Shown here: positions 1-64,000 of the stretch, one piece after another
How positions within the stretch are numbered: the stretch's first letter is position 1
How the letters are laid out: every line of letters starts with the position of its first letter
Source of the DNA: a bacterium
GTDB taxonomy: Bacteria > JAAXHH01
Length of the DNA stretch: 64,000 bases
Direction of reading: 5' to 3'
Assembly: GCA_965262815.1 (NCBI GenBank)
Contig: OZ253560.1
Span: 2,547,287 to 2,611,286 of the forward strand
The notes under the pieces: generated by a model
What the model saw: the letters and a program-made list of their open reading frames with translations, nothing else
Told to the model about the DNA's origin: nothing
Databases searched by the model: none
Program-made: the position numbers and the translations under genes

Positions 1-106
1 CTATACCCATGAGCACGATAATCGCGTTCCGCCGGACCAGCACGCCGGTCGTACCCACGAGAAAGAGGACCGCGCTGAGAATCAGGTAATAGGAGACGGG
101 TATCAT
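1..106 (-). CDS. nuoK: NADH-quinone oxidoreductase subunit K, N-terminal part (runs off window start)
   Basis: Reverse complement of 1-106 translates from ATG at 106..104 as MIPVSYYLILSAVLFLVGTTGVLVRRNAIIVLMGI, a typical NuoK N-terminus. It lies directly downstream of nuoJ on the minus strand. Confidence 0.75.
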   Translation of the reverse strand, partial: MIPVSYYLILSAVLFLVGTTGVLVRRNAIIVLMGI

Positions 107-136
107 GGGTTAATCGATTCCATAACAGCCAAAGAT

Positions 137-652
137 TCACTCGCCTGTGGAAACGGTGCCCTTGCGGGTCAGCACCACGGCACCGACGATGGCGATCAAC
201 AGGAGCACGGCCGCGATCTCAACAGGCAGCAGGTACTTCGTGAAAAGCAGTGTTCCAATCTGTTCCACTTCTCCAAATCCGGCCAGGTCCCCATCCACCG
301 GCGGCGGCGTTCCACCGCCCGCGTACGACATCACCATGGCCGCCACGGGCAGGAAAAGGAGACCAGCCAGAATGACCGCCAGCGGTTTCTGAATCCGCAA
401 CGCTCCACCGTCTTCACGACTCAGGTTCAGGAGCATGATGACGAAGAGAAACAGCACCATGATGGCGCCGGCGTACACCACGATCTGAATGATCGCGACG
501 AACTGGGCATCCAGCATCAGGTACAGGCCGGCGATGGAGATCATGACCATGATCAGCAGCAGCACGCAGTAAATCGGATTGCGCTGCAGGATCATCGCCA
601 CGCTGCTCACGACGGCTACAACAGCGAAAAACAGGAAGAAGTAGAGTTCCAT
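137..652 (-). CDS. nuoJ: NADH-quinone oxidoreductase subunit J
   Basis: 171-aa hydrophobic multi-helix protein at the position expected for nuoJ in the operon. Confidence 0.75.
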   Translation of the reverse strand: MELYFFLFFAVVAVVSSVAMILQRNPIYCVLLLIMVMISIAGLYLMLDAQFVAIIQIVVYAGAIMVLFLFVIMLLNLSREDGGALRIQKPLAVILAGLLFLPVAAMVMSYAGGGTPPPVDGDLAGFGEVEQIGTLLFTKYLLPVEIAAVLLLIAIVGAVVLTRKGTVSTGE

Positions 653-682
653 AGATATCGTGGTGGAGTTAACCGTTGCCCT

Positions 683-1270
683 TCAATGACCGCCCGGTCC
701 GCCCGGTCCACCCGTTCCGCTTGGCCGGGGAAGCTGATCTCCCCGGGGACGGGTGTACGGCTTTTGATTGTTTCGCAGAACCTGGCCCAGTGTGCCTTTC
801 TGGTCCCTGGTTTCATCGTAGTTTTTCAGCAGGCGCTCCCGGTCCCAGATCATCTCTTCCCGTGTCGTGGCCACGAGTTCGATATTATCCGTCATATCGA
901 TGGCGTCTTCGGGGCATGCCTCGACGCACATGCCGCAGAATATGCATCGGAGCATGTCGATCTGGAAGGTGCGGGGGATCTTCTCCCGGTCGTTCCATTC
1001 GGTTTCCTCGCCTTCAATGGTGATGCATTCGGCGGGACAGGCCACGGCACACATTTCACAGGCCACGCACTTGATCCGGTCCTGCTCGTCCTTATTGAGC
1101 CGGTGGGCGCCGCGGTATCCGGGAGGCAGGGTCTTCTGCACCTCCGGGTATTGCATCGTGACCTTCTTCTTGAACAGGTGCGACAGGGTAAGGAGCATGC
1201 CCTTGATCACCGACGGAAGGTACATCCGTTCCGCCAGGGTCATCTTGCGCGCTTCAACGACGATTGCCAT
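683..1270 (-). CDS. nuoI: NADH-quinone oxidoreductase subunit I (2x[4Fe-4S] ferredoxin-type)
   Basis: Two CxxCxxCxxxCP motifs (CVACEMCAVACP, CIFCGMCVEACP) and a Pro/Gly-rich C-terminal tail. Confidence 0.85.
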   Translation of the reverse strand: MAIVVEARKMTLAERMYLPSVIKGMLLTLSHLFKKKVTMQYPEVQKTLPPGYRGAHRLNKDEQDRIKCVACEMCAVACPAECITIEGEETEWNDREKIPRTFQIDMLRCIFCGMCVEACPEDAIDMTDNIELVATTREEMIWDRERLLKNYDETRDQKGTLGQVLRNNQKPYTRPRGDQLPRPSGTGGPGGPGGH

Positions 1271-1288
1271 GGGTTACACTCTCCCGTG

Positions 1289-2347
1289 TCAGACCAGCAT
1301 CCAGATACCGGTAAAAACGACGTTCAAAAGGGCCAGCGGCAGCAGCACCTTCCATCCGATCGCCATCAACTGATCGTATCGGAATCGCGGCAGGGACCAC
1401 CTCACCCAGATATAAACGAAGAGGAAGAATCCCGTCTTGATCAGAAATCCCGCGACTTGGTAAACGGTCACCAGCCCCGGGCCGACCAGGTCTTCGAAGG
1501 GCATGTGCCATCCCCCGAAGAACAGGGTCGCCATCAGGGCCGAAGCCGCGATCATACTGGCATATTCCGATATCATGAACATGGAAAAACGCATACTGCT
1601 GTATTCCGTGTGATAGCCGCCGACGAGCTCCTGCTCGCACTCGACCATGTCGAAGGGCAGGCGGTTGTTTTCGGCGAAAGCCGCAATGACGAAGATCAGG
1701 AAGGCCAGTGGCTGGCGAAATATGAACCAGCCGAAGAAGGTACCCTGCGCATCGACGATACTGCTCATCTGGAGCGATCCCGTGAGCATGAGAATGCCGA
1801 CGATCGACAGCCCCAGCGACAGTTCATAACTGATCATCTGCGCCGAGGCTCTTATACCGCCCAGCAGGGCGAACTTGTTATTGGCGCTCCATCCGCCCAG
1901 GGCGATCCCGTACACGGCGATGGAGGTCATGCCCAGGACATACAGAATACCGACGTTCAGATCGATGATCTGAAGCGTGGTCGTGGTTTCCTGGATCTGC
2001 AGGCCAAAAAAGGTAAAAGCGGGAATGGTCACCTCGCCGCCCACGGGAATCACGGCGAAGATCAAAAGGGCCGGAATCAGGATCAGGGCCGGCGCGATGG
2101 CGAAGAGGGTTCTGTCGGCGCTGGCCGGAATGAACTCTTCCTTCCACATGAACTTGATTCCGTCGGCCAGGGGTTGCAGCAGCCCCATGGGACCGACACG
2201 ATTGGGACCGAGCCGGTCCTGTATCAGGGCGCTTATCCGGCGTTCCATGAAGGTGAGGTAGGCGACGGTTGTGAACACCACGCCTAGCAGGATGCCGATT
2301 TTAAACAGGGCGATGGCGCCTTCAAAGAGCATGGGATCCACGACCAA
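1289..2347 (-). CDS. nuoH: NADH-quinone oxidoreductase subunit H
   Basis: 352-aa polytopic membrane protein with the NuoH/ND1-like motif RISALIQDRLGPNRVGP. Confidence 0.85.
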   Translation of the reverse strand: MVVDPMLFEGAIALFKIGILLGVVFTTVAYLTFMERRISALIQDRLGPNRVGPMGLLQPLADGIKFMWKEEFIPASADRTLFAIAPALILIPALLIFAVIPVGGEVTIPAFTFFGLQIQETTTTLQIIDLNVGILYVLGMTSIAVYGIALGGWSANNKFALLGGIRASAQMISYELSLGLSIVGILMLTGSLQMSSIVDAQGTFFGWFIFRQPLAFLIFVIAAFAENNRLPFDMVECEQELVGGYHTEYSSMRFSMFMISEYASMIAASALMATLFFGGWHMPFEDLVGPGLVTVYQVAGFLIKTGFFLFVYIWVRWSLPRFRYDQLMAIGWKVLLPLALLNVVFTGIWMLV

Positions 2348-2351
2348 TCCA

Positions 2352-3962
2352 CTAACCTCCCGCGGCCTCGGACGGCTCCTCGCCGCCCGTATTGGCGCCC
2401 TGATCGCCGATCAGGTCATAGGTGAGTCCGGCATATCCTTCGACTGATCCCGCGATTTCCTCCAGGACTTCAGCGGGTTCCGTTCCGCCCATGTCGACGC
2501 CCATGCACTGTCCGAAGTACCTGATAATAGCGCCATCATCCCGCGCGCCGCCGGGCAGTGGGTACGCGGGGTTCATCCATTGTACGCGGCCCTGCGCATT
2601 GGTCATGGTACCGCTTTTTTCAAAGGGTATCGCGGTGGGAAAAACGACGTCGGCCAGCTCGGAAAGGTCGGAGCGGCGCACGTCGTGCACCACCAGGAAT
2701 TCGAGCTTGCGGAAGGCCTCCGCCACCTCCGGCGAAAGAGTCTGGCCGATATCCCCGCCAAGCACGTAGAGTCCCCGTATCGATCCATCAGCTATGCCTT
2801 GCAGGATGCCGTCCAGCGAGTCCGCGCCCAGCATGTCGCCGGCGCCCCTGCTGTTGGGCGACTTGTCGGATTCGATGCGAAAACCGCTCTTGGCCGTCCA
2901 CGCTTCCCCGTCGGGTTTGCGGTTGAGGCCGGTCCTCGACGATCCGAAGGCGCCCGCGGCCAGTTTGCGCAGCAGGAAATTCTCCTCGTTGGTCGCCATG
3001 GATGAACCGACCACGCCCATGGCGGAATCCTCTTCAGTGTCCAGGATGGACTGAATGCCGCTGACGGCGGTTTCCAGGGCATCCGGCCAGGGGACCTGGC
3101 GCAGTTCGCCGTCCACCCGCTTCAGGGGAGATTTCAACCGGTCCACGCCCTGCCAGTCATGGAAGCAGAACCGCCCCTCGTCGCACATCCAGTAACCGTT
3201 GACCTCTTCGTTATGCCGGGGACGGGTGCGGTAGATTTGCTGATGCATGACTTCCAGTGTCGTGTTGCACCCCGTGGCGCAGCCGGGGCAGAAGGTGTCC
3301 ACCTTCTCGTAATGCCAGATGCGGGGCTTGTAGAGAAAATCCTTGGTTACCAGGGCGCCCACGGGACAGATGTCCGCCACGTTCGCCGACATCTTGTTGT
3401 CCAGGGGTACGCCCTCGAAGGTCGCTATCTCGGATTTGCTTCCCATCTGGACTACGCCGAGTTCGGACGTTCCCGTAATCTCGTCACAGAAACGGGTGCA
3501 GCGCTGGCATAGAATACAACGCGTCGTGTACAGCATGATGTGCGGCCCGAGGTCTTTCTTCGGAGGGACGCGCTTGGTCTCGACGAACCTGCTGTGGCCG
3601 CGGCCATGGTCGAAGGAATGATCCTGCAGCTTGCATTCCCCGGCCTGGTCGCACCAGGGGCAATCCAGGGGGTGGTTGATCAGCAGGAATTCCATGATCC
3701 CCTTGCGGTTGTCCAGCACCGCGGGGGAATTGAACCGGAAATTCATCCCGTCCTTGATCCGTATGGTACACGACGTGACAATGCCGAACTGGCCGGGCCG
3801 TATCTCCATCTCGGTAAGGCACATCCTGCAGTTTCCGTCCGGCGCCAGACCCGGATGGTAGCAGAAATGGGGGATGTCGATGCCGAGGTCCGCCGCGGCG
3901 TCAATCAGGTTGCGGCCTTCTTCAACGGTGTACTGCTGGTCGTCTATGGTAATAGTTGCCAT
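2352..3962 (-). CDS. nuoG: NADH-quinone oxidoreductase subunit G (short form)
   Basis: N-terminal 2Fe-2S region (CYHPGLAPDGNCRMC) and Fe-S motifs CPWCDQAGEC and CILCQRCTRFC, followed by a molybdopterin-oxidoreductase-like domain. 536 aa. Confidence 0.85.
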   Translation of the reverse strand: MATITIDDQQYTVEEGRNLIDAAADLGIDIPHFCYHPGLAPDGNCRMCLTEMEIRPGQFGIVTSCTIRIKDGMNFRFNSPAVLDNRKGIMEFLLINHPLDCPWCDQAGECKLQDHSFDHGRGHSRFVETKRVPPKKDLGPHIMLYTTRCILCQRCTRFCDEITGTSELGVVQMGSKSEIATFEGVPLDNKMSANVADICPVGALVTKDFLYKPRIWHYEKVDTFCPGCATGCNTTLEVMHQQIYRTRPRHNEEVNGYWMCDEGRFCFHDWQGVDRLKSPLKRVDGELRQVPWPDALETAVSGIQSILDTEEDSAMGVVGSSMATNEENFLLRKLAAGAFGSSRTGLNRKPDGEAWTAKSGFRIESDKSPNSRGAGDMLGADSLDGILQGIADGSIRGLYVLGGDIGQTLSPEVAEAFRKLEFLVVHDVRRSDLSELADVVFPTAIPFEKSGTMTNAQGRVQWMNPAYPLPGGARDDGAIIRYFGQCMGVDMGGTEPAEVLEEIAGSVEGYAGLTYDLIGDQGANTGGEEPSEAAGG

Positions 3963-3969
3963 GCGTGTC

Positions 3970-5346
3970 TCATCCAGCGGCGGCGGCTTCTTCGGTCTTC
4001 AGCCGGAAATTGCCGGGTACGGGAGGTGTATGTTCATACTGGCCGGGCCTCAGGTAAGACTCTTCGACGGGGAGGACGACCAGTTCTTTCCGTTCGATGC
4101 AGGCCCTGAATTCGGGCCAGTACTTGACGAGTATGGTGCGCACGGGCCAGACACCCGGCGCCTGGCCGAAAACGCACACGGTATGGCCGTGGATCTGCTT
4201 GCAGATATCCAGCAGCAGGTCGAGGTCTTCCTCGCGGCCCTCACCGTTGCGTATCCGACGCAGGATGTCGTTCATCCAGGGCACCCCTTCACGGCAGGGC
4301 GTACATTGTCCGCAGGTCTCGTGGGCGGCGAAGGTAGAGGCGTTCAGCAGGGCGTCCACCATGCTGGTGGTCTCGTCCATCACGATAATCCCGCCGGTAC
4401 CGCCCATCGATCCCAGTTTACCCAGGGCGCCGAAACCCATGGGCGTGTCGATCTCTTCGGGTGTCAGGATGGGCGCCGAGATGCCACCTGGAATGACCCC
4501 TTTGAGCCGGTTGTCGTTTCTTATGCCGCCGGCCGCGTCGTAGATCAGTTCCCGCAGCGTGATATCGGAATCGTACTCGTAGATACCGGGCTTCTTAACG
4601 TGGCCGCACAGACCGAACAGTCGTGGCCCTGTCGTATCCTCTTCCGAGCCGATTCCCTTGTAGGACTCCGCCCCCATGTCGATAATAGTGGTAACCTGTG
4701 CCATGGTTTCCACGTTGTTCACGATCGTGGGCTGGCCCCACAGACCGATGGCGGCGGGGAAAAACGGCGGTTTCAGCCGGGGATAGGGCCGGTTGCCTTC
4801 GAGGGATTCGATCAGACCGGTTTCTTCTCCACAGATATAGGCCCCGGCGCCGGGATGTACGTATAACTCCAGATCGAAGCCCGTATCCAGGATATCGGTG
4901 CCGAGAAACCCGTGTTTCCGGGCGTCCCTGAGCGCGGCTTCAAACTGATCGATGATCTGGAAGAACTCCCCCCTGATATAGATGTACCCCAGGTTGATCC
5001 CCATGGCATAGCTGGTGATGATCATGCCTTCGATGATCTGGTGGGGCATCGATTCCAGCAGGTACCGGTCCTTGAAACTACCGGGTTCGCTTTCGTCCGC
5101 GTTGGCGCACAGATAGCGCGGAAACCGGTCGGCGCACAGGTTCCACTTCATCCCCGTAGAGAACCCGGCCCCGCCCCGGCCCTTGATTCCCGAAGCCTTT
5201 ATTTCCTCGATCAAATCGGCCTGGGTCATGGATTTCAGGGCCTTGCGTACCGCGCTGTAACCGCCGTTGGCCATGTAGGCGTCGATATCGCCCGGCCCGG
5301 CTTCACCTGCGGGTTCCGCCGTCAGGATTTCAAGCGGTACGGCCAT
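3970..5346 (-). CDS. nuoF: NADH-quinone oxidoreductase subunit F
   Basis: NuoF motifs GRGGAGFSTG, the FMN site and the C-terminal CGQCTPCREG cluster. The ORF-track start at 5517 overlaps nuoE, so I chose internal Met58 (MAVPLEIL), 4 nt after the nuoE stop. Confidence 0.8.
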   Translation of the reverse strand: MAVPLEILTAEPAGEAGPGDIDAYMANGGYSAVRKALKSMTQADLIEEIKASGIKGRGGAGFSTGMKWNLCADRFPRYLCANADESEPGSFKDRYLLESMPHQIIEGMIITSYAMGINLGYIYIRGEFFQIIDQFEAALRDARKHGFLGTDILDTGFDLELYVHPGAGAYICGEETGLIESLEGNRPYPRLKPPFFPAAIGLWGQPTIVNNVETMAQVTTIIDMGAESYKGIGSEEDTTGPRLFGLCGHVKKPGIYEYDSDITLRELIYDAAGGIRNDNRLKGVIPGGISAPILTPEEIDTPMGFGALGKLGSMGGTGGIIVMDETTSMVDALLNASTFAAHETCGQCTPCREGVPWMNDILRRIRNGEGREEDLDLLLDICKQIHGHTVCVFGQAPGVWPVRTILVKYWPEFRACIERKELVVLPVEESYLRPGQYEHTPPVPGNFRLKTEEAAAAG

Positions 5347-5350
5347 TTCA

Positions 5351-5842
5351 CTATCCTTCTTCGAGACAATCGAGAATATCGTCGACCTTTTCCGGGGTAA
5401 GGTGGGTGTGCAGCCGGCTGTTAACCAGGAGCACGGGGCCCTTGTCGCAGGCAGCCAGACATTCGGACTTCCGAAGGGTGAACCGTCCGTCCTCCGTGGT
5501 CTCGCCGAGTCCGACACCGAGTCTTTCCGTCAGGTGATCGAAAATGCCGGCGCAGCCAGTCAGCGCGCAGGGCAGTGTATGGCAGACCGCCAGCACGTTT
5601 TCGCCCACGGGCTCCTTGTTGAACATGGGATAGAAAGTCGCGATCTCCGCGACCTTGACGGGCGAACAGCCGATCAGCCTGGCGACGCACGCCATGGCCT
5701 CGGGAGAGATGTATCCCCACTCTTCCTGCGCGAGATGCAGGAGCGGGACGACGGCCGATTTCCGGTATTTTTCCGGGTAGCGGCTGAGTATCTCGGCCGC
5801 GCGCTCCAGGGCCGCGTCTGTGAATTCCAGCGATGTCGCCAA
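5351..5842 (-). CDS. nuoE: NADH-quinone oxidoreductase subunit E
   Basis: 163 aa, thioredoxin-like 2Fe-2S subunit. Cysteines at CHTLPCALTGC...CLAAC, upstream of nuoF. Confidence 0.8.
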   Translation of the reverse strand: MATSLEFTDAALERAAEILSRYPEKYRKSAVVPLLHLAQEEWGYISPEAMACVARLIGCSPVKVAEIATFYPMFNKEPVGENVLAVCHTLPCALTGCAGIFDHLTERLGVGLGETTEDGRFTLRKSECLAACDKGPVLLVNSRLHTHLTPEKVDDILDCLEEG

Positions 5843-5843
5843 T

Positions 5844-7106
5844 CTAACGATCCAGTTCTCCGGCGATGACGTTCAGACTGCCCAGAACCGCCACCACGTC
5901 CGATAGCATATGCCCCCTGATCAACATGGGGAACAGGGAAAAGTTTATGAAAGACGGCGGACGCACGCGGATCCGGTAGGGTTCCCTGCTGCCGTCGCTG
6001 ACGATGTAAAACCCGAGTTCTCCATTCGGCGCCTCTGTCGCGGCGTACACCTCGCCCACCGGCGGCGTCGGCCCGTGTCCTTCCATGGTCATCTTGAAAT
6101 GGTAGATCAGCGATTCCATGGATTCGTACACTTCCGATTTCTCGGGAAGCACCGCGTGTTCTTCTTCGGCGTTCACGGGACCCGATGGCAGGTCCTCCAC
6201 GGCCTGGCGAACGATCTTCGCGCTCTGCCTGACCTCCTCCATCCGAACGAGATAACGATCATACGCGTCCCCGTTGCGGCCGATGGGTATGTCGAAATCG
6301 TAGGCTTCGTACCCGAGGTAGGGCTCGTTCTTACGCAGGTCCATATCGACGCCGGAAGCCCTCAGTACCGGTCCCGTGACGCCCCAGGCCACGGCGTTTT
6401 CCGGAGAAAGAACGCCCACACCCTCCGTGCGGTCGCGCCAGATGCGGTTGTGGGTCAGCAGCTGGTCTATTTCCGAGGTGGCGCGGAGGGTCTCTTCCAC
6501 GGCATTCCGGGCCATCTCCGCGAAGTTATCCGGAACATCACGTAACAGTCCACCCACACGGGTGTAACTGGTGGTCAGCCGCGTGCCGCATACCGCTTCG
6601 AACAGATCGTACAGCACTTCCCGGGCCCTGAACCCGTAGAGGAAGGCGGTGAACGCCCCGACGTCGAGCGCGGCCGTACCGATGCTCAACAGGTGGTCGG
6701 CAAGGCGCGAGAGTTCCGCCAGGGCGACCCGGATATTCCGGCAACGCGGCGTGATTTCAATATCCATCAACCTTTCGACCGCGTGGGTATAACCGATATT
6801 GTTGCTCAGGGGGGAGAGGTAATTCATCCGGTCGGTAAGCGTAACGAACTGGTTGTAGCTCCGGTACTCGCCCAGTTTTTCGAAACCGGTGTGCAGGTAG
6901 CCGAGATGCGGCGTGGCACCGACGACCCGCTCGCCGTCCAGTTCCAGCACCATGTGCAACGTCCCGTGCGTCGCCGGATGCTGGGGACCGAAATTGAGCA
7001 TCATGTGCTCGGTGGGCATATCGGGCGTTCGCTCGAAGGTCACCCGTTCGCTACGGATTTCCTCGAGGTCCGCCCCGGTGAGCTTATCGATCGGAGTAGT
7101 ATTCAT
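5844..7106 (-). CDS. nuoD: NADH-quinone oxidoreductase subunit D
   Basis: 420 aa with the 49-kDa subunit signature LNFGPQHPATHGTLHMVLELDGE. Separate from nuoC (not fused). Confidence 0.9.
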   Translation of the reverse strand: MNTTPIDKLTGADLEEIRSERVTFERTPDMPTEHMMLNFGPQHPATHGTLHMVLELDGERVVGATPHLGYLHTGFEKLGEYRSYNQFVTLTDRMNYLSPLSNNIGYTHAVERLMDIEITPRCRNIRVALAELSRLADHLLSIGTAALDVGAFTAFLYGFRAREVLYDLFEAVCGTRLTTSYTRVGGLLRDVPDNFAEMARNAVEETLRATSEIDQLLTHNRIWRDRTEGVGVLSPENAVAWGVTGPVLRASGVDMDLRKNEPYLGYEAYDFDIPIGRNGDAYDRYLVRMEEVRQSAKIVRQAVEDLPSGPVNAEEEHAVLPEKSEVYESMESLIYHFKMTMEGHGPTPPVGEVYAATEAPNGELGFYIVSDGSREPYRIRVRPPSFINFSLFPMLIRGHMLSDVVAVLGSLNVIAGELDR

Positions 7107-7154
7107 GATACGCGCTTTCTACTGGCTGGACCGGGTCCGGCGAACCGGACGCGG

Positions 7155-7706
7155 TTAAAACACGAAGTTGTCGCGCTCCCCCTTGCCGTGGAGGGGATAA
7201 TCCTTCCGCAGGGGATAGGATCCGAAGTCATCGGGCATCAGTATACGGCGCAGGTCGGGATGTCCTTCGAAGACGATCCCGTACATGTCGTATACCTCCC
7301 GCTCCAGCCAGTTTGCTCCCGGCCAGACAGACACCACCGACTGGATTCGGGGGTCGGCTTCCGGAACGGAAACACTGACGCTGAAACGGCGATTGTGTTT
7401 ATAAGAATAAAACTGGTAGACTACGGCAAACCGGATTGACTCGTCGAGCCGAAGCCGGTCCACCGCGGTTACGTCAACGAGAAAATCGAAGGATAATTCC
7501 GGATCGTCTCTCAGGAAGGTCATGAAAGGAAGAAGAGAATCCGCCTCCGCGATGACGCTTTCGCAACCCACCGCGTTGCCAGTCCGCACGGACCCGTCAC
7601 CAAACTTCTCCCGGATGCGCGCTGCGGCCACGCCTGCGTTCGCTCCGGACCGGTCGGGCTGGCCACCGTCTTCGGCCTGACGATCCTCCTGGTTCCCCAC
7701 GCTCAT
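7155..7706 (-). CDS. nuoC: NADH-quinone oxidoreductase subunit C
   Basis: 183 aa, 30-kDa subunit-like (…[15 protein letters not shown]…), immediately upstream of nuoD. Confidence 0.8.
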
Positions 7707-7711
7707 CCCCT

Positions 7712-8353
7712 TTATTCAAACCCCATCTTGCTGCCCCAGCCCCTTGGATCCGCCTGCCAGTCCAGGGCGATATTGCGGTTGTCATCCGAAAGTTCGCCCC
7801 GTTCGCTCATCACGTCCAGTATGGTCACGAAATCCGCCATGCTCCATTTAGGCAGTCCGGCGTTTTTAAATCCCTCGGTGGCGGCGGGCAGACCATACTC
7901 GAATATGGTGGCCACGCCGATCACTTCCACGTTGAACTTGGCCACGTCTTCGGCGGACTTCAGGACGCCCCCGCCCGTCGTGACCAGGTCTTCGGTGAAC
8001 AACACCTTCTGACCTGGAGCGAGAGTGCCTTCGATCCGGTGTTCCTTTCCGTAACCCTTCTGGCCCGACCGCGCGTAGATCATCGGCAGGTCCAGCCGAT
8101 TGGAAACCCAGGCCGCGAAAGGAATGGCGGCGGTCGCCGTTCCCGCGATGACATCCGGTGGCGTATCGAGCCCGTCGATGATCTCGAGAAAAGTGTCGAT
8201 AATCACCTTGCGCTCTTCCAGGCAGGATATGATCAGCCGATTATCGCAATATACCGGCGAGATAATACCGGAGCTATAATGGTAGGGGGCTTCGACGTTG
8301 ATGGTGACGGCTTTGATGTCGAGCAAGAGCTCTGCGATGGTTTTTCTGTTCAT
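7712..8353 (-). CDS. pyrE: orotate phosphoribosyltransferase
   Basis: Type I PRTase PRPP-binding motif [15 protein letters not shown] and an OPRT-like N-terminus ([13 protein letters not shown]). Likely start is Met63 of the listed ORF ([10 protein letters not shown]), whose ATG overlaps the nuoB stop. The stop lies 5 nt before the nuoC start. Confidence 0.75.
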
Positions 8354-8844
8354 TAGTTCGCTTTTGCCTGGGCGACTTTCTCCTGGATCTTCATCAACGC
8401 CTGAATAACGTTTTCGGGCCTGGGCGGACAGCCGGGGATATACACGTCCACCGGGATATACTGGTCCACACCCTGTACCATCGTGTAGGTATTGAACACC
8501 CCGCCGGACGAGGCGCAGGCACCCATGGAAATGACCCACTTGGGTTCCGGCATCTGGTCATAGATCTTCTTCAGTACGGGCATCATCTTAATGGATACCC
8601 GTCCGGAAACGATCAGCAGATCGGACTGCCGGGGGGAAAACCGAATGGCTTCGGCGCCGAAACGGGCCAGGTCGAACCGGGAAGCGAGCGTCGCCATGAG
8701 TTCGATGGCGCAGCACGCGGTACCGAAGGGCATCGGCCAGAGCGAGTTCTTCCGGGCCCAGCCGACCACCGCGTCCACCTTGGTGGTCATGACGTTTTCC
8801 TGAAGCTGATCTTCTAATCCCATTCCAGGGCTCCCCTTTTCCAC
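8353..8844 (-). CDS. nuoB: NADH-quinone oxidoreductase subunit B
   Basis: Conserved CC...C...CP cluster-N2 ligands (GTACCAIE…GACASSGG…PGCPP). The true start may be Met8 (8823), just after the nuoA stop. Confidence 0.85.
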
Positions 8845-9164
8845 TCGTAAAAGAAACCTATGACGAGCAGGAGGATGAACACCCCCATGGCCACGGCGCC
8901 GAATACCTGGAGATCACCGTAAACAACGGCCCATGGATAGAGGTATATGATCTCTACGTCGAAAAGGATGAAGAGGATGGCGATCAGGTAAAACTTTACC
9001 GAGAAATTCTTCCTCGCGGAGTCCATCAACGGTACACCGCATTCATAGGTTGAAAGCTTGGATGCGTTGGTTTTTTTTCGACCGATAAAAGAGGAAAGAG
9101 TAACGATTACGGCCGCTACGATCAGGACTAGGGCAACGAGCAGGATAAGGGGAAGGTATGACAT
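8814..9164 (-). CDS. nuoA: NADH-quinone oxidoreductase subunit A
   Basis: 116-aa three-helix membrane protein (…[21 protein letters not shown]…), first gene of the operon. Confidence 0.8.
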
Positions 9165-9391
9165 TTAGTCGAATCAGGATATACAGATAGATCGGTCGGC
9201 GGACGCTGCTTCCAGGGAACATCTATCCTTGAACTCGTCGATCAAGATAAACCGGCGGGGGGCAAAGTCAAGCACTAAACGTTTTTATTTGTTGATATAA
9301 AAACAGGCGCTTGTTATATGTCTAATCCAGCACGGTTTCACCCGGTTTCAGAGGCTTAAACCGGTCGGTTTCACCCAGTCAGGGGAGTAGC

Positions 9392-10258
9392 ATGATGCCG
9401 AACGCACAGATCGCGGTCATCGGCGGTACGGGGTTCTACGGGATGGAGGGCCTGACGGATATCGAGGAAGTCCGTCCCGCCACCCCCTTCGGGGATCCGA
9501 GCGACGCCATCGTGGTCGGCACCCTCGAGGGCCGCCGCGTGGCGTTCCTCGCCCGCCACGGCCGGGGTCATCGCGTCGGACCATCTGAAATCAACGTACG
9601 GGCGAACATCTTCGCGCTGAAGACCCTGGGCGTCCGGTGGATCCTGTCGGTCAGCGCCGTGGGCAGTCTCCAGGATTGCATTCGACCGCGGGATTTCGTC
9701 ATACCGGATCAACTGTACGACCATACCCGCCACCGCACGACCAGCTTTTTCGGCGACGGCCTCGTGGCGCACGTGGGACTCGCCGAACCCTTCTGCGGAC
9801 CGTTGCGCCAACTACTCGTCGACGGCGCCGAATCGACGGGATTGACCGTACATCGCGGCGGTACCTATCTCTGCATGGAAGGACCTCAGTTCTCGACGAA
9901 GGCGGAATCGAATGTCTACCGGTCCTGGGGTTTTTCGGTCATCGGGATGACCGCGGCGCCGGAAGCCAAGCTCGCCCGGGAGGCGGAAATCTGCTACGGA
10001 GCCATCGCGTGTTCGACCGACTACGACTGCTGGCACGAGGAACACGATTCAGTCACGGTTGATATGATCATCGAGAATCTGCATGCGAACGTGGACCAGG
10101 CGCGCCAGGTCGTCCGCCACGTCGTGCCGGCCATTCCCCTGGAAAGCACGTGCCGTTGTCACAACGCCCTGGCCAATGCCATCGTTTCAGATCGCGGTAC
10201 GGTGCCCGCAGAAACACTGGAGAAGCTGAATCCGATCGTGGGCCGGTATTTCAAATAG
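9392..10258 (+). CDS. mtnP: S-methyl-5'-thioadenosine phosphorylase
   Basis: PNP/MTAP family: IAVIGGTGFY, …SVSAVGSL…, …CMEGPQFSTKAESN…. Confidence 0.8.
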   Translation: MMPNAQIAVIGGTGFYGMEGLTDIEEVRPATPFGDPSDAIVVGTLEGRRVAFLARHGRGHRVGPSEINVRANIFALKTLGVRWILSVSAVGSLQDCIRPRDFVIPDQLYDHTRHRTTSFFGDGLVAHVGLAEPFCGPLRQLLVDGAESTGLTVHRGGTYLCMEGPQFSTKAESNVYRSWGFSVIGMTAAPEAKLAREAEICYGAIACSTDYDCWHEEHDSVTVDMIIENLHANVDQARQVVRHVVPAIPLESTCRCHNALANAIVSDRGTVPAETLEKLNPIVGRYFK

Positions 10259-10262
10259 AGAT

Positions 10263-11042
10263 TCAGGAAGGCCCTAGGGCACGGACACCGGGCCAGTCTA
10301 TCCACATGTCGCCGCCGGGAGTCGCGTTCTCGTCCAGGTCCGCCCGCTTGTAGTCGTAGAGTACCGCCTGGCGGATCCGGCCGGTTCTGTTGTGGCCGAC
10401 GGAATGACCCATGCGGTGGTGCCAGAACACGATATCGCCGGCCTTTCCGTGACAGTCCATGGGCGGTGTACGGTCCACCTCTTCCTTATGGGCCACGTAT
10501 GCAGGCGTTCTGTCAAAGGTATACCGATTGGTGAAATCGTGAAAGAACACCTGGTGGCTGCCCGGCCAGACGGTGAATCCGCCGCCGCCGGGACCGACGT
10601 CGTCGATATACCCCACGACGCCGAGATGGAAGGGATGGGCGTCCACGTGGCAACCCATGGGACGGGGCGGCGCTTCGCCTTCAGGCAGGACGCAGTAAAT
10701 GCCGCGAATTCGGTCCGGCCTGAACAGCGCCCCCTCCCCGAGCAACTGTTCCGCCATGCCCATGACGGAAGGATCGGTGGCGAGCAGGCGGACCATCCAG
10801 TCCTCTCCACCCGGTTCCCTGTACTTCCACATGTACTGGTGCCGGTGGGATGCGCCGTCGTCGACCGGTTCGTCAAACGGTCCGATCCAGGTTTCCGGTT
10901 TTCCGCGCTCGAGGGGAGGCGGCAGGTTCGACCACATGCGTTCCCGGCCCCGGGCCATCAGGTCGGGATCCATCACGTTTTGCTTGATCAGGTAGCCTTC
11001 GCGGACGAAAAACCGGATGTCGTCCTCGGTGAGACGGACCAT
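10263..11042 (-). CDS. phytanoyl-CoA dioxygenase (PhyH) family Fe(II)/2OG oxygenase
   Basis: PhyH-like core (…HVDAHPF…, …WHHRMGHSVGHN…). I moved the start to Met77 (MVRLTEDDI) because the upstream 76 residues are low-complexity. Confidence 0.65.
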   Translation of the reverse strand: MVRLTEDDIRFFVREGYLIKQNVMDPDLMARGRERMWSNLPPPLERGKPETWIGPFDEPVDDGASHRHQYMWKYREPGGEDWMVRLLATDPSVMGMAEQLLGEGALFRPDRIRGIYCVLPEGEAPPRPMGCHVDAHPFHLGVVGYIDDVGPGGGGFTVWPGSHQVFFHDFTNRYTFDRTPAYVAHKEEVDRTPPMDCHGKAGDIVFWHHRMGHSVGHNRTGRIRQAVLYDYKRADLDENATPGGDMWIDWPGVRALGPS

Positions 11043-11123
11043 GTCCAACAGGCCTCCCTGGGTGGTCGGTCGTGTGCGGGTGGTTGATTGTGTACTTGTA
11101 GTTGGTCGTGAACAGATGAATAT

Positions 11124-12767
11124 ATGGAATGGACTCGGGAAACTGTCAAGGAGGAATGCAACGTGAAGAAATGGATCACCGCGGCGGCGCTGCTGCTGTT
11201 GGGTCTCGCTCCCGAAACTGGCATGGCCAGCGACGGATATCTCCGTCTCGATGACGTGGATATCCTCCACTACCGGATCAGACTGGAGATCGGGGAAACC
11301 GGTTCAGGTATCCAGGGCGAAGCCACGATCCTGGCCGAGATGCTGGCCGGCGGCCGGGATGTCCTGCCCCTCGACCTCGGCTCCCTCAGTGTGGACCGGG
11401 TCACGGTCGACGGGAAAAACGCGGCTTTCGTCCATCGCGACGGCCGGTTGAGCATTACGATCGCAGACGACTACGCAAAGGGAGACCGGGTCGAGGTAGT
11501 CGTTGCCTATCAGGGCGAACCAGAGGACGGGCTGTTCATACAGGAAAACAAGTTCGGTCACAGGTCCGTGTTCGCGGACAACTGGCCGAACCGGGCGCGG
11601 CACTGGTTTCCCGGGGTGGACCACCCCTATGACAAGGCGACGGTCGAGTTCATTGTCACCGCGCCCGTGGCCTACGACGTCGTGGCCAATGGCCGATTGC
11701 TGGAGACGACGACCGTTTCGCCGGACCGCAAGCGAACGCACTGGAAAACCGAAGTGCCCATACCCACTTACTGCATGGTGGTCGGAGCCGCCCGCTTTTC
11801 CATCATCCATCCGGGATCCTGGAAGGGCATACCGGTTTCGTACTACCTGTTTCCCGGCGACCGGGACAAGGGTACCAATGATTTCTCCCGTTCCATGGAC
11901 ATGCTGGCCTTTTACGCCGACCTGATCGGACCCTATCCCTACGCAAAGCTCTCGCTGGTGCAGTCTTCCACCCGATTTGGCGGCATGGAGAACGCCAGCG
12001 CGATCTTCTTTTCGGAGAAGGGCATAACGGGCACAAGGCGGAACGAAGCCGTGGTCGCCCACGAGATCGCCCACCAGTGGTTCGGCGATTCGGTGACCGA
12101 ATCCGACTGGCACCACCTTTGGCTCAGCGAAGGGTTCGCCACCTACTTCGGCGCCTTGTTTTTTGAAGAAACCGAAGGCGACGAGCGGTTTCACGAGATG
12201 CTCGACCGAAGCAGGTCCCGGTATTTGGACGCAAACAACCGTGCCCCCGCACCCATCTTCAATCCCGGGATTACGGACCTGTTCGACCTGCTGAACGCCT
12301 ACAACTACAGCAAGGGTGGGTTGGTGCTCCACATGCTCAGGGGCCTGATGGGCGACGACCCGTTCTTCGCGGGCATACGACGCTTCTACCGAGAATACCG
12401 GGATCAGACCGTGCTGACCCGGGATTTCCAGGCCGTCATGGAATCACAGTCCGGAAAAAACCTGGAATGGTTTTTCGAACAGTGGATTTACCGATCGGGG
12501 CATCCCGTGGTGGACGTGACCTGGTCCTGGGACGACCAGTCCGGGGAGGTTTCCGTGCGTCTGGAGCAGACCCAGCGGCAGGATCCATACAGACTGCCTG
12601 TTACCCTGGCCTTCGTGATTGGAGACCAGCAGCATCGCAGGCAAATCGAACTGATTGAACGGTCCCACGAATTCCGCTTCAAAGTGGACGGAGCTCCAGA
12701 GGAGGTCCTGGTCGATCCCGATGCCTGGCTTTTGATGGAGTCACGGGTAAAACGCGGGGATGGATAA
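11124..12767 (+). CDS. M1-family zinc aminopeptidase (aminopeptidase N-like), secreted/lipoprotein
   Basis: Gluzincin motifs HEIAHQWFGD and WLSEGFATY, a GxMEN-like GGMEN motif, and an N-terminal signal peptide (KKWITAAALLLLGLA). Confidence 0.85.
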   Translation: MEWTRETVKEECNVKKWITAAALLLLGLAPETGMASDGYLRLDDVDILHYRIRLEIGETGSGIQGEATILAEMLAGGRDVLPLDLGSLSVDRVTVDGKNAAFVHRDGRLSITIADDYAKGDRVEVVVAYQGEPEDGLFIQENKFGHRSVFADNWPNRARHWFPGVDHPYDKATVEFIVTAPVAYDVVANGRLLETTTVSPDRKRTHWKTEVPIPTYCMVVGAARFSIIHPGSWKGIPVSYYLFPGDRDKGTNDFSRSMDMLAFYADLIGPYPYAKLSLVQSSTRFGGMENASAIFFSEKGITGTRRNEAVVAHEIAHQWFGDSVTESDWHHLWLSEGFATYFGALFFEETEGDERFHEMLDRSRSRYLDANNRAPAPIFNPGITDLFDLLNAYNYSKGGLVLHMLRGLMGDDPFFAGIRRFYREYRDQTVLTRDFQAVMESQSGKNLEWFFEQWIYRSGHPVVDVTWSWDDQSGEVSVRLEQTQRQDPYRLPVTLAFVIGDQQHRRQIELIERSHEFRFKVDGAPEEVLVDPDAWLLMESRVKRGDG

Positions 12768-12824
12768 ACGAATAGTTATGTTAAACTGAAGGATGACTTA
12801 TCAGTTAAAGCATTAAAAAAGTGT

Positions 12825-12860
12825 TGACTTTTCCGTGAGTTGTGATTTATTGGGTAACAG
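12825..12860 (+). promoter_or_regulatory. putative sigma70 promoter for cspA (TTGACT -35), followed by a ~160-nt AT-rich 5'UTR
   Basis: gtgTTGACTtttccgtgagttgtgatttatt lies ~190 nt upstream of the cspA ATG. cspA genes are known to carry long regulatory 5'UTRs. Confidence 0.3.
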
Positions 12861-13016
12861 GATTTTGTCTCTGTCTCCTGCATGATCGTAAAACAAACAA
12901 CGATGCGGCACGGATCAGAACCAACGATCCTGCCGTTTTTTTTATGCGGGTTTGAAGTCGAACAGAGACTTCGTTGTAGATTTATTTTATTCATGCCTGA
13001 AAGGTGGTGAGCAATT

Positions 13017-13217
13017 TTGGCAGTCGGAAAAGTAAAGTGGTTTAACGACCACAAGGGCTATGGTTTTATCGAGCACGATGGTGGCGATGACGTCTTCGTA
13101 CACTACTCGGCGATCCAGGGAGACGGTTTCAAGTCTCTGGCAGAAGGCGATGCGGTTGAATTCGATATCACTGAGGGCCCCAAGGGATTCCAAGCCGCAA
13201 ACGTCACAAAGCAGTAA
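13017..13217 (+). CDS. cspA: cold-shock protein (CspA family)
   Basis: 66 aa: [32 protein letters not shown], with RNP1/RNP2 motifs. Confidence 0.95.
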
Positions 13218-13248
13218 ACAGCGGCATTGATCCCCAATGAAACGAAAC

Positions 13249-13286
13249 GGGCGCCGGAGCAATTAGTTCCGGCGCCCGTTTTTTGT
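13249..13286. terminator. bidirectional rho-independent terminator
   Basis: Perfect GC stem gggcgccggag / ctccggcgccc around loop caattagtt, followed by TTTTTT. It sits between convergent cspA (+) and the outer-membrane protein gene (-). Confidence 0.8.
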
Positions 13287-13333
13287 ACATCGGCCGCGGG
13301 TCCTTCCCAGCCGTGTATACAGTCGGTCACCCC

Positions 13334-14323
13334 CTACCCTCCGAGATGATATCGCAGACCCAGGGATACGCCCAGGTAATGCGAACCGCTTCCCCTGATC
13401 TCGTATTGAACGGGCATATCGTAACCTGTTCCCGAATCCGGCCCCACGGTGGATTCGTGTCCCCTCAGCAACCTCCACTGGTTTTCGCCGTCCAAAAACT
13501 CACCGGATCTACCGTAACGCAGATTCAGTCCGGCCGAGAAGCGACCACTAATCGCGTAGTCCACGCCGGCAAGGAACTGGAAGCCGAATACTCTGTCTGA
13601 AAGCGTATCATCGGCGAGTGACGCCAGTCCGGCCGCGTGTGAATTACGTCCCAGTTGCCGCATTCTTTCCCGGTCGTTCGTCCTGATGGAAGCCGCAGAG
13701 TAGAACATCCGCTGTCTCGCCAGCCCGACGCCCACGCCCAGGTAAGGCGTCGCTTTCGGCGACAGCATGCCGTTGAAGTCATAGTACAGATTCGCGAATA
13801 AATGATCCGACCGGAAATCGCTTATTTTCTCGCTGCGCTCCACAAACTCTGCCTGTTTCTCGTCGCCCGGTACGACCAGGGGAAGGAGCGCTCCGTTCTG
13901 CCCCCGGCGAAAATACTCGACCTCGATGCGCAGCGCATTCAAGGCATATCCGGCCTGTACTCCCGCCAAGATGCCCCGTCCCAGATCGAAGATATTCGGA
14001 GAAGCCGGAAACACGCGGGGCGAACACTGAGAAAGCGGGAGTGGAACCATGGTTCCATCGTTCAAAGTCTCCCCGGGCAGCCACTGATCGCAGTTGGTGG
14101 GGATGCCGTTGTTCGTTCGCGTGGACTCGTACTCCCCGGGAATGGACACCCCTGCCTGCATGCCGAAATAAAATCCCTGGCGGCTTCCGTCGGGCCCCTG
14201 TGCTCTCGAACTTGGCGGAAACAACAGGATAGTCAGCGAGCAGATCAGCGTGGATAAAACCATCGCCCTCGCAGCCACTATCCATCTCCTCGTTGTATAG
14301 GTGATTTTGCCGTGTCGAAACAT
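13334..14323 (-). CDS. outer-membrane beta-barrel protein (porin/OmpA-like family)
   Basis: Signal peptide (…LSTLICSLTILLFPPSSRAQG) and alternating amphipathic beta-strand pattern with aromatic girdle residues. Likely start at Met21 (~14263). Confidence 0.5.
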   Translation of the reverse strand: MFRHGKITYTTRRWIVAARAMVLSTLICSLTILLFPPSSRAQGPDGSRQGFYFGMQAGVSIPGEYESTRTNNGIPTNCDQWLPGETLNDGTMVPLPLSQCSPRVFPASPNIFDLGRGILAGVQAGYALNALRIEVEYFRRGQNGALLPLVVPGDEKQAEFVERSEKISDFRSDHLFANLYYDFNGMLSPKATPYLGVGVGLARQRMFYSAASIRTNDRERMRQLGRNSHAAGLASLADDTLSDRVFGFQFLAGVDYAISGRFSAGLNLRYGRSGEFLDGENQWRLLRGHESTVGPDSGTGYDMPVQYEIRGSGSHYLGVSLGLRYHLGG

Positions 14324-14540
14324 ACTTGTTTACGAATTGCCGTACAAGGTAATTTAGCGGTCAAGGGTCAATCTGTCCGTGCGGTCCCTGGAAGCCTTCC
14401 TGATCACCTGATCCGTACCTTCGACGTATCGCTTGACAGCAGGTGCCACCCCGCCCAGATTGCGATACCGTACCGGAGATGGAACGGAGAAACGAAGGTC
14501 CGCGCATACCCGCAAATATGAGACGCCAGGGCGACAAAAC

Positions 14541-16913
14541 ATGATCGTTGAAATCCGATCCGATACCCATCAAGGCGCAATCAGAAACCCGGTTCGATCC
14601 AGCCGGGCGGGCGTCCTCCTGTCGATGCTCTGTGCCGTCATGATAGTCGTTGCCATGGAGACATCCGCACAGGAATCCACGAAACGGGACGACGCAGCCG
14701 CCGGTGTCCCCGACGCAGAGTCAACGGACGATTCCCAAATCCTGGACGCAGTGTCAACGGACGATGCTCCAATATTGATGGAAGAGATCGTGGTCACGGC
14801 ACGCAAGCGGGCACAGCCCGCCTTCGAAGTGCCGCTGTCCCTGTCCACGATACAGGAAGCGAAGTCCGCGGTCCTTCGCTCATCGGGCATGGACCTGCGA
14901 TTCCTTTCGAACCGGGTGCCCAGCCTGCAGATGGAGTCCTCCTACGGTCGAGTTTTTCCCCGGTTCTATATCCGGGGCCTGGGCAATACGGACTTCGACC
15001 TGAATGCCTCCCAGCCCGTTTCCGTGATCTATGACGGTGTCGTCCTCGAAAACGCCCTGCTGAAGGGTTATCCCGCCTTTGACCTGGACCGGATCGAAGT
15101 GCTTCGCGGTCCCCAGGGCTCGCTGTTCGGCCGGAATACACCGGCGGGCATCGTCAAGCTGGAATCGGCCCGGCCGACCGAAGAACCCGAGGGTTTTGGG
15201 CGGTTGGGCTACGGACGATTCAACACCGCCATTTTCGAGGGAGCGGTGTCTGGGCCGCTTGGATCTCCGGCACTTTCCGCCCGTCTCTCGGTGCTGGTCC
15301 AGCGTCGGGGCGACTGGGTGGACAACGAACACGACGGTCCAACGGAAGCGCTCGGCGGGTACAGGGAAATGGCCGGGCGGCTTCAGTTTCGCTGGCGGCC
15401 CACGTCAGATCTCGAAACGCTGATCAATATCCATGGCCGCGACCGGGATGGCTCAGCGCGGATGTTCCGCGCCAACGTCATCGAACCGGACCGGGGTGGA
15501 CTGGTGAAGGGATTCTCCCGTGACCGTATCGCGATCGATGGACGCAACAGCCAGGAACTGAATGCCCACGGAATGACGGTGGAGGTAAGATACCAGACGG
15601 GCGTCCACGAACTGGTTTCCGTGACCGGCATGGAACGACTTGAAAGCTTCTCCCGCGGCGATATCGACGGCGGCTACGGCGCGGTGTTCAGTCCACCCAG
15701 CGGTCCGGGCGTAATACCCTTTCCATCCGAAACGGCCGGGGGCATCCCCTTCCTTCGCCAGATCAGCCAGGAAATACGGCTGGTCAGCCAGGAACACCAT
15801 CGGCTCGATTACCTCTTCGGCCTGTACTACCTCCACGAATCGGTGGATATTGACGACTACAACTTTGATACCCTGTCCGGTGGAACCCGCGACGGATACA
15901 CGCGGCAGCAACAGGTCGCCAAAGCGTGGGCCGCGTTCCTGGCGAGTACCCTGCACCTGGGAGGCGCTGTGGAGATTGGTGGGGGACTTCGGTTTTCCCA
16001 CGACGCGAAAGACTACACGGCGTGGCGGGACGAGGCACCAGCGGTCACCGGCGCCGGCAAACTGGGCCCTGTACGCCGCGACCCGACAGACACCGCCTGG
16101 AGCGGAGATCTGAGCATGCGGTACACCGCGTCTTCCCGCGTGCAGACCTACGTGCGCGCCGCCAGGGGATTCCGCGCGCCGAGCATACAGGGCCGCCTGC
16201 TGTTCGGCGACATGGTCTCCGTGGCCGGGACGGAGACGATACACTCCATCGAAGGCGGGACTAAAATGCGCCTGTGGGACGGCAGTCTCCGCCTCGACCT
16301 GGCCGTTTTTCACTATCGGCTGCGTAACCAGCAGCTCACCGCCGTGGGCGGCGAAACCAATTTCAACCGGCTGGTGAACGCCGACAGAACGCTGGGGAAA
16401 GGTTTCGAAGCCGAGTTGGCCCTCGCGCCGCCGGGCGGAATGCGCATAACGGCCGGATTGAGCTACAATCACACCCGTATCGACGACGCGAACCTGGCGA
16501 TACAGGCCTGCGGCGCCCCGTGCACCGTGCTGGATCCGTCCGGGCCCGAGCCCGGAACGGTCCTGATCGACGGCAACGGACTGCCCCAGGCACCGAGGTG
16601 GATTGCGGATGCCACCTTGAACTATCCGGTGGCCTTGTCCGGCGGTTCCTACCTGGCTGCCTCGTTCGACCTCGCCTATCGCAGCGCGGTGCGTTTCTTT
16701 CTTTACGATTCCGAGGAGTTTCGGGACGATCGGCTGATGGAATGCGGAGTGCGTCTCTCCTACCTGGTGCGGGGTACCGGGATGGAGATCTCCCTGGTCG
16801 GTCGAAACATCTTCGACGATCTGTCCCTCACCGGTGGAATCGATTTCAACAATCTGACGGGTTTCGTAAACGAACCACCCTACTGGGGAGTGGTACTGGC
16901 CCGCCATTTCTGA
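14541..16913 (+). CDS. TonB-dependent receptor
   Basis: Signal peptide, TonB-box/plug region (EEIVVTARKR), a 22-strand barrel-length protein and C-terminal …VLARHF (terminal Phe). The ORF-track start at TTG 14433 adds a 36-aa non-signal extension, so I prefer ATG 14541. Confidence 0.85.
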   Translation: MIVEIRSDTHQGAIRNPVRSSRAGVLLSMLCAVMIVVAMETSAQESTKRDDAAAGVPDAESTDDSQILDAVSTDDAPILMEEIVVTARKRAQPAFEVPLSLSTIQEAKSAVLRSSGMDLRFLSNRVPSLQMESSYGRVFPRFYIRGLGNTDFDLNASQPVSVIYDGVVLENALLKGYPAFDLDRIEVLRGPQGSLFGRNTPAGIVKLESARPTEEPEGFGRLGYGRFNTAIFEGAVSGPLGSPALSARLSVLVQRRGDWVDNEHDGPTEALGGYREMAGRLQFRWRPTSDLETLINIHGRDRDGSARMFRANVIEPDRGGLVKGFSRDRIAIDGRNSQELNAHGMTVEVRYQTGVHELVSVTGMERLESFSRGDIDGGYGAVFSPPSGPGVIPFPSETAGGIPFLRQISQEIRLVSQEHHRLDYLFGLYYLHESVDIDDYNFDTLSGGTRDGYTRQQQVAKAWAAFLASTLHLGGAVEIGGGLRFSHDAKDYTAWRDEAPAVTGAGKLGPVRRDPTDTAWSGDLSMRYTASSRVQTYVRAARGFRAPSIQGRLLFGDMVSVAGTETIHSIEGGTKMRLWDGSLRLDLAVFHYRLRNQQLTAVGGETNFNRLVNADRTLGKGFEAELALAPPGGMRITAGLSYNHTRIDDANLAIQACGAPCTVLDPSGPEPGTVLIDGNGLPQAPRWIADATLNYPVALSGGSYLAASFDLAYRSAVRFFLYDSEEFRDDRLMECGVRLSYLVRGTGMEISLVGRNIFDDLSLTGGIDFNNLTGFVNEPPYWGVVLARHF

Positions 16914-17110
16914 GCGTGAAGCCGGGCGATTTCGAGTTTCTCCATCACTCGGCGCCGAAGGCATCTAAATCACTTGACTCCGAACCTGATATTGGACAGG
17001 TATGTAGTGAAGTGGACTCTCTCCACGGTGAGGATCCACGCTTGATCTTTAATGGACATCAGAATCCAGAATCAACAAGCGCGTTCACCGAACTATAGAC
17101 GGGGGAAACG

Positions 17111-17764
17111 ATGTTAAGATTCGCGGAAGAAATCATGCTGCTCATGCTCGACGACGACGGTAAATTCGTGGGCGTACCCGACCGCCTGCTAAGGTATGGT
17201 CTTGCCGGCGGCGTACTGATGGACCTGGCCCTCGAAAACCGCATCGATACCGATGTCGACAAGCTGGTATTACTGGATTCCAATCCCGTGGGCGACAATC
17301 TGATCGATCCCTTGCTCGCGGATATTGCGGCGTCACCCGAAACGCACGGAGCGCGGTACTGGATTGAACATGCCGTCGACGGTGCCGACGATATCCGGGA
17401 GACGGCCATCGACAGGCTCGTGGATCGGGGAATCCTGTCCAGGGAGGAAGGTCAGTTCCTGTGGGTATTCCGCTCGCGGCGCTATCCGACTGTCGACGGC
17501 ACGGCCGAGCGGGAAGTCAAGCTCCGTATCATGGAGGTGTTGTTCAGCGACAACATCCCCAATCCCCGCGACGTAGTGATCATCAACCTCGCCCACGCGT
17601 GCAACCTCTTCAAGGAGATCCTTTCCTCCCGTGAACTCGCACAGGCCGCCGAGCGTATCGACCAGGTACGCAAACTGGATCTCATCGGCCAGGCCATGTC
17701 GAGGGCGATTACGGATATCGAACTGTCGCTTACCCTCGCCGTAGAACGCGGCTACTACATGTAA
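17111..17764 (+). CDS. GPP34/GOLPH3-family protein
   Basis: 217-aa protein resembling the bacterial GOLPH3/Vps74 (GPP34) family (…LMLDDDGKF…GLAGGVLMDLAL…). Compositionally native. Confidence 0.45.
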   Translation: MLRFAEEIMLLMLDDDGKFVGVPDRLLRYGLAGGVLMDLALENRIDTDVDKLVLLDSNPVGDNLIDPLLADIAASPETHGARYWIEHAVDGADDIRETAIDRLVDRGILSREEGQFLWVFRSRRYPTVDGTAEREVKLRIMEVLFSDNIPNPRDVVIINLAHACNLFKEILSSRELAQAAERIDQVRKLDLIGQAMSRAITDIELSLTLAVERGYYM

Positions 17765-17782
17765 AGATGGATCGGCCCGGCG

Positions 17783-19129
17783 CTACCTGCCGTGGCACCG
17801 CTTGAATTTCAGACCGCTTCCGCACGGACACGGGTCGTTGCGACCCACCGTTCGGAAGCGTTGCTGTTTCTGGCGGTCGGCCTCGTGTTGGCGGATATGG
17901 GACATCACGTTGGCGGGAGCCCGCCGGTGATGCAATTCATTGGCCATGAACCGCATGGGACCGTCGATGTGGTGGAAGAAGGTCTTGTACCCCTCGCACA
18001 GGTAGTTCAGGCCCGGTTCTCCGTCGGGCGTCGATATAATGCGGTTCTTCGGACACCCCCCATTGCAGATGAACCGCACGTCGCATGACAGGCAGTACTC
18101 CGGCAGCGTGTCCAGCTTGGCCTGCCCGAAGGCCCTCTGCTGCTCGGACATGACCATCTCCATCATGGGTATCTCGGTGATATTGCCCAGCTTGTAGTCC
18201 GGTTCGACATAGTGATCGCAGGCGTAGAGATCCCCGTTGTGCTCCAAGGCAAGGGCGTCGCCGCAGGTCTCCATGAATATGCAGAGTCCCGCACTTTGTC
18301 CAGACCAGGCGGCGAGAGACACGTCGAAAATCTGTACGTACATGCTCCCCACGTCCCGCCGGACCCACTCGTCGAATATCCGGACCAGGAAGTTGCCGTA
18401 TTGCTTCCCCGTCACCGACCGGCGCGTCACCTCGCTGCCCTCCTGGTACCCGGTCTCGTTGTCCAGTTCCACGATGGGTATGAATTGCAGGAAACGCGTC
18501 TTCACGACATCCCGCATGAAGCGGTAGACCTCCAGGGGGCTATCCGCGTTCGCTGCGTGCACCGTCGTCAGAATATTGAATTCGACCCCGTGGATCTGCA
18601 TCATCTCCGCCGCACGCATCACCGCGTCGAAGGTCGGCTTGCCGCCCTTGTCGACCCGGTAGGCGTCGTGCAGCGCTTTTGGTCCGTCCAGGCTCAGACC
18701 GATCAGGAAATCATTGTCGTGAAAGAACCGGCACCAGTCCTCGTCCAGGAGCGTGCCGTTGGTCTGCAGCGAGTTGTAGAGACGGGTATCCGGTTTCTGG
18801 TGCTTCTTCTGGAGTTCAACGGCCTTTTCAAAAAACTCGAGCCCCATGAGGGTGGGCTCACCGCCCTGCCAGGCGAAGGTGACTTCGGGAACCTGTTGGG
18901 CTTCGATGTACTGCCGGATGTATTCTTCGAGCAGGTCGTCGGACATGTGGAACCCGCTGCCAGGGTACAGGTCTTCCTTGGCAAGGAAGTAACAGTACTT
19001 GCAGTCGAGGTTGCAAATGGCCCCCCGGGGTTTCATCATCACGTGAAACGCCGGGACCGGGACCGGGTTTCCTCCGGCGGAAGGCATGGCCGATGCCGGG
19101 ACTGCGGTGGATGCGTCTAAAAGACTCAC
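17783..19129 (-). CDS. anaerobic sulfatase-maturating enzyme (radical SAM/SPASM) with C-terminal SEC-C motif
   Basis: CxxxCxxC radical-SAM motif (CNLDCKYCYF), a SPASM-type Cys cluster (CLSCDVRFICNGGCPKNR) and C-terminal NDPCPCGSGLKFKRCHG. Last gene of the sulfatase operon. Confidence 0.8.
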   Translation of the reverse strand: MSLLDASTAVPASAMPSAGGNPVPVPAFHVMMKPRGAICNLDCKYCYFLAKEDLYPGSGFHMSDDLLEEYIRQYIEAQQVPEVTFAWQGGEPTLMGLEFFEKAVELQKKHQKPDTRLYNSLQTNGTLLDEDWCRFFHDNDFLIGLSLDGPKALHDAYRVDKGGKPTFDAVMRAAEMMQIHGVEFNILTTVHAANADSPLEVYRFMRDVVKTRFLQFIPIVELDNETGYQEGSEVTRRSVTGKQYGNFLVRIFDEWVRRDVGSMYVQIFDVSLAAWSGQSAGLCIFMETCGDALALEHNGDLYACDHYVEPDYKLGNITEIPMMEMVMSEQQRAFGQAKLDTLPEYCLSCDVRFICNGGCPKNRIISTPDGEPGLNYLCEGYKTFFHHIDGPMRFMANELHHRRAPANVMSHIRQHEADRQKQQRFRTVGRNDPCPCGSGLKFKRCHGR

Positions 19130-19146
19130 GGTTGGTCTTTGCCTTA

Positions 19147-20673
19147 TTAAGTCCGGCCGCGCCGGATCCAGGGTTCCAGTACATCGCGGGGGTGATCAGG
19201 AAACCCGTCCACGCCCCTGGACCGGGCGAACTGGTATATTCGCGAGGCCTTCCACTTCGTGTAGGGAAAGGACCGCAGGTTGTCACCTTCCAGGGCGTCC
19301 GAAGCACCCGGATGCCCGCAAGCCTCGACGGCGAGCCGGTGCAGGTCGTTCGCCACTCCCCGGTCGGCCGCGATTCGATTCACCACTTCCGCCGGGTCTT
19401 CAGCCGTGTTGAAAAGCTGCGCCCTGCCGCCGTTGGCCAGGTAAATGTACTTCCAGTCGCCGCTTCGGACCATGATTTTGAACCGGTCAGTCCCCGGCTC
19501 GCCGTAGTAACCGAACAGGTGCTCCCGGGGTGCGGCATCGCCTTCGATCGCGCCGAGCACGTCCACCCCCTCGCGCATTTGGATATGGCCGGCGGCGCGG
19601 GTGGCGATGGCGAAGAGATCGGTCAGGCAGACCAGGTCGCATCGACGGACATCCCTCGGCAGTCGGGCGGGCCAGCTTACCAGGAAGGGCACCCGAGCCG
19701 AGACGTCGAAGAAACTCTCCTTCTGCCACGCGGTATGGTCGCCGAGATGATCGCCATGGTCCGAGAAGAAGCAGATGAGCGTGTTGTCGGCGTCATCGCG
19801 GGCGTCGACGGCGTCCAGTATCCGTCCCAGACAGTCGTCTATGTAGGTGATCTCTCCGTAATAACGGGCCTTGAGCGTCCGTGTCAAGGCATCGTTTATT
19901 TCATCCGCCCAGATGATCCGGTTCATGAAGGGTATCTGCTCGTCCATGTGGTCCACCGCCAGGTCGCCCCGGACCGGGCCGGACATGCGATCGGGATCGT
20001 AGATCCGGTTGAACGGTATGGGCGGCGCGAAGGGGGGATGGGGACCGATGAAGGACACGAACCCGAAATAGGGCCGGCTGCCGGGTTGCCTCAATGCCTC
20101 GATCGAGCGGTCCGCCGCCCAGGATTCCACGGTCAGGTGCGCGGGCAGCGGACTGGCCTGGGGCATGTAGTACATTTCCGTCCGTTCCCCCATCAACGCT
20201 TCGATGTAGTCGAAGTCCGGGTGTTCACGGGCGATCCATCCCGCGTAGGCGTCCCCCTTTCGTTGCTCCGGACTGCTGTAAAGCTCTTCGCTATGTAGCT
20301 GGGACCCATAGCCGATGTCTTCGTTCCACGGAGCCGAGTGGAACTTCCCCACACCGAAGGTGCGGTAACCCTGTGCCGACAGGGTGCGGGCGAGATAGTC
20401 CCCGCAACGGCCTTCGAGCGTTTCGGCCTGTCCCGGAACGGGAATGGAACGGCTGTTGCTGAAAATGCGGGTCGTGGGTGGATCGCATCCCGTACGGATG
20501 GTCGCCCGCGCCGCTACGCAAACCGGACAGGTCGAGTAGCCCTGGGTAAAGGATACGCCCCGCCGCACCAGCCGGTCCATGTTGGGGGTGTGTATGTTGC
20601 CGTTCCCCAGCGCGGCGATGGTATCGAAACGCTGTTGATCCGTCATGATGAACAGGATGTTGGGTTGGGTCAT
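19147..20673 (-). CDS. sulfatase (arylsulfatase family), cytoplasmic; C-X-A-X-R variant
   Basis: IFIMTDQQRFD and …YSTCPVCVAARATIRTG… The N-terminus begins directly at the catalytic domain with no signal peptide. Confidence 0.8.
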   Translation of the reverse strand: MTQPNILFIMTDQQRFDTIAALGNGNIHTPNMDRLVRRGVSFTQGYSTCPVCVAARATIRTGCDPPTTRIFSNSRSIPVPGQAETLEGRCGDYLARTLSAQGYRTFGVGKFHSAPWNEDIGYGSQLHSEELYSSPEQRKGDAYAGWIAREHPDFDYIEALMGERTEMYYMPQASPLPAHLTVESWAADRSIEALRQPGSRPYFGFVSFIGPHPPFAPPIPFNRIYDPDRMSGPVRGDLAVDHMDEQIPFMNRIIWADEINDALTRTLKARYYGEITYIDDCLGRILDAVDARDDADNTLICFFSDHGDHLGDHTAWQKESFFDVSARVPFLVSWPARLPRDVRRCDLVCLTDLFAIATRAAGHIQMREGVDVLGAIEGDAAPREHLFGYYGEPGTDRFKIMVRSGDWKYIYLANGGRAQLFNTAEDPAEVVNRIAADRGVANDLHRLAVEACGHPGASDALEGDNLRSFPYTKWKASRIYQFARSRGVDGFPDHPRDVLEPWIRRGRT

Positions 20674-20683
20674 CGAGGTCCTC

Positions 20684-22084
20684 TCAACTGTGCTGCCGCC
20701 ATATGCGGCCGACCGCGTTCAGCTTGTCGTCGCCGAGATACCCGTACCGATTGATCCATACGCCGTCGGCTGGACTTTCCGCCACCACCCGGAATCGCCG
20801 AACAAAATCGTGCAGGGGGCCGTATCCGTGCATCAGCGGGGTTACAAGCGCACGCCCGTTCACTTCCGCGCAGACCTGCTCGATCCGGCGCCGCTGGGCG
20901 TCATCAGGAACCGGATGGGGTTCCTCGGGCCCGGGATACCCGTATTGATCGATCCGGGTAGCCACAATGTCGTCCCCGAGGTCGAAGAGATGGGCCAGCG
21001 ACCGCACCACGAGGCCTTCGTCCAGCCCGGGATTCCGTTCAAGCAGCGTCCGGCCCCAGAATTCCACCATGACCGACCAGTGCATGGTATACAGCTTTGG
21101 AGACACCGCGTCGCACAGGGCCGACGCCCCGCGGAAGTCGAAACCGGTCCAGAGGGTGAGCGGGGACATGAACGAGTTGGCCGAGAGTTCCATATCGGGT
21201 CCGCCATGGGCCGTGATGACGGTTCTCCAGTGACGCAGCAGGTCGTTGGACAGGGCGGTTTTCAGGCGCAGCCATTCCACGATTCCCGGAAAGGACCGGA
21301 ATAACGCGGTCAGTGTTGCCGCGCCCCGTCCGGGACCGCTGAAGTCGAGCAGGTCGCGGTTGGCGAGCCGGCCGTGCAGATAGTCGTAGCCCGCCCGGAC
21401 TTCACGCTGGATGGCCTTGAATTCAAAATGGCGTTCCTCCGCCCAGCGCTTGACCTGGGGATTGAAATCCTGGAAGGCCTCGTCCAGCTTGTAACAGGGG
21501 TATTCGGGCCAGTCCGGTCGAAACCCGGTAATCCGGGGATACTGCTCCAGCAGATCGCGAACGTAAGCGGTGATATAAGCCCGGATCGCCTCGCTGGCGA
21601 GACACCCCGTGTCGGCCATGCGGTCCGGCAACTGCCCGTCCGGTCTCCTCGGCCGGTCGTCGTCCGTCAAGCCCGGCGGCGTAGCGGCGCTCAGTTGCAG
21701 GTAGACCTTGAGTCCCCGGTCCAGCGCACCGTCGATAAAACGGTCGACCAGGTCTCCGTGCGTGGACGTCAGTTCATTGGGCTCGCGAGGTTTGTACGGT
21801 GTATCGGCATAGTAGGACGTTCGGGGGATATAACTCGGGGCGCTCCGGACCCAGAGCGAACGCCGGCCCCACAGGGGTCGATCGAAAATCCGGGGACTGC
21901 TTCCGGCGTCGCTGGGCGGTTGAAAAGAACCGACTCCTTCCTCCGACGGCGCGGTCACCGTTGGATTCAGGGCCACGGCCGTGGCGCCCGCCCGGTCGAC
22001 CAGGTTGTCCAGTACGGCGTCCACCCCTTCGTTCAGGATGAAATCGGCCAGGACTGTTATGCCCAGCAGTCGTTTCTTACTCAT
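20684..22084 (-). CDS. hypothetical protein (possibly TIM-barrel hydrolase-like)
   Basis: 466-aa ORF with native codon usage inside the operon, tightly packed between two sulfatase genes. I recognise no motif with confidence. Confidence 0.45.
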   Translation of the reverse strand: MSKKRLLGITVLADFILNEGVDAVLDNLVDRAGATAVALNPTVTAPSEEGVGSFQPPSDAGSSPRIFDRPLWGRRSLWVRSAPSYIPRTSYYADTPYKPREPNELTSTHGDLVDRFIDGALDRGLKVYLQLSAATPPGLTDDDRPRRPDGQLPDRMADTGCLASEAIRAYITAYVRDLLEQYPRITGFRPDWPEYPCYKLDEAFQDFNPQVKRWAEERHFEFKAIQREVRAGYDYLHGRLANRDLLDFSGPGRGAATLTALFRSFPGIVEWLRLKTALSNDLLRHWRTVITAHGGPDMELSANSFMSPLTLWTGFDFRGASALCDAVSPKLYTMHWSVMVEFWGRTLLERNPGLDEGLVVRSLAHLFDLGDDIVATRIDQYGYPGPEEPHPVPDDAQRRRIEQVCAEVNGRALVTPLMHGYGPLHDFVRRFRVVAESPADGVWINRYGYLGDDKLNAVGRIWRQHS

Positions 22085-23444
22085 TTTTTATCGGATGGTC
22101 GTTTGTGGCCATGGCCGCGAGTTGTGCTTCGATGAAACGGTCCGCGCGGTCGTTTTCCATTTCGGGGTCGCAAATCGAGCGGAGTTCCCCTTCCAGGTCG
22201 GAGGCTACCGCCGGGAACTCCCCGTACACGTTCTGTAACTCGTCGGGATCCCGGTCCAGATCGAACAACTGGTGAGGCGCGTCCACGTGATGCAGGTATT
22301 TCCATCCGCCCTTTCGGATCATGTAAGCGCTGTGCCTGACCCCGTGCCCGTGGTACTCCGAAAACACGACCCGCTGATCATCGCTTACCGGTATGCGCTG
22401 CAGGGGGAGTCCTGTCCAGTGCGCCGGCCGGTCGGCGCCGGTCGATTCGAACAGGCTCGCCTGCACGTCGTGAAGGTCCACCGGCGTAGACACGCGCGTT
22501 CCGGTCTGAAAGTCGGGGCCCGAAGCTATGCACGGCACCCGGCAGGCGTCTTCGTAAAGAGAGCACTTCCACCACATGCCGAACTTTCCGAGCATCTCCC
22601 CGTGGTCCGAAGTATATACGACGTTCGTATCGTCGTACAGGCCCGAGGTCTTCAGCGCTTCGATCAGACGCGCCAGCTGCCGGTCCACGAAGGTGACGCA
22701 GGCCAGGTATCCACGGCGCTGGCCCCGTACCTGCTCCTCGGTGAATTCGCCCGTCTGGAAATGTTCCCTCACTTCACGGGCGCGCGGGTGGTTCGCGGTC
22801 TCCTGCTCGACCCCGTACTCCGGCAGATCGCCGCCCTGCGGGTAGAGGTCCCACAGATCCCGGGAGGTATAGTGGGGGAAATGAGGGTGGTTGATGTTCA
22901 CAGCCAGCGTCCAGGGCTTCCCCAGCGAAGGCGCGGTATTCGACAGCCAGTCGATGGCGGCGTCGACTTTACCCAGGTCGATCTGGAGATGTGACTCCTT
23001 CACCCCAAACCGGGTTGCCCTCTCCGCGGCGGCCCGCCGGATGCGGAAAGGCCTGCGGCCGACTTCCACGTCGCCGCGCGCGGCGTCCGCTCCGGACCTG
23101 CGCACCTCGCGGAAACCCAGTTCCCCGCCAGGTGCGAAGACATGGGTTTTGCCCACGTGCACGGAGTGTACGCCCTGATCCGCCAGCACGCGCCCGTAGG
23201 TGGGAATATCCGGATCGACGCCGATTCTGCAGTTGCTGTAAGCCTGTATCTGGTGGACCCTGCGCCCCGACATGAAAGCGGACCTGCAGGGCATGCACAG
23301 GGGCGACGGGCAGTAGGCGTTCTCGTACGTGACGCCGTTCTCCGCCAGCTGGTCCATGGCCGGCGTCTGAACAAAGGGATGACCGTAGACCGAGGAGTAC
23401 AGGGGATTGTGTTCGTCGGAGATGAGCAGGAGGACATTGGCCAT
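22077..23444 (-). CDS. sulfatase (formylglycine-dependent), cytoplasmic
   Basis: LLLISDEHNP and …LCMPCRSAFMSG (C-X-P-X-R). No signal peptide. Confidence 0.8.
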   Translation of the reverse strand: MANVLLLISDEHNPLYSSVYGHPFVQTPAMDQLAENGVTYENAYCPSPLCMPCRSAFMSGRRVHQIQAYSNCRIGVDPDIPTYGRVLADQGVHSVHVGKTHVFAPGGELGFREVRRSGADAARGDVEVGRRPFRIRRAAAERATRFGVKESHLQIDLGKVDAAIDWLSNTAPSLGKPWTLAVNINHPHFPHYTSRDLWDLYPQGGDLPEYGVEQETANHPRAREVREHFQTGEFTEEQVRGQRRGYLACVTFVDRQLARLIEALKTSGLYDDTNVVYTSDHGEMLGKFGMWWKCSLYEDACRVPCIASGPDFQTGTRVSTPVDLHDVQASLFESTGADRPAHWTGLPLQRIPVSDDQRVVFSEYHGHGVRHSAYMIRKGGWKYLHHVDAPHQLFDLDRDPDELQNVYGEFPAVASDLEGELRSICDPEMENDRADRFIEAQLAAMATNDHPIKNE

Positions 23445-23453
23445 GCACCTACC

Positions 23454-24278
23454 TCATTTCCCGCCGAGGAAAGCCTTCAGGGGAACGTCTTCGTCTTCGG
23501 GCAGATAGTAGCTGAGCGCATCGCCCACTTCGCCGATCAACTGTTTCTGCAAGGGCGTGCACCTGTCCACGAGCGACCTCGGCATCTGGATGTAGTCCAT
23601 GGGCTTGACCCACCGGTATGCGTAGCCCATGAAAATGGTCCGGCGATCGTGACCGCACCAGTTGTGCCCGATGCTGTGGAAGGTCCGCTGTTCGAACAGG
23701 AAGGCGCTGCCGGCCGGCAGGTTCATCTGGATGGCGCCATAGGGCCAGCCTGTGGCCGGGTCCGTGGGCGGCTCGCCGGTAATCCGATTGCTTCCGGGTA
23801 CCAGGGCGGTGGCTCCCGATGCCGGATCCGTCTGGTCGCTGAGCACGTAGGCGATCTTCAACAGGATCCGGGGGTGGGGTTCCTGCATTTCGACGAAGGA
23901 CCGGCCGCCGTCCCGGTGCATTCCGTGCTTCTGCTTCACCTCCACTGAGGGCTCCGGCCCCGAAGGTAGGACGATGAGTTGGGAGGTGATCATCTGGATA
24001 TTCCAGCTGAGCGCACCCCATGCCAGGGGGACGGTCGACGGCCAGTCGAGCAGTTTAAGGAACGCGTCGTGGGCCACGATACAGTTGCGGATATTCAGAT
24101 CGCGGTTTTTTCCGAGCGTTCCTTCCGTCTGGGCCCTGTCGTACACAACGTCGATCGCTTCGTTCAATTCCCCGACGACGGAAGGTGGCAGCGCGTCTTC
24201 GATGACCAGGTAGCCGTACTGGTCCAGGTGTTCCCGCTGTGCGTCGGTCATGACGGTATAGTCTTGAGTGAGTTCCAT
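23454..24278 (-). CDS. phytanoyl-CoA dioxygenase (PhyH) family protein
   Basis: 274 aa with a PhyH-like fold (…HRDGGRSF… / …HSIGHNW…). Confidence 0.6.
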   Translation of the reverse strand: MELTQDYTVMTDAQREHLDQYGYLVIEDALPPSVVGELNEAIDVVYDRAQTEGTLGKNRDLNIRNCIVAHDAFLKLLDWPSTVPLAWGALSWNIQMITSQLIVLPSGPEPSVEVKQKHGMHRDGGRSFVEMQEPHPRILLKIAYVLSDQTDPASGATALVPGSNRITGEPPTDPATGWPYGAIQMNLPAGSAFLFEQRTFHSIGHNWCGHDRRTIFMGYAYRWVKPMDYIQMPRSLVDRCTPLQKQLIGEVGDALSYYLPEDEDVPLKAFLGGK

Positions 24279-24314
24279 TCGGTGTCCTGTCCTTCCGGCA
24301 GCCGTTTCGTTGGT

Positions 24315-26102
24315 TCAGTAGTCGATACGCCGGCCGCTATTCACGGCCTCCCGGCCGATGTAGATATCATAGTAGGCATTTCCGTTACGGTAATTCGGAA
24401 AGGTACCCCACCTGTCCTGCTTGAATCCCTTCAGCCAGGGCTTGCGCAACTGGTGCGCCTTGACATGCCAGAGGAATACGGCGGCGGCCTCGGAAGAGAG
24501 TATGCGTTCGGCCTCGTCGTACATCGCCATGCGTGCCTGGGGATTCATTTCTCCCGCGGCCCGGTCTATCAGCCGATCGAAGTCCGGGTTCAGCCAGTCG
24601 TGGCGGGTATAGCCCTTGGGCTGGGAACGCCAAATGATGCCCAGCATGCTGTGCGGATCGGGAAAATCGTAATTGAATCCGATGAGGCTCATGGGCATTT
24701 CCCAGTTGTACATGGCCGACCGGTAGGCGGTGCCTTCCGTATTCCGAAGGCCGATCTGGATATTGAGGTTTTCCTTCAGCATCTCCTGGACCGCCTGGGC
24801 CGCCTGGCTGATGGACGAAGCCGGCGAAGCGTCTGCCAGCCAGATGTCCATCCGGGGAAAACCCCGGCCCTCCGGGTAGCCCGCTTCGGCGAGCAACTGC
24901 CTGGCCAGGTCGACGTCGTACCGCTGGTACGCGCGGTGCTTGTCGCCCACGTAGCCGGGAAAATGAAGAGGCAGCATGGTGTAGGCCGGGATCATCATGC
25001 CCTGGAGGATCGTCTCGTTCAGCGCCTCCTGGTCGATCGCGTGGGCGAAGGCCTGTCGGACCTTCAGGTTGTCGAAGGGCGGCTGACGGGTGCGGAAGTA
25101 GAGATAGATGGTCGAGAACTGGTCGTAGGTCCACGTCCGCTCGTTCGATTCCGGGTCGCCGCGCAGGCCGCCGTAGATCATGGGACTGATGTCGATCACG
25201 TCGATTTCGTCGTTCTCGTACGGCAGCAGTCCCATATCGTTCGCCGCGCTGGCCGATCCGATCATGGCGTTGAACACCCGGACGATCTGGCGGAGATGGC
25301 CGGGATTGGGACCCGCGTAGTGAGGATTCAGGCCGAAAGTCATGTACTGGCCCGTTTTCCAGGTTTCCAACTGGAAGGGTCCATTGCTCAGGCAGGTGCC
25401 CTCCATGCTCCACTGGTCGCCGTACTTCTCCACCTGCCAGGGTGGGACGGGCGAGGAGGAGTGGTAGGCGGTGATATGGGGAAGAAAGGCGCAGGACTGC
25501 TCGGTTTCGATAACCAGGGTGTAGTCGTCCACGGCCCGGACGCCCACGGCGTCGACGTCCTCGGTTTCCCGCTGGTTATAGGCCCGGGCGCCCTTGATGT
25601 CGTAGTAGAGGAATGCATACACGTTGCCCGCGTCGGGATGGAGGAAGCGTTTGAAGGTGAATTCGAAGTCGTGGGCCGTTACCGGGCGCCCGTCACTCCA
25701 GTACGCGTTGCGGCGAAGGTAAAAAGTCCACGTCTTTCCATCTTCAGAAGGCTCCCACGATTCCGCCGCCCCGGGCGTGAGTTCGCCGTTCATGCCAAAC
25801 ATGGCCAGTCGTTCGAAGAGGAACTCACTGCCGCCGGCCACGTAGAGCGACACCCCCTGGTCCATGCTCTTGGGTTCCGCAGCCATGTACCTGAACACCT
25901 GGTATTCAAGCGGCGCGGCGTCTTCGGGCAGTCGTTCCAACAGGGCGGCTTGGGATGCCTGAATCATCTCCCCGGTTTGTCCGTACAGCAAGGGCGGCGA
26001 GGTCTCATCGCCTTCGGGAGGCCGGTCGTCGCTGCATTGTATCAGTAGCAGCGTGCCGGCGGTCACAAAGAGCGCGGCGACGCGTTGTAATGGTTGGCTC
26101 AT
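24315..26102 (-). CDS. ABC transporter substrate-binding protein, family 5 (peptide/opine/nickel type), lipoprotein
   Basis: 595 aa with a signal peptide + Cys (…LLLIQCSDD). SBP_bac_5-like length and motifs. No adjacent permease or ATPase genes. Confidence 0.7.
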   Translation of the reverse strand: MSQPLQRVAALFVTAGTLLLIQCSDDRPPEGDETSPPLLYGQTGEMIQASQAALLERLPEDAAPLEYQVFRYMAAEPKSMDQGVSLYVAGGSEFLFERLAMFGMNGELTPGAAESWEPSEDGKTWTFYLRRNAYWSDGRPVTAHDFEFTFKRFLHPDAGNVYAFLYYDIKGARAYNQRETEDVDAVGVRAVDDYTLVIETEQSCAFLPHITAYHSSSPVPPWQVEKYGDQWSMEGTCLSNGPFQLETWKTGQYMTFGLNPHYAGPNPGHLRQIVRVFNAMIGSASAANDMGLLPYENDEIDVIDISPMIYGGLRGDPESNERTWTYDQFSTIYLYFRTRQPPFDNLKVRQAFAHAIDQEALNETILQGMMIPAYTMLPLHFPGYVGDKHRAYQRYDVDLARQLLAEAGYPEGRGFPRMDIWLADASPASSISQAAQAVQEMLKENLNIQIGLRNTEGTAYRSAMYNWEMPMSLIGFNYDFPDPHSMLGIIWRSQPKGYTRHDWLNPDFDRLIDRAAGEMNPQARMAMYDEAERILSSEAAAVFLWHVKAHQLRKPWLKGFKQDRWGTFPNYRNGNAYYDIYIGREAVNSGRRIDY

Positions 26103-26122
26103 GCGTTCTCCCTGCTGTTCTC

Positions 26123-27604
26123 CTACACCCCTGGCGGTTCGATGCCCAGGCGAGTGAATTGTTCCGGCATGGCCTCGCAGGCATTCAGGTGGTGCGCGAT
26201 CCGGGCGGCGAAGCGGGCCTCAAGGACAGGATCGCTTAACGGGCGCTGCTGCCGCGGGTCTTCCACGATATCGAAAAGCTGGTTCCGGCCCGCGTAGGAC
26301 GCTTCATCGGGGTGATGCCGCGGGACTTTGCCCACCGTGGGTATCTTGTACAGGGGCAGGTTATAGGTATGGCCGAAGTACCGGCCGGTTTCCACCCGGT
26401 CGTAAACCTCTCTCGGATACCACCGGTTCAGCCCGCCCGTGGGCATGGCCGTGTACGCGTACAGGGGTCCGGCGTCTTCATTCACCGGGTTGCGCATGTA
26501 CACGTAGCGCCCATCTGTGACGTTCATCGCCATGCCGAAGTATCCGAATATCCCGTCTCCGCGGATCGTTTCGCCGTCCGGCACCCCTCTCAACGAACAT
26601 CCCTGCACGTGGGGCGGCGGCGGCACGTCGAAGTAATCGAGAAAGGTCGGCATCAGGTCGATGGTCTGCGTGAGCGCGGCGGTCCGCGTGCCGGCCCCAG
26701 TGTTGCCGGGAAAGCTGGCGATCAGGGGAATGCGGACGATCTCGTTGTACAGCGGCATGATGTTCTTCATCCAGAAATCATGCTCGGCCAGCATGGTCCC
26801 GTGATCCGTGGTAAACACGACGAGGGTGTCATCCCAGATGCCCAGGTCGTCGAGCGTATCGAAAATCCTTCCGACCCAGTGGTCCGTCATCGTCAGCAGA
26901 CCGGCGTAACACTTCCGGATGTGGGCGATGGCTTCGGGAGACTCGTGCACTTCATCGTAACTGGGCCAATCGTAGAACGGACCGTCGTAGTCGTCCTGGT
27001 ACATCGCGCGGTATTCTTCGGTGCAGTAAAAAGGCTCGTGGGGATCGAAGATCTCGACCTGCAGGAACCAGTCGTCGGTCGCCTGGTTAGTCTTCAGCCA
27101 CTCGATGGCCGACTGCGCGGTTTTGGGACCGGAGAAATCCTCTTCGCGTTGCTGCAGTTTACGGTTGCCGAAGCTTTGCTGGGTCAATTTCCCCAGGTGG
27201 TCGGGCAGGGCCATCCGGTCCACGTGGGAAGCCCACCAGTCGTTTTCCTGGCCGCGGAAGAAATCCCACGTATTGAAGGCCGTGTGGTAGTTCTCGCCCC
27301 CCAGTTCGAAGTAGTGGTAATGGTCGGTCAGCAGATGGGTGAATACGTCGTGCTTCCTCAACTCTCCAGGCAGGGTATCGTCGTAGGGCTCGATGGGGCC
27401 CCAGCCCCGGTAGATGAAATTGTACCGGCCCGTCATGAACTCCCGGCGCGCCGGCATGCAGGGCAGCGAACCCACCCAGTGGTTATCGAAAACGACGCCC
27501 CGCTCGGCCAGGCGGTCCAGGCTGGGGGTATGTACCCAGTCGTTTCCATAGGTGGACAGGAAGTCCCGCCGGACAGTATCCAATACGATGAATACGCATT
27601 TCAT
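26123..27604 (-). CDS. sulfatase (formylglycine-dependent), cytoplasmic
   Basis: VFIVLDTVRRD and …SLPCMPARREFMTG (C-X-P-X-R). No signal peptide. Confidence 0.8.
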   Translation of the reverse strand: MKCVFIVLDTVRRDFLSTYGNDWVHTPSLDRLAERGVVFDNHWVGSLPCMPARREFMTGRYNFIYRGWGPIEPYDDTLPGELRKHDVFTHLLTDHYHYFELGGENYHTAFNTWDFFRGQENDWWASHVDRMALPDHLGKLTQQSFGNRKLQQREEDFSGPKTAQSAIEWLKTNQATDDWFLQVEIFDPHEPFYCTEEYRAMYQDDYDGPFYDWPSYDEVHESPEAIAHIRKCYAGLLTMTDHWVGRIFDTLDDLGIWDDTLVVFTTDHGTMLAEHDFWMKNIMPLYNEIVRIPLIASFPGNTGAGTRTAALTQTIDLMPTFLDYFDVPPPPHVQGCSLRGVPDGETIRGDGIFGYFGMAMNVTDGRYVYMRNPVNEDAGPLYAYTAMPTGGLNRWYPREVYDRVETGRYFGHTYNLPLYKIPTVGKVPRHHPDEASYAGRNQLFDIVEDPRQQRPLSDPVLEARFAARIAHHLNACEAMPEQFTRLGIEPPGV

Positions 27605-28329
27605 TATGCTTTGTCTTTCTTGCCGTAGCTGTGGCCGCCGAGTATGGCCCGCACGTCGTCGGCAGAACGGGCATTCTGGAAGGCGGCGATTCGTACTTCC
27701 TCCTCGGCCGCCAGGGCCGTGGCGTTTTTGAGTACCGCATCTACCTTACCAGCCGGAAACTTGCAGGCGCCGTTCTCGTCCATGTGGATGATCTCGCCCG
27801 GGGCCACGTCCATCCCGCCCACGGAAACCGGCACGTTCACCGCGTGCACGGACATGTCGCCGTGCCCGGGTGTCACGCCGCTCAAAAGGTACTGGAACTT
27901 CATGGGCCGAATCTCGTCGATGTCCCGGGAGGGCCCGTTGGAGACGACACCGACGCAACCGGCCGCCTTGGCGGAGGCTGTCATGTTCCCGCCGGCCAGA
28001 CCCACCTTGCCGGCGATTTCCGGAGGGAACTTCTGCTGAATCACGAGAATGGTCGGCCTCGGGGATTCGTCCAGGGCGTCGATCACATCGAGGAAGGACA
28101 GATTCTTGAAACCCGGTTCGGGCAGGCCGAAGACGCAGGTTACGGCATAGCCCACGGTACGCCCCAGATCGGGATAAATACATTTTATGGTCTGGTCCGT
28201 GTACCAGTTCTCCGTCCAGGGATTGTACAAACCCAGGCAAAGGGGATGGGTGGGATAGGTCGCCACCACGTTCGTGATCGTGGGCGTATCGAATTGCTTC
28301 AACGCTTCCAGCGCCTCCTGCGTGGCCAT
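27604..28329 (-). CDS. RraA-like/demethylmenaquinone-methyltransferase-fold family protein
   Basis: 241 aa (…GCVGVVSNGPSRDIDEI…), first gene of the minus-strand operon. Confidence 0.5.
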   Translation of the reverse strand: MATQEALEALKQFDTPTITNVVATYPTHPLCLGLYNPWTENWYTDQTIKCIYPDLGRTVGYAVTCVFGLPEPGFKNLSFLDVIDALDESPRPTILVIQQKFPPEIAGKVGLAGGNMTASAKAAGCVGVVSNGPSRDIDEIRPMKFQYLLSGVTPGHGDMSVHAVNVPVSVGGMDVAPGEIIHMDENGACKFPAGKVDAVLKNATALAAEEEVRIAAFQNARSADDVRAILGGHSYGKKDKA

Positions 28330-28564
28330 GCCATGCTCCTTCCGGAGTCAGTGCGGTAAGGGTGTCGTGATTCGAACGGTCTGATCGGTGGAATGAACCT
28401 GCAAAATATGGTTTCAATCCGGCCGGGTGTCAAGCCAGTATTCGGTTCAGGTTGTCTGTGTGCGTTCGAGGTGCCAGCGAGTGATTCAGCTTCTCGATAT
28501 GCCCGTCTCGCGGTACTTCCCCCATTCTGGCAAACAACCGATCTAAGAACCTGACTTCCAATCA

Positions 28565-29098
28565 TCAACCGGACGTTCCAGGCTGTAGTGACCGCTGCCA
28601 GAGGGCCATTGAGTAGAACTCGTACGAAGCGGCCTTGTCGGGCACGTCGACCAAATGGACGGTGAATCGGCACGGCACGCCGTTGTCCGGGAGGTAATCC
28701 CTGAAGAAACCGCTGTAGGCCCTTGCATAGGCTTCCTTCAGTCGATCCTGTTCGGCCGCGTATCCAACCGGGTCCACGAGGGGGTTGGGTGATTTGGGCT
28801 GACATCCGAAGGCGTGCACCTCGATGAAATCGACTTCCCGAAGTGATTTGCACAGCCCGGCGTCCACCAGCCATTTTTCCCAGCTTTTGAAGACCAGGGG
28901 GATCTCCTGGTCTGGATCCATCGTCACCAGTTCATCCCGTTCCATAACGCCCTGGGCCGAATAGCCGCCCGTAAGACCGGCAAAATAGATCTTGAGATCG
29001 CCGTCCGGCTGCTCTTCCGTCACCAGGGCCGACAATACCGGATGGTCGCCGTGGTAGTAATAGGTCAACTTCCCGCGTTTCCTGATGTTGAAAGCCAT
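28565..29098 (-). CDS. hypothetical protein
   Basis: 177-aa ORF with balanced, non-shadow composition. No recognised motif. Confidence 0.4.
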   Translation of the reverse strand: MAFNIRKRGKLTYYYHGDHPVLSALVTEEQPDGDLKIYFAGLTGGYSAQGVMERDELVTMDPDQEIPLVFKSWEKWLVDAGLCKSLREVDFIEVHAFGCQPKSPNPLVDPVGYAAEQDRLKEAYARAYSGFFRDYLPDNGVPCRFTVHLVDVPDKAASYEFYSMALWQRSLQPGTSG

Positions 29099-29427
29099 TG
29101 AATCTCCTCAGATAGTGGTGTCGTACCGACTTCGATTGGTGTGAAACAGCACAATTTCGGTAGATATTCCGAATGGTTAATCTACAGGGTGTGTCAAGGC
29201 CGGGCCACGGGAGGAATCGATCTCGCGCAGTCCATATCATAGGGTTCATAATGGCCTTTTGACTACCCGGTATCACTATGTATATTCTGTTGCCTCGCGG
29301 TCGCCGGATCCTACAATAGAAAGCCGGATCATACAAAAGAGAGAGTAGTCCGTCTAAAGATGATCGATATTTCGGAATCCTCCAGTCGCATACAAAAACG
29401 TGGTATCGCCGGAAGATCGAGACCATC

Positions 29428-31644
29428 ATGAACCAGGCAACACCCTTCAGGAAAGACCTCGTACTGGTTGGCGGGGGCCACTCGCACGTGCAGGTGGTCA
29501 GGATGCTGACCATGAAGAAAGCCCTGCGGGGCATTCGCGTTACGCTCATTTCGGACGAATCCAGCGTCTGCTATTCCGGCATGCTCCCCGGTTGCCTGGC
29601 CGGCCTGTACCGTCCCGATGAAATGGAAATGGAGTTGAGACCGCTGTGCGCATGGGCGGGAATCCGGTTCATCCGTGCAAGGGTGGCTGGCCTGGATCCG
29701 GCGATCCAGCAGGTTCTCTTCGACGATGGCCGCCCACCCCTCGCCTACGACGCGCTTTCGATCAACATCGGTTCGACTCCCAGGGGAATGGATACTCCCG
29801 GCGTGCGCGGACACGCCGTACCCACGAGGCCCCTTGGCCTGCTCCTGAAACGGGTTCACCAGTTCGAGAAAAACCATCGCGCCGATGGCCAACCGCTTCG
29901 GATCGTCATCGCGGGCGGAGGAGCAGCAGGGGTGGAACTGGCGTTCGCCATGCACTCCAGGTGGGGAGACCGTTTCGCTCCCGTCCGTATCACGCTCGTG
30001 GAATCGAATGCCATTCTGCTTAACGGACATCAGCCCCGGGTCGCCAGGATAACAGGGCGGTACCTGGAAGCGAAGGGGATCACCTGCCTGACCGGCCTCC
30101 GGGTTTCCCGCGTGGATGAAACCGGTGTCCATTTCGAGGAACATCCTTCGATACCTTGCGATTTCCTGCTTTGGGCGACGGGCGGCGCGCCGCCCGATCT
30201 CTTAAGGCAGACGAACCTGGAAACCAGCGAGACCGGCTTCATCCGGGTTCGACCCACACTACAGGTCATGGACTACGAAAATGTATTCGCAGCCGGCGAC
30301 TGCATCGAATTCGAATCCCGGCCCTTGCCAAAATCGGGCGTGTACGCGGTGCGGGAAGGTCCGGTTCTCGCCCGGAATATCCATGCCTTCCTGGAAAACA
30401 GGCCACTGGTCGCCTACAAACCCCAGGCATCGGCGCTCGCATTGCTGATGACCGGCACGCGGAACGCCGTCGCAAGCCGGCGACACACCGCCTTCCACGG
30501 ACCCTGGGTCTGGCGCTTGAAGGATTGGATAGACCGCCGGTGGATGAGGAAGTTCGACCCTTCCCTGCTCCCGCCCATGTCCCCGGCCGGCGATCCCGAT
30601 CCCGCCAAGGAAGATGCGGAAGAAGCAGCCATGCGTTGCGCCGGGTGCGGCGCCAAGGTCGGATCGACCGTGTTGACCGGCGTGCTCGATGAACTGGAGG
30701 TGTACTCCCGCGAAGATGTCCGGATCAGCCTGCATGACGCCGACGACGCGGCGCTCCTGGAGCTACCCCCGGGACGGCGGCTGGTTCAGACCGTGGACGG
30801 ATTCCGCGCTTTCACCGGCGACCTTCACCTGTTCGGTCGCATCGCGCTGGTCCACGCCGCTTCGGACCTGTATGCCATGGGCGCCGAACCCCATTCCGCC
30901 CTGGTCACCGTCACCCTCCCCTACGCGGAAAAAAACCTCGTGGCGAACGATCTGAGGCAGCTCATGGGCGGCATAGCGGAAGAAGCGCGGAGACTGCGGA
31001 TCACCCTCCTCGGCGGGCATACAAGCGAAGGATCGGAGTCTGCCGTCAGCGTGACTATGAACGGGCTGACCGATAGCGACTCCGTTTTCAGGAAGGGAGG
31101 ATTGATGCCTCGCGACGGACTCATCCTTACCAAGCCTCTCGGTACGGGGGCCATCCTCGCGGCCGATATGCACCTGAAGGCGAAGGGCACCTGGGTCGAC
31201 GAGGTCTTTGAAGGCATGCTGCAGTCCAACGCCGAAGCGGCGCAGATTCTCGCACAGGCCGGGATACCATCCGTCACCGACGTGACCGGCTTCGGACTGG
31301 CCGGCCACCTGGCTGAAATGCTCGAAGCCAGCGGCACCGGCGCGGAGATCGAAATCGACCGGATACCATGCTACAGCGGCACCGAGCGGTGTATTGCCGC
31401 AGGCGTGGAAAGCACCCTGGCGCCGTCCAACCGGGAACATCTGCAGAAGAGGTGGAAAGTGGAGGTGGACCCCGGCGCGGCGGACGCCATCCTCTACGAC
31501 CCCCAGACGTCGGGCGGTCTCCTGGCGGGCATACCCCCTTCCGGCATCGAAGAAGTAACCCGGAAACTCCAGGATGCCGGGTACGAAAAGGCGTCCCTGA
31601 TCGGCCGGGTGACCGATCATAAAAGAAGCCTTAAAATAAGTTAA
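29428..31644 (+). CDS. selD: bifunctional FAD-dependent pyridine-nucleotide-disulfide oxidoreductase (NDH-II-like) / selenide, water dikinase
   Basis: N-terminus LVLVGGGHSHVQVV (FAD Rossmann) plus a second GGGAAGVE dinucleotide fold. C-terminal half is AIR-synthase-related SelD with the active-site region MRCAGCGAKVGS (Cys, not Sec). Confidence 0.8.
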   Translation: MNQATPFRKDLVLVGGGHSHVQVVRMLTMKKALRGIRVTLISDESSVCYSGMLPGCLAGLYRPDEMEMELRPLCAWAGIRFIRARVAGLDPAIQQVLFDDGRPPLAYDALSINIGSTPRGMDTPGVRGHAVPTRPLGLLLKRVHQFEKNHRADGQPLRIVIAGGGAAGVELAFAMHSRWGDRFAPVRITLVESNAILLNGHQPRVARITGRYLEAKGITCLTGLRVSRVDETGVHFEEHPSIPCDFLLWATGGAPPDLLRQTNLETSETGFIRVRPTLQVMDYENVFAAGDCIEFESRPLPKSGVYAVREGPVLARNIHAFLENRPLVAYKPQASALALLMTGTRNAVASRRHTAFHGPWVWRLKDWIDRRWMRKFDPSLLPPMSPAGDPDPAKEDAEEAAMRCAGCGAKVGSTVLTGVLDELEVYSREDVRISLHDADDAALLELPPGRRLVQTVDGFRAFTGDLHLFGRIALVHAASDLYAMGAEPHSALVTVTLPYAEKNLVANDLRQLMGGIAEEARRLRITLLGGHTSEGSESAVSVTMNGLTDSDSVFRKGGLMPRDGLILTKPLGTGAILAADMHLKAKGTWVDEVFEGMLQSNAEAAQILAQAGIPSVTDVTGFGLAGHLAEMLEASGTGAEIEIDRIPCYSGTERCIAAGVESTLAPSNREHLQKRWKVEVDPGAADAILYDPQTSGGLLAGIPPSGIEEVTRKLQDAGYEKASLIGRVTDHKRSLKIS

Positions 31645-31680
31645 GCGGGTATGTGGACAGCGATATGGGTGTCCGGACAG

Positions 31681-31720
31681 GGCTGGACCGCGCTGGACCG
31701 GGCTGGACCGCGCTGGACCG
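31681..31720. repeat. 4x tandem 10-bp period repeat (GCTGGACCG core)
   Basis: ggctggaccg cgctggaccg ggctggaccg cgctggaccg, located between the convergent selD fusion and the quinone oxidoreductase. Confidence 0.9.
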
Positions 31721-31728
31721 GCAGAACC

Positions 31729-32736
31729 TCAGGGCAATGAACAGACGATTTTGCCGAAGTGGCGCTGGGATTCGAGATAGTCGTACGCGGCCGGTATTTC
31801 CCCAAAGGGAAAGACGCGATCGATACAGGGCCTGAGCGCCGACGCTTCGCAGGCCCGGACCAGGTCGCGCAGATCCTCAGTGGAGGACGTGTATATCCCG
31901 CGGACCTGGATCTGCCTGCCGATGATATCGAAGGGATTGAGGCGCGTTTCGAAACCGTCCAGGATGCCCACGAGGGATACACGGGCGTGAAGCGCGCAGG
32001 CTTTCAGGGAATCCGCGAAGGTCTGGCCGCCCGCCACATCCACGACCAGGTCGACACCGGAACCATCCGTGTAAGACCGGACCTGATCGGGCCAGTCCTT
32101 GTCCCGGTAGTCGAAAGTTTCCAGCACACCGTACGCTTCCTTCATTCGAATGCCCTTTTCCTTGGACGACGTGGTCAACAGCGTACGCGCCCCCACGATC
32201 TTTGCGATCTGGGCGGCGAACACGGATACCCCGCCCGTGCCGTGGAGCAGGACCCACTCGCCGGCGCACACATCTCCTCTAGAAATGACGGAAGCCCAGG
32301 CGGTCAGGCCGGCGATGGGCAGCGTGGCGCCTTCGTCGTAGGAGAAGTGAGTGGGCATTCGAACGAGTGCGTCCGCGGGATACAGCACCTTTTCACACAG
32401 GACGCCGTCCACGCCCCCCGCTCCGACCAGGGTTTTCATCTGGTCCGGCGAGAGTCTTCCTGCCGGCCAGTGGAGGAACGGCGCGTTTATGACCCGGTCG
32501 CCCGGCTGGATATCCACGACGCCCGGTCCCGTTTTCAGAACGTCGCCCGCCATATCGGAGCCAGCGACGAAAGTGCCTTCGAAGGACCGGCCGTAACGAC
32601 CTCTCGCAACCATCAGGTCCCGGTAATTGAGCGACACGGAACGTACCTTCACGAGCGCTTCGCCGGGTCCGGGTTCTCCCGGGCCTGGTATATTCGCCTG
32701 GCGAAGTCGGTTGTTATCGATAACGTATGCCTGCAT
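31729..32736 (-). CDS. NADPH:quinone oxidoreductase / zinc-type alcohol dehydrogenase-like (MDR family)
   Basis: 335 aa with an MDR fold (…LVKVRSVSLNYRDLM… / …GTGGVSVFAAQIAK…). Confidence 0.7.
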   Translation of the reverse strand: MQAYVIDNNRLRQANIPGPGEPGPGEALVKVRSVSLNYRDLMVARGRYGRSFEGTFVAGSDMAGDVLKTGPGVVDIQPGDRVINAPFLHWPAGRLSPDQMKTLVGAGGVDGVLCEKVLYPADALVRMPTHFSYDEGATLPIAGLTAWASVISRGDVCAGEWVLLHGTGGVSVFAAQIAKIVGARTLLTTSSKEKGIRMKEAYGVLETFDYRDKDWPDQVRSYTDGSGVDLVVDVAGGQTFADSLKACALHARVSLVGILDGFETRLNPFDIIGRQIQVRGIYTSSTEDLRDLVRACEASALRPCIDRVFPFGEIPAAYDYLESQRHFGKIVCSLP

Positions 32737-32982
32737 GGTTTCATTCCTTCCGTACTGTTTTAAACCTATATCAGATTACAAGTACAATGCCCGATACCAA
32801 TTTTCCATACGGCAACTAAAATGGCAATTGATAATTACGGTGGATATTCGTATGCTAAATAGGTCTTTTGCCTGCACGAACAGGTAATGAGGATCAGGTA
32901 GTGGATTACTGGCGGAGACCTATTGAGGAGACCGCATACAGACGGGGTAGATAGGCGCGGCAGCAGAGAGGATCGACAGGAA

Positions 32983-33588
32983 ATGGAAGACATCCGAATT
33001 TACTTTATCGGCGATTCCTACGTGAACGGTACGGGCGACCCCGAGTATCTTGGATGGCCGGGACGAGTTTGTGCCGCATCGAAGTCCGATGATGCCTCAA
33101 TCACCTCCTACAACCTGGGCATTCGCGCCGATACGAGCGAGGACGTGCTCCGTCGCTGGGAGCGTGAGGTAGAGGCCAGGCGGCTGAAGCCCCACGACGG
33201 CCGGATCGTGTTCGGCTTCGGTGCGAATGACTGCTGGATAGAGGACGGGAAGACTCGCGTGGCCCGGGCGGATACGGTGCGCAATACCGAAGAGATTCTT
33301 ACGAGCGCACAGTCGCTTTTTCCGACGTTGATGATCGGTCCGCCACCCGGTATCGACGAAAGCGAGGACGCCCGGCGGGCGGACATGTCGGCGCTGCTTG
33401 GCACGATTGCCGGAAGGGCCGGTGTGCCCTATCTCGAGGTGATCCATGCGCTGCGCGTCGGCGGGGTCTGGCAAAGTGAGGCGGCCCTCGGCGACCGCAT
33501 TCATCCGGCTGACGGTGGATATTCCGCGATGGCAGATCTGGTGCTCGATTGGCCCCAGTGGTGGTTTCACGAGACGCAGAGGAGGTAA
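32983..33588 (+). CDS. SGNH/GDSL hydrolase family protein
   Basis: Block I FIGDSYVNG (GDS motif) and block V DRIHPADGG (DxxH). Start chosen at Met21 of the listed ORF. Confidence 0.65.
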   Translation: MEDIRIYFIGDSYVNGTGDPEYLGWPGRVCAASKSDDASITSYNLGIRADTSEDVLRRWEREVEARRLKPHDGRIVFGFGANDCWIEDGKTRVARADTVRNTEEILTSAQSLFPTLMIGPPPGIDESEDARRADMSALLGTIAGRAGVPYLEVIHALRVGGVWQSEAALGDRIHPADGGYSAMADLVLDWPQWWFHETQRR

Positions 33589-33590
33589 CC

Positions 33591-34355
33591 GTGTCGTTGA
33601 CGCAGGCACAGGTAGATCAATTCACCGAACAGGGATTTCTACCCTATGAGGACATGCTGACCCCCCTTGAAGTAAAGGCGCTTCACCAGCGACTGGAAGA
33701 CATTGGAAACGAGGTGGTCGATTTCCCTTCGGAATACGTTCAGATTGAACCGCGGGTGGAGAACGGTGAAGTGCAGGCCGACCCCGTTCGCTTCAATAAC
33801 GTGCGCAAGATTTGGAACCTGACGAAATACGACCCGGTATTCATATCGTTGGCCAGGCATCCCAGCATACTTGGCGTAGTTCGAAGCCTGATCGGACCGG
33901 ATCTTAAAATCTACGTGGACCAGACGCTGTGCAAGCCGCCGAAGGTCGGTTCGGCAAAACCGCCGCACCAGGACTCTGCATACTGGACAACCATCGATCC
34001 ACCCAACCTCGTCATCTGCTGGATCGCCCTGGACGAGGCCACCAAGGATAACGGCTGCATGCGTTTCATTGCCGGATCCCACAAAGCGGGCGTCATCGAG
34101 CACAAACACCTCGAAGACTTTCGTGTGGAGGACGAACGGGTCGTTTATGAAAGAGAGGTGGCCGTCCCGCTCAGAGCGGGAAGCTGTTCGTTCCATCACA
34201 GCCTCGCCCTACATCGGACCGACGCCAATACCAGCAATGAACGGCGCATCGGTTTGACCGTAGCATACATGGACGCACGATCAAAGTTCATAGGAAGTGG
34301 CACTATGCCGGAGTACGACCTGGTATCAGGAAGGGCTTACGAGGGATGTGTGTAA
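33591..34355 (+). CDS. phytanoyl-CoA dioxygenase (PhyH) family protein
   Basis: PhyH-like fold (…PPHQDSAYW… / …FHHSLALHRT…). GTG start preceded by GAGGAGG 6 nt upstream. Abuts the stop of the SGNH hydrolase gene. Confidence 0.6.
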   Translation: MSLTQAQVDQFTEQGFLPYEDMLTPLEVKALHQRLEDIGNEVVDFPSEYVQIEPRVENGEVQADPVRFNNVRKIWNLTKYDPVFISLARHPSILGVVRSLIGPDLKIYVDQTLCKPPKVGSAKPPHQDSAYWTTIDPPNLVICWIALDEATKDNGCMRFIAGSHKAGVIEHKHLEDFRVEDERVVYEREVAVPLRAGSCSFHHSLALHRTDANTSNERRIGLTVAYMDARSKFIGSGTMPEYDLVSGRAYEGCV

Positions 34356-34455
34356 ACGAAGAACACGATCCAGTTGAAATGACGACATATAGTCTTTTCG
34401 AACTACTAAAATTATAAATAATACATCTCGTAATGAAATATAAATTATTAATACT

Positions 34456-35754
34456 ATGATACCTAGTACGATTCGTAATAAGTTAAACCTGAGTATCGCT
34501 CTGCCAGGGAGCAAATCCGTTACGCTCAGAAACCTGGTACTCGCCGCGCTGGCCGAGGGAACCACCGAGATTGTGGATCCGTGCGACTGCAATGACACCC
34601 GGGAGATGGTGGAATGCCTGGGAAACCTTGGTATATCCATCAAGGCTGGTGATGACTATCGCAAGGTAACCGTGGATGGGAGGGGCGGCCGTTTCGCGAA
34701 GGGTCCCGTTACCCTCGGCCTTGGACTCAGCGGCACATCCGCACGTTTCCTTATTGCCTTATCTGCCCTGAGAAATGACGTAACCCAGCTGGATGGACGC
34801 GGCAGCCTGAACGAAAGGCCAAACCTACCCTTGCTGGATGCCATCGAACAACTGGGAGGGGAAACGGTATCTTCCGACGGTGGATGTCTGCCAGTATCTG
34901 TCAGGGGACCCGAAAAGTTCGAACGGGCGGTCACGATGAAAGGCGATGTATCGAGCCAGTTCTTCTCTGCCCTGTTGCAGATCGCGCCGATGCTGCCCGA
35001 CGGTCTTGAAATATCCGTGGACGGTGAACTCGTCAGCCGGCCGTACATCGACATTACGCTCAACGAAATGCGCAAGTTTGGCGTCCGCGTAGTGAACGAC
35101 GCGTACGGTAAATTCACTGTGGCCAGGCAGAATTACCGCCCTGGTCTCCTGACGGTGGAAGGGGATGCATCAGCTGGTTCCTACTTCGCTGCCCTGGCCC
35201 TGATTCACGGCGGGAAGGTGATCTTCGAGAACCTTGGAGCGGATACCCGGCAGGGAGATATACGGTTCCTTTCGATATGTGAAAGGCTGGGAGCCCGCAT
35301 CCAGGTGGACGAAGATAGGACCGTTATCGAAGGACCGAATGATGGCTGTGTTTTACCGCCAGGTGGTGAAATAGACTGCGGAGACATTCCAGACGCGGCG
35401 TTGACCCTTATCGCGATCGCACCGCTGATACCCGGCACTACACGGATTACGGGCATCGGCACGCTCAAGAACAAGGAATGCGACCGGATCGAATCGCCAG
35501 CCGCGGAACTGCGGAAAATCGGAGTGGACGTGACGACCGGCGGCAACTACATCGAAGTATCGGAATTACCGGCAAGTGCGCTTAACGCTTCTGATATCAT
35601 CGACATCGAAACCTATCACGACCACCGCATGGCCATGAGCTTCGCCGTGCTGGGCACCTGCCTGGGGAACCTGAACATCCTCGACCCGGACGTTGTCGGG
35701 AAAACCTATCCGCAGTTTTGGGAGGATCTGGCTAGAATCAGAATATCGAAGTAA
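34456..35754 (+). CDS. aroA: 3-phosphoshikimate 1-carboxyvinyltransferase (EPSP synthase)
   Basis: 432 aa with the LPGSKS motif and two-domain EPSPS architecture. Preceded by a ~100-bp very AT-rich stretch and visibly lower GC than the upstream genes. Confidence 0.85.
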   Translation: MIPSTIRNKLNLSIALPGSKSVTLRNLVLAALAEGTTEIVDPCDCNDTREMVECLGNLGISIKAGDDYRKVTVDGRGGRFAKGPVTLGLGLSGTSARFLIALSALRNDVTQLDGRGSLNERPNLPLLDAIEQLGGETVSSDGGCLPVSVRGPEKFERAVTMKGDVSSQFFSALLQIAPMLPDGLEISVDGELVSRPYIDITLNEMRKFGVRVVNDAYGKFTVARQNYRPGLLTVEGDASAGSYFAALALIHGGKVIFENLGADTRQGDIRFLSICERLGARIQVDEDRTVIEGPNDGCVLPPGGEIDCGDIPDAALTLIAIAPLIPGTTRITGIGTLKNKECDRIESPAAELRKIGVDVTTGGNYIEVSELPASALNASDIIDIETYHDHRMAMSFAVLGTCLGNLNILDPDVVGKTYPQFWEDLARIRISK

Positions 35755-36101
35755 GTGTGTTCTCGATCATAAACAACCAAGTTTGTTACTGCAATCACCA
35801 GTAAATTAGCGGTATTGACGATACCAAACCTAAATCCTACTGACTTGCTAGAAAGTTAAGGCATACTGTGAGTCCCACGATAAATCCAAATGACTTGGTG
35901 CAATGCACATTGCACGATGGTACCGTCAGAGAGGCATTTCAGTGACTAAACAGATCGTTAGAAAAGCAACTAAAAGTGGATTCTTACCCCTCAACACTTG
36001 ATCTCACTTGATAGTAACAAGTGGATCGTCGTTGAAGGTGCATTGATTGACGAATTCCTAACTCAAGGAATCAGGGAAGCATTTATAGAATGTATTCCTT
36101 A

Positions 36102-39100
36102 TTATGATCCTCCTAGCGACTGATATACCCATCCGGGACGTCTTAGCAAGTTGAAAGTATCCAATGTTGTCGGGTTAAAGTCACGACAACTTGCTATCAC
36201 TTCCTCTAGCAATTCTACGGGATGTCTTAAATTCCATAGGGGATGGACCACTAAGACCAGCTTGTTGCCTACTTCCAAACCCGGAAGTAATCCGAAGTCA
36301 CGTGGCCTCGCGGAGAAAGACGTACAAAATGTATCCCGGAGCCTAGCAGCGTGTTCGCACCATCCTTCCAAATCAGGAACGGCGAATACCCCGTTTACAC
36401 CACAGTCAAAGCTGTCAGAATGTAGGCAACGCAACAATGAAACTCCGAGTCTCCAATCCAGCAATCCGTGATACCCCATGTTCCGGTAGTTCCTAAGGCA
36501 ATTGTAGCAAGATGAATCGCAGACCGACCTGTGATCACGGTGTAAGACTGAACCAGCAAAGCTGTCGGACTCGGCATCGGAATTCGTTACCAATGCCAGC
36601 AAGTCTTCCCAATTATCGTAAATGTAATTCGTGAATCCAGCGCCGTTGGCCAAGTGATCGCTAATTACAATTTCGCCTACTTTTGTCCCGTCTCCTAACT
36701 CGACCTGCCTCACGTTACTAATGTCAAACTCGTCGGGATCAATGTCGAGTTCTTCGGCGGCAATAGCTTTGAGAATGAAAGCTGCGGAATAGTAAGCGGC
36801 TTTTATTCCGACTGCTCCTACCGGATCCATCCAAAGACCCGGACGGACTGACTCAGGCCTGATGCGCAACACATCTGTGGATTTAGGCGAAACAATAGCA
36901 ATGGATTCAGTCTCGGTGGTCGTTGTGAAGTTTAGTTGGTCGGCCTCTTGGAACCGATTATCTATCCATTGATTCTCCAACCTTCGCCCGGTACTCCCGC
37001 GTTGTGCTGTACCAACCGCGCCTTTAAACAGGCGTCCTAGCCTATCGTTTACCCGGTACACTCGTCCCGATTTGGAAAAAGAGATCGCGCTATTGGTTCC
37101 AACCGATGCCATACAAGGAACCCCGTCCGATTCAGCGACCGTAGAGGCCCCGGTAGGTAGAAACTCGTCGTCCTCAACAGCATCACTCCCCGGACCAAGG
37201 CTTGCACGGAAAGCCAACGGTACCGCGAATTGGAATGTTCGAAAAGCTGGGTCATTCTCGTTTCCACATCCGCACTTGGGACAGGACTCATCTTGCGGGT
37301 TGTCGTCATACGTAGCAGTATAATGGCACTGTCCGCAACTTGACATCCATCTCCGTGGGGACAATGGATCGTTTGTACTTGTGCACCATCGGTTCTCCCT
37401 TCTTAACAGAGGAGCGGTGAAACCAATTGCCTGGTATACACGCTTATCTTTAGTTCTCTGGGAGCCGGGCGCGAACTCTGTAATGGCTAGGTCAAGGTCC
37501 CTGTGGGTTGTAAGGGCGTCTGTGCTACGCAACCCATGGTAAAATAGCCTGACACGAGAAGGCATACCGTACATGGGTAGAACTGCGTATTCAGCTAACC
37601 TTTCTGCCAAGCCGTCGCCTGTGATTTCAGGATTGGCACACGCTTCCCCAATTTTGATGCAAAGTTCATTCCTCGCATAATTTACAATGTCGCTTTTTCG
37701 AATAGTGCCCGCCACACCTGTACACAAGGCATCTGCGATTGACGTGACATCCGTCGCAGAAGAAAGCCAATTTTTGACTGATTCTCTCCTGTATTGGTCA
37801 TCAATCCAACCGGCTGTCATCCCGAACTCGCCATGACTATCAGGTGGACGCGGGCTTTCCCACCAGGGAACTCCGGCGGCATGGAATGCTCGTCGTAAGC
37901 ATTCCTTTGCCATAAGCCTCTGTGCAATGTCTAGACGCCCCATCGATAGGAAAGGTACTGGCGGAGGATCGCCCGTAATTCGCTCGGGATGGTGATAGTA
38001 GAATTCGTCATGGCTTCGGCCCCGACAGATGGTGAGCACAGTCGCGAAGGGTTGTCCCCGCCGACCAGCGCGTCCTGATCGTTGCTGATAGTTAAAGCGC
38101 ATTGGTGGCATATTCCCTTGTACGACAGCTTGGAGACTGCCAATGTCAACGCCAACCTCCATAGTCGTGGTCACACTGAGCATATCGATTGCATCTACTT
38201 CTCGCACAAGCGGGTGGTACGGATCGTTATTAAGATCTACAGTAATGTCGCGGAACAGACGTTGTCGCTCTGGCTGATTATCCGTTTGGGCAGTAAGTTC
38301 CTCGGCATGCAGGCGTATCGGTTGCCGTAACTGCACCGCTTCCTTCGCGTAGTAGTTCTGCAAGTGCAGGTCACAACAAGTAGTGTTCGGATCACCCGGC
38401 AGTATATCCTGGCAGAATTGGCTAGTACAGATTCCTGGATTATATAAATGGGGGCGTCGGCATCTCGTGCAACGCCATACTGGATCCGTAGGGAGCGCGA
38501 CACGGACCAGCAGTCGGCGCGGATTGATTTTGAAATGCGTATGGCCACCGATAAAGCAAATTGCATCCCGTACTGTTTCCAATAAAGCGTCTTCACCAAC
38601 ACCGTGTACGTTCGCGCACTTTCTGACATAATTACGAATACCAGCCCGAGCGGTTGTCCAGTTCGGCCAGTCATCAATGGGGTAGGCGCCTGGATCTACT
38701 TGTGGGTAGCGATACAAATCCCCTAGCATTCTAATCGTGCCGTTGAGAATGTCCACAAGTTGGCCTTTAGCCAAGTCACATTCACCAGCTTTTTGCTCCA
38801 TTACCGAGTCCGGTAGGTCCGACTTGGCATAACCGAGGCCTGCCGACTCGAACCCGAAATACAGTCTAGAAAACAACACAGAGCAGATTTCACTGGTTAC
38901 TTTAGCACGCAGTTTCTCGCGTCCCCTTGTACTTCCAGATGGTGACAGATCAGGTTTCCAGCCACCGCCAGGACGAGAGAAATCGAACAGGGTCGTCCAT
39001 TTTTGCCAAGCATCATCATATTTAAACTCTTGAAACAGTACGTTTTGACCAGCTGGATTAACGCCGAGAGTCTTCAAACGTTGGATTAATGCCCCAGTTC

Positions 39101-41846
39101 CTCGTTCGGTGTTTTCGTCCTCAAAAAGTAAGCGCAGATGGACAGTGCGGCTCGCACCACGATCAGCTACTAGGGCTAGTTTCGCACGGGCATCTGCAAT
39201 GGTTTGTTCTGCCACCTCGCGCAATGCTTCAGGAAGGCTCGCCAGTGCGTTGCTATCGACAGTTTCTTGTTGTAAAAGTTCGCGAAAGTCGGATAGCAGA
39301 ACCTGTTGTATATTGGTGAGTTCCAAAGCTTCGCGGGAGGTAGGAGACCCAGTAGCTCGAAGTTTGGCTAACAAGGCTGGCTCCTCTATCGTAAATCTTC
39401 GCAATTCATCGTACATGGCCTCCCGCACTAAGTCCGAATAGTGCGACCTTTCTATCCCATTGGCGAGTTCTGCCGCATCCTGTCGACTGTCGGAGAAGAC
39501 GACTAGTTTCTTAGCATCTTCTGGCAGGAAATAGAACATTTCCTTGGAAAGAATCTGAGTGATACGACCAAAACCAGTGCGAAATCCCCGGATTGGAGAC
39601 TTTCGATACTGGCGGAATCTGTAATTCGCCGCGCACAACGGGCAAGTTGCGGGTAGGGCTCCTATTTCGCTCTCAGGCAAATTCGGAACTACATATGCGT
39701 AACCACGCACAGTACCCGTGGTGCCTAGCTTGACTTGCCCTGTAGCTGGGTCAAGGCTAGCAGCCATCCACCGAGCTTGGACTGTACTGCTACTGTTAAT
39801 GGGCTGTGGCCACTGACGTGAATCTGGGTCTAATTGCTGTCCACCGGATGGCCAGAAAACCCCGAAATCCCGGTAGGTTCGTCTGTCGACAAAGCGGGCT
39901 GATTGCCGATCTGGCAAACCCTCTATATCAGCATCAGTGATTAGAAGCTCCCAGCCACGATTTGCATCCAGTTCGTTCCTGCTACCTCCGAACATCGTCG
40001 TACCGCAAACTTCGCAGTAGAGTAGTTCCAATACCCGGTGGGATTCATCCAGATTATCGCACAGGATACGCGAGTTTTGAAAAAGTTTTCCGGAGGTACG
40101 ACCACCTCCCATTTCGGCAGAACTACAACCACATCCAGGTTGAGTGCAAGCCCAGAGGCCTTCGATATTTTTGAAGAACCAGTGTAGTCTGAATCTGGGC
40201 ATTCGTTCGCTGGCCCCACACAGCTGACGGGCGATTAGAAGGCCGCGGGTAGCCGACCGCACAACATCGTCTTCACAGTCGGTGCCGAACAAACGTTGTC
40301 CGAATTCACTCAAGCGAGTTGCTCTGGTTACGCCGTCTCTGGAACAAGCCGCCAGCATACGCGCACTCATCTGCAAATTTTCCACCTCCAGGCAATCTTC
40401 CAGTTTCCAGTCGCCTCCTTCCTGCACTTCGCCTGTTGAACTTAGAAATGCTGTCGCTACAGCTTTTGCATCTGGCTCCTTGTCCGCTGCGGTTTCTAGT
40501 TCTGCAATAGCAACAAAAGGCTCTACCTGAAGCTTACTCGACGTATCCCCGCCTGAAGTGTCCTCTGGATTGCCTGGAATTACCTGTAAACTAGTCCATT
40601 GGGAGCCAAAGAACTCGGATAGGTATCGTAGGCTATCGTCATCGTTTGGCTCCAACGACGCACTGGAACCAATAATGCGAAGTTTTGGGCTGTCTGGGTA
40701 GAGACCTAAGCGGAGCAGGAGTAACTTTAAGAGGTACGCGACTTCGGTTCCTGCTGTGCCGCGATGGAGATGTAGTTCGTCAATGATGAGATGGAAAACG
40801 CTGCCGTCTTTTTCCAGCCATTGCTTCGTTTTTTCGAAAATGCCGCTGTCTGCGTCTCGCATTAGCATCATACTGAGCATGCTAAAGTTCGTGACCAAGA
40901 TATCTGGTGGGTGGTCTTGCATATCCCATCGGCAGCGCATTTCTGCACCGTCCAGTCGTGGGAAGAAGTAACGGGCTTCCGTTTTCCCTGTATCGAAAAC
41001 GTGTTTTTCTGCCGCTATTGCGGCACCTTCGGCTTCCTTCAAGAGTGTTTTCAATCGCTCAATTCTCTGGCGGTCTGGTCTCTGTACGCCATTGGCGTTT
41101 GGTTGTAATAGCTCATGACCAGCTACTGGTGCATCTGAGTTATATCGTCCGAAGTAGAATCGATTTCCGTCGCGATTTCGGTCGAACCACTCCCGGACTC
41201 CAGGCGAGTCTAAGGCGGAGCGCAAACGGCTTAGCTGGTCTTCTACCAAAGCATTCATAGGATATACAATCAAACCGCGAATCGCGGCATCCCGGTTCTC
41301 ATTGCCACGCTGAGGGATTCTCAGACTTCTTTGAGCTATGTTTCCTGCAGGCCAACATTTATTGCGCCAGGCCTCATTACGCCACCAATCGTCTTGATGC
41401 GCCAGCCTTGGTTGCGGCTTGTCCCAGCCAGAGGATTCTTGGCACAGGTAGGCGAATAGCGGCAATAAGAATGCCTCGGTTTTTCCTGAGCCGGTTCCGG
41501 CTGTAACGACAGCGTTTGTCCCAGAAAGCACTTTGCTTAACATTTCGGCTTGATGACTATAAAGCTCGAAGTCGCCGATCAGCCCAAGAGACGTAAGCTC
41601 TTGGAAAGCAGTAATTCCCTCCGACCCCATACTAGGCAAATCCACCGCAGATAAATCCCTGATTTTCTTTCCTGAAGTCCGATACCTTGGAATGGGTTCT
41701 ATCCACGGTTCTTGAGAAATAGTACCGGGCTCCCTTAGTAATTTCTCGCGTTCCACCTCAAGACCCGGGTACTGGGTTCCAAATGCAGTTTTCACGTAAT
41801 CGATGTAGCTGTCGCGGACCTTATCAAAAGCATTTATGAAATCCAT
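36102..41846 (-). CDS. giant split DExH helicase with C-terminal DUF1998-type zinc-finger domain (DruE-like Druantia signature protein)
   Basis: 1914 aa. Helicase motif I TAGTGSGKT (~aa 117), II IIDELH (~aa 355), III GSSAS. After a ~750-aa insertion, motif V TTTMEVGVDIG and motif VI QRSGRAGRRG (~aa 1200-1230). Cys pairs CGQCHY…CPKCGC and the C-terminal CDSSCYNCLRNY…LLDWRLG resemble the DUF1998/MrfA zinc-finger domain. The start overlaps the upstream gene by 13 nt. Confidence 0.7.
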   Translation of the reverse strand: MDFINAFDKVRDSYIDYVKTAFGTQYPGLEVEREKLLREPGTISQEPWIEPIPRYRTSGKKIRDLSAVDLPSMGSEGITAFQELTSLGLIGDFELYSHQAEMLSKVLSGTNAVVTAGTGSGKTEAFLLPLFAYLCQESSGWDKPQPRLAHQDDWWRNEAWRNKCWPAGNIAQRSLRIPQRGNENRDAAIRGLIVYPMNALVEDQLSRLRSALDSPGVREWFDRNRDGNRFYFGRYNSDAPVAGHELLQPNANGVQRPDRQRIERLKTLLKEAEGAAIAAEKHVFDTGKTEARYFFPRLDGAEMRCRWDMQDHPPDILVTNFSMLSMMLMRDADSGIFEKTKQWLEKDGSVFHLIIDELHLHRGTAGTEVAYLLKLLLLRLGLYPDSPKLRIIGSSASLEPNDDDSLRYLSEFFGSQWTSLQVIPGNPEDTSGGDTSSKLQVEPFVAIAELETAADKEPDAKAVATAFLSSTGEVQEGGDWKLEDCLEVENLQMSARMLAACSRDGVTRATRLSEFGQRLFGTDCEDDVVRSATRGLLIARQLCGASERMPRFRLHWFFKNIEGLWACTQPGCGCSSAEMGGGRTSGKLFQNSRILCDNLDESHRVLELLYCEVCGTTMFGGSRNELDANRGWELLITDADIEGLPDRQSARFVDRRTYRDFGVFWPSGGQQLDPDSRQWPQPINSSSTVQARWMAASLDPATGQVKLGTTGTVRGYAYVVPNLPESEIGALPATCPLCAANYRFRQYRKSPIRGFRTGFGRITQILSKEMFYFLPEDAKKLVVFSDSRQDAAELANGIERSHYSDLVREAMYDELRRFTIEEPALLAKLRATGSPTSREALELTNIQQVLLSDFRELLQQETVDSNALASLPEALREVAEQTIADARAKLALVADRGASRTVHLRLLFEDENTERGTGALIQRLKTLGVNPAGQNVLFQEFKYDDAWQKWTTLFDFSRPGGGWKPDLSPSGSTRGREKLRAKVTSEICSVLFSRLYFGFESAGLGYAKSDLPDSVMEQKAGECDLAKGQLVDILNGTIRMLGDLYRYPQVDPGAYPIDDWPNWTTARAGIRNYVRKCANVHGVGEDALLETVRDAICFIGGHTHFKINPRRLLVRVALPTDPVWRCTRCRRPHLYNPGICTSQFCQDILPGDPNTTCCDLHLQNYYAKEAVQLRQPIRLHAEELTAQTDNQPERQRLFRDITVDLNNDPYHPLVREVDAIDMLSVTTTMEVGVDIGSLQAVVQGNMPPMRFNYQQRSGRAGRRGQPFATVLTICRGRSHDEFYYHHPERITGDPPPVPFLSMGRLDIAQRLMAKECLRRAFHAAGVPWWESPRPPDSHGEFGMTAGWIDDQYRRESVKNWLSSATDVTSIADALCTGVAGTIRKSDIVNYARNELCIKIGEACANPEITGDGLAERLAEYAVLPMYGMPSRVRLFYHGLRSTDALTTHRDLDLAITEFAPGSQRTKDKRVYQAIGFTAPLLRRENRWCTSTNDPLSPRRWMSSCGQCHYTATYDDNPQDESCPKCGCGNENDPAFRTFQFAVPLAFRASLGPGSDAVEDDEFLPTGASTVAESDGVPCMASVGTNSAISFSKSGRVYRVNDRLGRLFKGAVGTAQRGSTGRRLENQWIDNRFQEADQLNFTTTTETESIAIVSPKSTDVLRIRPESVRPGLWMDPVGAVGIKAAYYSAAFILKAIAAEELDIDPDEFDISNVRQVELGDGTKVGEIVISDHLANGAGFTNYIYDNWEDLLALVTNSDAESDSFAGSVLHRDHRSVCDSSCYNCLRNYRNMGYHGLLDWRLGVSLLRCLHSDSFDCGVNGVFAVPDLEGWCEHAARLRDTFCTSFSARPRDFGLLPGLEVGNKLVLVVHPLWNLRHPVELLEEVIASCRDFNPTTLDTFNLLRRPGWVYQSLGGS

Positions 41847-42832
41847 CGCTTTCCTTTCGCTTCGATGGGTTGTTGATTAAGTTTACTCGCTACCTCATTA
41901 AAGACACTAGGTGGTACGTCGTTATACACATAGGAACGTTGTGCTTCATTAGATGGCACTAGCCCTAGCACAGTTGAGCAATGTCCTCTGCACAGTCCAA
42001 AGGCTCTTGAGAATAAAGTAGGCAGAGGAGCACCGTATGGAACGCTAGCTCTCTTGATAGCCATATCGTATTGCAATACCCGGTGCGATGATAGGGCGAG
42101 GACAGCGTAACGTCCCCAGTCCAGTTCAACTTCTGCGGACTCACGATTCCGCCATAGGCGATAGTACCAGATGGATGTTACTGGGTTTTGGTACCTGCTT
42201 AACCGTAATTTTGAATCTATCCTGCTATTAGGTAGAAACTGCAATCTTTCCGTATCAAAATCCTGGCGACGCCAGTTCATCTCTGCTTCGTTTGACCACA
42301 CCAGACCTCGGCAATACTCTTGGAGTGAAGCAGACACTCGCGCCAATGAACGGGCAGGTGGGAAGTCGATAAAGCGGAGGTTAACACTGGCGGCAACATT
42401 ATGGATTTGAATGGAACTATCGGCACATAGTTCTATGCGTGTTGGCACGTATGGACACGATGCTAAATGTGGCCCCACGATGGTCTCAAAGCCACCTATA
42501 GTTGCTGCCTGTTGCAGGTTCTCAACACTCGCTGGAGACCTGGCTCCGCACAAAACTGCTCTGGCTACACCGCGACCTGGAAGTGCGGCTAGCACCGGGG
42601 GAGCGACGACGACCTTGATTTCATCCGAATCAAATTTCATGTCGATGTGACCGAGACAACTCAATGTGCGGAGAGCTTGCCACCGTGCGCTAGCGACAGG
42701 TTCATCAAATTTGGACTGCCCGTCTAATACCCCTCTCCTATGTACCTCCTCAAACCATCGCTTGACAATGGACCAAGGAACTTTACGCTTAGCAGAGAGT
42801 GCGAATAAGAAGATGTCACCACTGTTATACAC
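41834..42832 (-). CDS. hypothetical protein, DruG-like position in Druantia-type operon
   Basis: 332 aa with no recognisable motif. GTG start (verified: gtg tat aac agt ggt gac = MYNSGD) overlaps the upstream stop by 8 nt, and the stop overlaps the druE-like start, indicating translational coupling. Confidence 0.55.
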   Translation of the reverse strand: MYNSGDIFLFALSAKRKVPWSIVKRWFEEVHRRGVLDGQSKFDEPVASARWQALRTLSCLGHIDMKFDSDEIKVVVAPPVLAALPGRGVARAVLCGARSPASVENLQQAATIGGFETIVGPHLASCPYVPTRIELCADSSIQIHNVAASVNLRFIDFPPARSLARVSASLQEYCRGLVWSNEAEMNWRRQDFDTERLQFLPNSRIDSKLRLSRYQNPVTSIWYYRLWRNRESAEVELDWGRYAVLALSSHRVLQYDMAIKRASVPYGAPLPTLFSRAFGLCRGHCSTVLGLVPSNEAQRSYVYNDVPPSVFNEVASKLNQQPIEAKGKRWIS

Positions 42833-44873
42833 GTCTGGACAACTCTTGTATCTGATTCCACAACGAGCGTTCGTCCGGTTGTTCTGGCTGTAAGATGCGC
42901 TTGCGCCAGTGCCAAGTAACTTTCTTCCAGTCTTTCAATTTCCGACGTGTTGGGGTATCCAACGATCCAAGCGATATTGCCCCCAGCATTTCGCTAACAA
43001 AAACTGCTTTCCATTTCTTAGGTCGGATTTTTGTAATCACCCATGTTGGAATCCAATCGTTGGGGAAAGGCTCAGATGGCCAAGCAATGATTTGTCCGGG
43101 GTGCTGCCCGACCAGAAAACAACGCATCCTACACAGTTCGTATTCTAAATCCTCGAATACCTCCGCGGCTGAAGTTGTCGTTTCGACGATCTGGCCCTTG
43201 ATATATGCACCAGAGACAGATGTTTTATCACTATCAAATTGTGAGCTGATGGCGGAGGAATCTACGAAAATTTCGGGTTCTCCCGTAGGCAGGCTGTAGT
43301 CGCTTGTTAAAAATAGTGACTGCCGACACAGAACTAATTGGTCGGACCGCGCCTCTATGGTGATCCGGGACCCATTTGGAAGGTCACTTGGTAGAGTAAA
43401 AATACCGGCGGTAGCAGGGGATGATAGTAATACTTGATTGCAATAAACTTCAGTAGTCGGTGCCCCTCCGATTAACCGTACTGATGGAGGTGCGAAGAAA
43501 AAAAAGTTATTCCCATTGCCGCTACGGATTCCGCCTACCAACAGGAGTCGCAACCCCGATTGAAATGTCAGAATCGGAAACTCGTTTTTAACTGCCTCAT
43601 CGTCTATAGCGGTCTCGACGCTAGCAAATCGCCATGAATTCGGTAAACCCTGCACTATATCGAGACCATGAAACTCCCTGCATTGCGTAGTTGCCCATCG
43701 TTGCAAACGTGGCCAAGCATCCTCGGGGTAACTCAGGTAAAAAGGTTGTCCCAAGGGTAGAGTGGGTGTGTCAACAAGATCACTAATCCCTTCTGCCATA
43801 CCGCTGATGAATATCCTGACCGGATAGCCCTTAAGCCTCAACAGGTAATTGGGAGATTTCGACCGCATCGTTTTGCTGATACGCCAATCAAGCATGGATG
43901 CGTCAAAATGCTCTCCTGTGTTGTTGTTTTTTATTGGCAACGACCACCCATTCACGTCCTCATCGGCATGGAGTACATGATCTAGAGTAAGACCTGCTTC
44001 AGGAAACTCGTGATTTAACCTGCACCTGATAGATGATTTGGCAATTCCTGTAACCTGATCCAGCTCGATGCAAATCCGCAGTCCGCCGAGAGTTTGAGCC
44101 GATTGACCAAGGTTTATTTCTGACCCTGGCATCGTCCCATCCCAAGCCTCCAGTTCGTCATTGACAGCGTCAATTAACGCCCTGTGAAGTTCATCTTGAG
44201 GATTCTCCGCCATTAGGATAGTTCTGGTCCTCATAAGTCGTCTTGCGATATTACTACGCAACGCCATAGCGATTTCATCATCCGGGTGACTTGATGCCGG
44301 GTCTAAACCTGCTTTAAAGAAGACCCGTGGCAACACCTGTCTGTCTTGCTCTACTAGTATCGCTTGTGAAAGTGGATAACCTATGTGGACATGTCCGCCT
44401 ATTGAACGGGATTGGAAAATGCCTAGTTTACCTTGTCGGTCGAATACTGACCAGTTCTCCAGGTCATCCCAGAGTTCCCGCATTCGGTCGAACCAGCGCG
44501 GTGGACCACTTCTACCTTCATACATTAGTTGCGTCCATAGCCTGGGATAATAGGCGTGAGGTGCGAAATCTCCTTCAGCGCCGCTAGCGAGCACGAAAAA
44601 ACACAGATAGCCAACGTAGGGCGGGATATCTTGATTCCGGATCCTCCACCCAAGGAATTCATGGTAAGCTCGTTTACATATATGTTTTCCGTTCAGGTAT
44701 GGCGCCGATGGTTGCCCAGCGACTGCAGTACGGAAAGAACCAGCTTCCGGGATATCCCGACTTATCTCGTCGATAAGATCCTGGTTGACGTAAAGGTGTA
44801 CGTTATATCCCTCCATGTCGGGATTAAAGAACCAGGTAGCTAACTTATTGTTCCATTGACTATAGGCGTTCAT
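42825..44873 (-). CDS. hypothetical protein, DruF-like position in Druantia-type operon
   Basis: 682 aa with no recognisable motif. ATG at 44873..44871 verified. 27 nt downstream of the relic end of the glycosylase gene. Confidence 0.55.
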   Translation of the reverse strand: MNAYSQWNNKLATWFFNPDMEGYNVHLYVNQDLIDEISRDIPEAGSFRTAVAGQPSAPYLNGKHICKRAYHEFLGWRIRNQDIPPYVGYLCFFVLASGAEGDFAPHAYYPRLWTQLMYEGRSGPPRWFDRMRELWDDLENWSVFDRQGKLGIFQSRSIGGHVHIGYPLSQAILVEQDRQVLPRVFFKAGLDPASSHPDDEIAMALRSNIARRLMRTRTILMAENPQDELHRALIDAVNDELEAWDGTMPGSEINLGQSAQTLGGLRICIELDQVTGIAKSSIRCRLNHEFPEAGLTLDHVLHADEDVNGWSLPIKNNNTGEHFDASMLDWRISKTMRSKSPNYLLRLKGYPVRIFISGMAEGISDLVDTPTLPLGQPFYLSYPEDAWPRLQRWATTQCREFHGLDIVQGLPNSWRFASVETAIDDEAVKNEFPILTFQSGLRLLLVGGIRSGNGNNFFFFAPPSVRLIGGAPTTEVYCNQVLLSSPATAGIFTLPSDLPNGSRITIEARSDQLVLCRQSLFLTSDYSLPTGEPEIFVDSSAISSQFDSDKTSVSGAYIKGQIVETTTSAAEVFEDLEYELCRMRCFLVGQHPGQIIAWPSEPFPNDWIPTWVITKIRPKKWKAVFVSEMLGAISLGSLDTPTRRKLKDWKKVTWHWRKRILQPEQPDERSLWNQIQELSRRV

Positions 44874-44899
44874 GGTCGGTCATCCCGAATGTGTTGTAT

Positions 44900-45019
44900 T
44901 CATACAATCGGCCCTTGTTTGGCATACACACACTTTGCTGCAATGGGGCAATCGATACATAGAGGTGTCCGTGATTTGCAGATAAGGGCTACAAAGTCAA
45001 GCAATCCGTAATTATGCTC
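44900..45019 (-). pseudogene. 3' fragment of the IS-split HhH-GPD glycosylase gene ([4Fe-4S] loop)
   Basis: Reading the minus strand from the TSD copy at 45021 gives EHNYGLLDFVALICKSRTPLCIDCPIAAKCVYAKQGPIV*. C-X6-C-X2-C-X5-C is the EndoIII/MutY/Mig Fe-S cluster loop, in frame with the upstream part once the IS and one TSD copy are removed. Confidence 0.8.
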
Positions 45020-45062
45020 CTTGATGTTACCCCGTTTTCGTGGACGGTTTACGGTTTGGGAT

Positions 45063-45875
45063 TCAGGCAGTTTTCTTGAACCTCCTTTCGAAGTTCATGG
45101 GTGAGAGGTATCCAAGGGAAGAGTGTCTTCTCCGGGTGTTGTAGAAGCCCTCGATGTATTGGAACAGGGCGAGTCTGGCGTCGGCCCTGGTGGTAAAGCG
45201 CCTGCGATCGAGCAGTTCGCATTCCAGGCTGGCGAAGAAGCTCTCGCACAGCGCGTTGTCGTAGCAGTCGCCGACCGAACCCATTGAGGGTCTGACCCCG
45301 GCCTGTCTGCATCTTTTGCCGAAGGCCACCGAGGTGTACTGCGATCCCTGGTCGCTGTGGTGGATCACCGCGTGGGGTCTGCGCATTCCAAGGGCCATGT
45401 CGAGGGCGTCTGTGACCAGTTCGCTTCGCAGGTGGTTGGCCATGGACCAGCCGACGACGCGACGGCTGAAGGCGTCTATGACCACCGAGAGATAGAGGAA
45501 GCCCGCATGGGTAGGCACGTAAGTGATGTCGGCGACCCACAGCCGATCCCTGACAGGAGCGCTGAAGTCCCGGTTGACCAGGTCCGGCGCCTTCTTGCTT
45601 TCTTCGGATCGCCAGGTGGTGCGCACGGCTCTGCGGCGTGATACTCCACTGATAGCGGCCATGCGCATCAGGCGGGCAACGCGTTTTCGTCCTGCGCGTA
45701 TGCCCGACGCGCGCAGTTCGGCATGGATGCGCGGCGCGCCGTAGGTACCGTAGGAGCGTTGATGGATCGAGCGGATCCTGCTAAGAAGCATAGCATCCTC
45801 TCTGGTCCTCTTGGAGACCACCCGCCTGAGCCAGACGTAGTAGCCGCTGGGGGAGACATCCAGCAGACCGCACAT
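45063..45875 (-). CDS. IS3-family transposase OrfB (DDE integrase core)
   Basis: …YPIRRMCGLLDVSPSGYYVW…, DDE catalytic region (…HHSDQGSQYTS…) and C-terminal YNTRRRHSSLGYLSP. The frame stays open upstream in the -1 frame relative to orfA. Confidence 0.9.
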   Translation of the reverse strand: MCGLLDVSPSGYYVWLRRVVSKRTREDAMLLSRIRSIHQRSYGTYGAPRIHAELRASGIRAGRKRVARLMRMAAISGVSRRRAVRTTWRSEESKKAPDLVNRDFSAPVRDRLWVADITYVPTHAGFLYLSVVIDAFSRRVVGWSMANHLRSELVTDALDMALGMRRPHAVIHHSDQGSQYTSVAFGKRCRQAGVRPSMGSVGDCYDNALCESFFASLECELLDRRRFTTRADARLALFQYIEGFYNTRRRHSSLGYLSPMNFERRFKKTA

Positions 45876-45907
45876 CCGGCGAATAGGATAGGAGGCCTGG
45901 CTTGCCT

Positions 45908-46219
45908 TTATGAACGAGAAGACTCGGGTGGGGTCTCGGTCTCCCGGGCGAACCAGGCCGCGGCTTTTGCCAGGATCTCTCGATCCATCCTGAGCTGTCT
46001 GTTCTCACGGCGCAGACGACGCAGTTCGGCCCGTTCTTCGGTTCTCAGGCCGTCTTCACGCCTGCCTTGGTCCAGGTCGTCCTGTTTGACCCAGTTGCGG
46101 ATGGCTTGGGCGGTGGGCTCGAACTCTTTGGCCAGCGCTTCGGGACTACGGCCGGCGCGAACGAGATCGACCATCTGCTGGCGAAAGGCCGACGGATAGG
46201 GGGCACGGGATCTGGGCAT
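45908..46219 (-). CDS. IS3-family transposase OrfA (HTH)
   Basis: 103 aa with a helix-turn-helix and leucine-zipper-like RRLRRENRQLRMDREILAKAAAWFA. orfB is in the -1 frame. A-rich slippery stretch CAAAAG around 45964-45970. Confidence 0.85.
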   Translation of the reverse strand: MPRSRAPYPSAFRQQMVDLVRAGRSPEALAKEFEPTAQAIRNWVKQDDLDQGRREDGLRTEERAELRRLRRENRQLRMDREILAKAAAWFARETETPPESSRS

Positions 46220-46231
46220 GTCACGCTCCTT

Positions 46232-46849
46232 TCAAACACAAGAAGTTACATGTCCACTAAACCGGGTCAACTCCACCTTATAGTACTTTTTTGGTAGTAG
46301 TGCCCTTGCGAAGTCCCAGATGATCTCAGCTCGCCTTATATCCGTTGGTGGTTTTAATCCTGTAAGCCGAGAGATTGTACGCACTATACTAAGGTCCACC
46401 ACTGGTACACGCTGTCCAAAGGCAAAGCTAGCGACAGCATGCGCAGTATAGATACCTACGTACGGTAATTTGACTAAATCATCGAGTTGAGTTGGCAGCT
46501 CTCTGGTTTGGGTTAATGACGAAGCGACGTCGAGAAGAGCTCTGACTCTTTGTTTTCCAAACCCTAATACCGCAATCATTTCGAACAGTTCGTCCGGATC
46601 AGCGTTAGACAACTTGCCAGCATCACTGTACTGGCCTATCAGCATCGGCCACACCATGGCAACTTTGTCAGCATGGGTCTGCTTAAGCAAGATTTCCGCT
46701 ATTAGGATTCCGAAAGGGCTGTTTTTTTCAGCTCTCCAAGGGAATGGCCTACCTAAAGTGGAGTACATTTGGACAAAGAAATCTTCTGCTATACCCAGCC
46801 TTGATGGATCGTAAACTGCCGCTTCATTCTGATTGGTCATGTGGATCAT
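46232..46849 (-). pseudogene. HhH-GPD superfamily DNA glycosylase (Mig/EndoIII-like), 3' end truncated by the IS3 insertion
   Basis: HhH-GPD motif LPYVGIYTAHAVASFAFGQRVPVVDLSIVRTISRLTG, with Tyr at the EndoIII Lys120 position and the catalytic Asp retained. The last 13 codons plus the stop (46275..46232) are IS-derived. The native Fe-S loop is displaced to 44900-45019. Confidence 0.75.
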
Positions 46850-46876
46850 CTAGAAAATGCCCCGTTTATCCGTATG

Positions 46877-47962
46877 CTATGCGCGCACAGAAACAAACCC
46901 AAAAGCTTCTACTATGGTGTTTGCGATCCCCTCAGCAAGTGGTGGTGGCACAGCGTCAGAAACCAAACGGACTTGTTCTGTAAATGTTCCCTCTAGCTGG
47001 TACGAATGTGTGAAGCCTTGAAGCAACATGGCTTCATAGACTGACAGACGCCTATGACAGTTAGGATGGACATGAACTTCGTTATGCCCGTATGCAACGG
47101 TGTAGCTGGGAGCATCCCATGACAGGACCTTGAAACTCAGACCATTGCTGCTACCTGCCAACAGACTACCGTTTGTAAATCTCGGGGACCGTGGAACCAT
47201 CGCGACATGGTTAGGATGATGCGGAATGTTTTTTGGCTCGAGCTTCTTTGCACAAAACGTAGGTTCAGGAAGGTTCTTAATAGCATTCTCAATCGCAGGG
47301 GGCGGATGACAATTCCCATCTAGTAGTCGAAGTTCAGTTTCCGGATGACGATTTCTATTTACCCCAACAGCGATCAGCCTCTTGCGATGCTGCGGCACAC
47401 CAAATGTCCCAGCATCCAGAATATTACTCATAACTTCGAACCCGGCTTGCCTAACTTCTTCCTTGAATTCACAAAAAGCTGTCTTGTGCTTAACGTGAAT
47501 GAGGCCAGGTACGTTTTCGAATACGAAGAAACCGATATCATAACGCTTTGCAAACGCGTTAATGATGCTGGCGTAACTGTCCAGCAATTTGCGTCTAGGA
47601 TCGTTTTCAGCTTGGTGGACATTAGATGAAGAAAAGGCTTGGCACGGTGGTCCTCCGATTATCCCTATAGGTTCCAGACCTTCAGCACAGTCTTCCCACA
47701 AATCTAGGATGGTCGTTGGCTCTACCGCAGCCAGATCAATAGAGCTGACCATGGTATTGGGGTGGTTACGCTTATAGGTTGCGATGGCAGCACGGTCAAT
47801 ATCGATTGCTAGAACTGGATGGAAACCTACCTTTTCAAAACCATGATCTAGCCCTCCTGCGCCACAGAACAGACTCATTACGGGCCAGCGGCCAACGGAT
47901 TTGGGAGAATTAGCGGGTTTTATCGAGCTCTCGGCGTAGTCCAAGAGATTCTCCTTCGTCAT
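46877..47962 (-). CDS. DNA (cytosine-5)-methyltransferase (druM-like)
   Basis: Motif I FCGAGG, motif IV GGPPCQAFS, motif VI ENVPGL and motif VIII QHRKRLIAVG. Confidence 0.9.
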   Translation of the reverse strand: MTKENLLDYAESSIKPANSPKSVGRWPVMSLFCGAGGLDHGFEKVGFHPVLAIDIDRAAIATYKRNHPNTMVSSIDLAAVEPTTILDLWEDCAEGLEPIGIIGGPPCQAFSSSNVHQAENDPRRKLLDSYASIINAFAKRYDIGFFVFENVPGLIHVKHKTAFCEFKEEVRQAGFEVMSNILDAGTFGVPQHRKRLIAVGVNRNRHPETELRLLDGNCHPPPAIENAIKNLPEPTFCAKKLEPKNIPHHPNHVAMVPRSPRFTNGSLLAGSSNGLSFKVLSWDAPSYTVAYGHNEVHVHPNCHRRLSVYEAMLLQGFTHSYQLEGTFTEQVRLVSDAVPPPLAEGIANTIVEAFGFVSVRA

Positions 47963-48974
47963 TTTAAGGCGTTAATCTGATCTTGGCAATATGTCTACAA
48001 GTCCGAATTAGACGATCATTTCCAATCACTGTTTTTCTTAAAGCTCATCTAACGGCTGGGACAAGAGCTTCTACTTGTCGATATAGTGTATGCATTACAG
48101 CCTCGAAGAGAGAAGTATCATATACCATACGTCTGAGGTACTGTTCCCAAGTAACTCACACATCGCTAAAACTTGGATATGGCAGAACTGCCCGGTTCAG
48201 TGAATTGGACCCCACACTGTACACTTCTCATGCAACAACGAGTTGACCCCAGTTAAGTCCATATGGTCCCTGCACGTACCAACATCTTACCACAAGTCTT
48301 AGTAGTCGCACACACTTGCATAGATTCCATGGTGTATTTCGAGGACATCGTGCAGATAAACTATAGGCTGCCTCTTGAAGCAGTGAAGCCCACTCGACCA
48401 GAATACCCTGAGCAAGCGGGGAAGACGGCCGTGCATGACAGGTAAGCTCTCGACTACCACCAATCATTTGTCTCCGCCGTAGTATTCATGTAAGTGCGGT
48501 AGTCCATGGTCATCAAAATACTAACGTATGACAATTCTATAGAAACAATAGAGTTCAGGGATTCTCATCATGAGGTCGCGCACCCAGCACTACTTGCGAT
48601 ATTGACTTGCCAGAAAGTTGTTTGTAAAAAGCATTCGGGTAGGATTCAATATCTTCTCCCCAAGCCCCAGACGGGGTTATACGTGGTGTTACAAAGCAAC
48701 CGCAGTCGTTCCACGCTATGGACACACCACATCTTGGTAGATATAACAGATCATCGTATCCCGCAGTACTGTCCGAGTACCTGAGCCATTTACGATATCC
48801 TTCTCGCGTTTACGCCTCGGTTGCCCGGATCATTTTTTACCACCTGGTTCGTTCATTTACAGGCTTTTCGAATCTGCCGTCGTCGCAGTGTTCCTATTTC
48901 AGACGAGAGTATTACTGCCCGATGCCGACGGCACAACAAATAGGCTGAAAGGGAAGCTCTGGCGAGAAGGACAC

Positions 48975-50675
48975 CTACCGCCGTATATACAGATCCGTAA
49001 TCGTAGAGTTGTCGATGAAGAAGGGTTCCTGACCCATGGAGTCCTTTTGCCAGCCCGCCAGCCAGGGTTTGCGGAGCTGCAGGAAGTAGTCGTGGTACAG
49101 GAACACGCCGCCCACGTCTTCGACCAGGATCCGTTCCGCCTCGTTGTACATCTCGAATCGGCGTTCCTCGTCGGTTTCCCTCGCCGCCTCATCAATGAGC
49201 CGGTCGAACTCTGCGTTCATCCAGTCGTGACGCCCCGCTCCCACGGGCTGAGAGTGCCAGACCATGCCAAGGAGGTTGTGCGGATCGGGGAAATCGAACA
49301 TGAAGGGGATCATGCTGAAGTCGATCCGGTACTGGGCCATGGCTTCGCTGTAGACCCGGTTCTCCATGTTCCGTACGCCCACTTTAAGGCCCAGGTTGTT
49401 GGAAAGCATGCCCGATATGGCCTCGGCGGCCATGATCCGGTATGGATCGTTCCGCAGCCAGATATCCACGGACGGGAACCTCCTTCCGTTAGGGTATCCT
49501 GCCTCCGCCAACAGGCGCCTGGCCAGTTCTGGATCGAATCGCTGCACATCTTTCAACTTATCACCTGAATAACCTGGAAAACCCGGCGGAAGCATGGTGT
49601 ACGCGGGCAGGGCCGTACCCCGGAGCACGATATTGCAGAGTGCGTCCCGGTCGATAGCGTGGCTGATGGCCTGTCGCACCCTGTGGTCACTGAAAACGCC
49701 TTCGCGCGTCCGGAAGAAAAGGTAGATGGCATTGAAATCCATGTACTTGTGCAGTTCGGAACTCAGCTCAGGATCTCCCTCGACGCGGTTGAGATCCCGC
49801 ACGTCGATCTGCACCAGGTCCAGTTCGTCGTTCTCGTAGGATAGGAGCCCGGTGTTGCCCTGGTTCTTGAAGATGGAGTGGATCTCCGATAAATAACCCT
49901 TCACCGGCCCGTTGTAAAATGTGTCAAGGGATAGCGTGAGGCGCTCGCCGATACGCCAGCCTTCGACCTTGTAGGAGGAGTTACTGACGACGTTTTCGTC
50001 GCTCGCCCAGCGAGGACCGAATCTCTCCACCTGCCAGCGCGGTACGGGAATCGACGTGAAAAACGCCGCTATCATCGGCAGGTAGGGGCAGGGGCCCTCG
50101 GTCTCGATCACGAGGGTCATGTCATCCTCCGCGTACACGCCCACCGAGCTAGGATCGGTGTTCTGCCCCGTGTTGAACGCCCGGGCGCCCTTGATATTGT
50201 AGTAGAAAAAGGCGTACCCGCTGCCCGATGCGGGGTCCAGCATGCGCTTGTAGCTGTATTCGAAATCGTGGGCCGTCACCGGCCGGCCGTCGCTCCACCG
50301 GGCGCCGGACCGCATCTGAAAAGTCCAGCGGGTCTGGTCCTCCGACGAAGTCCATTCGGAAGCGGCGCCGGGGATCACGCGGTTGTTGTGGTCCAGCATG
50401 GTCAGACGTTCGAAGAGGAAGACGATGCCGCCCACCTCGTAGATGGCCATGCCGATGTCCAGATTGGTCGGTTCGTCGTTCAGAAAACGGAAAACCTGGC
50501 GGTCCGGGGGCGCCGCATCCGCGGGCATCGCCTTGCCGACTGCGTTGCGCACCTGCGCTTCCGGGTGACTTGTAAACACGGAGAGGCCGCAGATCGTCAG
50601 AAGCAGCGCAGTTACAAGTATGGCAGCATATTTCATGTGTGTTACCACCGCGTTATGAGTATTCAGCCTCATCAT
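48975..50675 (-). CDS. ABC transporter substrate-binding protein, family 5 (paralogue of 24315-26102)
   Basis: 566 aa with a signal peptide (likely start at Met14, MKYAAILVTALLL). Shares blocks with the other SBP (…WSDGRPVTAHDFE… / …NYDFPDPH…). No transporter partners. Confidence 0.7.
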   Translation of the reverse strand: MMRLNTHNAVVTHMKYAAILVTALLLTICGLSVFTSHPEAQVRNAVGKAMPADAAPPDRQVFRFLNDEPTNLDIGMAIYEVGGIVFLFERLTMLDHNNRVIPGAASEWTSSEDQTRWTFQMRSGARWSDGRPVTAHDFEYSYKRMLDPASGSGYAFFYYNIKGARAFNTGQNTDPSSVGVYAEDDMTLVIETEGPCPYLPMIAAFFTSIPVPRWQVERFGPRWASDENVVSNSSYKVEGWRIGERLTLSLDTFYNGPVKGYLSEIHSIFKNQGNTGLLSYENDELDLVQIDVRDLNRVEGDPELSSELHKYMDFNAIYLFFRTREGVFSDHRVRQAISHAIDRDALCNIVLRGTALPAYTMLPPGFPGYSGDKLKDVQRFDPELARRLLAEAGYPNGRRFPSVDIWLRNDPYRIMAAEAISGMLSNNLGLKVGVRNMENRVYSEAMAQYRIDFSMIPFMFDFPDPHNLLGMVWHSQPVGAGRHDWMNAEFDRLIDEAARETDEERRFEMYNEAERILVEDVGGVFLYHDYFLQLRKPWLAGWQKDSMGQEPFFIDNSTITDLYIRR

Positions 50676-50691
50676 GGGGTATTCAGCCGCG

Positions 50692-51690
50692 TCACGGGCG
50701 TTCCGACCGCTCCAGGTTCAGCCTGGCCATCTCTTGGTCCGACAGTTTCGTCTGCAGCGATTGCATATTCGCAGAGATCTCATCGCCGCTTCGGCCACCG
50801 ACGAGAGCGAAGATATTGAGCGGCTGGCTGAGCACATAGGCCAGGGCGACCTGCGGTATGGACAGTCCCTTTTCGCCTGCCATCTGGCCGACGCGGTCCA
50901 GCCGTTCGAAGTTGTCTTCCGTACAATACGCCCTGACGGCGCTCTCGTCAAATACACCTTCCTCGACCAGGGAATCATAGTTCTCCCGATTCACCCGGCC
51001 GGAGAAGAACCCGTTGGCGATACTGGACCAAGTAAACAGCGGCATCTGGTTCTCGAGGTACCAGGTCCGTGCAGCATCCCCCTCGGCCCCGCTGATGCTG
51101 ATACATCCCGTCCACGGCGGTTCGGCCTGTTCGGCCAGGCTGAAATTAGGACTGCTCACCGTGAAGGGCTGCTGCCCACTGGTAGCGGCGTAGAGATTGG
51201 CCCTTTCGATCCGCTCATGGGTCCAGTTGGAACCCCCGATCACACCCAGGTTTCCGGCGCCTATATAGTGATTCAGGGTATCTACGATCGGCCCTACAGG
51301 TACCCGCAGGTCATCCCGGTGCAACAGGTAAAGATCGATGTAGTCCGTGTACAGCCGGGCCAGAGAATCGTGCAGGTCCGACGAAATATCGAAGGGCGTC
51401 ACACGATCGCGGTCCGTGTTCATATGGCAACACTTGGTCAGGATGACCACTTCCTTGCGAACACCACGGTCTTTGATCCATCTTCCCAGAACCCGCTCGC
51501 AATCACCGCCGCCGTAAAGATGGGCGCTGTCGAACGTGTTGATACCGGCCTCGAACACCTGGTCCAACAGGTCAAAGCTGTATTCTTCTTCGGCGGAACT
51601 CAACATGATCGTGCCCTGTACCAGGCGCGACACGGGCTTGTCTACATTGGGAATGTTGCCGTACTCCATATTTGCTCCTTCAGGATTCAC
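50692..51690 (-). CDS. aldo/keto reductase
   Basis: 332 aa with AKR motifs (…INTFDSAHLYGGG… / …ILTKC…). Confidence 0.7.
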   Translation of the reverse strand: MNPEGANMEYGNIPNVDKPVSRLVQGTIMLSSAEEEYSFDLLDQVFEAGINTFDSAHLYGGGDCERVLGRWIKDRGVRKEVVILTKCCHMNTDRDRVTPFDISSDLHDSLARLYTDYIDLYLLHRDDLRVPVGPIVDTLNHYIGAGNLGVIGGSNWTHERIERANLYAATSGQQPFTVSSPNFSLAEQAEPPWTGCISISGAEGDAARTWYLENQMPLFTWSSIANGFFSGRVNRENYDSLVEEGVFDESAVRAYCTEDNFERLDRVGQMAGEKGLSIPQVALAYVLSQPLNIFALVGGRSGDEISANMQSLQTKLSDQEMARLNLERSERP

Positions 51691-52669
51691 CGGGATACTT
51701 CAAACCGATTTCCGATCGGACGTCATCCAGCGTCCTCAGTATGGCCAGCGTCTCGTCCAGGGGAAGTGTCTTGCTTTCCAGTCTACCTTCCCGCAGGCAT
51801 CGGCCCACTTCCTCGATTTCGTATTTAAAACCGTTTTCCGCCCGCGTTGGTTCGGCTGTGACGGGCTCCTCACCGTCCATGTTCAGCGTCGCGACATACG
51901 CGTCATAGAACGGCGTTGGAATACGGATGCTACCCCTTGTCCCCAGAATCGAAACTGCCCGGGGCGTATCGATCCGCACGGTGCAGATCAGGGAGGCCAT
52001 GGCGCCTGAATCATAGCGAAAGGCCATGGTGGTTTGCTCATCGACACCGGTCTCACCTATATCCGCCAGTGCCGTGACACGGGACGGTTGTTTACCGAAA
52101 ACCATCGAAGCCAGCGAGGTGACGTAAACGCCGATGTCCAGGAGGGCTCCCCCGCCCAGTTTCCGATTCAGCAGGCGGCCTTCGGGATTGTATTGCGCGC
52201 GGAATCCGAAATCGGCCATCATCATGCGCACCTCGCCGATCGCATCTTCGGCGAGCCACTGACGGACCTGCGCGATAGCGGGTATAAACCGTGTCCACAT
52301 GGCCTCCATGAGAAACAGGCCTCTGTCCCGTGCACAGCGGACCATGTTCTCCGCTTCCCGTGCGTTAAGCGCGAAGGGTTTTTCGCAGAGGACGGCCTTG
52401 TCCGCGTTCAGGCAGAGCAATGTATTCTCGCAGTGCATGGGGTGGGGGGTGGACACGTAGATCGCGTCGACCTCGGGGTCTTCTGCCAGGGACTGGTAGG
52501 ATGCGTGTCTTCGGGGCACTTCGAATTCGTCTCCGAAGACGTCCGCCGTGGCTTGAGCCCGCGATCCCACTGCTGCCAGTTCGGCGTCGGGTACGGCCCT
52601 TAGCCCATCGGCGAACTTATGGGCGATGCTTCCCGTTCCTAGTATGCCCCATCGTATTGTTCCAGACAT
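51680..52669 (-). CDS. Gfo/Idh/MocA family NAD(P)-dependent oxidoreductase
   Basis: N-terminal Rossmann fold IRWGILGTGSIAHKF and …EKPFALN…. Confidence 0.75.
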   Translation of the reverse strand: MSGTIRWGILGTGSIAHKFADGLRAVPDAELAAVGSRAQATADVFGDEFEVPRRHASYQSLAEDPEVDAIYVSTPHPMHCENTLLCLNADKAVLCEKPFALNAREAENMVRCARDRGLFLMEAMWTRFIPAIAQVRQWLAEDAIGEVRMMMADFGFRAQYNPEGRLLNRKLGGGALLDIGVYVTSLASMVFGKQPSRVTALADIGETGVDEQTTMAFRYDSGAMASLICTVRIDTPRAVSILGTRGSIRIPTPFYDAYVATLNMDGEEPVTAEPTRAENGFKYEIEEVGRCLREGRLESKTLPLDETLAILRTLDDVRSEIGLKYPGES

Positions 52670-52696
52670 GTTCGCTCCATGTGTTGGATGCCCGCT

Positions 52697-53887
52697 TCAG
52701 ATGACTGTAATCGCGCTCCGGGCCAGCTCGTCCCAGTCCGGTTCGAGCGCTGGACGGTCGCTCCAGGCGATCGACATGGCGCCGTTTTCCACGACGAGCG
52801 TGCCCCGGCAGTCGAGTTCCCCGTCGGGCGGACGCGGCCGCAGTCCCATGTAGGCCTCGAATACGGGGTCGTTGCCGATGGCCAGGATGACGTGGGGATC
52901 CCCGCCGTGGACCTCCACGCCGAAGCTTTCGGCCAACTGGGCTTGTTTGACCTGACCCGTGATGCCGATTCCGCGCTGCCGTACGATATCGGCGGCCTGC
53001 ATGGCCAGGTACGGCGCCGTATTGTACGGCTGCCCGCCGATGGCCCCGATCCACTCCAGGGTCAGGACCGGGAGGTCCAGGGTGGCGCACAGTTTCTTCA
53101 ACCCCATGATGTCGTAGTCCTGCAGCGGCTCTTCGATCCACCGGTAACGACACTTCTCCATGATGCGTCCGATTTTCACGGCTTCTTCGTACGTGTAGGA
53201 CTCGACGGGGTCGTGAAAGAGCATGATTTCGTCACCAAGCGCCTCCCGAAGCTTGACGGCCATCTCCCCGTTGGTCTTCACCCCCCGGTAGGAATGGTCC
53301 TTGCAGCCGATGAAGTCCTCTTCTTCGACCCGCTTCACCGCGTTGGCCACCAAGTCGTCGATGGTCCGGCCGCCGACGTTACAGTAGGCGGGAACGCTCT
53401 CCCTGCATGCGCCCAGCAGTTTGTAGATGGGAAAGCAGGCGCTTCGGCTTGCCAGGTCCCACAACATCCGGTCGACGGTTTCCAGTAACCCTCTTCCCGT
53501 GTACATGAAGCGCTGGGCCATCCAGAACCGCTGCCAGACGTATTCCCGGTCGAAGGCATCCACGCCGATGAGCATGTGGGCGTACCGGGCCAGGAACGCT
53601 TTGCCCTGCCATTCCAGTTCCCGGGGATCGAATCCGGTGGCATAGTCGGCATAGGCATCCAGGTCGCCATCGGTTACGAGCCGGATCAACAGGCGGTAGG
53701 TCGGCTCGGGTCCATCCCCCTCGAAAGAAAATCCATCCGGCGCGTCGGCGCCGAATCCCTGGTCGTGGGTGAACAGTCCCGAGATGCCTGGCGGCACGGG
53801 AGCCATGTTGCCCCGGTCCCCGCAACGCTCCCGCCGCGTCTCGGGTTCACCCTTCAACACATAGCATTTAACGTCGCGGATCTCCAT
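52697..53887 (-). CDS. enolase-superfamily (mandelate racemase/muconate lactonizing enzyme-like) protein
   Basis: 396 aa with …DRMLWDLASRS… capping-domain and barrel motifs. Confidence 0.6.
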   Translation of the reverse strand: MEIRDVKCYVLKGEPETRRERCGDRGNMAPVPPGISGLFTHDQGFGADAPDGFSFEGDGPEPTYRLLIRLVTDGDLDAYADYATGFDPRELEWQGKAFLARYAHMLIGVDAFDREYVWQRFWMAQRFMYTGRGLLETVDRMLWDLASRSACFPIYKLLGACRESVPAYCNVGGRTIDDLVANAVKRVEEEDFIGCKDHSYRGVKTNGEMAVKLREALGDEIMLFHDPVESYTYEEAVKIGRIMEKCRYRWIEEPLQDYDIMGLKKLCATLDLPVLTLEWIGAIGGQPYNTAPYLAMQAADIVRQRGIGITGQVKQAQLAESFGVEVHGGDPHVILAIGNDPVFEAYMGLRPRPPDGELDCRGTLVVENGAMSIAWSDRPALEPDWDELARSAITVI

Positions 53888-53917
53888 GGGATTTCCTTGT
53901 CCGCATTGCGGCCCGAC

Positions 53918-54925
53918 TCAGGTTTCGATCCGTTCCAGGGTGCTTTCCACAACGGCGTCCAGGTCGAGATCCATGCCGAGGCCCGGCGCATCGGGAAGCT
54001 CGACGAAACCGTCGTGTGACCGCAACGTATTTCGGACGAATGGCGAAGCGTTCTCGCGGCCCGTCATCTCCAGAAAAGGAGTATTCCTGAGTGCGCCCGC
54101 GAGATGGAGATGGGCATATCCGTCACAGATCCCGAAACCGTCCAGGTGGCTGAAGGCTCCGAAGGCCTCGGCGCAGCGGGTGGACTTCAGCGCATCCGTA
54201 AAACCACCCGCACGGTGCACGCTGGTTCGAATGTGATCGGCGGACTGGCTCGCCATGACCTGTGCCGCTTCCATGGGGCTGGATACTCCCGAGTTGGTCG
54301 GTGTATCTATTTCACTGGCCACCTGTCTTCCACCGGCGTGATCGTTGTCGGGGCGCGGCCGGTCGAAACAGAAATAGTCCGCGTCGTCGAGCGCCCTGCC
54401 GATGCGTATCGCCTCGTCGATCATGCAGCGGGTTCTGCCGTCGAGCATCAGGGGGAATTCCGGCCCCACGGCCGCGCGAACCTCGCTAACCAGTTGGATG
54501 AGCGACGCTTCGTCGGAAAAGGCACCAAACCGATAGGCCTTGAATCCGGCGCACCGGGCCTCTTTCGCTTCCCGTACGATATCCTGCGCGGTGGCCCCCT
54601 CCGTAGCAACCTGGCAGACCGGAACGCGGTCTCGAAACCCGTTGATGTGCCTGAACAGCGACCGGCCCGACATCTTCGCGCAAAGGTCCCACAGGGCGAC
54701 GTCGATCCCGGCGCGAAGACCCGGAGAAAGTCCACCGTCCAGTTCCTTCAATGCCCACCAGGTACGTTCACGGTCCAGGGGATTGGCATTGAGCAGAATG
54801 GGAGACACGCCGTCCAGGTCGGATTCCGTGGAAGTGATCCCCGTACAGTGCCCCTCCGGACCCGCGTCGGTCAGGATACGCAGGAGACCCGCGGGCTGGT
54901 GCAGGACGATTCGGGAAATGATCAT
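53918..54925 (-). CDS. enolase-superfamily (MR/MLE-like) protein
   Basis: 335 aa with …GIDVALWDLCAKMSG…. Confidence 0.6.
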   Translation of the reverse strand: MIISRIVLHQPAGLLRILTDAGPEGHCTGITSTESDLDGVSPILLNANPLDRERTWWALKELDGGLSPGLRAGIDVALWDLCAKMSGRSLFRHINGFRDRVPVCQVATEGATAQDIVREAKEARCAGFKAYRFGAFSDEASLIQLVSEVRAAVGPEFPLMLDGRTRCMIDEAIRIGRALDDADYFCFDRPRPDNDHAGGRQVASEIDTPTNSGVSSPMEAAQVMASQSADHIRTSVHRAGGFTDALKSTRCAEAFGAFSHLDGFGICDGYAHLHLAGALRNTPFLEMTGRENASPFVRNTLRSHDGFVELPDAPGLGMDLDLDAVVESTLERIET

Positions 54926-56187
54926 GGGAGTTTAGGGCGGTTTCTGAGCGGAAATACCGGCCTCTCGCGCTGTTGTTCCGTAAGGGGTCGGCAGCCGCCT
55001 TCTGTAACGACCACGGACTGTTCCAGGTGCAGTGACCCTACCCCCGCCAGGCTCAGCGGCGCTTCTATATTGAGCACCATGTCTTTTTCAATCGCTAAAT
55101 CGGAAGGGATGTCCACGCAGTCATCCGTGATCCGAAGACCGCTGTCCGGCGCGAGGACGGGGTAGTCCCTCACTTCCATGCCGACCCCATGCCCGTGGGG
55201 GTACATGTCCAGGCCTGCTTCGTCCACGACTCCCTGCATCGCCGCCTGCACCAACGAGGCATTTACGCCGGGTCGTATCATGGCCAGGCCGGCGTCCATG
55301 GATGCGCGAAGCACGTCGAAACGGCTCTGCATGTCGTTGGAGAGCGGACCCATGGCGAAAGTGGTCCCGGTGTCCGAATAGCAGGAGCGATAACGGCACC
55401 CCCAGTCCACGTATTCCACCTCGGAGTCGCCGAGCGTGAAGTCCGTTTCCGTCGCGATACCGAGTCCGTGGCACCCGAAGGCGAAATGATCCAGGTCCGC
55501 CCCCCGGTTTCCAAGCTCCGCCCTGAACCGGTGGATGACCTCCTGTACGTTCTCCCCCGGACTCGCCTGTTCCATGGCCGTCATGGCCGCCACTTCGCTG
55601 ATTTCGGCTGCCTGTGTAAGCCGGTCGATTTCGTCCCGGGTCTTGACCATGCGAAGCAGCCGGATGAGGTTGGAACAGTCCAGCAGGCGCGCGTCGGGCA
55701 GAGCCTGTCGGAGTTGGTCGTAGCGGGCTGCTGTCATGCCGTCCGCTTCCACGCCCAGTGTTCCCCCGGAAAGGCCGCGGTCGATTAAGGCGCCCACAAG
55801 CGCATCGGTGGTCGTGCCGCAATCCGGCGCGTTCTTCAAGAGGGTGTACATCCGGTGCATCCGGTCGGACAACTGCTTCGGCGCCAAGGACCAGTCCAGC
55901 CCGGCCGCGCCGCTGATCCTCAGGTCACGCACCCACAGGTCTACGCCGTTGACAGCCAGCATTGAACTGGTCACCATCAAGGCAGGCTCCCCATCGAAGG
56001 GAAACAGCGCGTATCCCTGCGCAATATCCGGCGAACCGCCGGGCTTGACCATGTACTCCTTCATGAGCGCGTCGATCCAGATGAAATAGTCCGTGAAATA
56101 AGTGATATTCACGGGCGAAGTCGCGATCAGTGCGTCGAGACCGCAATCCCGCATATACTCCCTGGCCCGTTCGACGTTGAAGAGCAT
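54922..56187 (-). CDS. M24-family metallopeptidase (Xaa-Pro dipeptidase/creatinase-like)
   Basis: 421 aa: creatinase-N-like domain plus pita-bread fold (…HGHGVGMEVRD…). Confidence 0.65.
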   Translation of the reverse strand: MLFNVERAREYMRDCGLDALIATSPVNITYFTDYFIWIDALMKEYMVKPGGSPDIAQGYALFPFDGEPALMVTSSMLAVNGVDLWVRDLRISGAAGLDWSLAPKQLSDRMHRMYTLLKNAPDCGTTTDALVGALIDRGLSGGTLGVEADGMTAARYDQLRQALPDARLLDCSNLIRLLRMVKTRDEIDRLTQAAEISEVAAMTAMEQASPGENVQEVIHRFRAELGNRGADLDHFAFGCHGLGIATETDFTLGDSEVEYVDWGCRYRSCYSDTGTTFAMGPLSNDMQSRFDVLRASMDAGLAMIRPGVNASLVQAAMQGVVDEAGLDMYPHGHGVGMEVRDYPVLAPDSGLRITDDCVDIPSDLAIEKDMVLNIEAPLSLAGVGSLHLEQSVVVTEGGCRPLTEQQRERPVFPLRNRPKLP

Positions 56188-56455
56188 CTGGTATCGTTTC
56201 GGAGGGTGGGGAATTCAGTGCTTCGGAACCGCTGTCCGCGGTACATCCTGGCGCGTCAGAGGCAATAAGATAATGAACCCATCCAGTATAGAAATGCCCC
56301 CAGGTAATGTCAACGTCCTATTCAGAATTCGAGCGCACCATATCGGCCTCGCAATGCCATCTTTCTCTTGACAAAAGGGCCGCGATAGGATTACTAGGAC
56401 TTGCGACCGGAATCGTAATCGTACCCCTCCAAAACCCCGACAAACGTACGCCTCA

Positions 56456-57076
56456 ATGATTCACATCGTAGATTATGACGCCGGGAACCAGACCTCGGTG
56501 AAAAGAGCGCTGGATCACCTGGGCGTTCCGTCGGAAATCACGTCGGATTCGGAGGACCTGGTCCGTGCGGACCGCATTATATTCCCCGGTGTAGGCCATG
56601 CCCATTCGGCCCTTGAGACGCTGCAGGAAAGGGGGTTGGACGAGGCGCTGAAAACGGCCTGTTCCCTGGGAACGCCGATTCTCGGGATTTGCGTAGGATG
56701 CCAGGTCCTGCTGTCCCGCTCCGAAGAGACCGATCTGCCGTGCCTGGACCTGATCGGTGGTACCTGCCTTCGGTTTCAGCCCGAAGACGCCGCCTTGAAG
56801 GTGCCTCACATGGGCTGGAATGAACTGCATGTGAACCGCGCGCACCCAGTGCTCCGCCATGTGCGTTCCGGCGAAGAGGTCTACTTCGTTCATTCATACT
56901 ATCCGGACCCCGGCAATGAGCGGGATGTCCTGGCAACGAGCCGGTACGGCGTGGAATTCGCGGCCGTCATCGGTACGCGGAACATCATCGCGACCCAGTT
57001 TCACGTGGAGAAAAGCGGTCCCGTAGGGTTGAAAATCCTGAGCGATTTCGTGGAATGGGACGGGAACGCATGCTGA
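56456..57076 (+). CDS. hisH: imidazole glycerol phosphate synthase, glutamine amidotransferase subunit
   Basis: Class I GATase: …[11 protein letters not shown]… catalytic Cys, …HMGWN…, C-terminal His. Confidence 0.85.
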
Positions 57077-57870
57077 GCAAGAGGCTCATTTCCTGCCTGG
57101 ACGTCCGGGACGGCAGGCTGGTCAAGAGTGTCCGGTTCGTCAACACGAAAGACATAGGCGACCCGGTTTCCGCGGCTCGGCGGTATTACGAAGCCGGCCT
57201 GGACGAACTCGTTTTCTACGACATCACGGCGTCGAGCGACCAGCGCGGCATCATGCTCGACGTGGTGGAAGAAGTCGCCCGACAGGTATTCATCCCTTTT
57301 TCGGTGGGCGGGGGACTCCGGTCGGTGGAGGACTGCCGCAGGGTGCTCGAGGCCGGCGCGGAGAAAGTCAACCTGAACACGGCGGCCGTTTCTAATCCCG
57401 GGGTCGTTTCCGAAGCAGCCGACGCCTTCGGTGTCCAGGCCGTCGTGCTGTCCATGGACGTGAAGGCATCTCGTTCAGGGGCTATGCCATCGGGTTACGA
57501 AATCGTGACCCACGGCGGACGGCGCGCCACCGGCATGGACGCCCTCGAATGGGCTCGACGCGGAGAGGCCCTCGGAGCAGGCGAGATCGTCGTAAATTCC
57601 ATCGACGCGGACGGTACGCAAGAAGGATACGAATTGACCCTCACGCGGATGATCGCCGATTCCGTGGGTATACCGGTCATCGCGTCGGGCGGAGCCGGCC
57701 GGCCGGAACATCTGTACGACGCCCTCACGGCAGGTGGCGCCGACGCGGCCCTGGTGGCCTCCATGCTCCACTACGGTCACTACTCGGTGGGATCCATCAA
57801 GCGGTATCTCCACGACCAGGGTTTGAAAATTCGATTGACCGGGGCACCCACGACCGTATCGGATGAATAG
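57070..57870 (+). CDS. hisF: imidazole glycerol phosphate synthase, cyclase subunit
   Basis: (beta/alpha)8 HisF motifs (…[15 protein letters not shown]… / …SVGGGLRS… / …SGGAG…). ATG overlaps the hisH stop (ATGCTGA). Confidence 0.85.
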
Positions 57871-57968
57871 CGGATGAGCAGCGACTGAACAGCGAACGAT
57901 CGCTGCGTTCACAAAACATTTCCTATATTCGTTAATTCGTTTATTCGTTCGCGGAAAGAGCATAGCAT

Positions 57969-59666
57969 ATGGATTGGTCGAGACGGAGTTTTCTTAGGAG
58001 AACCGGACTGGCGGGCGCGGGCGCAGCCGTCGGTGGTCTATCCACGTTGATGGACGGATGCGCAGTCGCTCAGCATCACGACGTGGTTATTTCCGGGGGC
58101 CGCGTGATAGACGGTACCGGGGCTCCGCCGGTGGAGGCGGACATTGGTATCGTTGGGGACCGGATCGTCACTATAGGCCCTGTGAGGGGCAGCGGCACCA
58201 CCATGATCGATGCCCGTGGCAAGGTCGTCTGTCCGGGATTCATAGATATACATTCCCACACCGATCTTTCGCTGCTGGTCAACCCGAGGGCCGAAAGCAA
58301 GATCCGCCAGGGCGTCACCACGGAGGTAGCGGGGCAGGACGGATCATCCCTGGCGCCCTTGACCGACGCACGGCTCAAGTCACTTCAGAATGGGTATGGC
58401 CGGCGATACGGCGTGGACATCGAGTGGACGGATTTCACCGGTCTGTTCGACACCCTGGAGCAACAGGATATAGGGGTCAATTTCATATCCCTGGCGGGCC
58501 AGGGCACCATTCGCGGATCGGTCGTGGGCAACGAAAACGTACTGGCCAGCGCGCGCCAGATCGACGCGATGACGGCGCTGGTGGAACAGGCCATGTCGGA
58601 AGGCGCGTGGGGTCTTTCATCCGGGCTCGAATATACACCGGGAAGTTTCGCAGACGAGGACGAAATCGCCGAACTATGCAAGGTTGCCGGGGGGTACAAC
58701 GGATTTTACTCCACCCACATGCGCAACGAGGACGACTACCTCATCGAAGCCGTTACCGAGGCGATCAGTACCGCAAGAAAAGCCGAGATCCCGTTGCAGA
58801 TCGCCCATTTCAAAGCATCCGGCAGGCGAAACCTCGAAAAGGTCGCCGTAGCCTTCGAGATGATTGAGAAGGCGGTAGAGGAAGGGATGGACATTACCCT
58901 GGACAGGTATCCTTACATCGCCTACGCGACGACGTTGCAGAACCTGTTCCCGACCCGTTTTCGTGCCGGTGGAGCGGAGGCTTTCGTCAACCGCCTGCAA
59001 ACTCCGGGCGTGCTGCCCCGCATGAAACAGGCGGCCATTGAGAAAGTCAGCATGCTGGGGGACTGGAGCGCCGTCATGATTACCTCGGTCAACAGGGCGG
59101 AGCACCAGGATCACGTGGGCCGGCGGGTATCGGAAATCGTCGCCCGGAGCGGACAGGATCCCTTCGAGTTCGTCCGGGAGCTTCTCATCGCCGAGAACGG
59201 CAGCGTGGGCATGGTGGGATTCGGTATGAGCGAGGAGGAGATCCATTCCGTGCTGACGCATCCGCTCGTCATGGTTGCCTCGGACGGCGGTGCCGCGGCC
59301 GATTATGGTCCGTTGAGCGAAACCACGCCGCATCCGCGGTACTACGGAACCTTCCCCCGGGTGCTGGGTAAGTACAGCCGTGAGGACGGTTTATTCGACC
59401 TGCCGACGGCCGTTCACAAGATGACCGGCATGCCGGCCCGGAGGCTGGGGCTTGCCGACCGGGGAACGATTGATGTGGGCCTGGTCGCCGATCTCGTGGT
59501 TTTCGATCCTGAAACGGTCATGGACCAGGCGGATTTTATCAATCCACACCAGTACGCGAGGGGTATCGAAGACGTTCTGCTAAACGGTTCGGTCGTCATT
59601 CAAAACGGAGAACATACCGGTTCGCTTCCGGGCAGGGTGTTGCGGAAGCAGGTGGGGGATGTCTGA
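57969..59666 (+). CDS. N-acyl-D-amino-acid deacylase (D-aminoacylase) family amidohydrolase, Tat-exported
   Basis: Twin-arginine signal (SRRSFLRRTGLAGAGAA), metal-binding motif FIDIHSH, 565 aa. Confidence 0.8.
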   Translation: MDWSRRSFLRRTGLAGAGAAVGGLSTLMDGCAVAQHHDVVISGGRVIDGTGAPPVEADIGIVGDRIVTIGPVRGSGTTMIDARGKVVCPGFIDIHSHTDLSLLVNPRAESKIRQGVTTEVAGQDGSSLAPLTDARLKSLQNGYGRRYGVDIEWTDFTGLFDTLEQQDIGVNFISLAGQGTIRGSVVGNENVLASARQIDAMTALVEQAMSEGAWGLSSGLEYTPGSFADEDEIAELCKVAGGYNGFYSTHMRNEDDYLIEAVTEAISTARKAEIPLQIAHFKASGRRNLEKVAVAFEMIEKAVEEGMDITLDRYPYIAYATTLQNLFPTRFRAGGAEAFVNRLQTPGVLPRMKQAAIEKVSMLGDWSAVMITSVNRAEHQDHVGRRVSEIVARSGQDPFEFVRELLIAENGSVGMVGFGMSEEEIHSVLTHPLVMVASDGGAAADYGPLSETTPHPRYYGTFPRVLGKYSREDGLFDLPTAVHKMTGMPARRLGLADRGTIDVGLVADLVVFDPETVMDQADFINPHQYARGIEDVLLNGSVVIQNGEHTGSLPGRVLRKQVGDV

Positions 59667-59771
59667 TTCCTCAAGACGGTTGTTTGCCCGGAGTTACCTG
59701 GGCAGCTGGAATGCTCAGAGGGATGCATCGCAGCATGGTCGGACAAAAAACAACTGCCCGATAATCCGGTA

Positions 59772-60359
59772 TCAACCACGACCGACTTCAAGGTCCAGGA
59801 TCCTTCCGCTGCGCAGGTCAAAGACCCAGCCATGGACCCGTAAACCATTTTCCCTGGCCGCCTGATGTACTTCCGGCAGCAGAAAAACATGCTCGCATTG
59901 TGCGCGGACATTGAGTTCGACCAGTCGGTCGCACCGGTCCACTTCATCCGGGATGGCATTCAGTTGCAGTTCGTGTTGTCGATAAACCTTCCTCAAAGTC
60001 TCAAGCCATGGTTCGAGTGTACCGAGGCTTCGGGACTGCAACACGGCCATCGCCGCACCACAGTCGTAGTGACCGCACACGACGATGTGCTTGATATTCA
60101 AATGCTCGACACCGTAGATGACGGCGGACCTCGCGTTCGCGTCGAGCGGGGACACCAGGTTGCCGACGTTGCGGTGGACGAACACTTCCCCCGGTCCGAC
60201 GCCCATGAAGGCTTCCGGCATAACCCTGCTGTCCGAACATCCGATGTAGAGTATCCCGGGTTGCGGTCGCCGGGACAGCCGCTCGAGATAGCCGGGATCC
60301 GCGCTCAGTCTACGCTGGATCCACTGTTCGTTTTTTTCGAAAATGCGGTCTGGATTCAT
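59772..60359 (-). CDS. beta-class carbonic anhydrase
   Basis: …YIGCSDSRV… and …VVCGHYDCGA… zinc ligands. Confidence 0.85.
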   Translation of the reverse strand: MNPDRIFEKNEQWIQRRLSADPGYLERLSRRPQPGILYIGCSDSRVMPEAFMGVGPGEVFVHRNVGNLVSPLDANARSAVIYGVEHLNIKHIVVCGHYDCGAAMAVLQSRSLGTLEPWLETLRKVYRQHELQLNAIPDEVDRCDRLVELNVRAQCEHVFLLPEVHQAARENGLRVHGWVFDLRSGRILDLEVGRG

Positions 60360-60506
60360 ACGTGTATCAAAGCGGTATCTTCGATTCGGCTTGTGAAAAC
60401 ATGCCGATCATAGGCGTATATACAACTCTACCCGGCCCTGAATGACAGTACGTAGTATAGACTGCCGGTTGTATTCAGTCAATATGGACCGGTCCGGAGA
60501 ACCACA

Positions 60507-63500
60507 TTGAGCAACTCCAGGGACGCATCTCCGCCGCCCTTCTCCATCGGCATCGACGTCGGCGGCACGTTTACAGATTTCGTCGTGGTGGAAGGCACCT
60601 CCGCGCCTCGTTACTTCAAGACGGCGTCTATCCCCCACGCGCCGTCCGACGCGGTGATGATCGGACTCCGCGACATCGGAGCGTCCTACGGCCTGTCCAC
60701 TGCCGAGTTGATGGCTCGAACCCGCCTGTTTATTCACGGCACCACGGTCGCGACCAACACGCTGCTGGAACGCAAAGGGGCCCGCGTCGGCTTGATCACC
60801 ACTGAGGGTTTCCGGGACCTGCTGGCGCTGCGGGAAGGATTGAAAGAAGACAGGTACAATCTCCGGATGACGCCCGTCGAACCGCTGGTTCCCCGTAGTC
60901 AGCGGCAGACGTTGGATGAACGCATCCGCGCCGACGGCGCCGTGGAGTCGCCCGTAGATATCGAGGCCCTCGACGGGATACTGGACGAACTCGTCCGGTC
61001 GGGCGTGGAATCCGTGGCCGTCTGTCTCATTTTCTCCTACCTGAATCCGGCTCACGAGCGGCTGGTGGGCGAGCGCATACAGCAGCGGTACCCGGACCTA
61101 TACCTTTCCCTTTCCTCCGAAATCCTGCCCCAGATCAAGGAATACGACCGATTGAGCACGACGGCCGTCAACGCCTACGTGGGTCCTGTCTACGCCCAAT
61201 ACCTTCGGAAGATGCAGGAGGAATCCTCGGCGCGGGGTCTCGAGAGTGATATACTCACCATGACGTCCAACGGAGGTGTTACGCCGCTGAACGTCGCGGC
61301 TCGGCAGGCCGTGCAGGCCATCCTTTCGGGACCGGCCGGAGGAGTCAGCGGAGCCGTGGCTTACGGTCGCCTGATCGGCGAATCCGATCTGATCGGGTTC
61401 GACATGGGCGGAACGAGCACGGACATCTCGGTGATCGAATCCGGCGATCCCCAGGTCTCCGGCGAACACTACGAAGGGGGATGGAAGATCGCCGTCCCGA
61501 TGATCGATCTCCATACGTTGGGGGCGGGCGGCGGCAGCATCGCGCGGGTGGACGACGGGGGAACCCTGCACGTCGGCCCCCTGAGCGCGGGCGCCGATCC
61601 GGGACCGGCCTGTTACGGCAGAGGCGGCGATCAGCCCACGGTTACCGATGCGAACATGGTCCTGGGATATCTCGATCCCGGGAATTTCCTCGGCGGCAGG
61701 ACCCCTCTGTATTCCGACCTGTCCGAACGCGCCGTTCAATCGCACGTTGCCGAACCTCTCGGTCTTTCCGTGGTGGACGCGGCCTGTGGCATCCTCGACG
61801 TCGTAACCACGGCCATGGCGGAAGGCATCCGGTTGCTGACCGTGCGCCGCGGAGGAGACCCCAGGCATTTTTCCCTGATGGCCTTCGGCGGCGCGGCTGG
61901 GCTACACGTAGGCAAGGTCGCCCGCAAGACGGGTATCGGCAGGGTCTACCTCCCTTCGGCGGCGCCCGTGCTTTCGGCCTACGGCATGCTAGCGTCCGAC
62001 CTCAGGTACGACTATGCCCAGTCCTTCACGGCCAGTCTGGACGTCGTCGACCTGAACGAGGTGAGGCGGCTGACGGACCGTATGTCGGCCCAGGGCACCG
62101 CGCAACTCGGGAAACAGGGACTGGGGGAGGTAGACATCAGCACACGGTTCACGGCCGACATGCGGTACCTGGACCAGATCTACGAGGTCAACGTAACCAT
62201 ACCGGATCTTTCCCGTGACGACGACGCCATCAGGCGGTCGTGGGCATCGCTGTTTCACGAACGGTACCAGACCCTCTATTCGTATCATCAACTCGACCAG
62301 GAGATCCGGCTGGTCACGCTCCGGGCCACGGTAACGGGGAAGTTGCCGTCTATCACCCTGCCCACGAAAACGGGGGTTGTTACGACCTCGGAAGCCCACA
62401 AGGGCAAACGGCGCGTTTTCACGGGTACCTGGACAGAAGCCGATGTGTTCGCGGCCGATGATCTCGGACCCGGCGCCCTGATAGACGGGCCGGCCATCGT
62501 GGAATCCGACTTCACCACCGTGCTCGTGGAAGAAGGCGACCGCCTTGAAGTCGATCCCTACGGGGGCATGGTCCTGGTCGTGTCGTCCGCCGCACCCGAC
62601 CCGGGATCGATAAAGTCGGACCCGATAACCCACTCGGTCGTCGCGCACCGGCTGGAATCGATTGCCCGGGAGATGGCGGACGTCATGATCCGCACCTCCA
62701 TGTCCCAGATCCTGAACTCCAGCCGGGATTTTTCCACCGCGATCCTCGACGCCGAAGCCCAGCTCGTCGCGCAGGGTGAAGGCATTCCCGTACATATCAG
62801 CGCCCTTCCACCGGCGGTGGAAGCGGTATGCGCGTACTTCGGAGACGACATCAACGAGGGCGATCTTTTCATCCTGAACGACCCCTATTTCGGCGGCAGC
62901 CACCTGCCCGACATCACGGCGATATATCCCGTATTCCGCGACGGGGCCCTGCTGTTTTTCGCGGTCAACCGGGCTCATCACAGCGACGTGGGCGGGGGAA
63001 CCCACGGCGGTTACAATCCCTCGGCCAGCGAACTCTACCACGAAGGCATACGCATTCCTCCCGTCCGACTCCATGAATCGGGGAAACCGCGGGAAGACCT
63101 GCTCCACATGCTGGCGGTAAACGTGCGCCACTCAGAAAACTTCACGGGCGACCTGCACGCCCAGATCGGATCGGTACAGATCGCCGCGCGGCGTCTCCAG
63201 GTACTCCTGGACGATTATGGATCCGACGGCCTGACGGCCTCGGTCGACGCCATCCTGAAAGGCTCGGAAAGGCGCATCCGGCAGCTCATCGGTGGCTGGG
63301 AAGACGGCGTGTATTTTGGTGAGACCCTCATCGACGACGACGGCTTCGACGCCGAATCCATCCCCATACGGGCCCGGGTCACGGTCAAGGACGACACCAT
63401 GACCATAGACCTGAGCGAATCGAGTCCCCAGGTCACCGGTTTCATCAACAGCGCCTATGCCAATACGCGATCGCTTGCCCACGTCGCCATCATGTACATG

Positions 63501-64000
63501 GCGCCATCCGACGTGCCCAAGAACGAGGGATCCATGCGGCCTGTGCAGGTAATCGCCCCCCGGGGTCTGATCGTAAACCCGAATCCACCGGCGCCGGTCT
63601 GCATGAGCACCAACCACTGCGGCGAAGAGATCGTGGAAGCCGTGTTCAAGGCTTTGGCCCCCGTGGCTCCCGAAGCCGTAAACGCGGGCTTCTCCCGCCG
63701 GCTTCGATTCGCGATCACCGGGCGCAATCCACGGACGGACAACCGGTTTATCTGGCACTTTTTCTTCGGACGCGGCGGCGGAGGCGCCTCCAGGGGATTC
63801 GACGGCTGGTCCTGCGTGGGCGAGGTCAACGTGGCCGGGGCGATCCGCAGTCCCAGCGTAGAAATCACGGAAGAACGTTTCCCGTTCAAGATCGTCCGGA
63901 ACGACCTGCGAACGGGATCGGGAGGCGACGGCACCTGGCGCGGTGGATTGGGCGCGGTTTTCGAAATGGTCTACGAGGGCGACGAACCGGCGAAACTGAA
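60507..64000 (+). CDS. fused hydantoinase A / hydantoinase B (5-oxoprolinase/acetone-carboxylase superfamily), C-terminally incomplete in window
   Basis: Manual translation from TTG 60507 (in-frame stop at 60453): …FSIGIDVGGTFTDFVVVEG… (HyuA), then …ITHSVVAHRLESIAREMADVMIRTS… / …ILNDPYFGGSHLPDIT… (HyuB). The frame is open to the window end, and the gene is absent from the ORF track for that reason. Confidence 0.8.
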   Translation, partial: MSNSRDASPPPFSIGIDVGGTFTDFVVVEGTSAPRYFKTASIPHAPSDAVMIGLRDIGASYGLSTAELMARTRLFIHGTTVATNTLLERKGARVGLITTEGFRDLLALREGLKEDRYNLRMTPVEPLVPRSQRQTLDERIRADGAVESPVDIEALDGILDELVRSGVESVAVCLIFSYLNPAHERLVGERIQQRYPDLYLSLSSEILPQIKEYDRLSTTAVNAYVGPVYAQYLRKMQEESSARGLESDILTMTSNGGVTPLNVAARQAVQAILSGPAGGVSGAVAYGRLIGESDLIGFDMGGTSTDISVIESGDPQVSGEHYEGGWKIAVPMIDLHTLGAGGGSIARVDDGGTLHVGPLSAGADPGPACYGRGGDQPTVTDANMVLGYLDPGNFLGGRTPLYSDLSERAVQSHVAEPLGLSVVDAACGILDVVTTAMAEGIRLLTVRRGGDPRHFSLMAFGGAAGLHVGKVARKTGIGRVYLPSAAPVLSAYGMLASDLRYDYAQSFTASLDVVDLNEVRRLTDRMSAQGTAQLGKQGLGEVDISTRFTADMRYLDQIYEVNVTIPDLSRDDDAIRRSWASLFHERYQTLYSYHQLDQEIRLVTLRATVTGKLPSITLPTKTGVVTTSEAHKGKRRVFTGTWTEADVFAADDLGPGALIDGPAIVESDFTTVLVEEGDRLEVDPYGGMVLVVSSAAPDPGSIKSDPITHSVVAHRLESIAREMADVMIRTSMSQILNSSRDFSTAILDAEAQLVAQGEGIPVHISALPPAVEAVCAYFGDDINEGDLFILNDPYFGGSHLPDITAIYPVFRDGALLFFAVNRAHHSDVGGGTHGGYNPSASELYHEGIRIPPVRLHESGKPREDLLHMLAVNVRHSENFTGDLHAQIGSVQIAARRLQVLLDDYGSDGLTASVDAILKGSERRIRQLIGGWEDGVYFGETLIDDDGFDAESIPIRARVTVKDDTMTIDLSESSPQVTGFINSAYANTRSLAHVAIMYMAPSDVPKNEGSMRPVQVIAPRGLIVNPNPPAPVCMSTNHCGEEIVEAVFKALAPVAPEAVNAGFSRRLRFAITGRNPRTDNRFIWHFFFGRGGGGASRGFDGWSCVGEVNVAGAIRSPSVEITEERFPFKIVRNDLRTGSGGDGTWRGGLGAVFEMVYEGDEPAKL

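Follow-up and report, generated by a model that had tools for sequence, protein, structure and literature searches.

A predicted Druantia-family operon of mixed type II/IV composition with a C5-cytosine methylase and an insertion-split Mig-type glycosylase gene

Two described members of the Druantia family lie closest to the locus examined here. Type II was described as a DruM-DruF-DruG-DruE set (Doron et al. 2018) and is reported only in Proteobacteria, and type IV, as modelled in PADLOC, comprises DruE, DruF and DruL and is defined without DruM (Payne et al. 2021, PMC8565338); our literature search turned up no experiment that validates this PADLOC type. Types I and II have also been grouped as 'Type IV CoCoNuT' (PMC12458937), type I is reported to add a methylation mark to the host, and type III consists of DruH and DruE. 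According to studies from 2026, the type III DruE acts on DNA that contains single-stranded regions or is forked. The original prediction for the present locus, which considered the Druantia mechanism to be unsettled, is overtaken by these studies for type III, and stands for types II and IV. The locus also invites comparison with systems that place a C5 methylase beside a T:G repair enzyme. Vsr offsets the mutational cost of deamination at Dcm sites, and Mig.MthI, which adjoins a methylase in Methanobacterium thermoautotrophicum, is thought to do the same in that organism.

In this work, we analyse 64,000 nucleotides of one strand of a bacterial genome (GCA_965262815.1 OZ253560.1:2547287-2611286; hereafter the window, with positions counted from its first letter), using PADLOC protein models for system typing and Pfam for domains. 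The locus within it is, with a probability that we would place at about 0.7, a horizontally acquired anti-phage operon of the Druantia family in which a DruF-DruL-DruE core of type IV is accompanied by a type II methylase and a Mig-type repair enzyme. It had been predicted to belong to Druantia type II; membership in the family stands on the model scores (DruE 1794, DruF 521 and DruM2 248 bits), while the assignment to type II does not, there being no DruG.

Composition and typing of the operon

ORF calls on the window recover all five of the predicted co-directional genes on the minus strand at 36102-47962, in the 5'->3' order druM-mig-druF-druL-druE. Their packing is like that of a single operon, as had been proposed: druF (42825-44873, 682 aa) and druL (41834-42832, 332 aa) overlap by 8 nt, and druL and druE (36102-41846, 1914 aa) by 13 nt, the coordinates bearing out both of the overlaps first claimed. 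The genes occupy the expected low-GC island, which spans ~13.2 kb at 35755-48975 with its insertion sequence (IS) included. GC content is 0.497 for the locus minus the IS against 0.602 for the remainder of the window, and it changes abruptly at ~35755, the stop of aroA, and at ~48975, the stop of an SBP_bac_5 gene, these two Pfam-identified genes forming the flanks of the island. By its GC content the island is foreign to the host, and the locus appears to have been acquired horizontally. No tRNA gene was found within the window, the island borders included, and no integrase domain among the island and flanking ORFs scanned with Pfam. Upstream of druM lies ~1 kb of unannotated island DNA (47963-48975), in which the two longest ORFs, considered as candidates for a restriction endonuclease or controller gene, have no Pfam match; the locus differs from a classical Type II restriction-modification system in that no cognate endonuclease was found beside the methylase. 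Nuclease domains were likewise missing from the island proteins scanned with Pfam, and the window is without a nuclease gene. A promoter and terminator scan over the locus gave signals that did not exceed shuffled expectation, and is therefore uninformative on transcription across the IS.

The 1914-aa protein, of a size within the ~1800-2100 aa usual for DruE, matches the PADLOC DruE2 model from end to end (residues 2-1911 of 1914, 1794 bits, E 0), in accordance with its proposed identity, and DruE4 at 1751 bits. It is a YprA/MrfA-like SF2 helicase in which Pfam detects both DEAD and the anticipated Helicase_C domain, and its helicase motifs are intact (GSGKT at 119, DELH at 356, QRSGRAGR at 1255). 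The best of its PDB relatives is 9wae_A (E 3e-220); others are 9tu7_Y, the type III-A DruE (E 9e-30, around motif VI), and MrfA/YprA 6znp (E 6e-10). The DruE helicase core is thus shared with type III, but that system has DruH and lacks both a methylase and host methylation, and its DruE is described as a helicase-nuclease with PLD-like nuclease domains, whereas Pfam detected no nuclease domain in the present DruE, its C-terminal fragment included. A DUF1998-like zinc finger had been claimed for the C-terminus. PF09369 (MZB, formerly DUF1998) is matched solely in a separate scan of the last 615 aa, at E 0.0022 and 19.1 bits, over profile positions 4-80 of 80 and ending at the cluster C1776-x3-C1780-x2-C1783; with a score under the 24.2-bit gathering score, the match bears the claim out weakly.

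DruF is matched by DruF4 at 521 bits and, over its full length, by DruF2 (PDLC00021) at 455 bits, so that one half of the proposed DruF/DruG pair was recovered. The other half was not: the 332-aa protein taken for DruG is DruL by its PADLOC match (DruL4, 201 bits), no DruG model matched any of the scanned proteins, and at a threshold as loose as E<=10 this protein finds nothing but DruL4 and the C-terminal part of long DruF2 models, which rules out its identity as DruG. Those long models (~1010-1030 aa) include a DruL-like C-terminus, and DruF and DruL are found as fusion proteins in P0405 and P0480. Neither the 682-aa nor the 332-aa protein has a Pfam match, just as the original prediction had described them, or an NCBIfam match, and profile searches of both against PDB sequences returned no match. 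Neither gave an informative fold match; DruL contains predicted winged-helix domains, and neither protein displays a recognised enzyme fold.

DruM (46877-47962, minus strand, 361 aa; a public gene call places the start 6 codons downstream and gives 355 aa) is by homology a C5-cytosine DNA methyltransferase. It carries Pfam DNA_methylase (E 2.5e-52), its closest solved structure is M.HaeIII (PDB 1dct, E 1e-29), and it has kept its catalytic motifs intact (FCGAGG, PCQ at 106-108, ENV at 149, QHRKR at 191). DruM2 is its best PADLOC model at 248 bits, nearly equal to the 237 bits of the generic MTase_II model.

On these matches, the locus is a II/IV hybrid of the Druantia family, composed of DruM, DruF, DruL and DruE. 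The three type IV components, DruE, DruF and DruL, are all present, adjacent and overlapping, and the likeness to type IV extends from the scores (DruE4 1751, DruF4 521 and DruL4 201 bits) to gene order, overlapping junctions and the wide spread described below. The absence of DruM by which type IV is delimited does not hold, however, as a DruM-like methylase heads the operon, and DruK is missing. The likeness to type II lies in co-directional DruM, DruF and DruE (DruM2 248, DruF2 455 and DruE2 1794 bits), but membership of type II fails on one defining gene, since DruG is missing and DruL stands in its place as a separate gene; an extra glycosylase gene is a further difference, and the nearest relatives of the locus are in Chloroflexota as opposed to the Proteobacteria of type II. 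No inactivated GTPase homologue of the McrB-like (CnuB) kind, with its extended coiled coil, was found in the operon, which sets the locus apart from 'Type IV CoCoNuT'.

A glycosylase gene split by an insertion sequence

The gene between druM and druF is interrupted. Its 5' part (minus strand, 46276-46849, codons 1-191) falls within a called ORF of 205 aa at 46232-46849 that ends with 12 IS-derived codons, and a detached 3' part (minus strand, 44900-45018), recognised by continuation of the frame and by collinear homologues, supplies codons 192-230 and the stop. Between them, on the same strand at 45022-46275, sits a 1254-bp element delimited by its Pfam domains, its ends and an empty-site allele, and assigned by sequence to the IS3 family. 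It contains orfA (45908-46219, HTH_Tnp_1) and orfB (45063-45875, HTH_21 and an rve DDE transposase domain, rve E 1.6e-26), has ends of the form TG...CA with imperfect inverted repeats matching at 18/25 positions, and is bounded by a 3-bp target duplication, AGG, at 46276-46278 and 45019-45021. As the insertion point lies inside mig, after codon 191, an intergenic position of the element is ruled out. A metagenomic allele from a related sample (L083) is free of the IS, has flanks that are 99.9% identical, fits the predicted pre-insertion sequence exactly and confirms the IS boundaries to the base; given this identity, the insertion is recent and polymorphic. The GC content of the IS is 0.608, the same as that of the host, in whose genome the element is resident, and a megablast search of it against plasmids gave only partial matches of ~70%, in Ralstonia and Cupriavidus, and no named IS.

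Read past the IS, the rejoined glycosylase frame runs ...EHNYGLLDFVALICKSRTPLCIDCPIAAKCVYAKQGPIV*. The restored protein has 230 aa, is collinear with intact homologues and with 1KEA to residue 217 of 221, and is without the NUDIX-like C-terminal domain of MutY; its stop codon is separated from the druF start by 26 nt, in close agreement with the pre-IS spacing of 27 nt given in the original prediction. The predicted Mig-type identity is borne out by the best PDB match, 1KEA, the Mig.MthI T/G glycosylase (E 5e-24), in addition to Pfam HhH-GPD (E 5e-12) and a PADLOC match to PDLC03398, 'Type II nicking endonuclease', which is listed beside the Vsr model PDLC03397. Mig-type residues are present at F36, E52, A60, Y134 and D152, of which Y134 corresponds to Mig Y126, a Tyr at the position of EndoIII Lys120, A60 to Mig A50 (V45 in MutY), and D152 to the catalytic Asp; the 3' part encodes the C-x6-C-x2-C-x5-C [4Fe-4S] loop (Cys205/212/215/221) likewise shared with Mig.MthI. 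Two pocket positions of Mig.MthI are different here (R47 is replaced by Q57, and L187 by a Tyr, which is neither Leu nor the Gln of MutY, Q182), and as such the substrate preference could differ. The best reading of the glycosylase is as an analogue of Vsr, one that would repair 5mC deamination, on account of its homology to 1KEA, its Mig residues, and the methylase fusions and alternation with Vsr found among its relatives. In the present genome the IS detaches the Fe-S Cys4 loop and, with the Fe-S domain removed, the split glycosylase is probably inactive; druM is furthermore parted from druFLE by an additional 1.25 kb. The locus is thus not intact in this genome, its glycosylase gene being interrupted.

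Recurrence among related loci

We surveyed 80 related DruF loci, 65 of which were scorable for a C5 methylase, and such a methylase was found within the flanks at 50 (50/80 overall, 50 of the 65 scorable). Among these 50, a Mig-type glycosylase is present in 30 and Vsr in 13, with no locus having both, so that 43/50 possess a T:G repair enzyme. Mig and methylase are fused in a single ORF in ten cases, in both orders, with Pfam confirmation for L070 and L031. At least 17 relatives have the same gene order as the locus, and in 7/17 the mig stop and the druF ATG overlap by 4 nt; these relatives and the locus differ from type IV as defined in carrying a C5 methylase and a Mig glycosylase. Chloroflexota and Acidobacteriota both show the five-gene order, and three Mig homologues picked outside the DruF match set all lie in that same operon (3/3). 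Judged from these genomes, the Mig glycosylase forms a dedicated subfamily and is an accessory conserved within the operon, where it and Vsr replace one another.

The glycosylase had been considered to lie outside the described Druantia loci. Our literature search found no paper linking Druantia to a glycosylase, and the partnership of a methylase with a T:G glycosylase is not yet described for Druantia, but the gene is a recurrent accessory of the operon and not a one-off; its recurrence and its alternation with Vsr make it less puzzling than was first implied. The pair resembles Dcm-Vsr and Mig.MthI in setting a C5 methylase beside an enzyme of a T:G repair family, for which sister loci use Vsr, and differs from them in lying inside a helicase defence operon instead of a restriction-modification or housekeeping context, and in being fused in 10 relatives.

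Of the 80 loci, nearly all of those whose contig extends far enough preserve the DruF-DruL-DruE triad, which is spread over many bacterial phyla and some archaea; most of the DruF relatives come from MAGs of Dehalococcoidia and other Chloroflexota. The nuclease that follows druE in other loci is interchangeable, either the PD-(D/E)xK protein DruK, found in 24/80 loci and absent here, or an HNH enzyme. In other loci the methylase is encoded upstream or downstream of the core, on either strand, and a triad with no methylase at all is seen in at least 15 loci that have at least 2.5 kb of flank on each side, as well as on the complete cyanobacterial plasmid CP150887. The core evidently needs no dedicated methylase.

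Proposed mechanism and competing explanations

In the explanation that we favour, DruM would methylate cytosine C5 at a motif of the host chromosome, as its intact catalytic motifs suggest. Deamination of 5mC would yield T, the Mig glycosylase would excise this T from the T:G mispair, and base-excision repair would restore C:G; homology, conserved residues, fusions and the alternation with Vsr all point to such repair as a means by which the mutational cost of the methylase may be offset. DruE, as an ATP-driven helicase, would work together with DruF and DruL, two proteins that some systems encode as a fusion, to engage invading DNA, recognised by its missing mark or by exposed ssDNA or ends. 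By analogy with types I and III, unwinding or translocation by DruE-DruF-DruL would block replication, and degradation may be left to the variable nuclease after druE in other loci, or to host nucleases. At the present locus, the IS3-family insertion detaches the Fe-S domain of the glycosylase and parts druM from druFLE. The methylase-free loci do weaken the step in which unmethylated DNA is sensed.

The same loci, at least 15 evaluable ones and CP150887, lend support to a reading we consider unlikely, namely that methylase and glycosylase constitute an autonomous repair cassette of an orphan methylase, situated beside a methylase-independent DruF-DruL-DruE and having no role in self/non-self discrimination. 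The variable placement of the methylase and the proximity of its DruM2 and MTase_II scores would fit such independence; however, the spacing is operon-like, with the 4-nt mig/druF overlap in 7/17 loci, the same five-gene order is maintained in Chloroflexota and Acidobacteriota, all three independently picked members of the Mig subfamily belong to Druantia operons, and no restriction endonuclease or other partner was found on the island.

The glycosylase, or Vsr in the sister loci, might itself be a part of the immune machinery and not a housekeeping repair partner. It would then introduce nicks or abasic sites at unmethylated, modified or mismatched positions of the invading DNA, either damaging it or giving the DruE helicase a place to enter. 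We regard this as very unlikely, although DNA glycosylases can be restriction enzymes, as exemplified by the PabI family (PMC10273834), type I/II DruE has been reported with a Vsr-like C-terminal domain (PMC12458937), type III DruE requires ssDNA or forked entry structures, and the window is without another nuclease. The nearest homology is to a mismatch-repair glycosylase, Mig-type pocket residues included; the interchange with Vsr, a T:G repair nickase, and the methylase fusions fit the classic methylase-repair pairing; and the allele disrupted by the IS has persisted alongside an intact druFLE. Similarly improbable is the proposal that the near-obligate pairing of the methylase with a T:G enzyme (Mig or Vsr, at times fused to it) belongs to the mechanism and not to housekeeping, the T:G enzyme making a nick or gap in non-self DNA on which DruE-DruF-DruL would load, a form of base-excision-triggered helicase immunity, though if true such loading would supply the effector step at a locus with no nuclease gene.

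There is little probability that decay has reduced the locus in this genome to a non-functional remnant, with the IS inactivating the glycosylase and silencing druFLE by polarity. The loss of the Fe-S domain, the 1.25 kb added between druM and druF, and a scan without a promoter-like signal above chance before druF would fit such decay, but no interruption is found in druM, druF, druL or the 5.7-kb druE, the catalytic motifs of druM and druE are intact, and the insertion is recent by comparison with the 99.9% identical flanks of the IS-free allele. IS elements, moreover, often carry outward promoters. What this reading describes is the condition of the locus, leaving its nature aside, and it can be accepted together with the main explanation. 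Last, a variant of DISARM class 2, which has in common with the locus a YprA-like helicase, a DUF1998-like region and a C5 methylase, along with weak PADLOC matches (DrmA 31 bits, DrmMII 152 bits), is effectively refuted by DruE models at 1794 bits against at most 31 for DrmA, by the absence of a PLD (DrmC) domain in the scanned proteins, as originally argued, and of a DrmE match, and by the Druantia-specific DruF and DruL.

For the preferred reading, that of a type IV core joined by a type II methylase and Mig repair, the coexistence of IS-disrupted and intact alleles, 99.9% identical and in related metagenome samples, amounts to a natural experiment. The boundary that PADLOC draws between types II and IV is blurred, which is of relevance to annotation, since DruL corresponds to the C-terminus of the long DruF2 models and DruM occurs together with DruL. 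Although the DruF-DruL-DruE lineage has been described as lacking a methylase, most of its scorable loci (50 of 65) possess one of the C5 type, and that methylase is almost always accompanied by a T:G repair enzyme (43/50), sometimes as one fused protein. This pattern supports a 5mC-based epigenetic self-mark for this branch of Druantia, and implies that the mutational cost of such a mark would be large enough to select for dedicated repair.

Gene content and subtype of the locus

The ORF list confirms the five co-directional minus-strand genes that had been predicted, namely druM (46877-47962; 361 aa), a glycosylase gene that as called encodes 205 aa (46232-46849), druF (42825-44873; 682 aa), druL (41834-42832; 332 aa) and druE (36102-41846; 1914 aa), with two transposase ORFs (45063-45875 and 45908-46219) lying between the 682-aa and 205-aa ORFs. 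The 13-nt and 8-nt gene overlaps agree with these coordinates. The low-GC island is likewise borne out, as GC falls from ~0.60 to ~0.50 across the locus and, without the insertion sequence (IS), stands at 0.497 against 0.602 in the remaining window; in fine GC profiles the steps coincide with two stop codons, that of aroA (~35755) and that of an SBP_bac_5 gene (~48975). No tRNA gene was found in the window, and no integrase domain in the island or the flanking ORFs scanned. Between druM and SBP_bac_5, which is a host gene, lies ~1 kb of low-GC DNA (47963-48975; GC 0.43-0.50). Pfam recognizes neither of the two plus-strand ORFs (87 and 92 aa) that are its longest, and the segment could be the promoter region of the island or a degraded island gene.

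Pfam assigns the methylase to DNA_methylase (E 2.5e-52), the glycosylase to HhH-GPD (E 5e-12) and the 1914-aa protein to DEAD and Helicase_C, and matches neither the 682-aa nor the 332-aa protein. With the PADLOC models, residues 2-1911 of the 1914-aa protein score 1794 bits as DruE2 and 1751 bits as DruE4, the 682-aa protein is matched over its full length by DruF4 (521 bits) and DruF2 (455 bits), the 332-aa protein is DruL4 (201 bits), and the methylase, whose motifs (FCGAGG, PCQ, ENV and QHRKR) are intact, is DruM2 at 248 bits, a generic Type II methylase model scoring little lower at 237 bits. DISARM can be set aside, the DrmA model reaching just 31 bits on the 1914-aa protein. The 332-aa protein had been taken for DruG, an identity we reject since none of the DruG models recognizes it, even with the threshold relaxed to E<=10; it also weakly matches the last 260 residues of DruF2 models of the long (~1030-aa) kind. 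According to the PADLOC authors, type II is found in Proteobacteria only, and type IV comprises DruE, DruF and DruL without DruM and DruG (PMC8565338). Measured against these definitions, a DruL-containing core with a DruM-like methylase constitutes a II/IV hybrid, in which a methylase in the style of type II precedes a type IV core; the original prediction of Druantia type II was thus essentially right as to family, but not as to subtype.

The AF2 models of DruF (pLDDT 81) and DruL (pLDDT 86.8, pTM 0.86) are reasonably confident and contain no nuclease, ATPase or McrB-like fold, the last being reported for an operon partner in Druantia I/II (PMC12458937). An exhaustive profile search with DruL returned 1464 clusters at 50% identity (E<=0.001), a few of which are C-terminal domains in proteins of ~1000-1100 aa, and the DruL-homologous proteins P0405 (1099 aa) and P0480 (1006 aa) are natural DruF-DruL fusions, with DruF4 and DruL4 PADLOC matches in one chain. 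It is therefore very likely that DruF and DruL act together. PADLOC's long DruF2 models also seem to be DruF-DruL fusions, and the distinction drawn between type II and type IV would accordingly be in part an artefact of gene fission.

The helicase motifs of DruE are intact (GSGKT119, DELH356 and QRSGRAGR1255). By far its nearest structure is 9wae_A, a 1970-aa 'Helicase' (E 3e-220, 737 bits), followed by the type III-A DruE 9tu7 (E 9e-30) and MrfA/YprA 6znp; further PDB entries grouped with 9wae_A are 9waf, 9wds and 9wdu-9wdy. The DUF1998 domain that had been proposed for its C-terminus corresponds to a weak match to PF09369 (now MZB; E 0.0022, 19.1 bits, below the 24.2-bit cut-off), which emerges only from a scan restricted to the last 615 aa, covers nearly all of the profile and terminates in C1776-x3-C1780-x2-C1783. 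Residues 1504-1525 hold a distinct ribbon, CxxC...CxxC. Past the zinc cluster, the tail (residues ~1785-1914; window 36102-36490) contains LVLVVHPLWN, which by eye resembles the strand-His motif of the Vsr core. The C-terminal region of DruE in types I and II is described as an inactive Vsr-like domain (PMC12458937), and Pfam gives no Vsr match in the tail here.

An insertion in a Mig-type glycosylase gene

Read on the minus strand, the 205-aa ORF enters the IS and stops after 12 foreign codons, and past the IS the same glycosylase frame resumes as ...EHNYGLLDFVALICKSRTPLCIDCPIAAKCVYAKQGPIV*, a segment holding the C-x6-C-x2-C-x5-C [4Fe-4S] loop typical of the EndoIII/MutY/Mig family. Alignment with intact homologues and inspection of the termini set the IS at 45022-46275 (1254 bp), with TG...CA ends, inverted repeats matching at 18/25 positions and a 3-bp target duplication (AGG). 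Its orfA (HTH_Tnp_1) and orfB (rve) place it in the IS3 family, and its GC of 0.608, equal to the host value, argues that a resident IS moved into a foreign island. With the IS and one of the two AGG copies taken out, the frame again encodes a 230-aa glycosylase, whose stop lies 26 nt ahead of the druF ATG; a pre-insertion spacing of 27 nt had been proposed, which is nearly correct, but the IS disrupts the gene and not the spacer. The cut falls after codon 191, splitting off the entire Fe-S domain, and the glycosylase is probably dead in the window's genome. A promoter and terminator scan across the locus gave no signals above the shuffled expectation.

Looking up the exact protein yielded ENA contig L083 (ERZ25069191 ctg464475; 10,989 bp), a naturally occurring allele in which the site is empty. 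It carries the complete operon in IS-free form, shares 99.9% identity with the window to either side of the site, and has the junction ...TATAAGGAGCATAAT..., an exact match to the predicted pre-insertion sequence. In contig L084 (ENA ERZ25071132 ctg607400) the empty junction is present and an IS 3' end or remnant follows 321 bp later, probably because two co-existing alleles were collapsed in assembly. Together these alleles argue that the insertion is recent and polymorphic. Elsewhere, ~4 kb lies between a truncated druF and druL in two Acidobacteriaceae loci (L057:2491-6476 and L059:11674-15635), and ~1.6 kb interrupts the Druantia operon of a Latescibacterota locus (L069:12040-13647), again between a truncated druF and druL.

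The top solved relative of the restored glycosylase is Mig.MthI (1KEA, 'possible G-T mismatches repair enzyme'; E 5e-24), which ranks above MutY catalytic domains and EndoIII and whose alignment extends to residue 217 of 221. The determinants of Mig versus MutY specificity have been published (PMC2714593). F27, E42, A50, Y126 and D144 of Mig.MthI are F36, E52, A60, Y134 and D152 in the restored protein, two positions are changed (R47 to Gln, and L187 to Tyr, where MutY has Gln), and the MutY C-terminal domain is absent. The sole PADLOC match of the glycosylase is PDLC03398, 'Type II nicking endonuclease', listed beside PADLOC's Vsr model.

Gene neighbourhoods of related loci

A DruF alignment, run against the species genomes of GTDB, gave 80 loci, the nearest in Chloroflexota (45-63% DruF identity) and others in Cyanobacteria, Actinomycetota, Acidobacteriota, Planctomycetota, Bacillota and ANME/Methanosarcinales archaea; DruF-DruL-DruE is kept in nearly all of those with enough sequence. 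Classed by ORF clustering and profile searches, the neighbouring genes include a C5 methylase within the flanks of 50 loci, while the methylase is absent from 15 whose flanks each extend 2.5 kb or more (~3.3 kb covered downstream) and 15 are not evaluable. The window's order, in which the methylase is followed by a separate Mig-type gene and this by druF, recurs in 17 of the 50, with a 4-nt overlap of mig stop and druF ATG in seven of them, and both genes lie downstream of druE in three. Vsr (PF03852) takes the place of Mig in 13, the methylase stands alone in seven, and Mig and Vsr occur together in none of the loci surveyed. In the remaining ten, methylase and glycosylase form a single ORF, as MTase-Mig in three (L070:18841-20589, minus strand, Pfam-confirmed; L060 and L078) and as Mig-MTase in seven (L031:7481-9232, plus strand, Pfam-confirmed; L027, L033, L040, L042, L048 and L050). 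These fusion ORFs, whose glycosylase part is HhH-GPD/Fe-S, come from Acidobacteriota and Actinomycetota, where they adjoin Druantia cores. Used as a query, the restored Mig revealed a tight subfamily, with at least 52% identity for all 120 matches listed, and three members selected because the lengths of their contigs differed from those of every DruF match all sit in methylase-Mig-DruF-DruL-DruE operons.

Of the 80 loci, 24 have a PD-(D/E)xK/Cas4-like gene (DruK in PADLOC; Pfam PDDEXK_1) next after druE, as do L088 and L089 besides (examples are L003:18614-19795, L060:18680-19801 and L088:19493-20623); in L087 (19583-20473) an HNH_2 nuclease replaces it. The window's slot holds neither DruK nor HNH, aroA lying convergent 348 nt past the druE stop, so a nuclease step, if any, would come from elsewhere.

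On a complete Aphanizomenonaceae plasmid (L082, CP150887.1; 12049-20832), the DruF-DruL-DruE triad stands without a methylase among type III-B CRISPR Cas10, SocA/MazF toxin-antitoxin genes, integrases and a WYL protein, a setting which supports a defence context; the core can evidently exist without a methylase.

Proposed working and significance

Two unrelated T:G-mismatch enzymes alternate in one slot and Rosetta-stone fusions join one of them to the methylase, as is expected of a glycosylase that serves as the methylase's deamination-repair partner. On this comparative evidence, the glycosylase is best explained as such a partner of DruM, following the methylase-repair logic established for Dcm-Vsr and Mig.MthI (PMC2714593). 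Host DNA would be marked by DruM, and T:G mismatches arising from the mark would be repaired by Mig, two steps suggested by sequence and comparison; by analogy, invader DNA that is unmarked or exposes ssDNA may be engaged by DruE with DruF and DruL, and replication blocked. When type I Druantia is expressed, the host DNA gains a new m6A motif according to a preprint, and 2026 studies describe loading of type III DruE onto ssDNA-containing or forked DNA. The main weakness is that the triad clearly occurs without any methylase, as on plasmid CP150887, and it may therefore be that the methylase module modulates the core and does not determine how it acts.

No link between Druantia and a glycosylase was found in the literature searched, and in the fullest comparative study (PMC12458937), with those of its supplements searched, the word glycosylase does not occur. 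The embedded glycosylase of the original prediction is genuine and previously undescribed in Druantia, but it fits a well-known principle, the pairing of a methylase with T:G repair; it is the Druantia context of the pairing that is new. The PADLOC boundary between types II and IV is blurred by this locus, the IS-bearing and IS-free alleles constitute a natural pair, and the survey provides evidence that the DruF-DruL-DruE branch of Druantia is usually 5mC-linked.

What the first reader, a model, noticed from the sequence alone, without database searches (positions are those of the whole stretch)
36102..41846. Unusual architecture of the 1914-aa helicase: RecA1 and RecA2 separated by ~750 aa, multiple Cys clusters, DUF1998-like tail
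Motifs I-III (aa ~117-395) and motifs V-VI (aa ~1200-1230) are separated by a very long insert containing several Cys pairs (CTQPGCGC, CEVCG, CPLCAANY, CTRCRRPH…CTSQFC). The last ~150 aa (CDSSCYNCLRNY…LLDWRLG) resemble the MrfA/YprA zinc-binding DUF1998 domain. Domain boundaries and the function of the insert are unknown.
Basis: partly seen in the sequence, partly recalled or inferred. Interest (0 to 1): 0.6.

Follow-up and report, generated by a model that had tools for sequence, protein, structure and literature searches.

The report
Ordinary Druantia DruE defence helicase
The 1914-residue helicase is a standard DruE, the signature helicase of the Druantia anti-phage defence system, and its many-domain, zinc-rich layout is already described for this family, so it is ordinary.

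Summary
It matches PADLOC's DruE2/DruE4 profiles end to end (1794 bits). It follows druF and druL with overlapping stop and start codons, inside a low-GC island. More than 6,400 homologues exist. A type II DruE structure is in the PDB (9wae, E=3e-220), and type III DruE cryo-EM structures were posted in 2026.

The "750-aa insert" is not one insert. RecA2 is itself interrupted. The order is: helical domain (about aa 401-548), a RecA2 strand, a zinc beta-barrel (about 561-755), the RecA2 motif IV segment (756-812), a Cap domain plus zinc ribbon (813-1150), then RecA2 motifs V and VI.

The DUF1998-like call is right (Pfam MZB, E=7.5e-4; Foldseek top hits MrfA and DrmB). It is not the tail, because a further 110-aa domain follows it. 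Bell et al. 2025 published this architecture for DruE.

Side findings:
- A C5 methylase plus a T:G-repair gene accompany druF-druL-druE in 11 of 13 distinct related loci.
- In this window an IS3 element has split the glycosylase gene.
- DruL resembles the C-terminal part of long DruF proteins.

Low interest.

The parts
36102..41846 (-). druE: 1914-aa YprA/MrfA-family SF2 helicase, the signature gene of Druantia (type II/IV clade)
   Evidence: PADLOC DruE2 PDLC00014 1794 bits, DruE2 PDLC00015 1764 bits and DruE4 PDLC00051 1751 bits, all end to end. PDB 9wae_A E=3e-220. 6459 homologues.
41580..41846 (-). aa 1-89: N-terminal region. In published DruE and MrfA structures an N-terminal strand joins the RecA2 sheet. 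Followed by N-terminal helices.
   Evidence: Assigned by analogy to Bell 2025 and Hu 2026. This segment was not modelled here. Mean identity to homologues 0.63.
40647..41579 (-). aa 90-400: RecA1 with Walker A (117-123), DELH (356-359) and SAS (395-397), interrupted by two less conserved insertions (about 136-185 and 216-299)
   Evidence: Pfam DEAD covers only 97-214 of the intact protein (51.9 bits). It covers profile positions 2-161 of 167 (69.4 bits) once the two insertions are cut out in silico. Core segments are 0.74-0.83 identical to homologues, insertions 0.53-0.55.
40203..40646 (-). aa 401-548: all-helical domain between RecA1 and RecA2 ('BrxA-like' in Bell 2025; five-helix domain in Hu 2026)
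   Evidence: The AF2 model has seven helices here, with 10-residue block pLDDT of 45-87. No Pfam hit. Identity 0.42.
39582..40202 (-). aa 549-755: first RecA2 strand (FRLHWFF) followed by a zinc-binding beta-barrel. Invariant Cys 567, 572, 596, 611, 614, 735, 738, probably forming two Zn sites.
   Evidence: Invariant Cys. AF2 shows eight beta strands across aa 607-754. Matches 'beta-barrel ZBM inserted at the start of RecA2' and ZBM_L with two zinc motifs. Which Cys pair together was not determined.
39411..39581 (-). aa 756-812: RecA2 segment of helix, strand (LVVFS) and helix, carrying the motif IV-like FSDSRQ
   Evidence: Identity 0.81, as high as the canonical motifs. K780, V782, F784, S785, D786, S787 and R788 are invariant. 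Aligns to type II DruE 9wae residues 801-867. AF2 secondary structure. Pairwise alignment of this segment to MrfA was not significant.
38487..39410 (-). aa 813-1120: Cap domain inserted within RecA2. It has a hypervariable helical N-part (813-900) and a conserved alpha/beta part (901-1120).
   Evidence: AF2 10-residue block pLDDT is mostly 60-94, with one dip to 44-54 at about aa 1040-1068. No PDB Foldseek match at E<=0.001. No Pfam hit. phmmer does not align aa 820-1100 to 9wae. Identity is 0.31 for 813-900 and 0.59 for 901-1120. In type III DruE the Cap binds duplex DNA and supplies the wedge.
38397..38486 (-). aa 1121-1150: zinc ribbon CxxC...CxxxxC (Cys 1126, 1129, 1140, 1145) at the end of the Cap insertion
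   Evidence: All four Cys are invariant in 117 of 117 homologues. Bell 2025 describes additional ZBMs near the C-terminus of this inserted domain.
37947..38396 (-). aa 1151-1300: remainder of RecA2 with motifs IVa, V (1226-1234) and VI (1254-1262)
   Evidence: Pfam Helicase_C hits 1219-1264. MrfA 6znp aligns to 1214-1295. Identity 0.80.
37527..37946 (-). aa 1301-1440: helical (atypical winged-helix-like) domain after RecA2
   Evidence: AF2 model 2 shows helices at residues 15-114 of the model. Position agrees with Bell 2025 and Hu 2026.
36777..37526 (-). aa 1441-1690: OB-fold and connector beta region with an inserted zinc ribbon (Cys 1504, 1507, 1522, 1525)
   Evidence: Cys 1504, 1507 and 1522 are invariant and Cys 1525 is present in 116 of 117. 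The AF2 model is beta-rich here, with block pLDDT mostly 78-96. Foldseek hits MrfA and DrmB.
36435..36776 (-). aa 1691-1804: MZB / DUF1998 zinc-binding domain (CDSSCYNC 1776-1783, LLDWRLG 1795-1801)
   Evidence: Pfam PF09369 MZB E=7.5e-4, 20.6 bits against a cut-off of 24.2, profile positions 4-80 of 80. Cys 1776 and 1783 are invariant; position 1780 is Cys or Gly in about equal numbers.
36105..36434 (-). aa 1805-1914: C-terminal alpha/beta domain, possibly the 'inactivated Vsr-like' domain reported for type I/II DruE
   Evidence: AF2 pLDDT is about 83-95 over most of the domain. The only hhalign hit to a Vsr protein falls on the Vsr active-site strand, with Gly at the catalytic Asp position, but E=0.26 is not significant.
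41834..42832 (-). druL (332 aa). Its stop overlaps the druE start by 13 nt.
   Evidence: PADLOC DruL4 3.9e-60. It also matches the C-terminal part of long DruF2 profiles (PDLC00016 positions 769-1028 of 1030, E=1.8e-7).
42825..44873 (-). druF (682 aa). Overlaps the druL start by 8 nt.
   Evidence: PADLOC DruF4 1.4e-156 and DruF2 1.4e-136. No Pfam, NCBIfam or PDB match.
45026..46276 (-). IS3-family insertion sequence (orfA 45908-46219, orfB 45063-45875). Boundaries are approximate.
   Evidence: Pfam HTH_Tnp_1 and rve on the called genes. Flanked by the two halves of the glycosylase gene. Imperfect terminal repeats read by eye at 45030-45045 and 46252-46266.
46232..46849 (-). 5' part of an HhH-GPD (MutY/Nth-like) glycosylase gene, interrupted by the IS. 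Its 3' part, encoding the 4-Cys loop, lies at 44912-45025.
   Evidence: Pfam HhH-GPD 5e-12. NCBIfam mutY 1.1e-26, below cut-off. Residues 1-191 and 190-227 of the L002 orthologue match the two sides of the IS.
46877..47962 (-). C5 cytosine DNA methyltransferase, DruM-like
   Evidence: Pfam DNA_methylase 2.5e-52. PADLOC DruM2 4.6e-74 and MTase_II 1e-70. Next to druF-druL-druE in 11 of 13 distinct related loci.

Best explanation
The ORF is druE, the large YprA/MrfA-family SF2 helicase that defines Druantia anti-phage systems. Here it belongs to the type II/IV clade and is the last gene of a druF-druL-druE operon.

Its length comes from accessory domains grafted onto an MrfA-like core. The core is RecA1, RecA2, a helical domain, then OB, connector and DUF1998. 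The grafts are:
- two small insertions in RecA1;
- a helical domain between RecA1 and RecA2;
- a two-site zinc beta-barrel inserted after the first RecA2 strand;
- a roughly 340-aa Cap domain plus zinc ribbon inserted inside RecA2;
- a zinc ribbon in the OB region;
- a small C-terminal alpha/beta domain.

Shown here: family membership, domain order, conservation of the Cys clusters and helicase motifs, and operon context.

Inferred from the type III DruE cryo-EM and biochemistry: the protein loads on single-stranded DNA at a 3' overhang or fork and translocates 3' to 5' through the ring formed by the RecA domains and the OB-connector-DUF1998 canopy. The Cap and zinc beta-barrel grip the duplex ahead, and the Cap supplies the strand-separating wedge. 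The Cys clusters are structural zinc sites that rigidify small DNA- or partner-binding modules.

Further inference: this DruE has no recognisable active nuclease, so DruF and DruL would supply sensing or effector functions. The neighbouring C5 methylase would mark host DNA as self. The HhH-GPD (or Vsr) gene would repair T:G mismatches caused by 5-methylcytosine deamination.

The confidence of 0.9 is for the identification as DruE with the family's canonical architecture. The transferred mechanism deserves about 0.5.
For: - End-to-end PADLOC DruE2 and DruE4 hits of 1751-1794 bits. DruF4 (1.4e-156) and DruL4 (3.9e-60) lie directly upstream on the same strand, with overlapping stop and start codons.
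- PDB chain 9wae_A at E=3e-220. Its first 495 aa score best on DruE2 (766 bits), so it is a type II DruE. Type III DruE 9tu7_Y at 9.3e-30 and MrfA 6znp at 5.7e-10.
- Walker A, DELH, SAS and motifs V and VI are intact and invariant or nearly so in homologues.
- Cutting out the proposed insertions in silico gives one collinear alignment to MrfA residues 55-420 at E=2.3e-21, against 5.7e-10 for the intact protein. The Pfam DEAD hit lengthens to profile positions 2-161 of 167.
- Segments assigned to the RecA core are 0.74-0.83 identical across 117 homologues. Inserted domains are 0.31-0.65 identical.
- The C-terminal AF2 model (pLDDT 75) hits MrfA and DrmB first. Pfam MZB E=7.5e-4.
- Published architecture and mechanism: Bell 2025 and Hu 2026.
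- The methylase and a T:G-repair gene adjoin druF-druL-druE in 11 of 13 distinct related loci.
- The genes sit in a low-GC island, 0.49-0.54 against about 0.60 for the flanks.
Against: - No experiment exists for type IV, or for this clade. All mechanistic steps are transferred from type III DruE, which shares only the core clearly (105.6 bits) and has a different partner (DruH) and PLD domains.
- The two 2026 preprints disagree on the activating substrate and on whether type III DruE is a nuclease. Hu reports a 3' overhang and PLD domains that lack the catalytic motif and are dispensable for defence. Loeff reports a 5' overhang after DruH processing and a helicase-nuclease.
- The middle-region AF2 model is only moderate (pLDDT 66, pTM 0.59) and its RecA2 C-terminal half is poorly predicted. 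Domain boundaries are therefore good to about 10-20 residues at best.
- The motif IV assignment (FSDSRQ) is not supported by a significant pairwise alignment to MrfA.
- The Vsr-like reading of the last domain rests on an insignificant hhalign hit plus the literature.
- The IS3 insertion between the methylase and druF may have altered expression, so the system may not be functional in this genome.
Confidence: 0.9

Rival explanations
1. It is a housekeeping MrfA/YprA-type DNA-repair helicase that has merely grown extra domains, not an immune protein.
For: The core is collinear with MrfA once the insertions are removed (E=2.3e-21). A DUF1998/MZB domain is present. A DNA glycosylase gene lies nearby.
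Against: The DruE profile match is end to end at about 1800 bits, against 40 bits to MrfA. The operon contains DruF and DruL. It sits in a low-GC island with an IS. Related loci are flanked by other mobile or defence genes such as AbiEii, GmrSD, PIN and integrases. No MrfB-like exonuclease partner appears among the six neighbouring genes scanned.
Confidence: 0.03
2. It belongs to a sister YprA-clade system (DISARM DrmA/DrmB fusion, Dpd DpdJ, or ARMADA ArmC) rather than Druantia.
For: There are weak PADLOC hits to DpdJ (57 bits), DrmA (31 bits), BrxHI/BrxHII (51 bits) and SngC (64 bits). Bell 2025 shows that ARMADA and Druantia helicases share the helical, beta-barrel and inserted domains.
Against: Those hits cover only the helicase motifs and score 25-60 times lower than DruE. 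The neighbours match only Druantia DruF and DruL profiles and show no PLD, SNF2 or 7-deazaguanine-pathway domains.
Confidence: 0.03
3. It is a helicase-nuclease in its own right, like the type III DruE described by Loeff et al., with the C-terminal domain or one of the Cys-rich inserts acting as the nuclease.
For: Some DruE and ARMADA helicases carry active C-terminal Vsr or PLD nucleases. The C-terminal 110-aa domain is confidently folded and its HPLW motif is conserved.
Against: There is no PLD, Vsr or other nuclease Pfam hit, even at E<=10, on the isolated segments. The only Vsr alignment places Gly at the catalytic Asp position and is not significant. Bell 2025 predicts the type I/II C-terminal Vsr domain to be inactivated. 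Foldseek finds no nuclease fold for the middle region.
Confidence: 0.08
4. The locus is a decaying, non-functional remnant. The IS3 insertion has broken the operon, so the helicase is on its way to becoming a pseudogene.
For: The IS splits the glycosylase gene and separates the methylase from druF-druL-druE.
Against: druF, druL and druE are full-length, keep their overlapping stop and start codons, and retain every invariant motif and Cys. An identical protein occurs on two contigs. The IS could equally provide an outward promoter.
Confidence: 0.15

Closest known systems
Druantia type IV DruE (PADLOC DruE4; system DruF-DruL-DruE; Payne et al. 2021, PMC8565338)
   Same: End-to-end profile match (1751 bits). 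The same three genes occur in the same order and are translationally coupled. No DruG is present.
   Different: PADLOC defined type IV as lacking DruM. Here, and in 11 of 13 distinct related loci, a DruM-like C5 methylase and a T:G-repair gene sit beside the three genes.
Druantia type II DruE, including the solved structure PDB 9wae (1970-aa 'Helicase')
   Same: This is the best PADLOC profile (DruE2, 1794 bits). 9wae aligns over aa 2-819 and 1101-1904 at E=3e-220. The FSDSRQ segment, the Cys clusters and the DUF1998 region are shared. A cytosine methylase is present, as in type II.
   Different: There is no DruG. DruF is short (682 aa) with a separate DruL, rather than the long form (about 1010-1030 aa). 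The Cap region aa 820-1100 is too diverged for phmmer to align. No paper describing 9wae was found in the library.
Type III DruE (E. coli and P. aeruginosa; PDB 9tu7; Hu et al. 2026, Loeff et al. 2026)
   Same: The overall plan is the same: N-terminal region, RecA1, helical domain, large zinc module, RecA2 with Cap insertion, helical domain, then OB-connector-zinc module. The helicase motifs are shared, as is an F[ST]DSRQ-like segment (FSDSRQ here, FTDSRQ in 9tu7).
   Different: Only the core aligns (105.6 bits). Type III has two C-terminal PLD-like domains and partners with DruH. This protein has a 110-aa C-terminal domain and partners with DruF and DruL. Type III does not methylate the host genome.
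MrfA/YprA (Bacillus subtilis DUF1998 helicase, PDB 6znp) and DISARM DrmA-DrmB (7s9v)
   Same: They share the SF2 DExH core and the OB-connector-DUF1998 canopy. These are the first Foldseek hits for the C-terminal model. The core is collinear once the insertions are removed.
   Different: MrfA is 751 aa and lacks all the inserted domains. In DISARM the canopy is a separate protein. Their partner proteins and biology (repair, or DISARM restriction) differ.

Membership tests
DruE (Druantia signature helicase) | Full-length similarity to DruE family profiles | tested here: met
   PADLOC DruE2 PDLC00014: protein residues 2-1911 against profile positions 3-1923 of 1928, 1794 bits. DruE4: 1751 bits.
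DruE (Druantia signature helicase) | YprA/MrfA-type SF2 DExH core with intact ATPase motifs | tested here: met
   Motif positions. Pfam DEAD and Helicase_C. MrfA alignment at E=2.3e-21 after excising the insertions.
DruE (Druantia signature helicase) | C-terminal OB-connector-DUF1998 (MZB) zinc module | tested here: met
   Foldseek MrfA 8.7e-6 and DrmB 4e-4. Pfam MZB E=7.5e-4, below the gathering score. Cys 1776 and 1783 are invariant.
DruE (Druantia signature helicase) | Encoded next to Druantia accessory genes | tested here: met
   DruF4 at 1.4e-156 and DruL4 at 3.9e-60 lie immediately upstream on the same strand. The arrangement is conserved in 13 distinct related loci.
DruE (Druantia signature helicase) | Confers anti-phage defence | not testable with these tools
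   No experiment was possible. No published test of a type IV system was found in the library.
Druantia type IV (PADLOC definition) | DruE, DruF and DruL present; DruG absent | tested here: met
   None of the six neighbouring proteins scanned matched DruG.
Druantia type IV (PADLOC definition) | DruM (cytosine methylase) absent | tested here: not met
   A C5 methylase at 46877-47962 hits DruM2 at 4.6e-74 and is syntenic in relatives. It equally matches generic type II methylases (1e-70), so whether it belongs functionally to the system is inferred from synteny.
Druantia type II (Doron 2018: DruM, DruF, DruG, DruE) | DruG present | tested here: not met
   No DruG hit among the six neighbouring proteins scanned. 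DruL occupies the position before DruE.
Type III DruE helicase-nuclease | Two C-terminal PLD-like domains and a DruH partner | tested here: not met
   Only 110 aa follow the DUF1998 domain. No PLD hit. None of the six neighbouring proteins scanned matched DruH.
MrfA/YprA repair helicase | Compact protein of about 750 aa, without inserted domains | tested here: not met
   The protein is 1914 aa with about 1100 aa of extra domains. MrfA similarity is limited to the core.

The most novel reading that the evidence does not exclude
The functional unit around this helicase may be a five-gene, methylation-linked module rather than the three-gene 'type IV Druantia'. The five genes would be a C5 methylase, a T:G-mismatch repair enzyme (HhH-GPD glycosylase or Vsr), DruF, DruL and DruE. 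On this reading, DruL is simply the split-off C-terminal domain of long DruF proteins. Types II and IV would then be one methylation-dependent lineage that differs only in DruG and in a gene fission. Self versus non-self discrimination would rest on 5-methylcytosine. The hypervariable helical part of the Cap domain (aa 813-900) would be the partner- or target-specificity element.
Probability: 0.4. Interest if true: 0.35.

Novelty: already known. Interest (0 to 1): 0.15.

Why it matters
For the finding as written, it matters little. The "unusual" helicase is a textbook DruE. Its domain plan has been published, and a close relative is already in the PDB. The useful outcome is a correct annotation of the locus (druM-like methylase, glycosylase, druF, druL, druE) and a corrected domain map.

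The side observations could help tidy the classification of Druantia types II and IV. They also point to cytosine methylation as the self-marker in this untested clade. They are incremental and need experiments.

Tried and rejected
1. Foldseek of the middle-region AF2 model (aa 380-1310) against the PDB found nothing at E<=0.001. That library stops at 8 April 2026 and evidently lacks 9wae and 9tu7. The model is only moderate, so this is weak evidence that the fold has no known relative.
3. Pfam scans of seven isolated segments at E<=10 gave only the MZB hit. There was no BrxA, MarR, Vsr or nuclease signal.
4. A pairwise alignment of aa 755-812 to the motif IV region of MrfA scored 24, against a shuffle mean of 21 with SD 4, so it is not significant. 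The phmmer single-stretch alignment misplaces this segment.
5. hhalign of the DruE profile against a Vsr protein from a related locus gave E=0.26. It is suggestive in position only.
6. No paper mentioning 9wae was found. A search for DruF plus DruE found only the PADLOC paper and unrelated text.
7. DruF and DruL have no PDB, Pfam or NCBIfam relatives.
8. The repeat finder reported no inverted repeats for the IS. Its imperfect ends were read by eye, and no clear target-site duplication was identified.
Full report
**Observation**

The window contains an uninterrupted 1914-codon ORF at 36102-41846 on the minus strand.
- Walker A GTGSGKT at aa 117-123, DELH at 356-359 and SAS at 395-397.
- Motif V TTTMEVGVD at 1226-1234 and motif VI QQRSGRAGR at 1254-1262.
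- Cys clusters at 567-574, 611-615, 735-742, 1126-1133, 1140-1145 and 1776-1783.
- LLDWRLG at 1795-1801.

One more conserved cluster was missed: CGQCH at 1504-1508 and CPKCGC at 1522-1527. These are not chance features. In 117 full-length homologues (at least 55% identical), Cys 567, 572, 596, 611, 614, 735, 738, 1126, 1129, 1140, 1145, 1274, 1504, 1507, 1522, 1776 and 1783 are invariant, and Cys 1525 is present in 116 of 117. Position 1780 is Cys or Gly in about equal numbers.

**What it is**

PADLOC profiles for DruE, the signature helicase of Druantia anti-phage systems, match the protein from residue 2 to 1911. Scores are 1794 and 1764 bits for the two DruE2 profiles and 1751 bits for DruE4. 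Type I (592 bits) and type III (297 bits) profiles match less well. DpdJ, DrmA, BrxH and Cas3 profiles touch only the helicase motifs.

The two genes immediately upstream on the same strand overlap their neighbours by 8 and 13 nt:
- DruF (42825-44873): DruF4 E=1.4e-156.
- DruL (41834-42832): DruL4 E=3.9e-60.

Pfam sees only DEAD (aa 97-214) and Helicase_C (aa 1219-1264), which is why the protein looked strange to a reader without tools. The genes lie in a low-GC island, 0.49-0.54 against about 0.60 for the flanks.

The protein collection holds at least 6459 homologues at E<=1e-10, and an identical, unnamed copy. Relatives in one-per-species genomes come from Chloroflexota (Dehalococcoidia, Caldilineaceae, Anaerolineales), Acidobacteriaceae and Bdellovibrionales MAGs.

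**Solved structures and literature**

A sequence search of the PDB finds:
- 9wae_A, a 1970-aa 'Helicase' present in seven entries, at E=3.3e-220. It aligns to aa 2-819 and 1101-1904.
- 9tu7_Y, 2108 aa, at 9.3e-30.
- MrfA/YprA 6znp at 5.7e-10.

The first 495 residues of 9wae score best on the DruE2 profile (766 bits), so a type II DruE structure exists. I found no paper for it.

Bell et al. 2025 (PMC12458937) predicted and dissected DruE of types I to III. Their domain order is:
- an N-terminal strand, then RecA1 (with small insertions in types I and II);
- a BrxA-like helical domain;
- a beta-barrel zinc-binding module inserted at the start of RecA2;
- a second domain (their 'MarR-like') with a further zinc module, also inserted in RecA2;
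- a helical domain;
- an OB-connector-DUF1998 canopy interrupted by two small zinc modules;
- in types I and II, an inactivated Vsr-like C-terminal domain.

Hu et al. 2026 solved type III DruE by cryo-EM. They name the equivalent parts the five-helix domain, ZBM_L (two zinc motifs) and Cap, and state that the Cap has no known structural homologue. They show ATP-dependent 3'-to-5' unwinding that needs a 3' overhang or a fork. The Cap and ZBM_L grip and overtwist the duplex, and a Cap loop acts as the wedge.

Loeff et al. 2026 divide 566 DruE orthologues into four types, with type IV at 18%. They describe type III DruE as a helicase-nuclease activated after DruH processes the DNA.

**My own domain map**

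I modelled aa 380-1310 (pLDDT 66, pTM 0.59) and aa 1290-1914 (pLDDT 75, pTM 0.69) with an alignment of 28 homologues. Combining secondary structure, confidence and conservation gives:

| Residues | Assignment |
|---|---|
| about 1-89 | N-terminal region |
| 90-400 | RecA1, with less conserved insertions at about 136-185 and 216-299 |
| 401-548 | all-helical domain |
| 549-560 | conserved strand (FRLHWFF) |
| 561-755 | beta-rich zinc domain |
| 756-812 | helix, strand, helix with LVVFSDSRQ |
| 813-1120 | Cap: helical 813-900, alpha/beta 901-1120 |
| 1121-1150 | zinc ribbon |
| 1151-1300 | rest of RecA2 |
| 1301-1440 | helical domain |
| 1441-1690 | OB and connector, with a zinc ribbon |
| 1691-1804 | MZB / DUF1998 |
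| 1805-1914 | compact alpha/beta domain |

Three tests support the interleaving of core and inserts.
1. Segments assigned to the RecA core are 0.74-0.83 identical across 117 homologues. Inserted domains are 0.31-0.65 identical. The 756-812 segment (0.81) is as conserved as the classical motifs, and 813-900 is the most variable and indel-rich.
2. A 374-aa construct with the proposed insertions cut out aligns to MrfA residues 55-420 in one stretch at E=2.3e-21, against 5.7e-10 for the intact protein. The Pfam DEAD hit grows from profile positions 2-71 to 2-161 of 167, and from 51.9 to 69.4 bits.
3. The FSDSRQ segment aligns to type II DruE, and an FTDSRQ-like segment is recognisable in type III.

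A caveat applies to the third test. A direct alignment of aa 755-812 to the motif IV region of MrfA is not significant. That assignment therefore rests on conservation, the AF2 secondary structure and the published architecture.

**C-terminal region**

The top Foldseek hits of the C-terminal model are the two solved DUF1998 proteins, MrfA (8.7e-6, probability 1.00) and DrmB (4e-4). Pfam MZB (PF09369, formerly DUF1998) matches aa 1691-1784 over profile positions 4-80 of 80 at E=7.5e-4, just under the gathering score.

It is not the tail, however. About 110 residues follow it and fold confidently into a separate alpha/beta domain. A profile comparison with a Vsr endonuclease from a related locus gave a single hit. 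DruE 'PRDFGLLPGLEV-GNKLVLVVHP-LWN' aligned to Vsr 'RKDLPGKPDLVFPGRRKVIFVHGCFWH', with Gly at the catalytic Asp position. At E=0.26 this is only compatible with, not proof of, Bell's 'inactivated Vsr' domain.

**Middle region: known folds?**

**How it most likely works**

- Shown here: family membership, intact ATPase and helicase motifs, five or so conserved Cys clusters located in small inserted modules, and the operon context.
- Inferred from type III DruE and MrfA: a 3'-to-5' single-strand translocase threads the tracking strand through a closed ring of RecA1, RecA2 and the OB-connector-DUF1998 canopy. The Cap and zinc barrel hold the duplex, and the Cap wedges it open. The zinc sites are structural.
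- Further inferred: this DruE lacks an evident active nuclease, so DruF and DruL supply sensing or effector activity. The adjacent methylase marks self DNA. Type I Druantia has been linked to host m6A methylation. Hu et al. note that types I and II carry methyltransferase modules, and that type III does not methylate the host.

**Surroundings**

Upstream of druF lie three features:
- an IS3-family element (orfA 45908-46219, orfB 45063-45875);
- a 205-aa HhH-GPD ORF (46232-46849);
- a C5 cytosine methylase (46877-47962; Pfam 2.5e-52; DruM2 4.6e-74, although generic type II methylase profiles score similarly).

In four relatives examined gene by gene, the order is methylase, HhH-GPD, DruF, DruL, DruE with no IS. 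In one locus (L005) it is methylase, NgoMIV-like endonuclease, Vsr, DruF, DruL, DruE.

A tblastn survey of all fetched loci finds the methylase and a T:G-repair gene beside druF-druL-druE in 11 of 13 distinct complete related loci. They lie upstream on the same strand in Chloroflexota and downstream on the opposite strand in the two Acidobacteriaceae loci. They were not detected in the two Bdellovibrionales loci. This is at odds with the PADLOC definition of type IV as lacking DruM.

In the window, the IS has split the glycosylase gene. Residues 1-191 of the orthologue match 46849-46277. Residues 190-227, which carry the four-Cys loop typical of MutY/Nth-family iron-sulphur glycosylases, match 45025-44912.

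DruL also matches the C-terminal 260 or so positions of the long DruF2 profiles (E=1.8e-7 here, and 2.6e-11 for the L010 orthologue). The 682-aa DruF also matches the N-terminal 260-290 positions of those same long profiles. This suggests that DruL is a split-off DruF domain.

**Verdict**

- This is an ordinary DruE with the family's published domain plan and a close relative in the PDB.
- The 'insert' is several domains interleaved with RecA2.
- The DUF1998 call is right, but that domain is not terminal.

Novelty: already known. Interest: low. The side observations (methylase and repair-gene linkage in 'type IV', DruL as a DruF fragment, the IS-disrupted glycosylase) are modest leads for people who classify Druantia systems.

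Noticed in passing
window 44912-46849 (IS approx. 45026-46276): An IS3-family element has inserted into the HhH-GPD glycosylase gene. The 5' part (aa 1-191 of the orthologue) lies at 46849-46277. The 3' part, encoding the four-Cys loop, lies at 45025-44912. The 205-aa ORF is therefore a truncated product, and the methylase is separated from druF-druL-druE.
   Followed up: partly
window 46232-47962; loci L002-L008, L010, L011, L015-L017: A C5 cytosine methylase plus a T:G-mismatch repair gene (HhH-GPD, or Vsr with an NgoMIV-like endonuclease in L005) accompany druF-druL-druE in 11 of 13 distinct related loci. PADLOC defines type IV Druantia as lacking DruM.
   Followed up: partly
window 41834-42832 (druL) and 42825-44873 (druF): DruL matches the C-terminal 260 or so positions of long (about 1010-1030 aa) DruF2 profiles. 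The 682-aa DruF also matches the N-terminal 260-290 positions of those same long profiles. DruL therefore looks like a fission product of long DruF rather than a new protein.
   Followed up: partly
L010 3170-6476 (also L017): The Acidobacteriaceae relatives carry three extra ORFs (436, 475 and 190 aa) between druF and druL with no PADLOC match. Their methylase and glycosylase lie downstream of druE on the opposite strand.
   Followed up: no
window aa 813-900 of DruE (39147-39410): The helical N-terminal part of the Cap domain is by far the most variable and indel-rich segment of the protein (identity 0.31, gap fraction 0.13). phmmer does not align aa 820-1100 to the type II structure 9wae. It occupies roughly the position of the dimerising four-helix 'PD' subdomain of type III DruE.
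   Followed up: no
window ~34000-50000: A low-GC island (0.49-0.54, against about 0.60 for the flanks) covers the Druantia genes and also the aroA-like EPSP synthase gene at 34456-35754.
   Followed up: no
window 36102-41846: Precomputed annotation lists a faint or weak Pfam PF27116 'YjiV_N' hit on this protein and its relatives. The local Pfam copy reported no such hit at E<=0.01.
   Followed up: no

Follow-up and report, generated by a model that had tools for sequence, protein, structure and literature searches.

The analysed window, a stretch of 64,000 nucleotides of bacterial DNA, contains a Druantia-like operon of five co-directional genes on its minus strand, which are tightly spaced or overlapping and lie in a low-GC island. 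The second gene of the operon encodes a glycosylase and is interrupted by an insertion sequence (IS) whose transposase sense is co-directional with the operon. The features of the locus, in the order of their positions in the window, are:

36102-41846, minus strand: DruE helicase, 1914 aa (PADLOC DruE2 1794 bits, DruE4 1751 bits; DEAD/Helicase_C)
41834-42832, minus strand: DruL-like protein, 332 aa (PADLOC DruL4 201 bits)
42825-44873, minus strand: DruF homologue, 682 aa (PADLOC DruF4 521 bits, DruF2 455 bits)
44900-45021, minus strand: 3' part of the glycosylase gene, residues 192-230 (EHNYGLLDF helix, cluster loop and stop)
45019-45021, no strand: copy 1 of the target-site duplication, CCT on the plus strand and AGG on the gene strand
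45022-46275, minus strand: IS3-family insertion sequence, 1254 bp
45022-45051, plus strand: right inverted repeat (IRR), TGATGTTACCCCGTTTTCGTGGAC…
45063-45875, minus strand: orfB, 270 aa when delimited by ATG, with the frame open further upstream; rve integrase core, DD(35)E
45908-46219, minus strand: orfA, 103 aa; HTH_Tnp_1 match, with an AAGGAG ribosome-binding site 7 nt upstream
45964-45968, minus strand: A AAA G slippery motif, correctly phased for the predicted -1 frameshift from orfA to orfB
46246-46275, minus strand: left inverted repeat (IRL), 5' of orfA, TGGAGTTGACCCGGTTTAGTGGAC…
46276-46278, no strand: copy 2 of the target-site duplication, CCT
46276-46849, minus strand: 5' part of the glycosylase gene, residues 1-191 (HhH motif, Y134 and catalytic D152)
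46877-47962, minus strand: DruM-like C5 cytosine DNA methyltransferase, first gene of the operon (Pfam DNA_methylase 179 bits; PADLOC DruM2 248 bits)
47989-47961, minus strand: promoter-like site upstream of druM, from a promoter scan

The genes druM, druF and druE and the gene of the 332-aa protein are all full length, and druF starts 26 nt past the glycosylase stop. The 332-aa protein had been called DruG in an earlier note made from the sequence; this name does not hold, as the protein matches PADLOC DruL4 and has no match to any PADLOC DruG model. The gene knocked out by the IS is part of a horizontally acquired island.

Removal of the IS and one CCT in silico restores a continuous ORF, …LPKKYYK|EHNYGLLDFVALICKSRTPLCIDCPIAAKCVYAKQGPIV*, which encodes a protein of 230 aa. 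The insertion point lies between K191 and E192, parting the catalytic domain from the EHNYGLLDF helix and all four cluster cysteines. The current 5' ORF continues for 14 codons into the IS and ends at a stop at 46232. The reconstructed cluster loop reads C205-X6-C212-X2-C215-X5-C221, and its cysteines align with those of Mig and MutY. The reconstructed protein matches the Pfam family HhH-GPD (PF00730) at 46.1 bits (gathering cut-off of 26.2), and its best match among solved structures is Mig.MthI (1KEA, E-value of 6e-26), and the alignment, which covers residues 27-225, has no gap at the junction. Mig.MthI is a T:G mismatch thymine-DNA glycosylase encoded on the Methanothermobacter plasmid pFV1 beside the C5-methylase M.MthTI. 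The best MutY and the EndoIII structures match at E-values of 6e-21 and 9e-16, respectively. Identity with MutY or EndoIII was considered and rejected, with the NCBIfam models mutY and nth scoring 135 and 67 bits (cut-offs of 286.5 and 212), no C-terminal domain and Mig as the best match. Comparisons of 25 homologues showed that E52, Y134, D152, EHNYG, D199 and the four cysteines are invariant; Y195, the equivalent of Mig L187 and MutY Q182, is an invariant Tyr in the family. A REBASE-derived PADLOC model labelled 'Type II nicking endonuclease' (PDLC03398) matches the glycosylase at 97 bits, a label that evidently includes repair partners of this class. We infer that the truncated enzyme is almost certainly dead, because the 191-residue fragment lacks the invariant EHNYGLLDF base-pocket helix and the four [4Fe-4S] cysteines. 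The earlier note had described a glycosylase restored by excision, similar to EndoIII and Mig and separated by the insertion from its [4Fe-4S] loop. The alignments, the continuous ORF and the C-X6-C-X2-C-X5-C pattern bear this out, with the length corrected from ~231 to 230 aa.

The IS has a GC content of 0.61, whereas that of the flanks is 0.48. Its ends are TG (45022-23) and CA (46274-75), and the terminal inverted repeats are imperfect: counted from the ends, 18 of 24 positions match, and 20 of 30. TTGACC within the IRL reads as a possible -35 element of a transposase promoter. A search of the window with the 27-mer end, allowing up to 3 mismatches, found no second IS copy or partner; the IRL 27-mer is single-copy in the window and multicopy in related metagenome-assembled genomes (MAGs). 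OrfB matches rve (93 bits), rve_2, rve_3 and HTH_21, as well as the NCBIfam model transpos_IS3 at 336 bits, and its translation contains the DD(35)E triad as WVADITY…HSDQGSQY…(35 residues)…CESFF. The start of orfB is offset by 344 nt from that of orfA, which puts orfB in the -1 phase relative to orfA. A stem at 45880-45960 begins ~6 nt downstream of the slip site, with a folding energy of -35.6 kcal/mol and a z-score of -2.96. OrfAB fused in silico is 385 aa long and aligns with NF033516 from position 2 to position 369 of 369, at 406 bits (cut-off of 160). Thus the ORF phases (0/-1), putative frameshift signal, DD(35)E triad, TG…CA repeats, 3-bp duplication and length are all those of the IS3 family, for which a target duplication of 3-5 bp and a length of about 1.2-1.55 kb were taken as the reference. 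The family models, ends and location agree with what the earlier note had read in the sequence, namely an IS3-family element inside the gene, with TG…CA termini, imperfect inverted repeats of ~24 bp, a CCT/CCT duplication and an orfAB frameshift arrangement. The element shares its length, ends, duplication size, orfA/orfB layout and slip site with a stem with IS3, IS911, IS150 and IS407 (NCBIfam NF033516). The nearest plasmid-borne IS3 transposases, from Azospirillum, Ralstonia and Cupriavidus, have only 62-66% protein identity to that of the window, and the IS probably belongs to an uncultured lineage and has no name so far. MAGs labelled Latescibacterota contain related copies.

An uninterrupted allele was sought in related genomes and found on two contigs, whose nucleotide identity to the locus is 99.4-99.9%. 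The L008 contig contains the same locus minus exactly 1257 bp, with one AGG and a nucleotide identity of 99.4-99.9%. The IS is likewise absent from the L042 contig, which has a single AGG at the empty site and encodes an intact 227-aa glycosylase allele (P0121) with 1 residue different; both contigs come from low-coverage long-read metagenome assemblies (2x and 4x in their names) and have small indels elsewhere in the locus. A further protein, P0003, runs through the reconstructed junction at 100% identity. The strains without the IS are represented by metagenome assemblies whose ENA accession numbers lie close together and which apparently belong to one project. The differences between L008 and the window were considered as a C-to-T signature and rejected, as the 15 differences in 2.1 kb are mostly transversions and indels and resemble low-coverage read errors.

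The exact OrfA protein was found on 55 contigs. IS copies of 1254 bp with 100% identity occur at four other sites, two of which show 3-bp duplications. In all, eight near-identical full-length copies elsewhere run from base 1 to base 1254 with the same ends, and 3-bp duplications flank four of the eight (a count that includes the own-locus copy in L049). Related MAGs hold another 26 full-length copies of 88-91% identity with the same ends, and 3-bp duplications flank 13 of these. The exact empty site of L008 and the shared ends of the copies speak against a chance pattern. The insertion happened recently and is polymorphic, as the earlier note had proposed for its recency, because the empty-site alleles are >99% identical and 100%-identical IS copies lie at other sites. 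The site has been recovered both with and without the IS, as have identical donor copies, so that the polymorphism in this uncultured lineage is clean and can be dated.

Comparisons of the gene neighbourhoods showed that the order C5-methylase, glycosylase, DruF (~680 aa), DruL (~330 aa) and DruE (~1910 aa) occurs in six independent genomic contexts. The five-gene order recurs in L002/L003, L004-L006, L043, L044/L045 and L047, with L002 being syntenic with the window, and the glycosylase is kept between druM and druF down to ~56% identity. Directly upstream of the glycosylase gene there is a C5-methylase gene, both in the window and in each of the 8 related neighbourhoods examined. In one neighbourhood, L046, the methylase-glycosylase pair lies beside non-Druantia genes.

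The locus as a whole is very probably explained by a recent IS3 insertion that kills a Mig-like glycosylase, the Vsr-like repair partner of the methylase. An active, multicopy element of 1254 bp transposed into codon 191/192 of the 230-aa glycosylase gene, duplicating CCT, and the predicted product left consists of the N-terminal 191 residues followed by a tail of 14 residues encoded by the IS. Homology and adjacency suggest that the normal role of the glycosylase would be the removal of T from T:G mismatches after deamination of the 5mC made by the neighbouring methylase. The enzyme is most likely such a Vsr-like repair partner of the methylase and not a defence effector, because its adjacency to the methylase is conserved and the same pair is found beside unrelated genes. 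The expected outcome of the knock-out is more C-to-T mutation at methylated sites and not the loss of phage defence. Transcription may plausibly continue into druF-druL-druE, starting at the druM promoter or at a promoter of the IS, because the IS points in the same direction as the operon and shows no terminator-like site. The event is an ordinary gene knock-out of modest interest. If the glycosylase is a Vsr-like partner of DruM, the lineage carrying the IS should gain C-to-T changes at DruM sites, a cost of a methylating defence.

The glycosylase may instead be an integral part of a Druantia variant, so that the IS really disables or re-tunes defence; the enzyme might sense the methylation state, or it might create abasic sites in invader DNA that is unmethylated or modified. 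That the gene keeps its place between druM and druF, in six independent genomic contexts, also fits a direct defence role, and at the specificity position the family has an invariant Tyr (Tyr195) where Mig and MutY both have other residues. Restriction enzymes that are glycosylases are known, though in a different fold (PMC10273834). However, among solved structures the nearest relative acts in T:G repair and is encoded next to a C5-methylase (PMC2714593), and the pair in L046 stands beside unrelated genes, as expected of a portable methylase-plus-repair module. PADLOC type IV, moreover, exists without a methylase (PMC8565338), so the core evidently needs neither the methylase nor the glycosylase. 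An integral defence role is therefore considered improbable, and it is equally doubtful that the five-gene cassette represents a Druantia subtype not described so far, with the glycosylase taking part in immunity as a base-excision effector or a methylation-state sensor. Were the latter true, the strains with and without the IS would be a natural pair of knock-out and wild type for testing the immune role of the glycosylase. The earlier note had gone further in seeing a defence locus that is probably being switched off or rewired; this finds no support, as druM, druF, the 332-aa gene and druE are full length and the interrupted gene looks like a repair accessory.

The main effect of the insertion could also fall on defence-gene expression and not on the glycosylase, by strong polarity on, or activation of, druF-druL-druE. 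The only promoter-like site for the five tightly packed genes lies upstream of druM, and it is now separated from druF by a 1.25-kb insert with its own translation signals, in which the TTGACC hexamer of the IRL, as read from the sequence, could drive co-directional transcription. A consensus scan of 45022-46275 found neither a terminator-like hairpin on the operon strand nor a sigma-70-like outward promoter, which is weak evidence either way; over 44700-48600, the scan gave 5 promoters vs. 3.7 in shuffles and 3 terminators vs. 3.3, totals that are not above the shuffles. OrfA and orfB would make most of the inserted RNA translatable, which argues against strong Rho-dependent polarity, and druF has its own start region beyond the old stop codon. 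Such an effect on the downstream genes is rather unlikely, if less so than a defence role of the glycosylase. An assembly artefact is by far the least credible explanation. The element is multicopy, the source is a MAG and the related contigs are low-coverage assemblies, which would fit a mis-join at a repeat. However, the flanks are contiguous halves of one gene, and a 3-bp duplication sits precisely at the IS termini, which a mis-join would not create; moreover, an ENA contig of 138.7 kb and an NCBI contig of 3.76 Mb both show this structure.

The cassette that received the IS, with its conserved Mig-like glycosylase gene, resembles Druantia types II and IV and lies outside the current type definitions. 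In the definitions of Doron 2018 and PADLOC (PMC8565338), Druantia type II consists of DruM-DruF-DruG-DruE and type IV of DruF-DruL-DruE, the PADLOC type IV with DruM and DruG absent. The window locus has strong matches to DruM2, DruF and DruE of type II and lacks DruG; it also matches DruF4, DruL4 and DruE4 of type IV, but contains a conserved DruM-like methylase. It thus mixes the DruM of type II with the DruL of type IV, adds a conserved glycosylase and fits neither definition. The literature searched, whose coverage was incomplete and gives no proof of novelty, contained no report of a glycosylase in Druantia II or IV.

The reconstructed glycosylase resembles Mig.MthI in being a single-domain protein of ~220-230 aa that lacks the C-terminal domain of MutY and has the same four-Cys loop, and both genes directly adjoin a C5 cytosine methylase gene. 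Residues E52, F36, A60, Y134 and the catalytic Asp D152 are the equivalents of Mig E42, F27, A50, Y126 and D144, respectively. The specificity residues of Mig.MthI are Ala50, Leu187 and Tyr126 (PMC2714593). In the window protein, L187 is replaced by Y195, which is neither the Leu of Mig nor the Gln of MutY, and R47 is replaced by the MutY-like Gln57. The substrate specificity could differ from that of Mig, because Y195 and Gln57 replace Mig residues. The setting also differs, as the window gene belongs to a bacterial host and is embedded in a Druantia-like operon. The same logic is found in the Dcm-Vsr pair of E. coli, in which a C5-methylase gene is followed by a gene whose product corrects the T:G mismatches resulting from 5mC deamination. 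Losing the repair gene should lead to more C-to-T mutation at methylated sites, which is established for vsr and would hold for the window locus as well. Vsr itself is a PD-(D/E)xK nicking endonuclease, to which the glycosylase is unrelated in both fold and chemistry.

The glycosylase gene, second in a tightly packed and co-directional Druantia-like operon, is split at codon 191/192 by an IS3-family element (IS) that is flanked by a 3-bp target duplication; a pre-insertion allele exists. This is a classic case of insertional gene disruption. The operon occupies a low-GC island (0.47-0.53) bordered by housekeeping genes for an EPSP synthase (34456-35754) and an SBP_bac_5 protein (48975-50675), and comprises the following features:

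46877-47962, minus strand, C5 cytosine methylase (PADLOC DruM2, 248 bits)
44900-46849, minus strand, glycosylase, one gene in two halves around the IS (PADLOC REBASE-derived 'Type II nicking endonuclease' model, 97 bits)
T45022 to A46275, IS3-family element, 1254 bp, GC 0.61, ORFs on the minus strand
45019-45021 and 46276-46278, CCT target duplication bracketing the IS
45908-46219, minus strand, orfA, 103 aa, HTH_Tnp_1 match
45063-45875, minus strand, orfB, 270 aa counted from the ATG, HTH_21 and rve/rve_2/rve_3 matches
42825-44873, minus strand, DruF (PADLOC DruF4, 521 bits)
41834-42832, minus strand, 332-aa protein (PADLOC DruL4, 201 bits)
36102-41846, minus strand, DruE (PADLOC DruE2, 1794 bits)

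The IS starts with TG and ends with CA, and its imperfect terminal inverted repeats are identical at 18 of the outermost 24 and 20 of the outermost 30 positions. OrfB scores 336 bits against the NCBIfam 'IS3 family transposase' model and has a readable DD(35)E triad. Its phase is -1 relative to orfA, with the frame open far upstream of the ATG. A candidate slip motif, A AAA G (45968-45964), lies in the correct phase for passage from orfA to orfB and is followed after ~6 nt by a stem with a fold energy of -35.6 kcal/mol (z against shuffles -2.96). In-silico fusion of the frames at this motif gives a 385-aa protein scoring 406 bits against the IS3 model (cut-off 160) over model positions 2 to 369 of 369. 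Thus, all the family-defining traits visible in sequence (ORFs, ends, duplication, slip site and DD(35)E) are present, in agreement with the earlier note on the TG…CA ends, imperfect repeats, CCT/CCT duplication and orfAB frameshift arrangement. The closest plasmid-borne relatives are IS3-family transposases of Azospirillum, Ralstonia and Cupriavidus (62-66% identical), and the IS is a new, probably unnamed family member.

Deletion of the IS and one CCT in silico restored an uninterrupted 230-aa ORF whose product matches Pfam HhH-GPD (46 bits, threshold 26). Its best solved relative is 1KEA (E 6e-26), the T:G mismatch glycosylase Mig.MthI, followed by MutY catalytic domains (E ~1e-20) and then EndoIII (E ~1e-15). 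The 1KEA alignment runs from residue 27 to residue 225 and is ungapped at the insertion point (K191|E192). Alignment of 25 homologues (A1) showed that the invariant residues include E52, Y134, D152, E192-H-N-Y-G196 and D199, together with the cluster cysteines C205, C212, C215 and C221 (C-X6-C-X2-C-X5-C). All four cysteines lie downstream of the junction, confirming the earlier claim that the IS sits within the glycosylase gene and detaches its [4Fe-4S] loop. The IS lies directly ahead of the most conserved motif among the homologues, removing the base-pocket helix and the entire iron-sulfur loop; the leftover ORF (P0001) encodes 205 aa, the last 14 IS-encoded. MutY or EndoIII equivalog identity was rejected, the NCBIfam mutY and nth cut-offs being missed by a wide margin, and the MutY C-terminal domain is absent from the reconstructed protein. 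Among the specificity determinants of Mig.MthI (PMC2714593), A50 and Y126 are retained as A60 and Y134, whereas L187 is replaced by the invariant Y195 (Gln in MutY) and R47 by the MutY-like Q57. The protein is thus a bacterial Mig-like enzyme whose substrate specificity could differ from that of Mig.

The locus was found in the database in three states, one filled and two empty. The filled locus L001 (ENA ERZ25068813, a 138.7-kb contig) matches the window at 100% identity across 12.4 kb including the IS, and the truncated glycosylase is also on record for a 3.76-Mb NCBI contig. The empty locus L008 (ERZ25069191; 99.35% identity upstream, 99.89% downstream) is shorter by precisely these 1257 bp, its sequence at the site being …AAGTACTATAAGGAGCATAAT…, with AGG once only; its protein fragment P0003 crosses the junction at 100% identity. 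The site is also empty in L042 (ERZ25071132), where the full-length glycosylase P0121 differs by one residue. A more distant syntenic locus with the same methylase-side chromosomal neighbours (L002) has an uninterrupted 242-aa glycosylase (79% protein identity). The IS is multicopy, with exact OrfA on 55 contigs and exact OrfB on 22 in database records. Identical 1254-bp copies occur at four other sites, two with 3-bp duplications, and a more diverged copy (L048) also has one. Related MAGs, some labelled Latescibacterota, hold 26 full-length copies (88-91% identity, identical end points), 13 with 3-bp duplications. The filled and empty sites and the identical copies elsewhere show that the insertion is real, recent and polymorphic, and the near-identical empty alleles bear out the recent date proposed earlier.

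The empty loci show further irregularities. In L042 (1841-2475, ctg607400_4x_l), a 157-bp segment comprising the glycosylase 3' end and the druF start (window 45021→44866) is present twice beside the intact glycosylase, flanking a ~320-bp 3' fragment of another rve-type transposase gene. Either the contig was mis-assembled at low coverage, or a further IS-related rearrangement struck this spot independently. L008 has lost 2 bp within the methylase GGPPCQ catalytic motif (~495-500, window ~47650) and 1 bp from a CCC run in the glycosylase gene (~1473, window 46677). Both losses are probably read errors, the contig name giving 2x coverage, with true decay of the two genes in that strain as a lesser possibility.

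IS copies at least 99.8% identical adjoin defence-like or mobile genes: with an MNT-type nucleotidyltransferase gene on one side and a HepT-like toxin gene on the other (L050), by a DUF4011/AAA_11/AAA_12/DUF3320 helicase (L051), by an AAA_15/AAA_21 ATPase and HNH pair (L052), and as two copies flanking a VapE-like gene (L056/L057). The element thus seems often to land in defence or mobile islands. Its GC (0.61, against 0.48 in its flanks and 0.58 in the whole window) agrees with the host genome and not with the island (36000-49000; flanking housekeeping genes 0.56-0.63), a composition that would fit a resident IS striking a horizontally acquired island.

The truncated glycosylase is presumably inactive. 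The intact enzyme would remove T (or U) from T:G mismatches stemming from deaminated 5-methylcytosine made by the adjacent methylase, and without it C-to-T mutation at methylated sites would be expected to rise. An assembly artefact is effectively excluded as the source of the structure: it would not leave a perfect target duplication that abuts the IS ends to the base. A substantial effect through polarity on, or activation of, druFLE is unlikely. The other four operon genes are full length and the IS is oriented in the operon direction, leaving the earlier suggestion of a defence locus switched off or rewired as unsupported speculation. A consensus scan of the IS on the operon strand turned up neither a terminator-like nor an outward promoter-like site, with overall hit counts not above shuffles; the one good promoter-like site precedes druM (47989-47961), and read-through into druF is plausible. 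It is more doubtful still that the glycosylase takes a direct part in defence: its constant place within the cassette and the unusual Tyr195 leave room for such a role, but type IV systems exist without the methylase, and in L046 the methylase-glycosylase pair adjoins unrelated genes, HATPase_c_3 and PP_RS20740. Repair beside the methylase is thus the preferred role, and the L046 arrangement suggests that the pair is a portable two-gene module joined to varied putative defence effectors. In L046 (7932-13135), the HhH-GPD partner is 52% identical in alignment A1, the HATPase_c_3 and PP_RS20740-family genes lie downstream, and a DUF6361 and helicase set stands in place of DruF/L/E.

The five-gene order repeats in L002/L003, L004-L006, L043, L044/L045 and L047 at differing chromosomal sites, with glycosylase identity as low as 56%, and the window cassette (36102-47962: C5-methylase, Mig-like glycosylase, DruF, DruL-like, DruE) occurs in six independent genomic contexts. 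In L044 (12750-18369, a 4.25-Mb genome), the DruE gene is broken into pieces of 345 aa and 1270 aa that stand on either side of a 241-aa ORF on the opposite strand, possibly a further case, in another lineage, of a disrupted system of this type. The literature searched makes no mention of a glycosylase in Druantia or of this cassette; some novelty attaches to the cassette alone, which is separate from the insertion finding. The 332-aa protein was wrongly named druG in the earlier note, as it matches DruL4 and no DruG model. In PADLOC (PMC8565338), Druantia type II needs DruG, for which the window locus has no match, and type IV is DruF-DruL-DruE without DruM, whereas the window locus has a DruM-like methylase; the locus therefore falls under neither type. 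The 'Type II nicking endonuclease' label apparently denotes a class of methylase repair partners, and by analogy with Mig.MthI beside M.MthTI and Vsr beside Dcm, the same T:G repair role is proposed for the glycosylase here.
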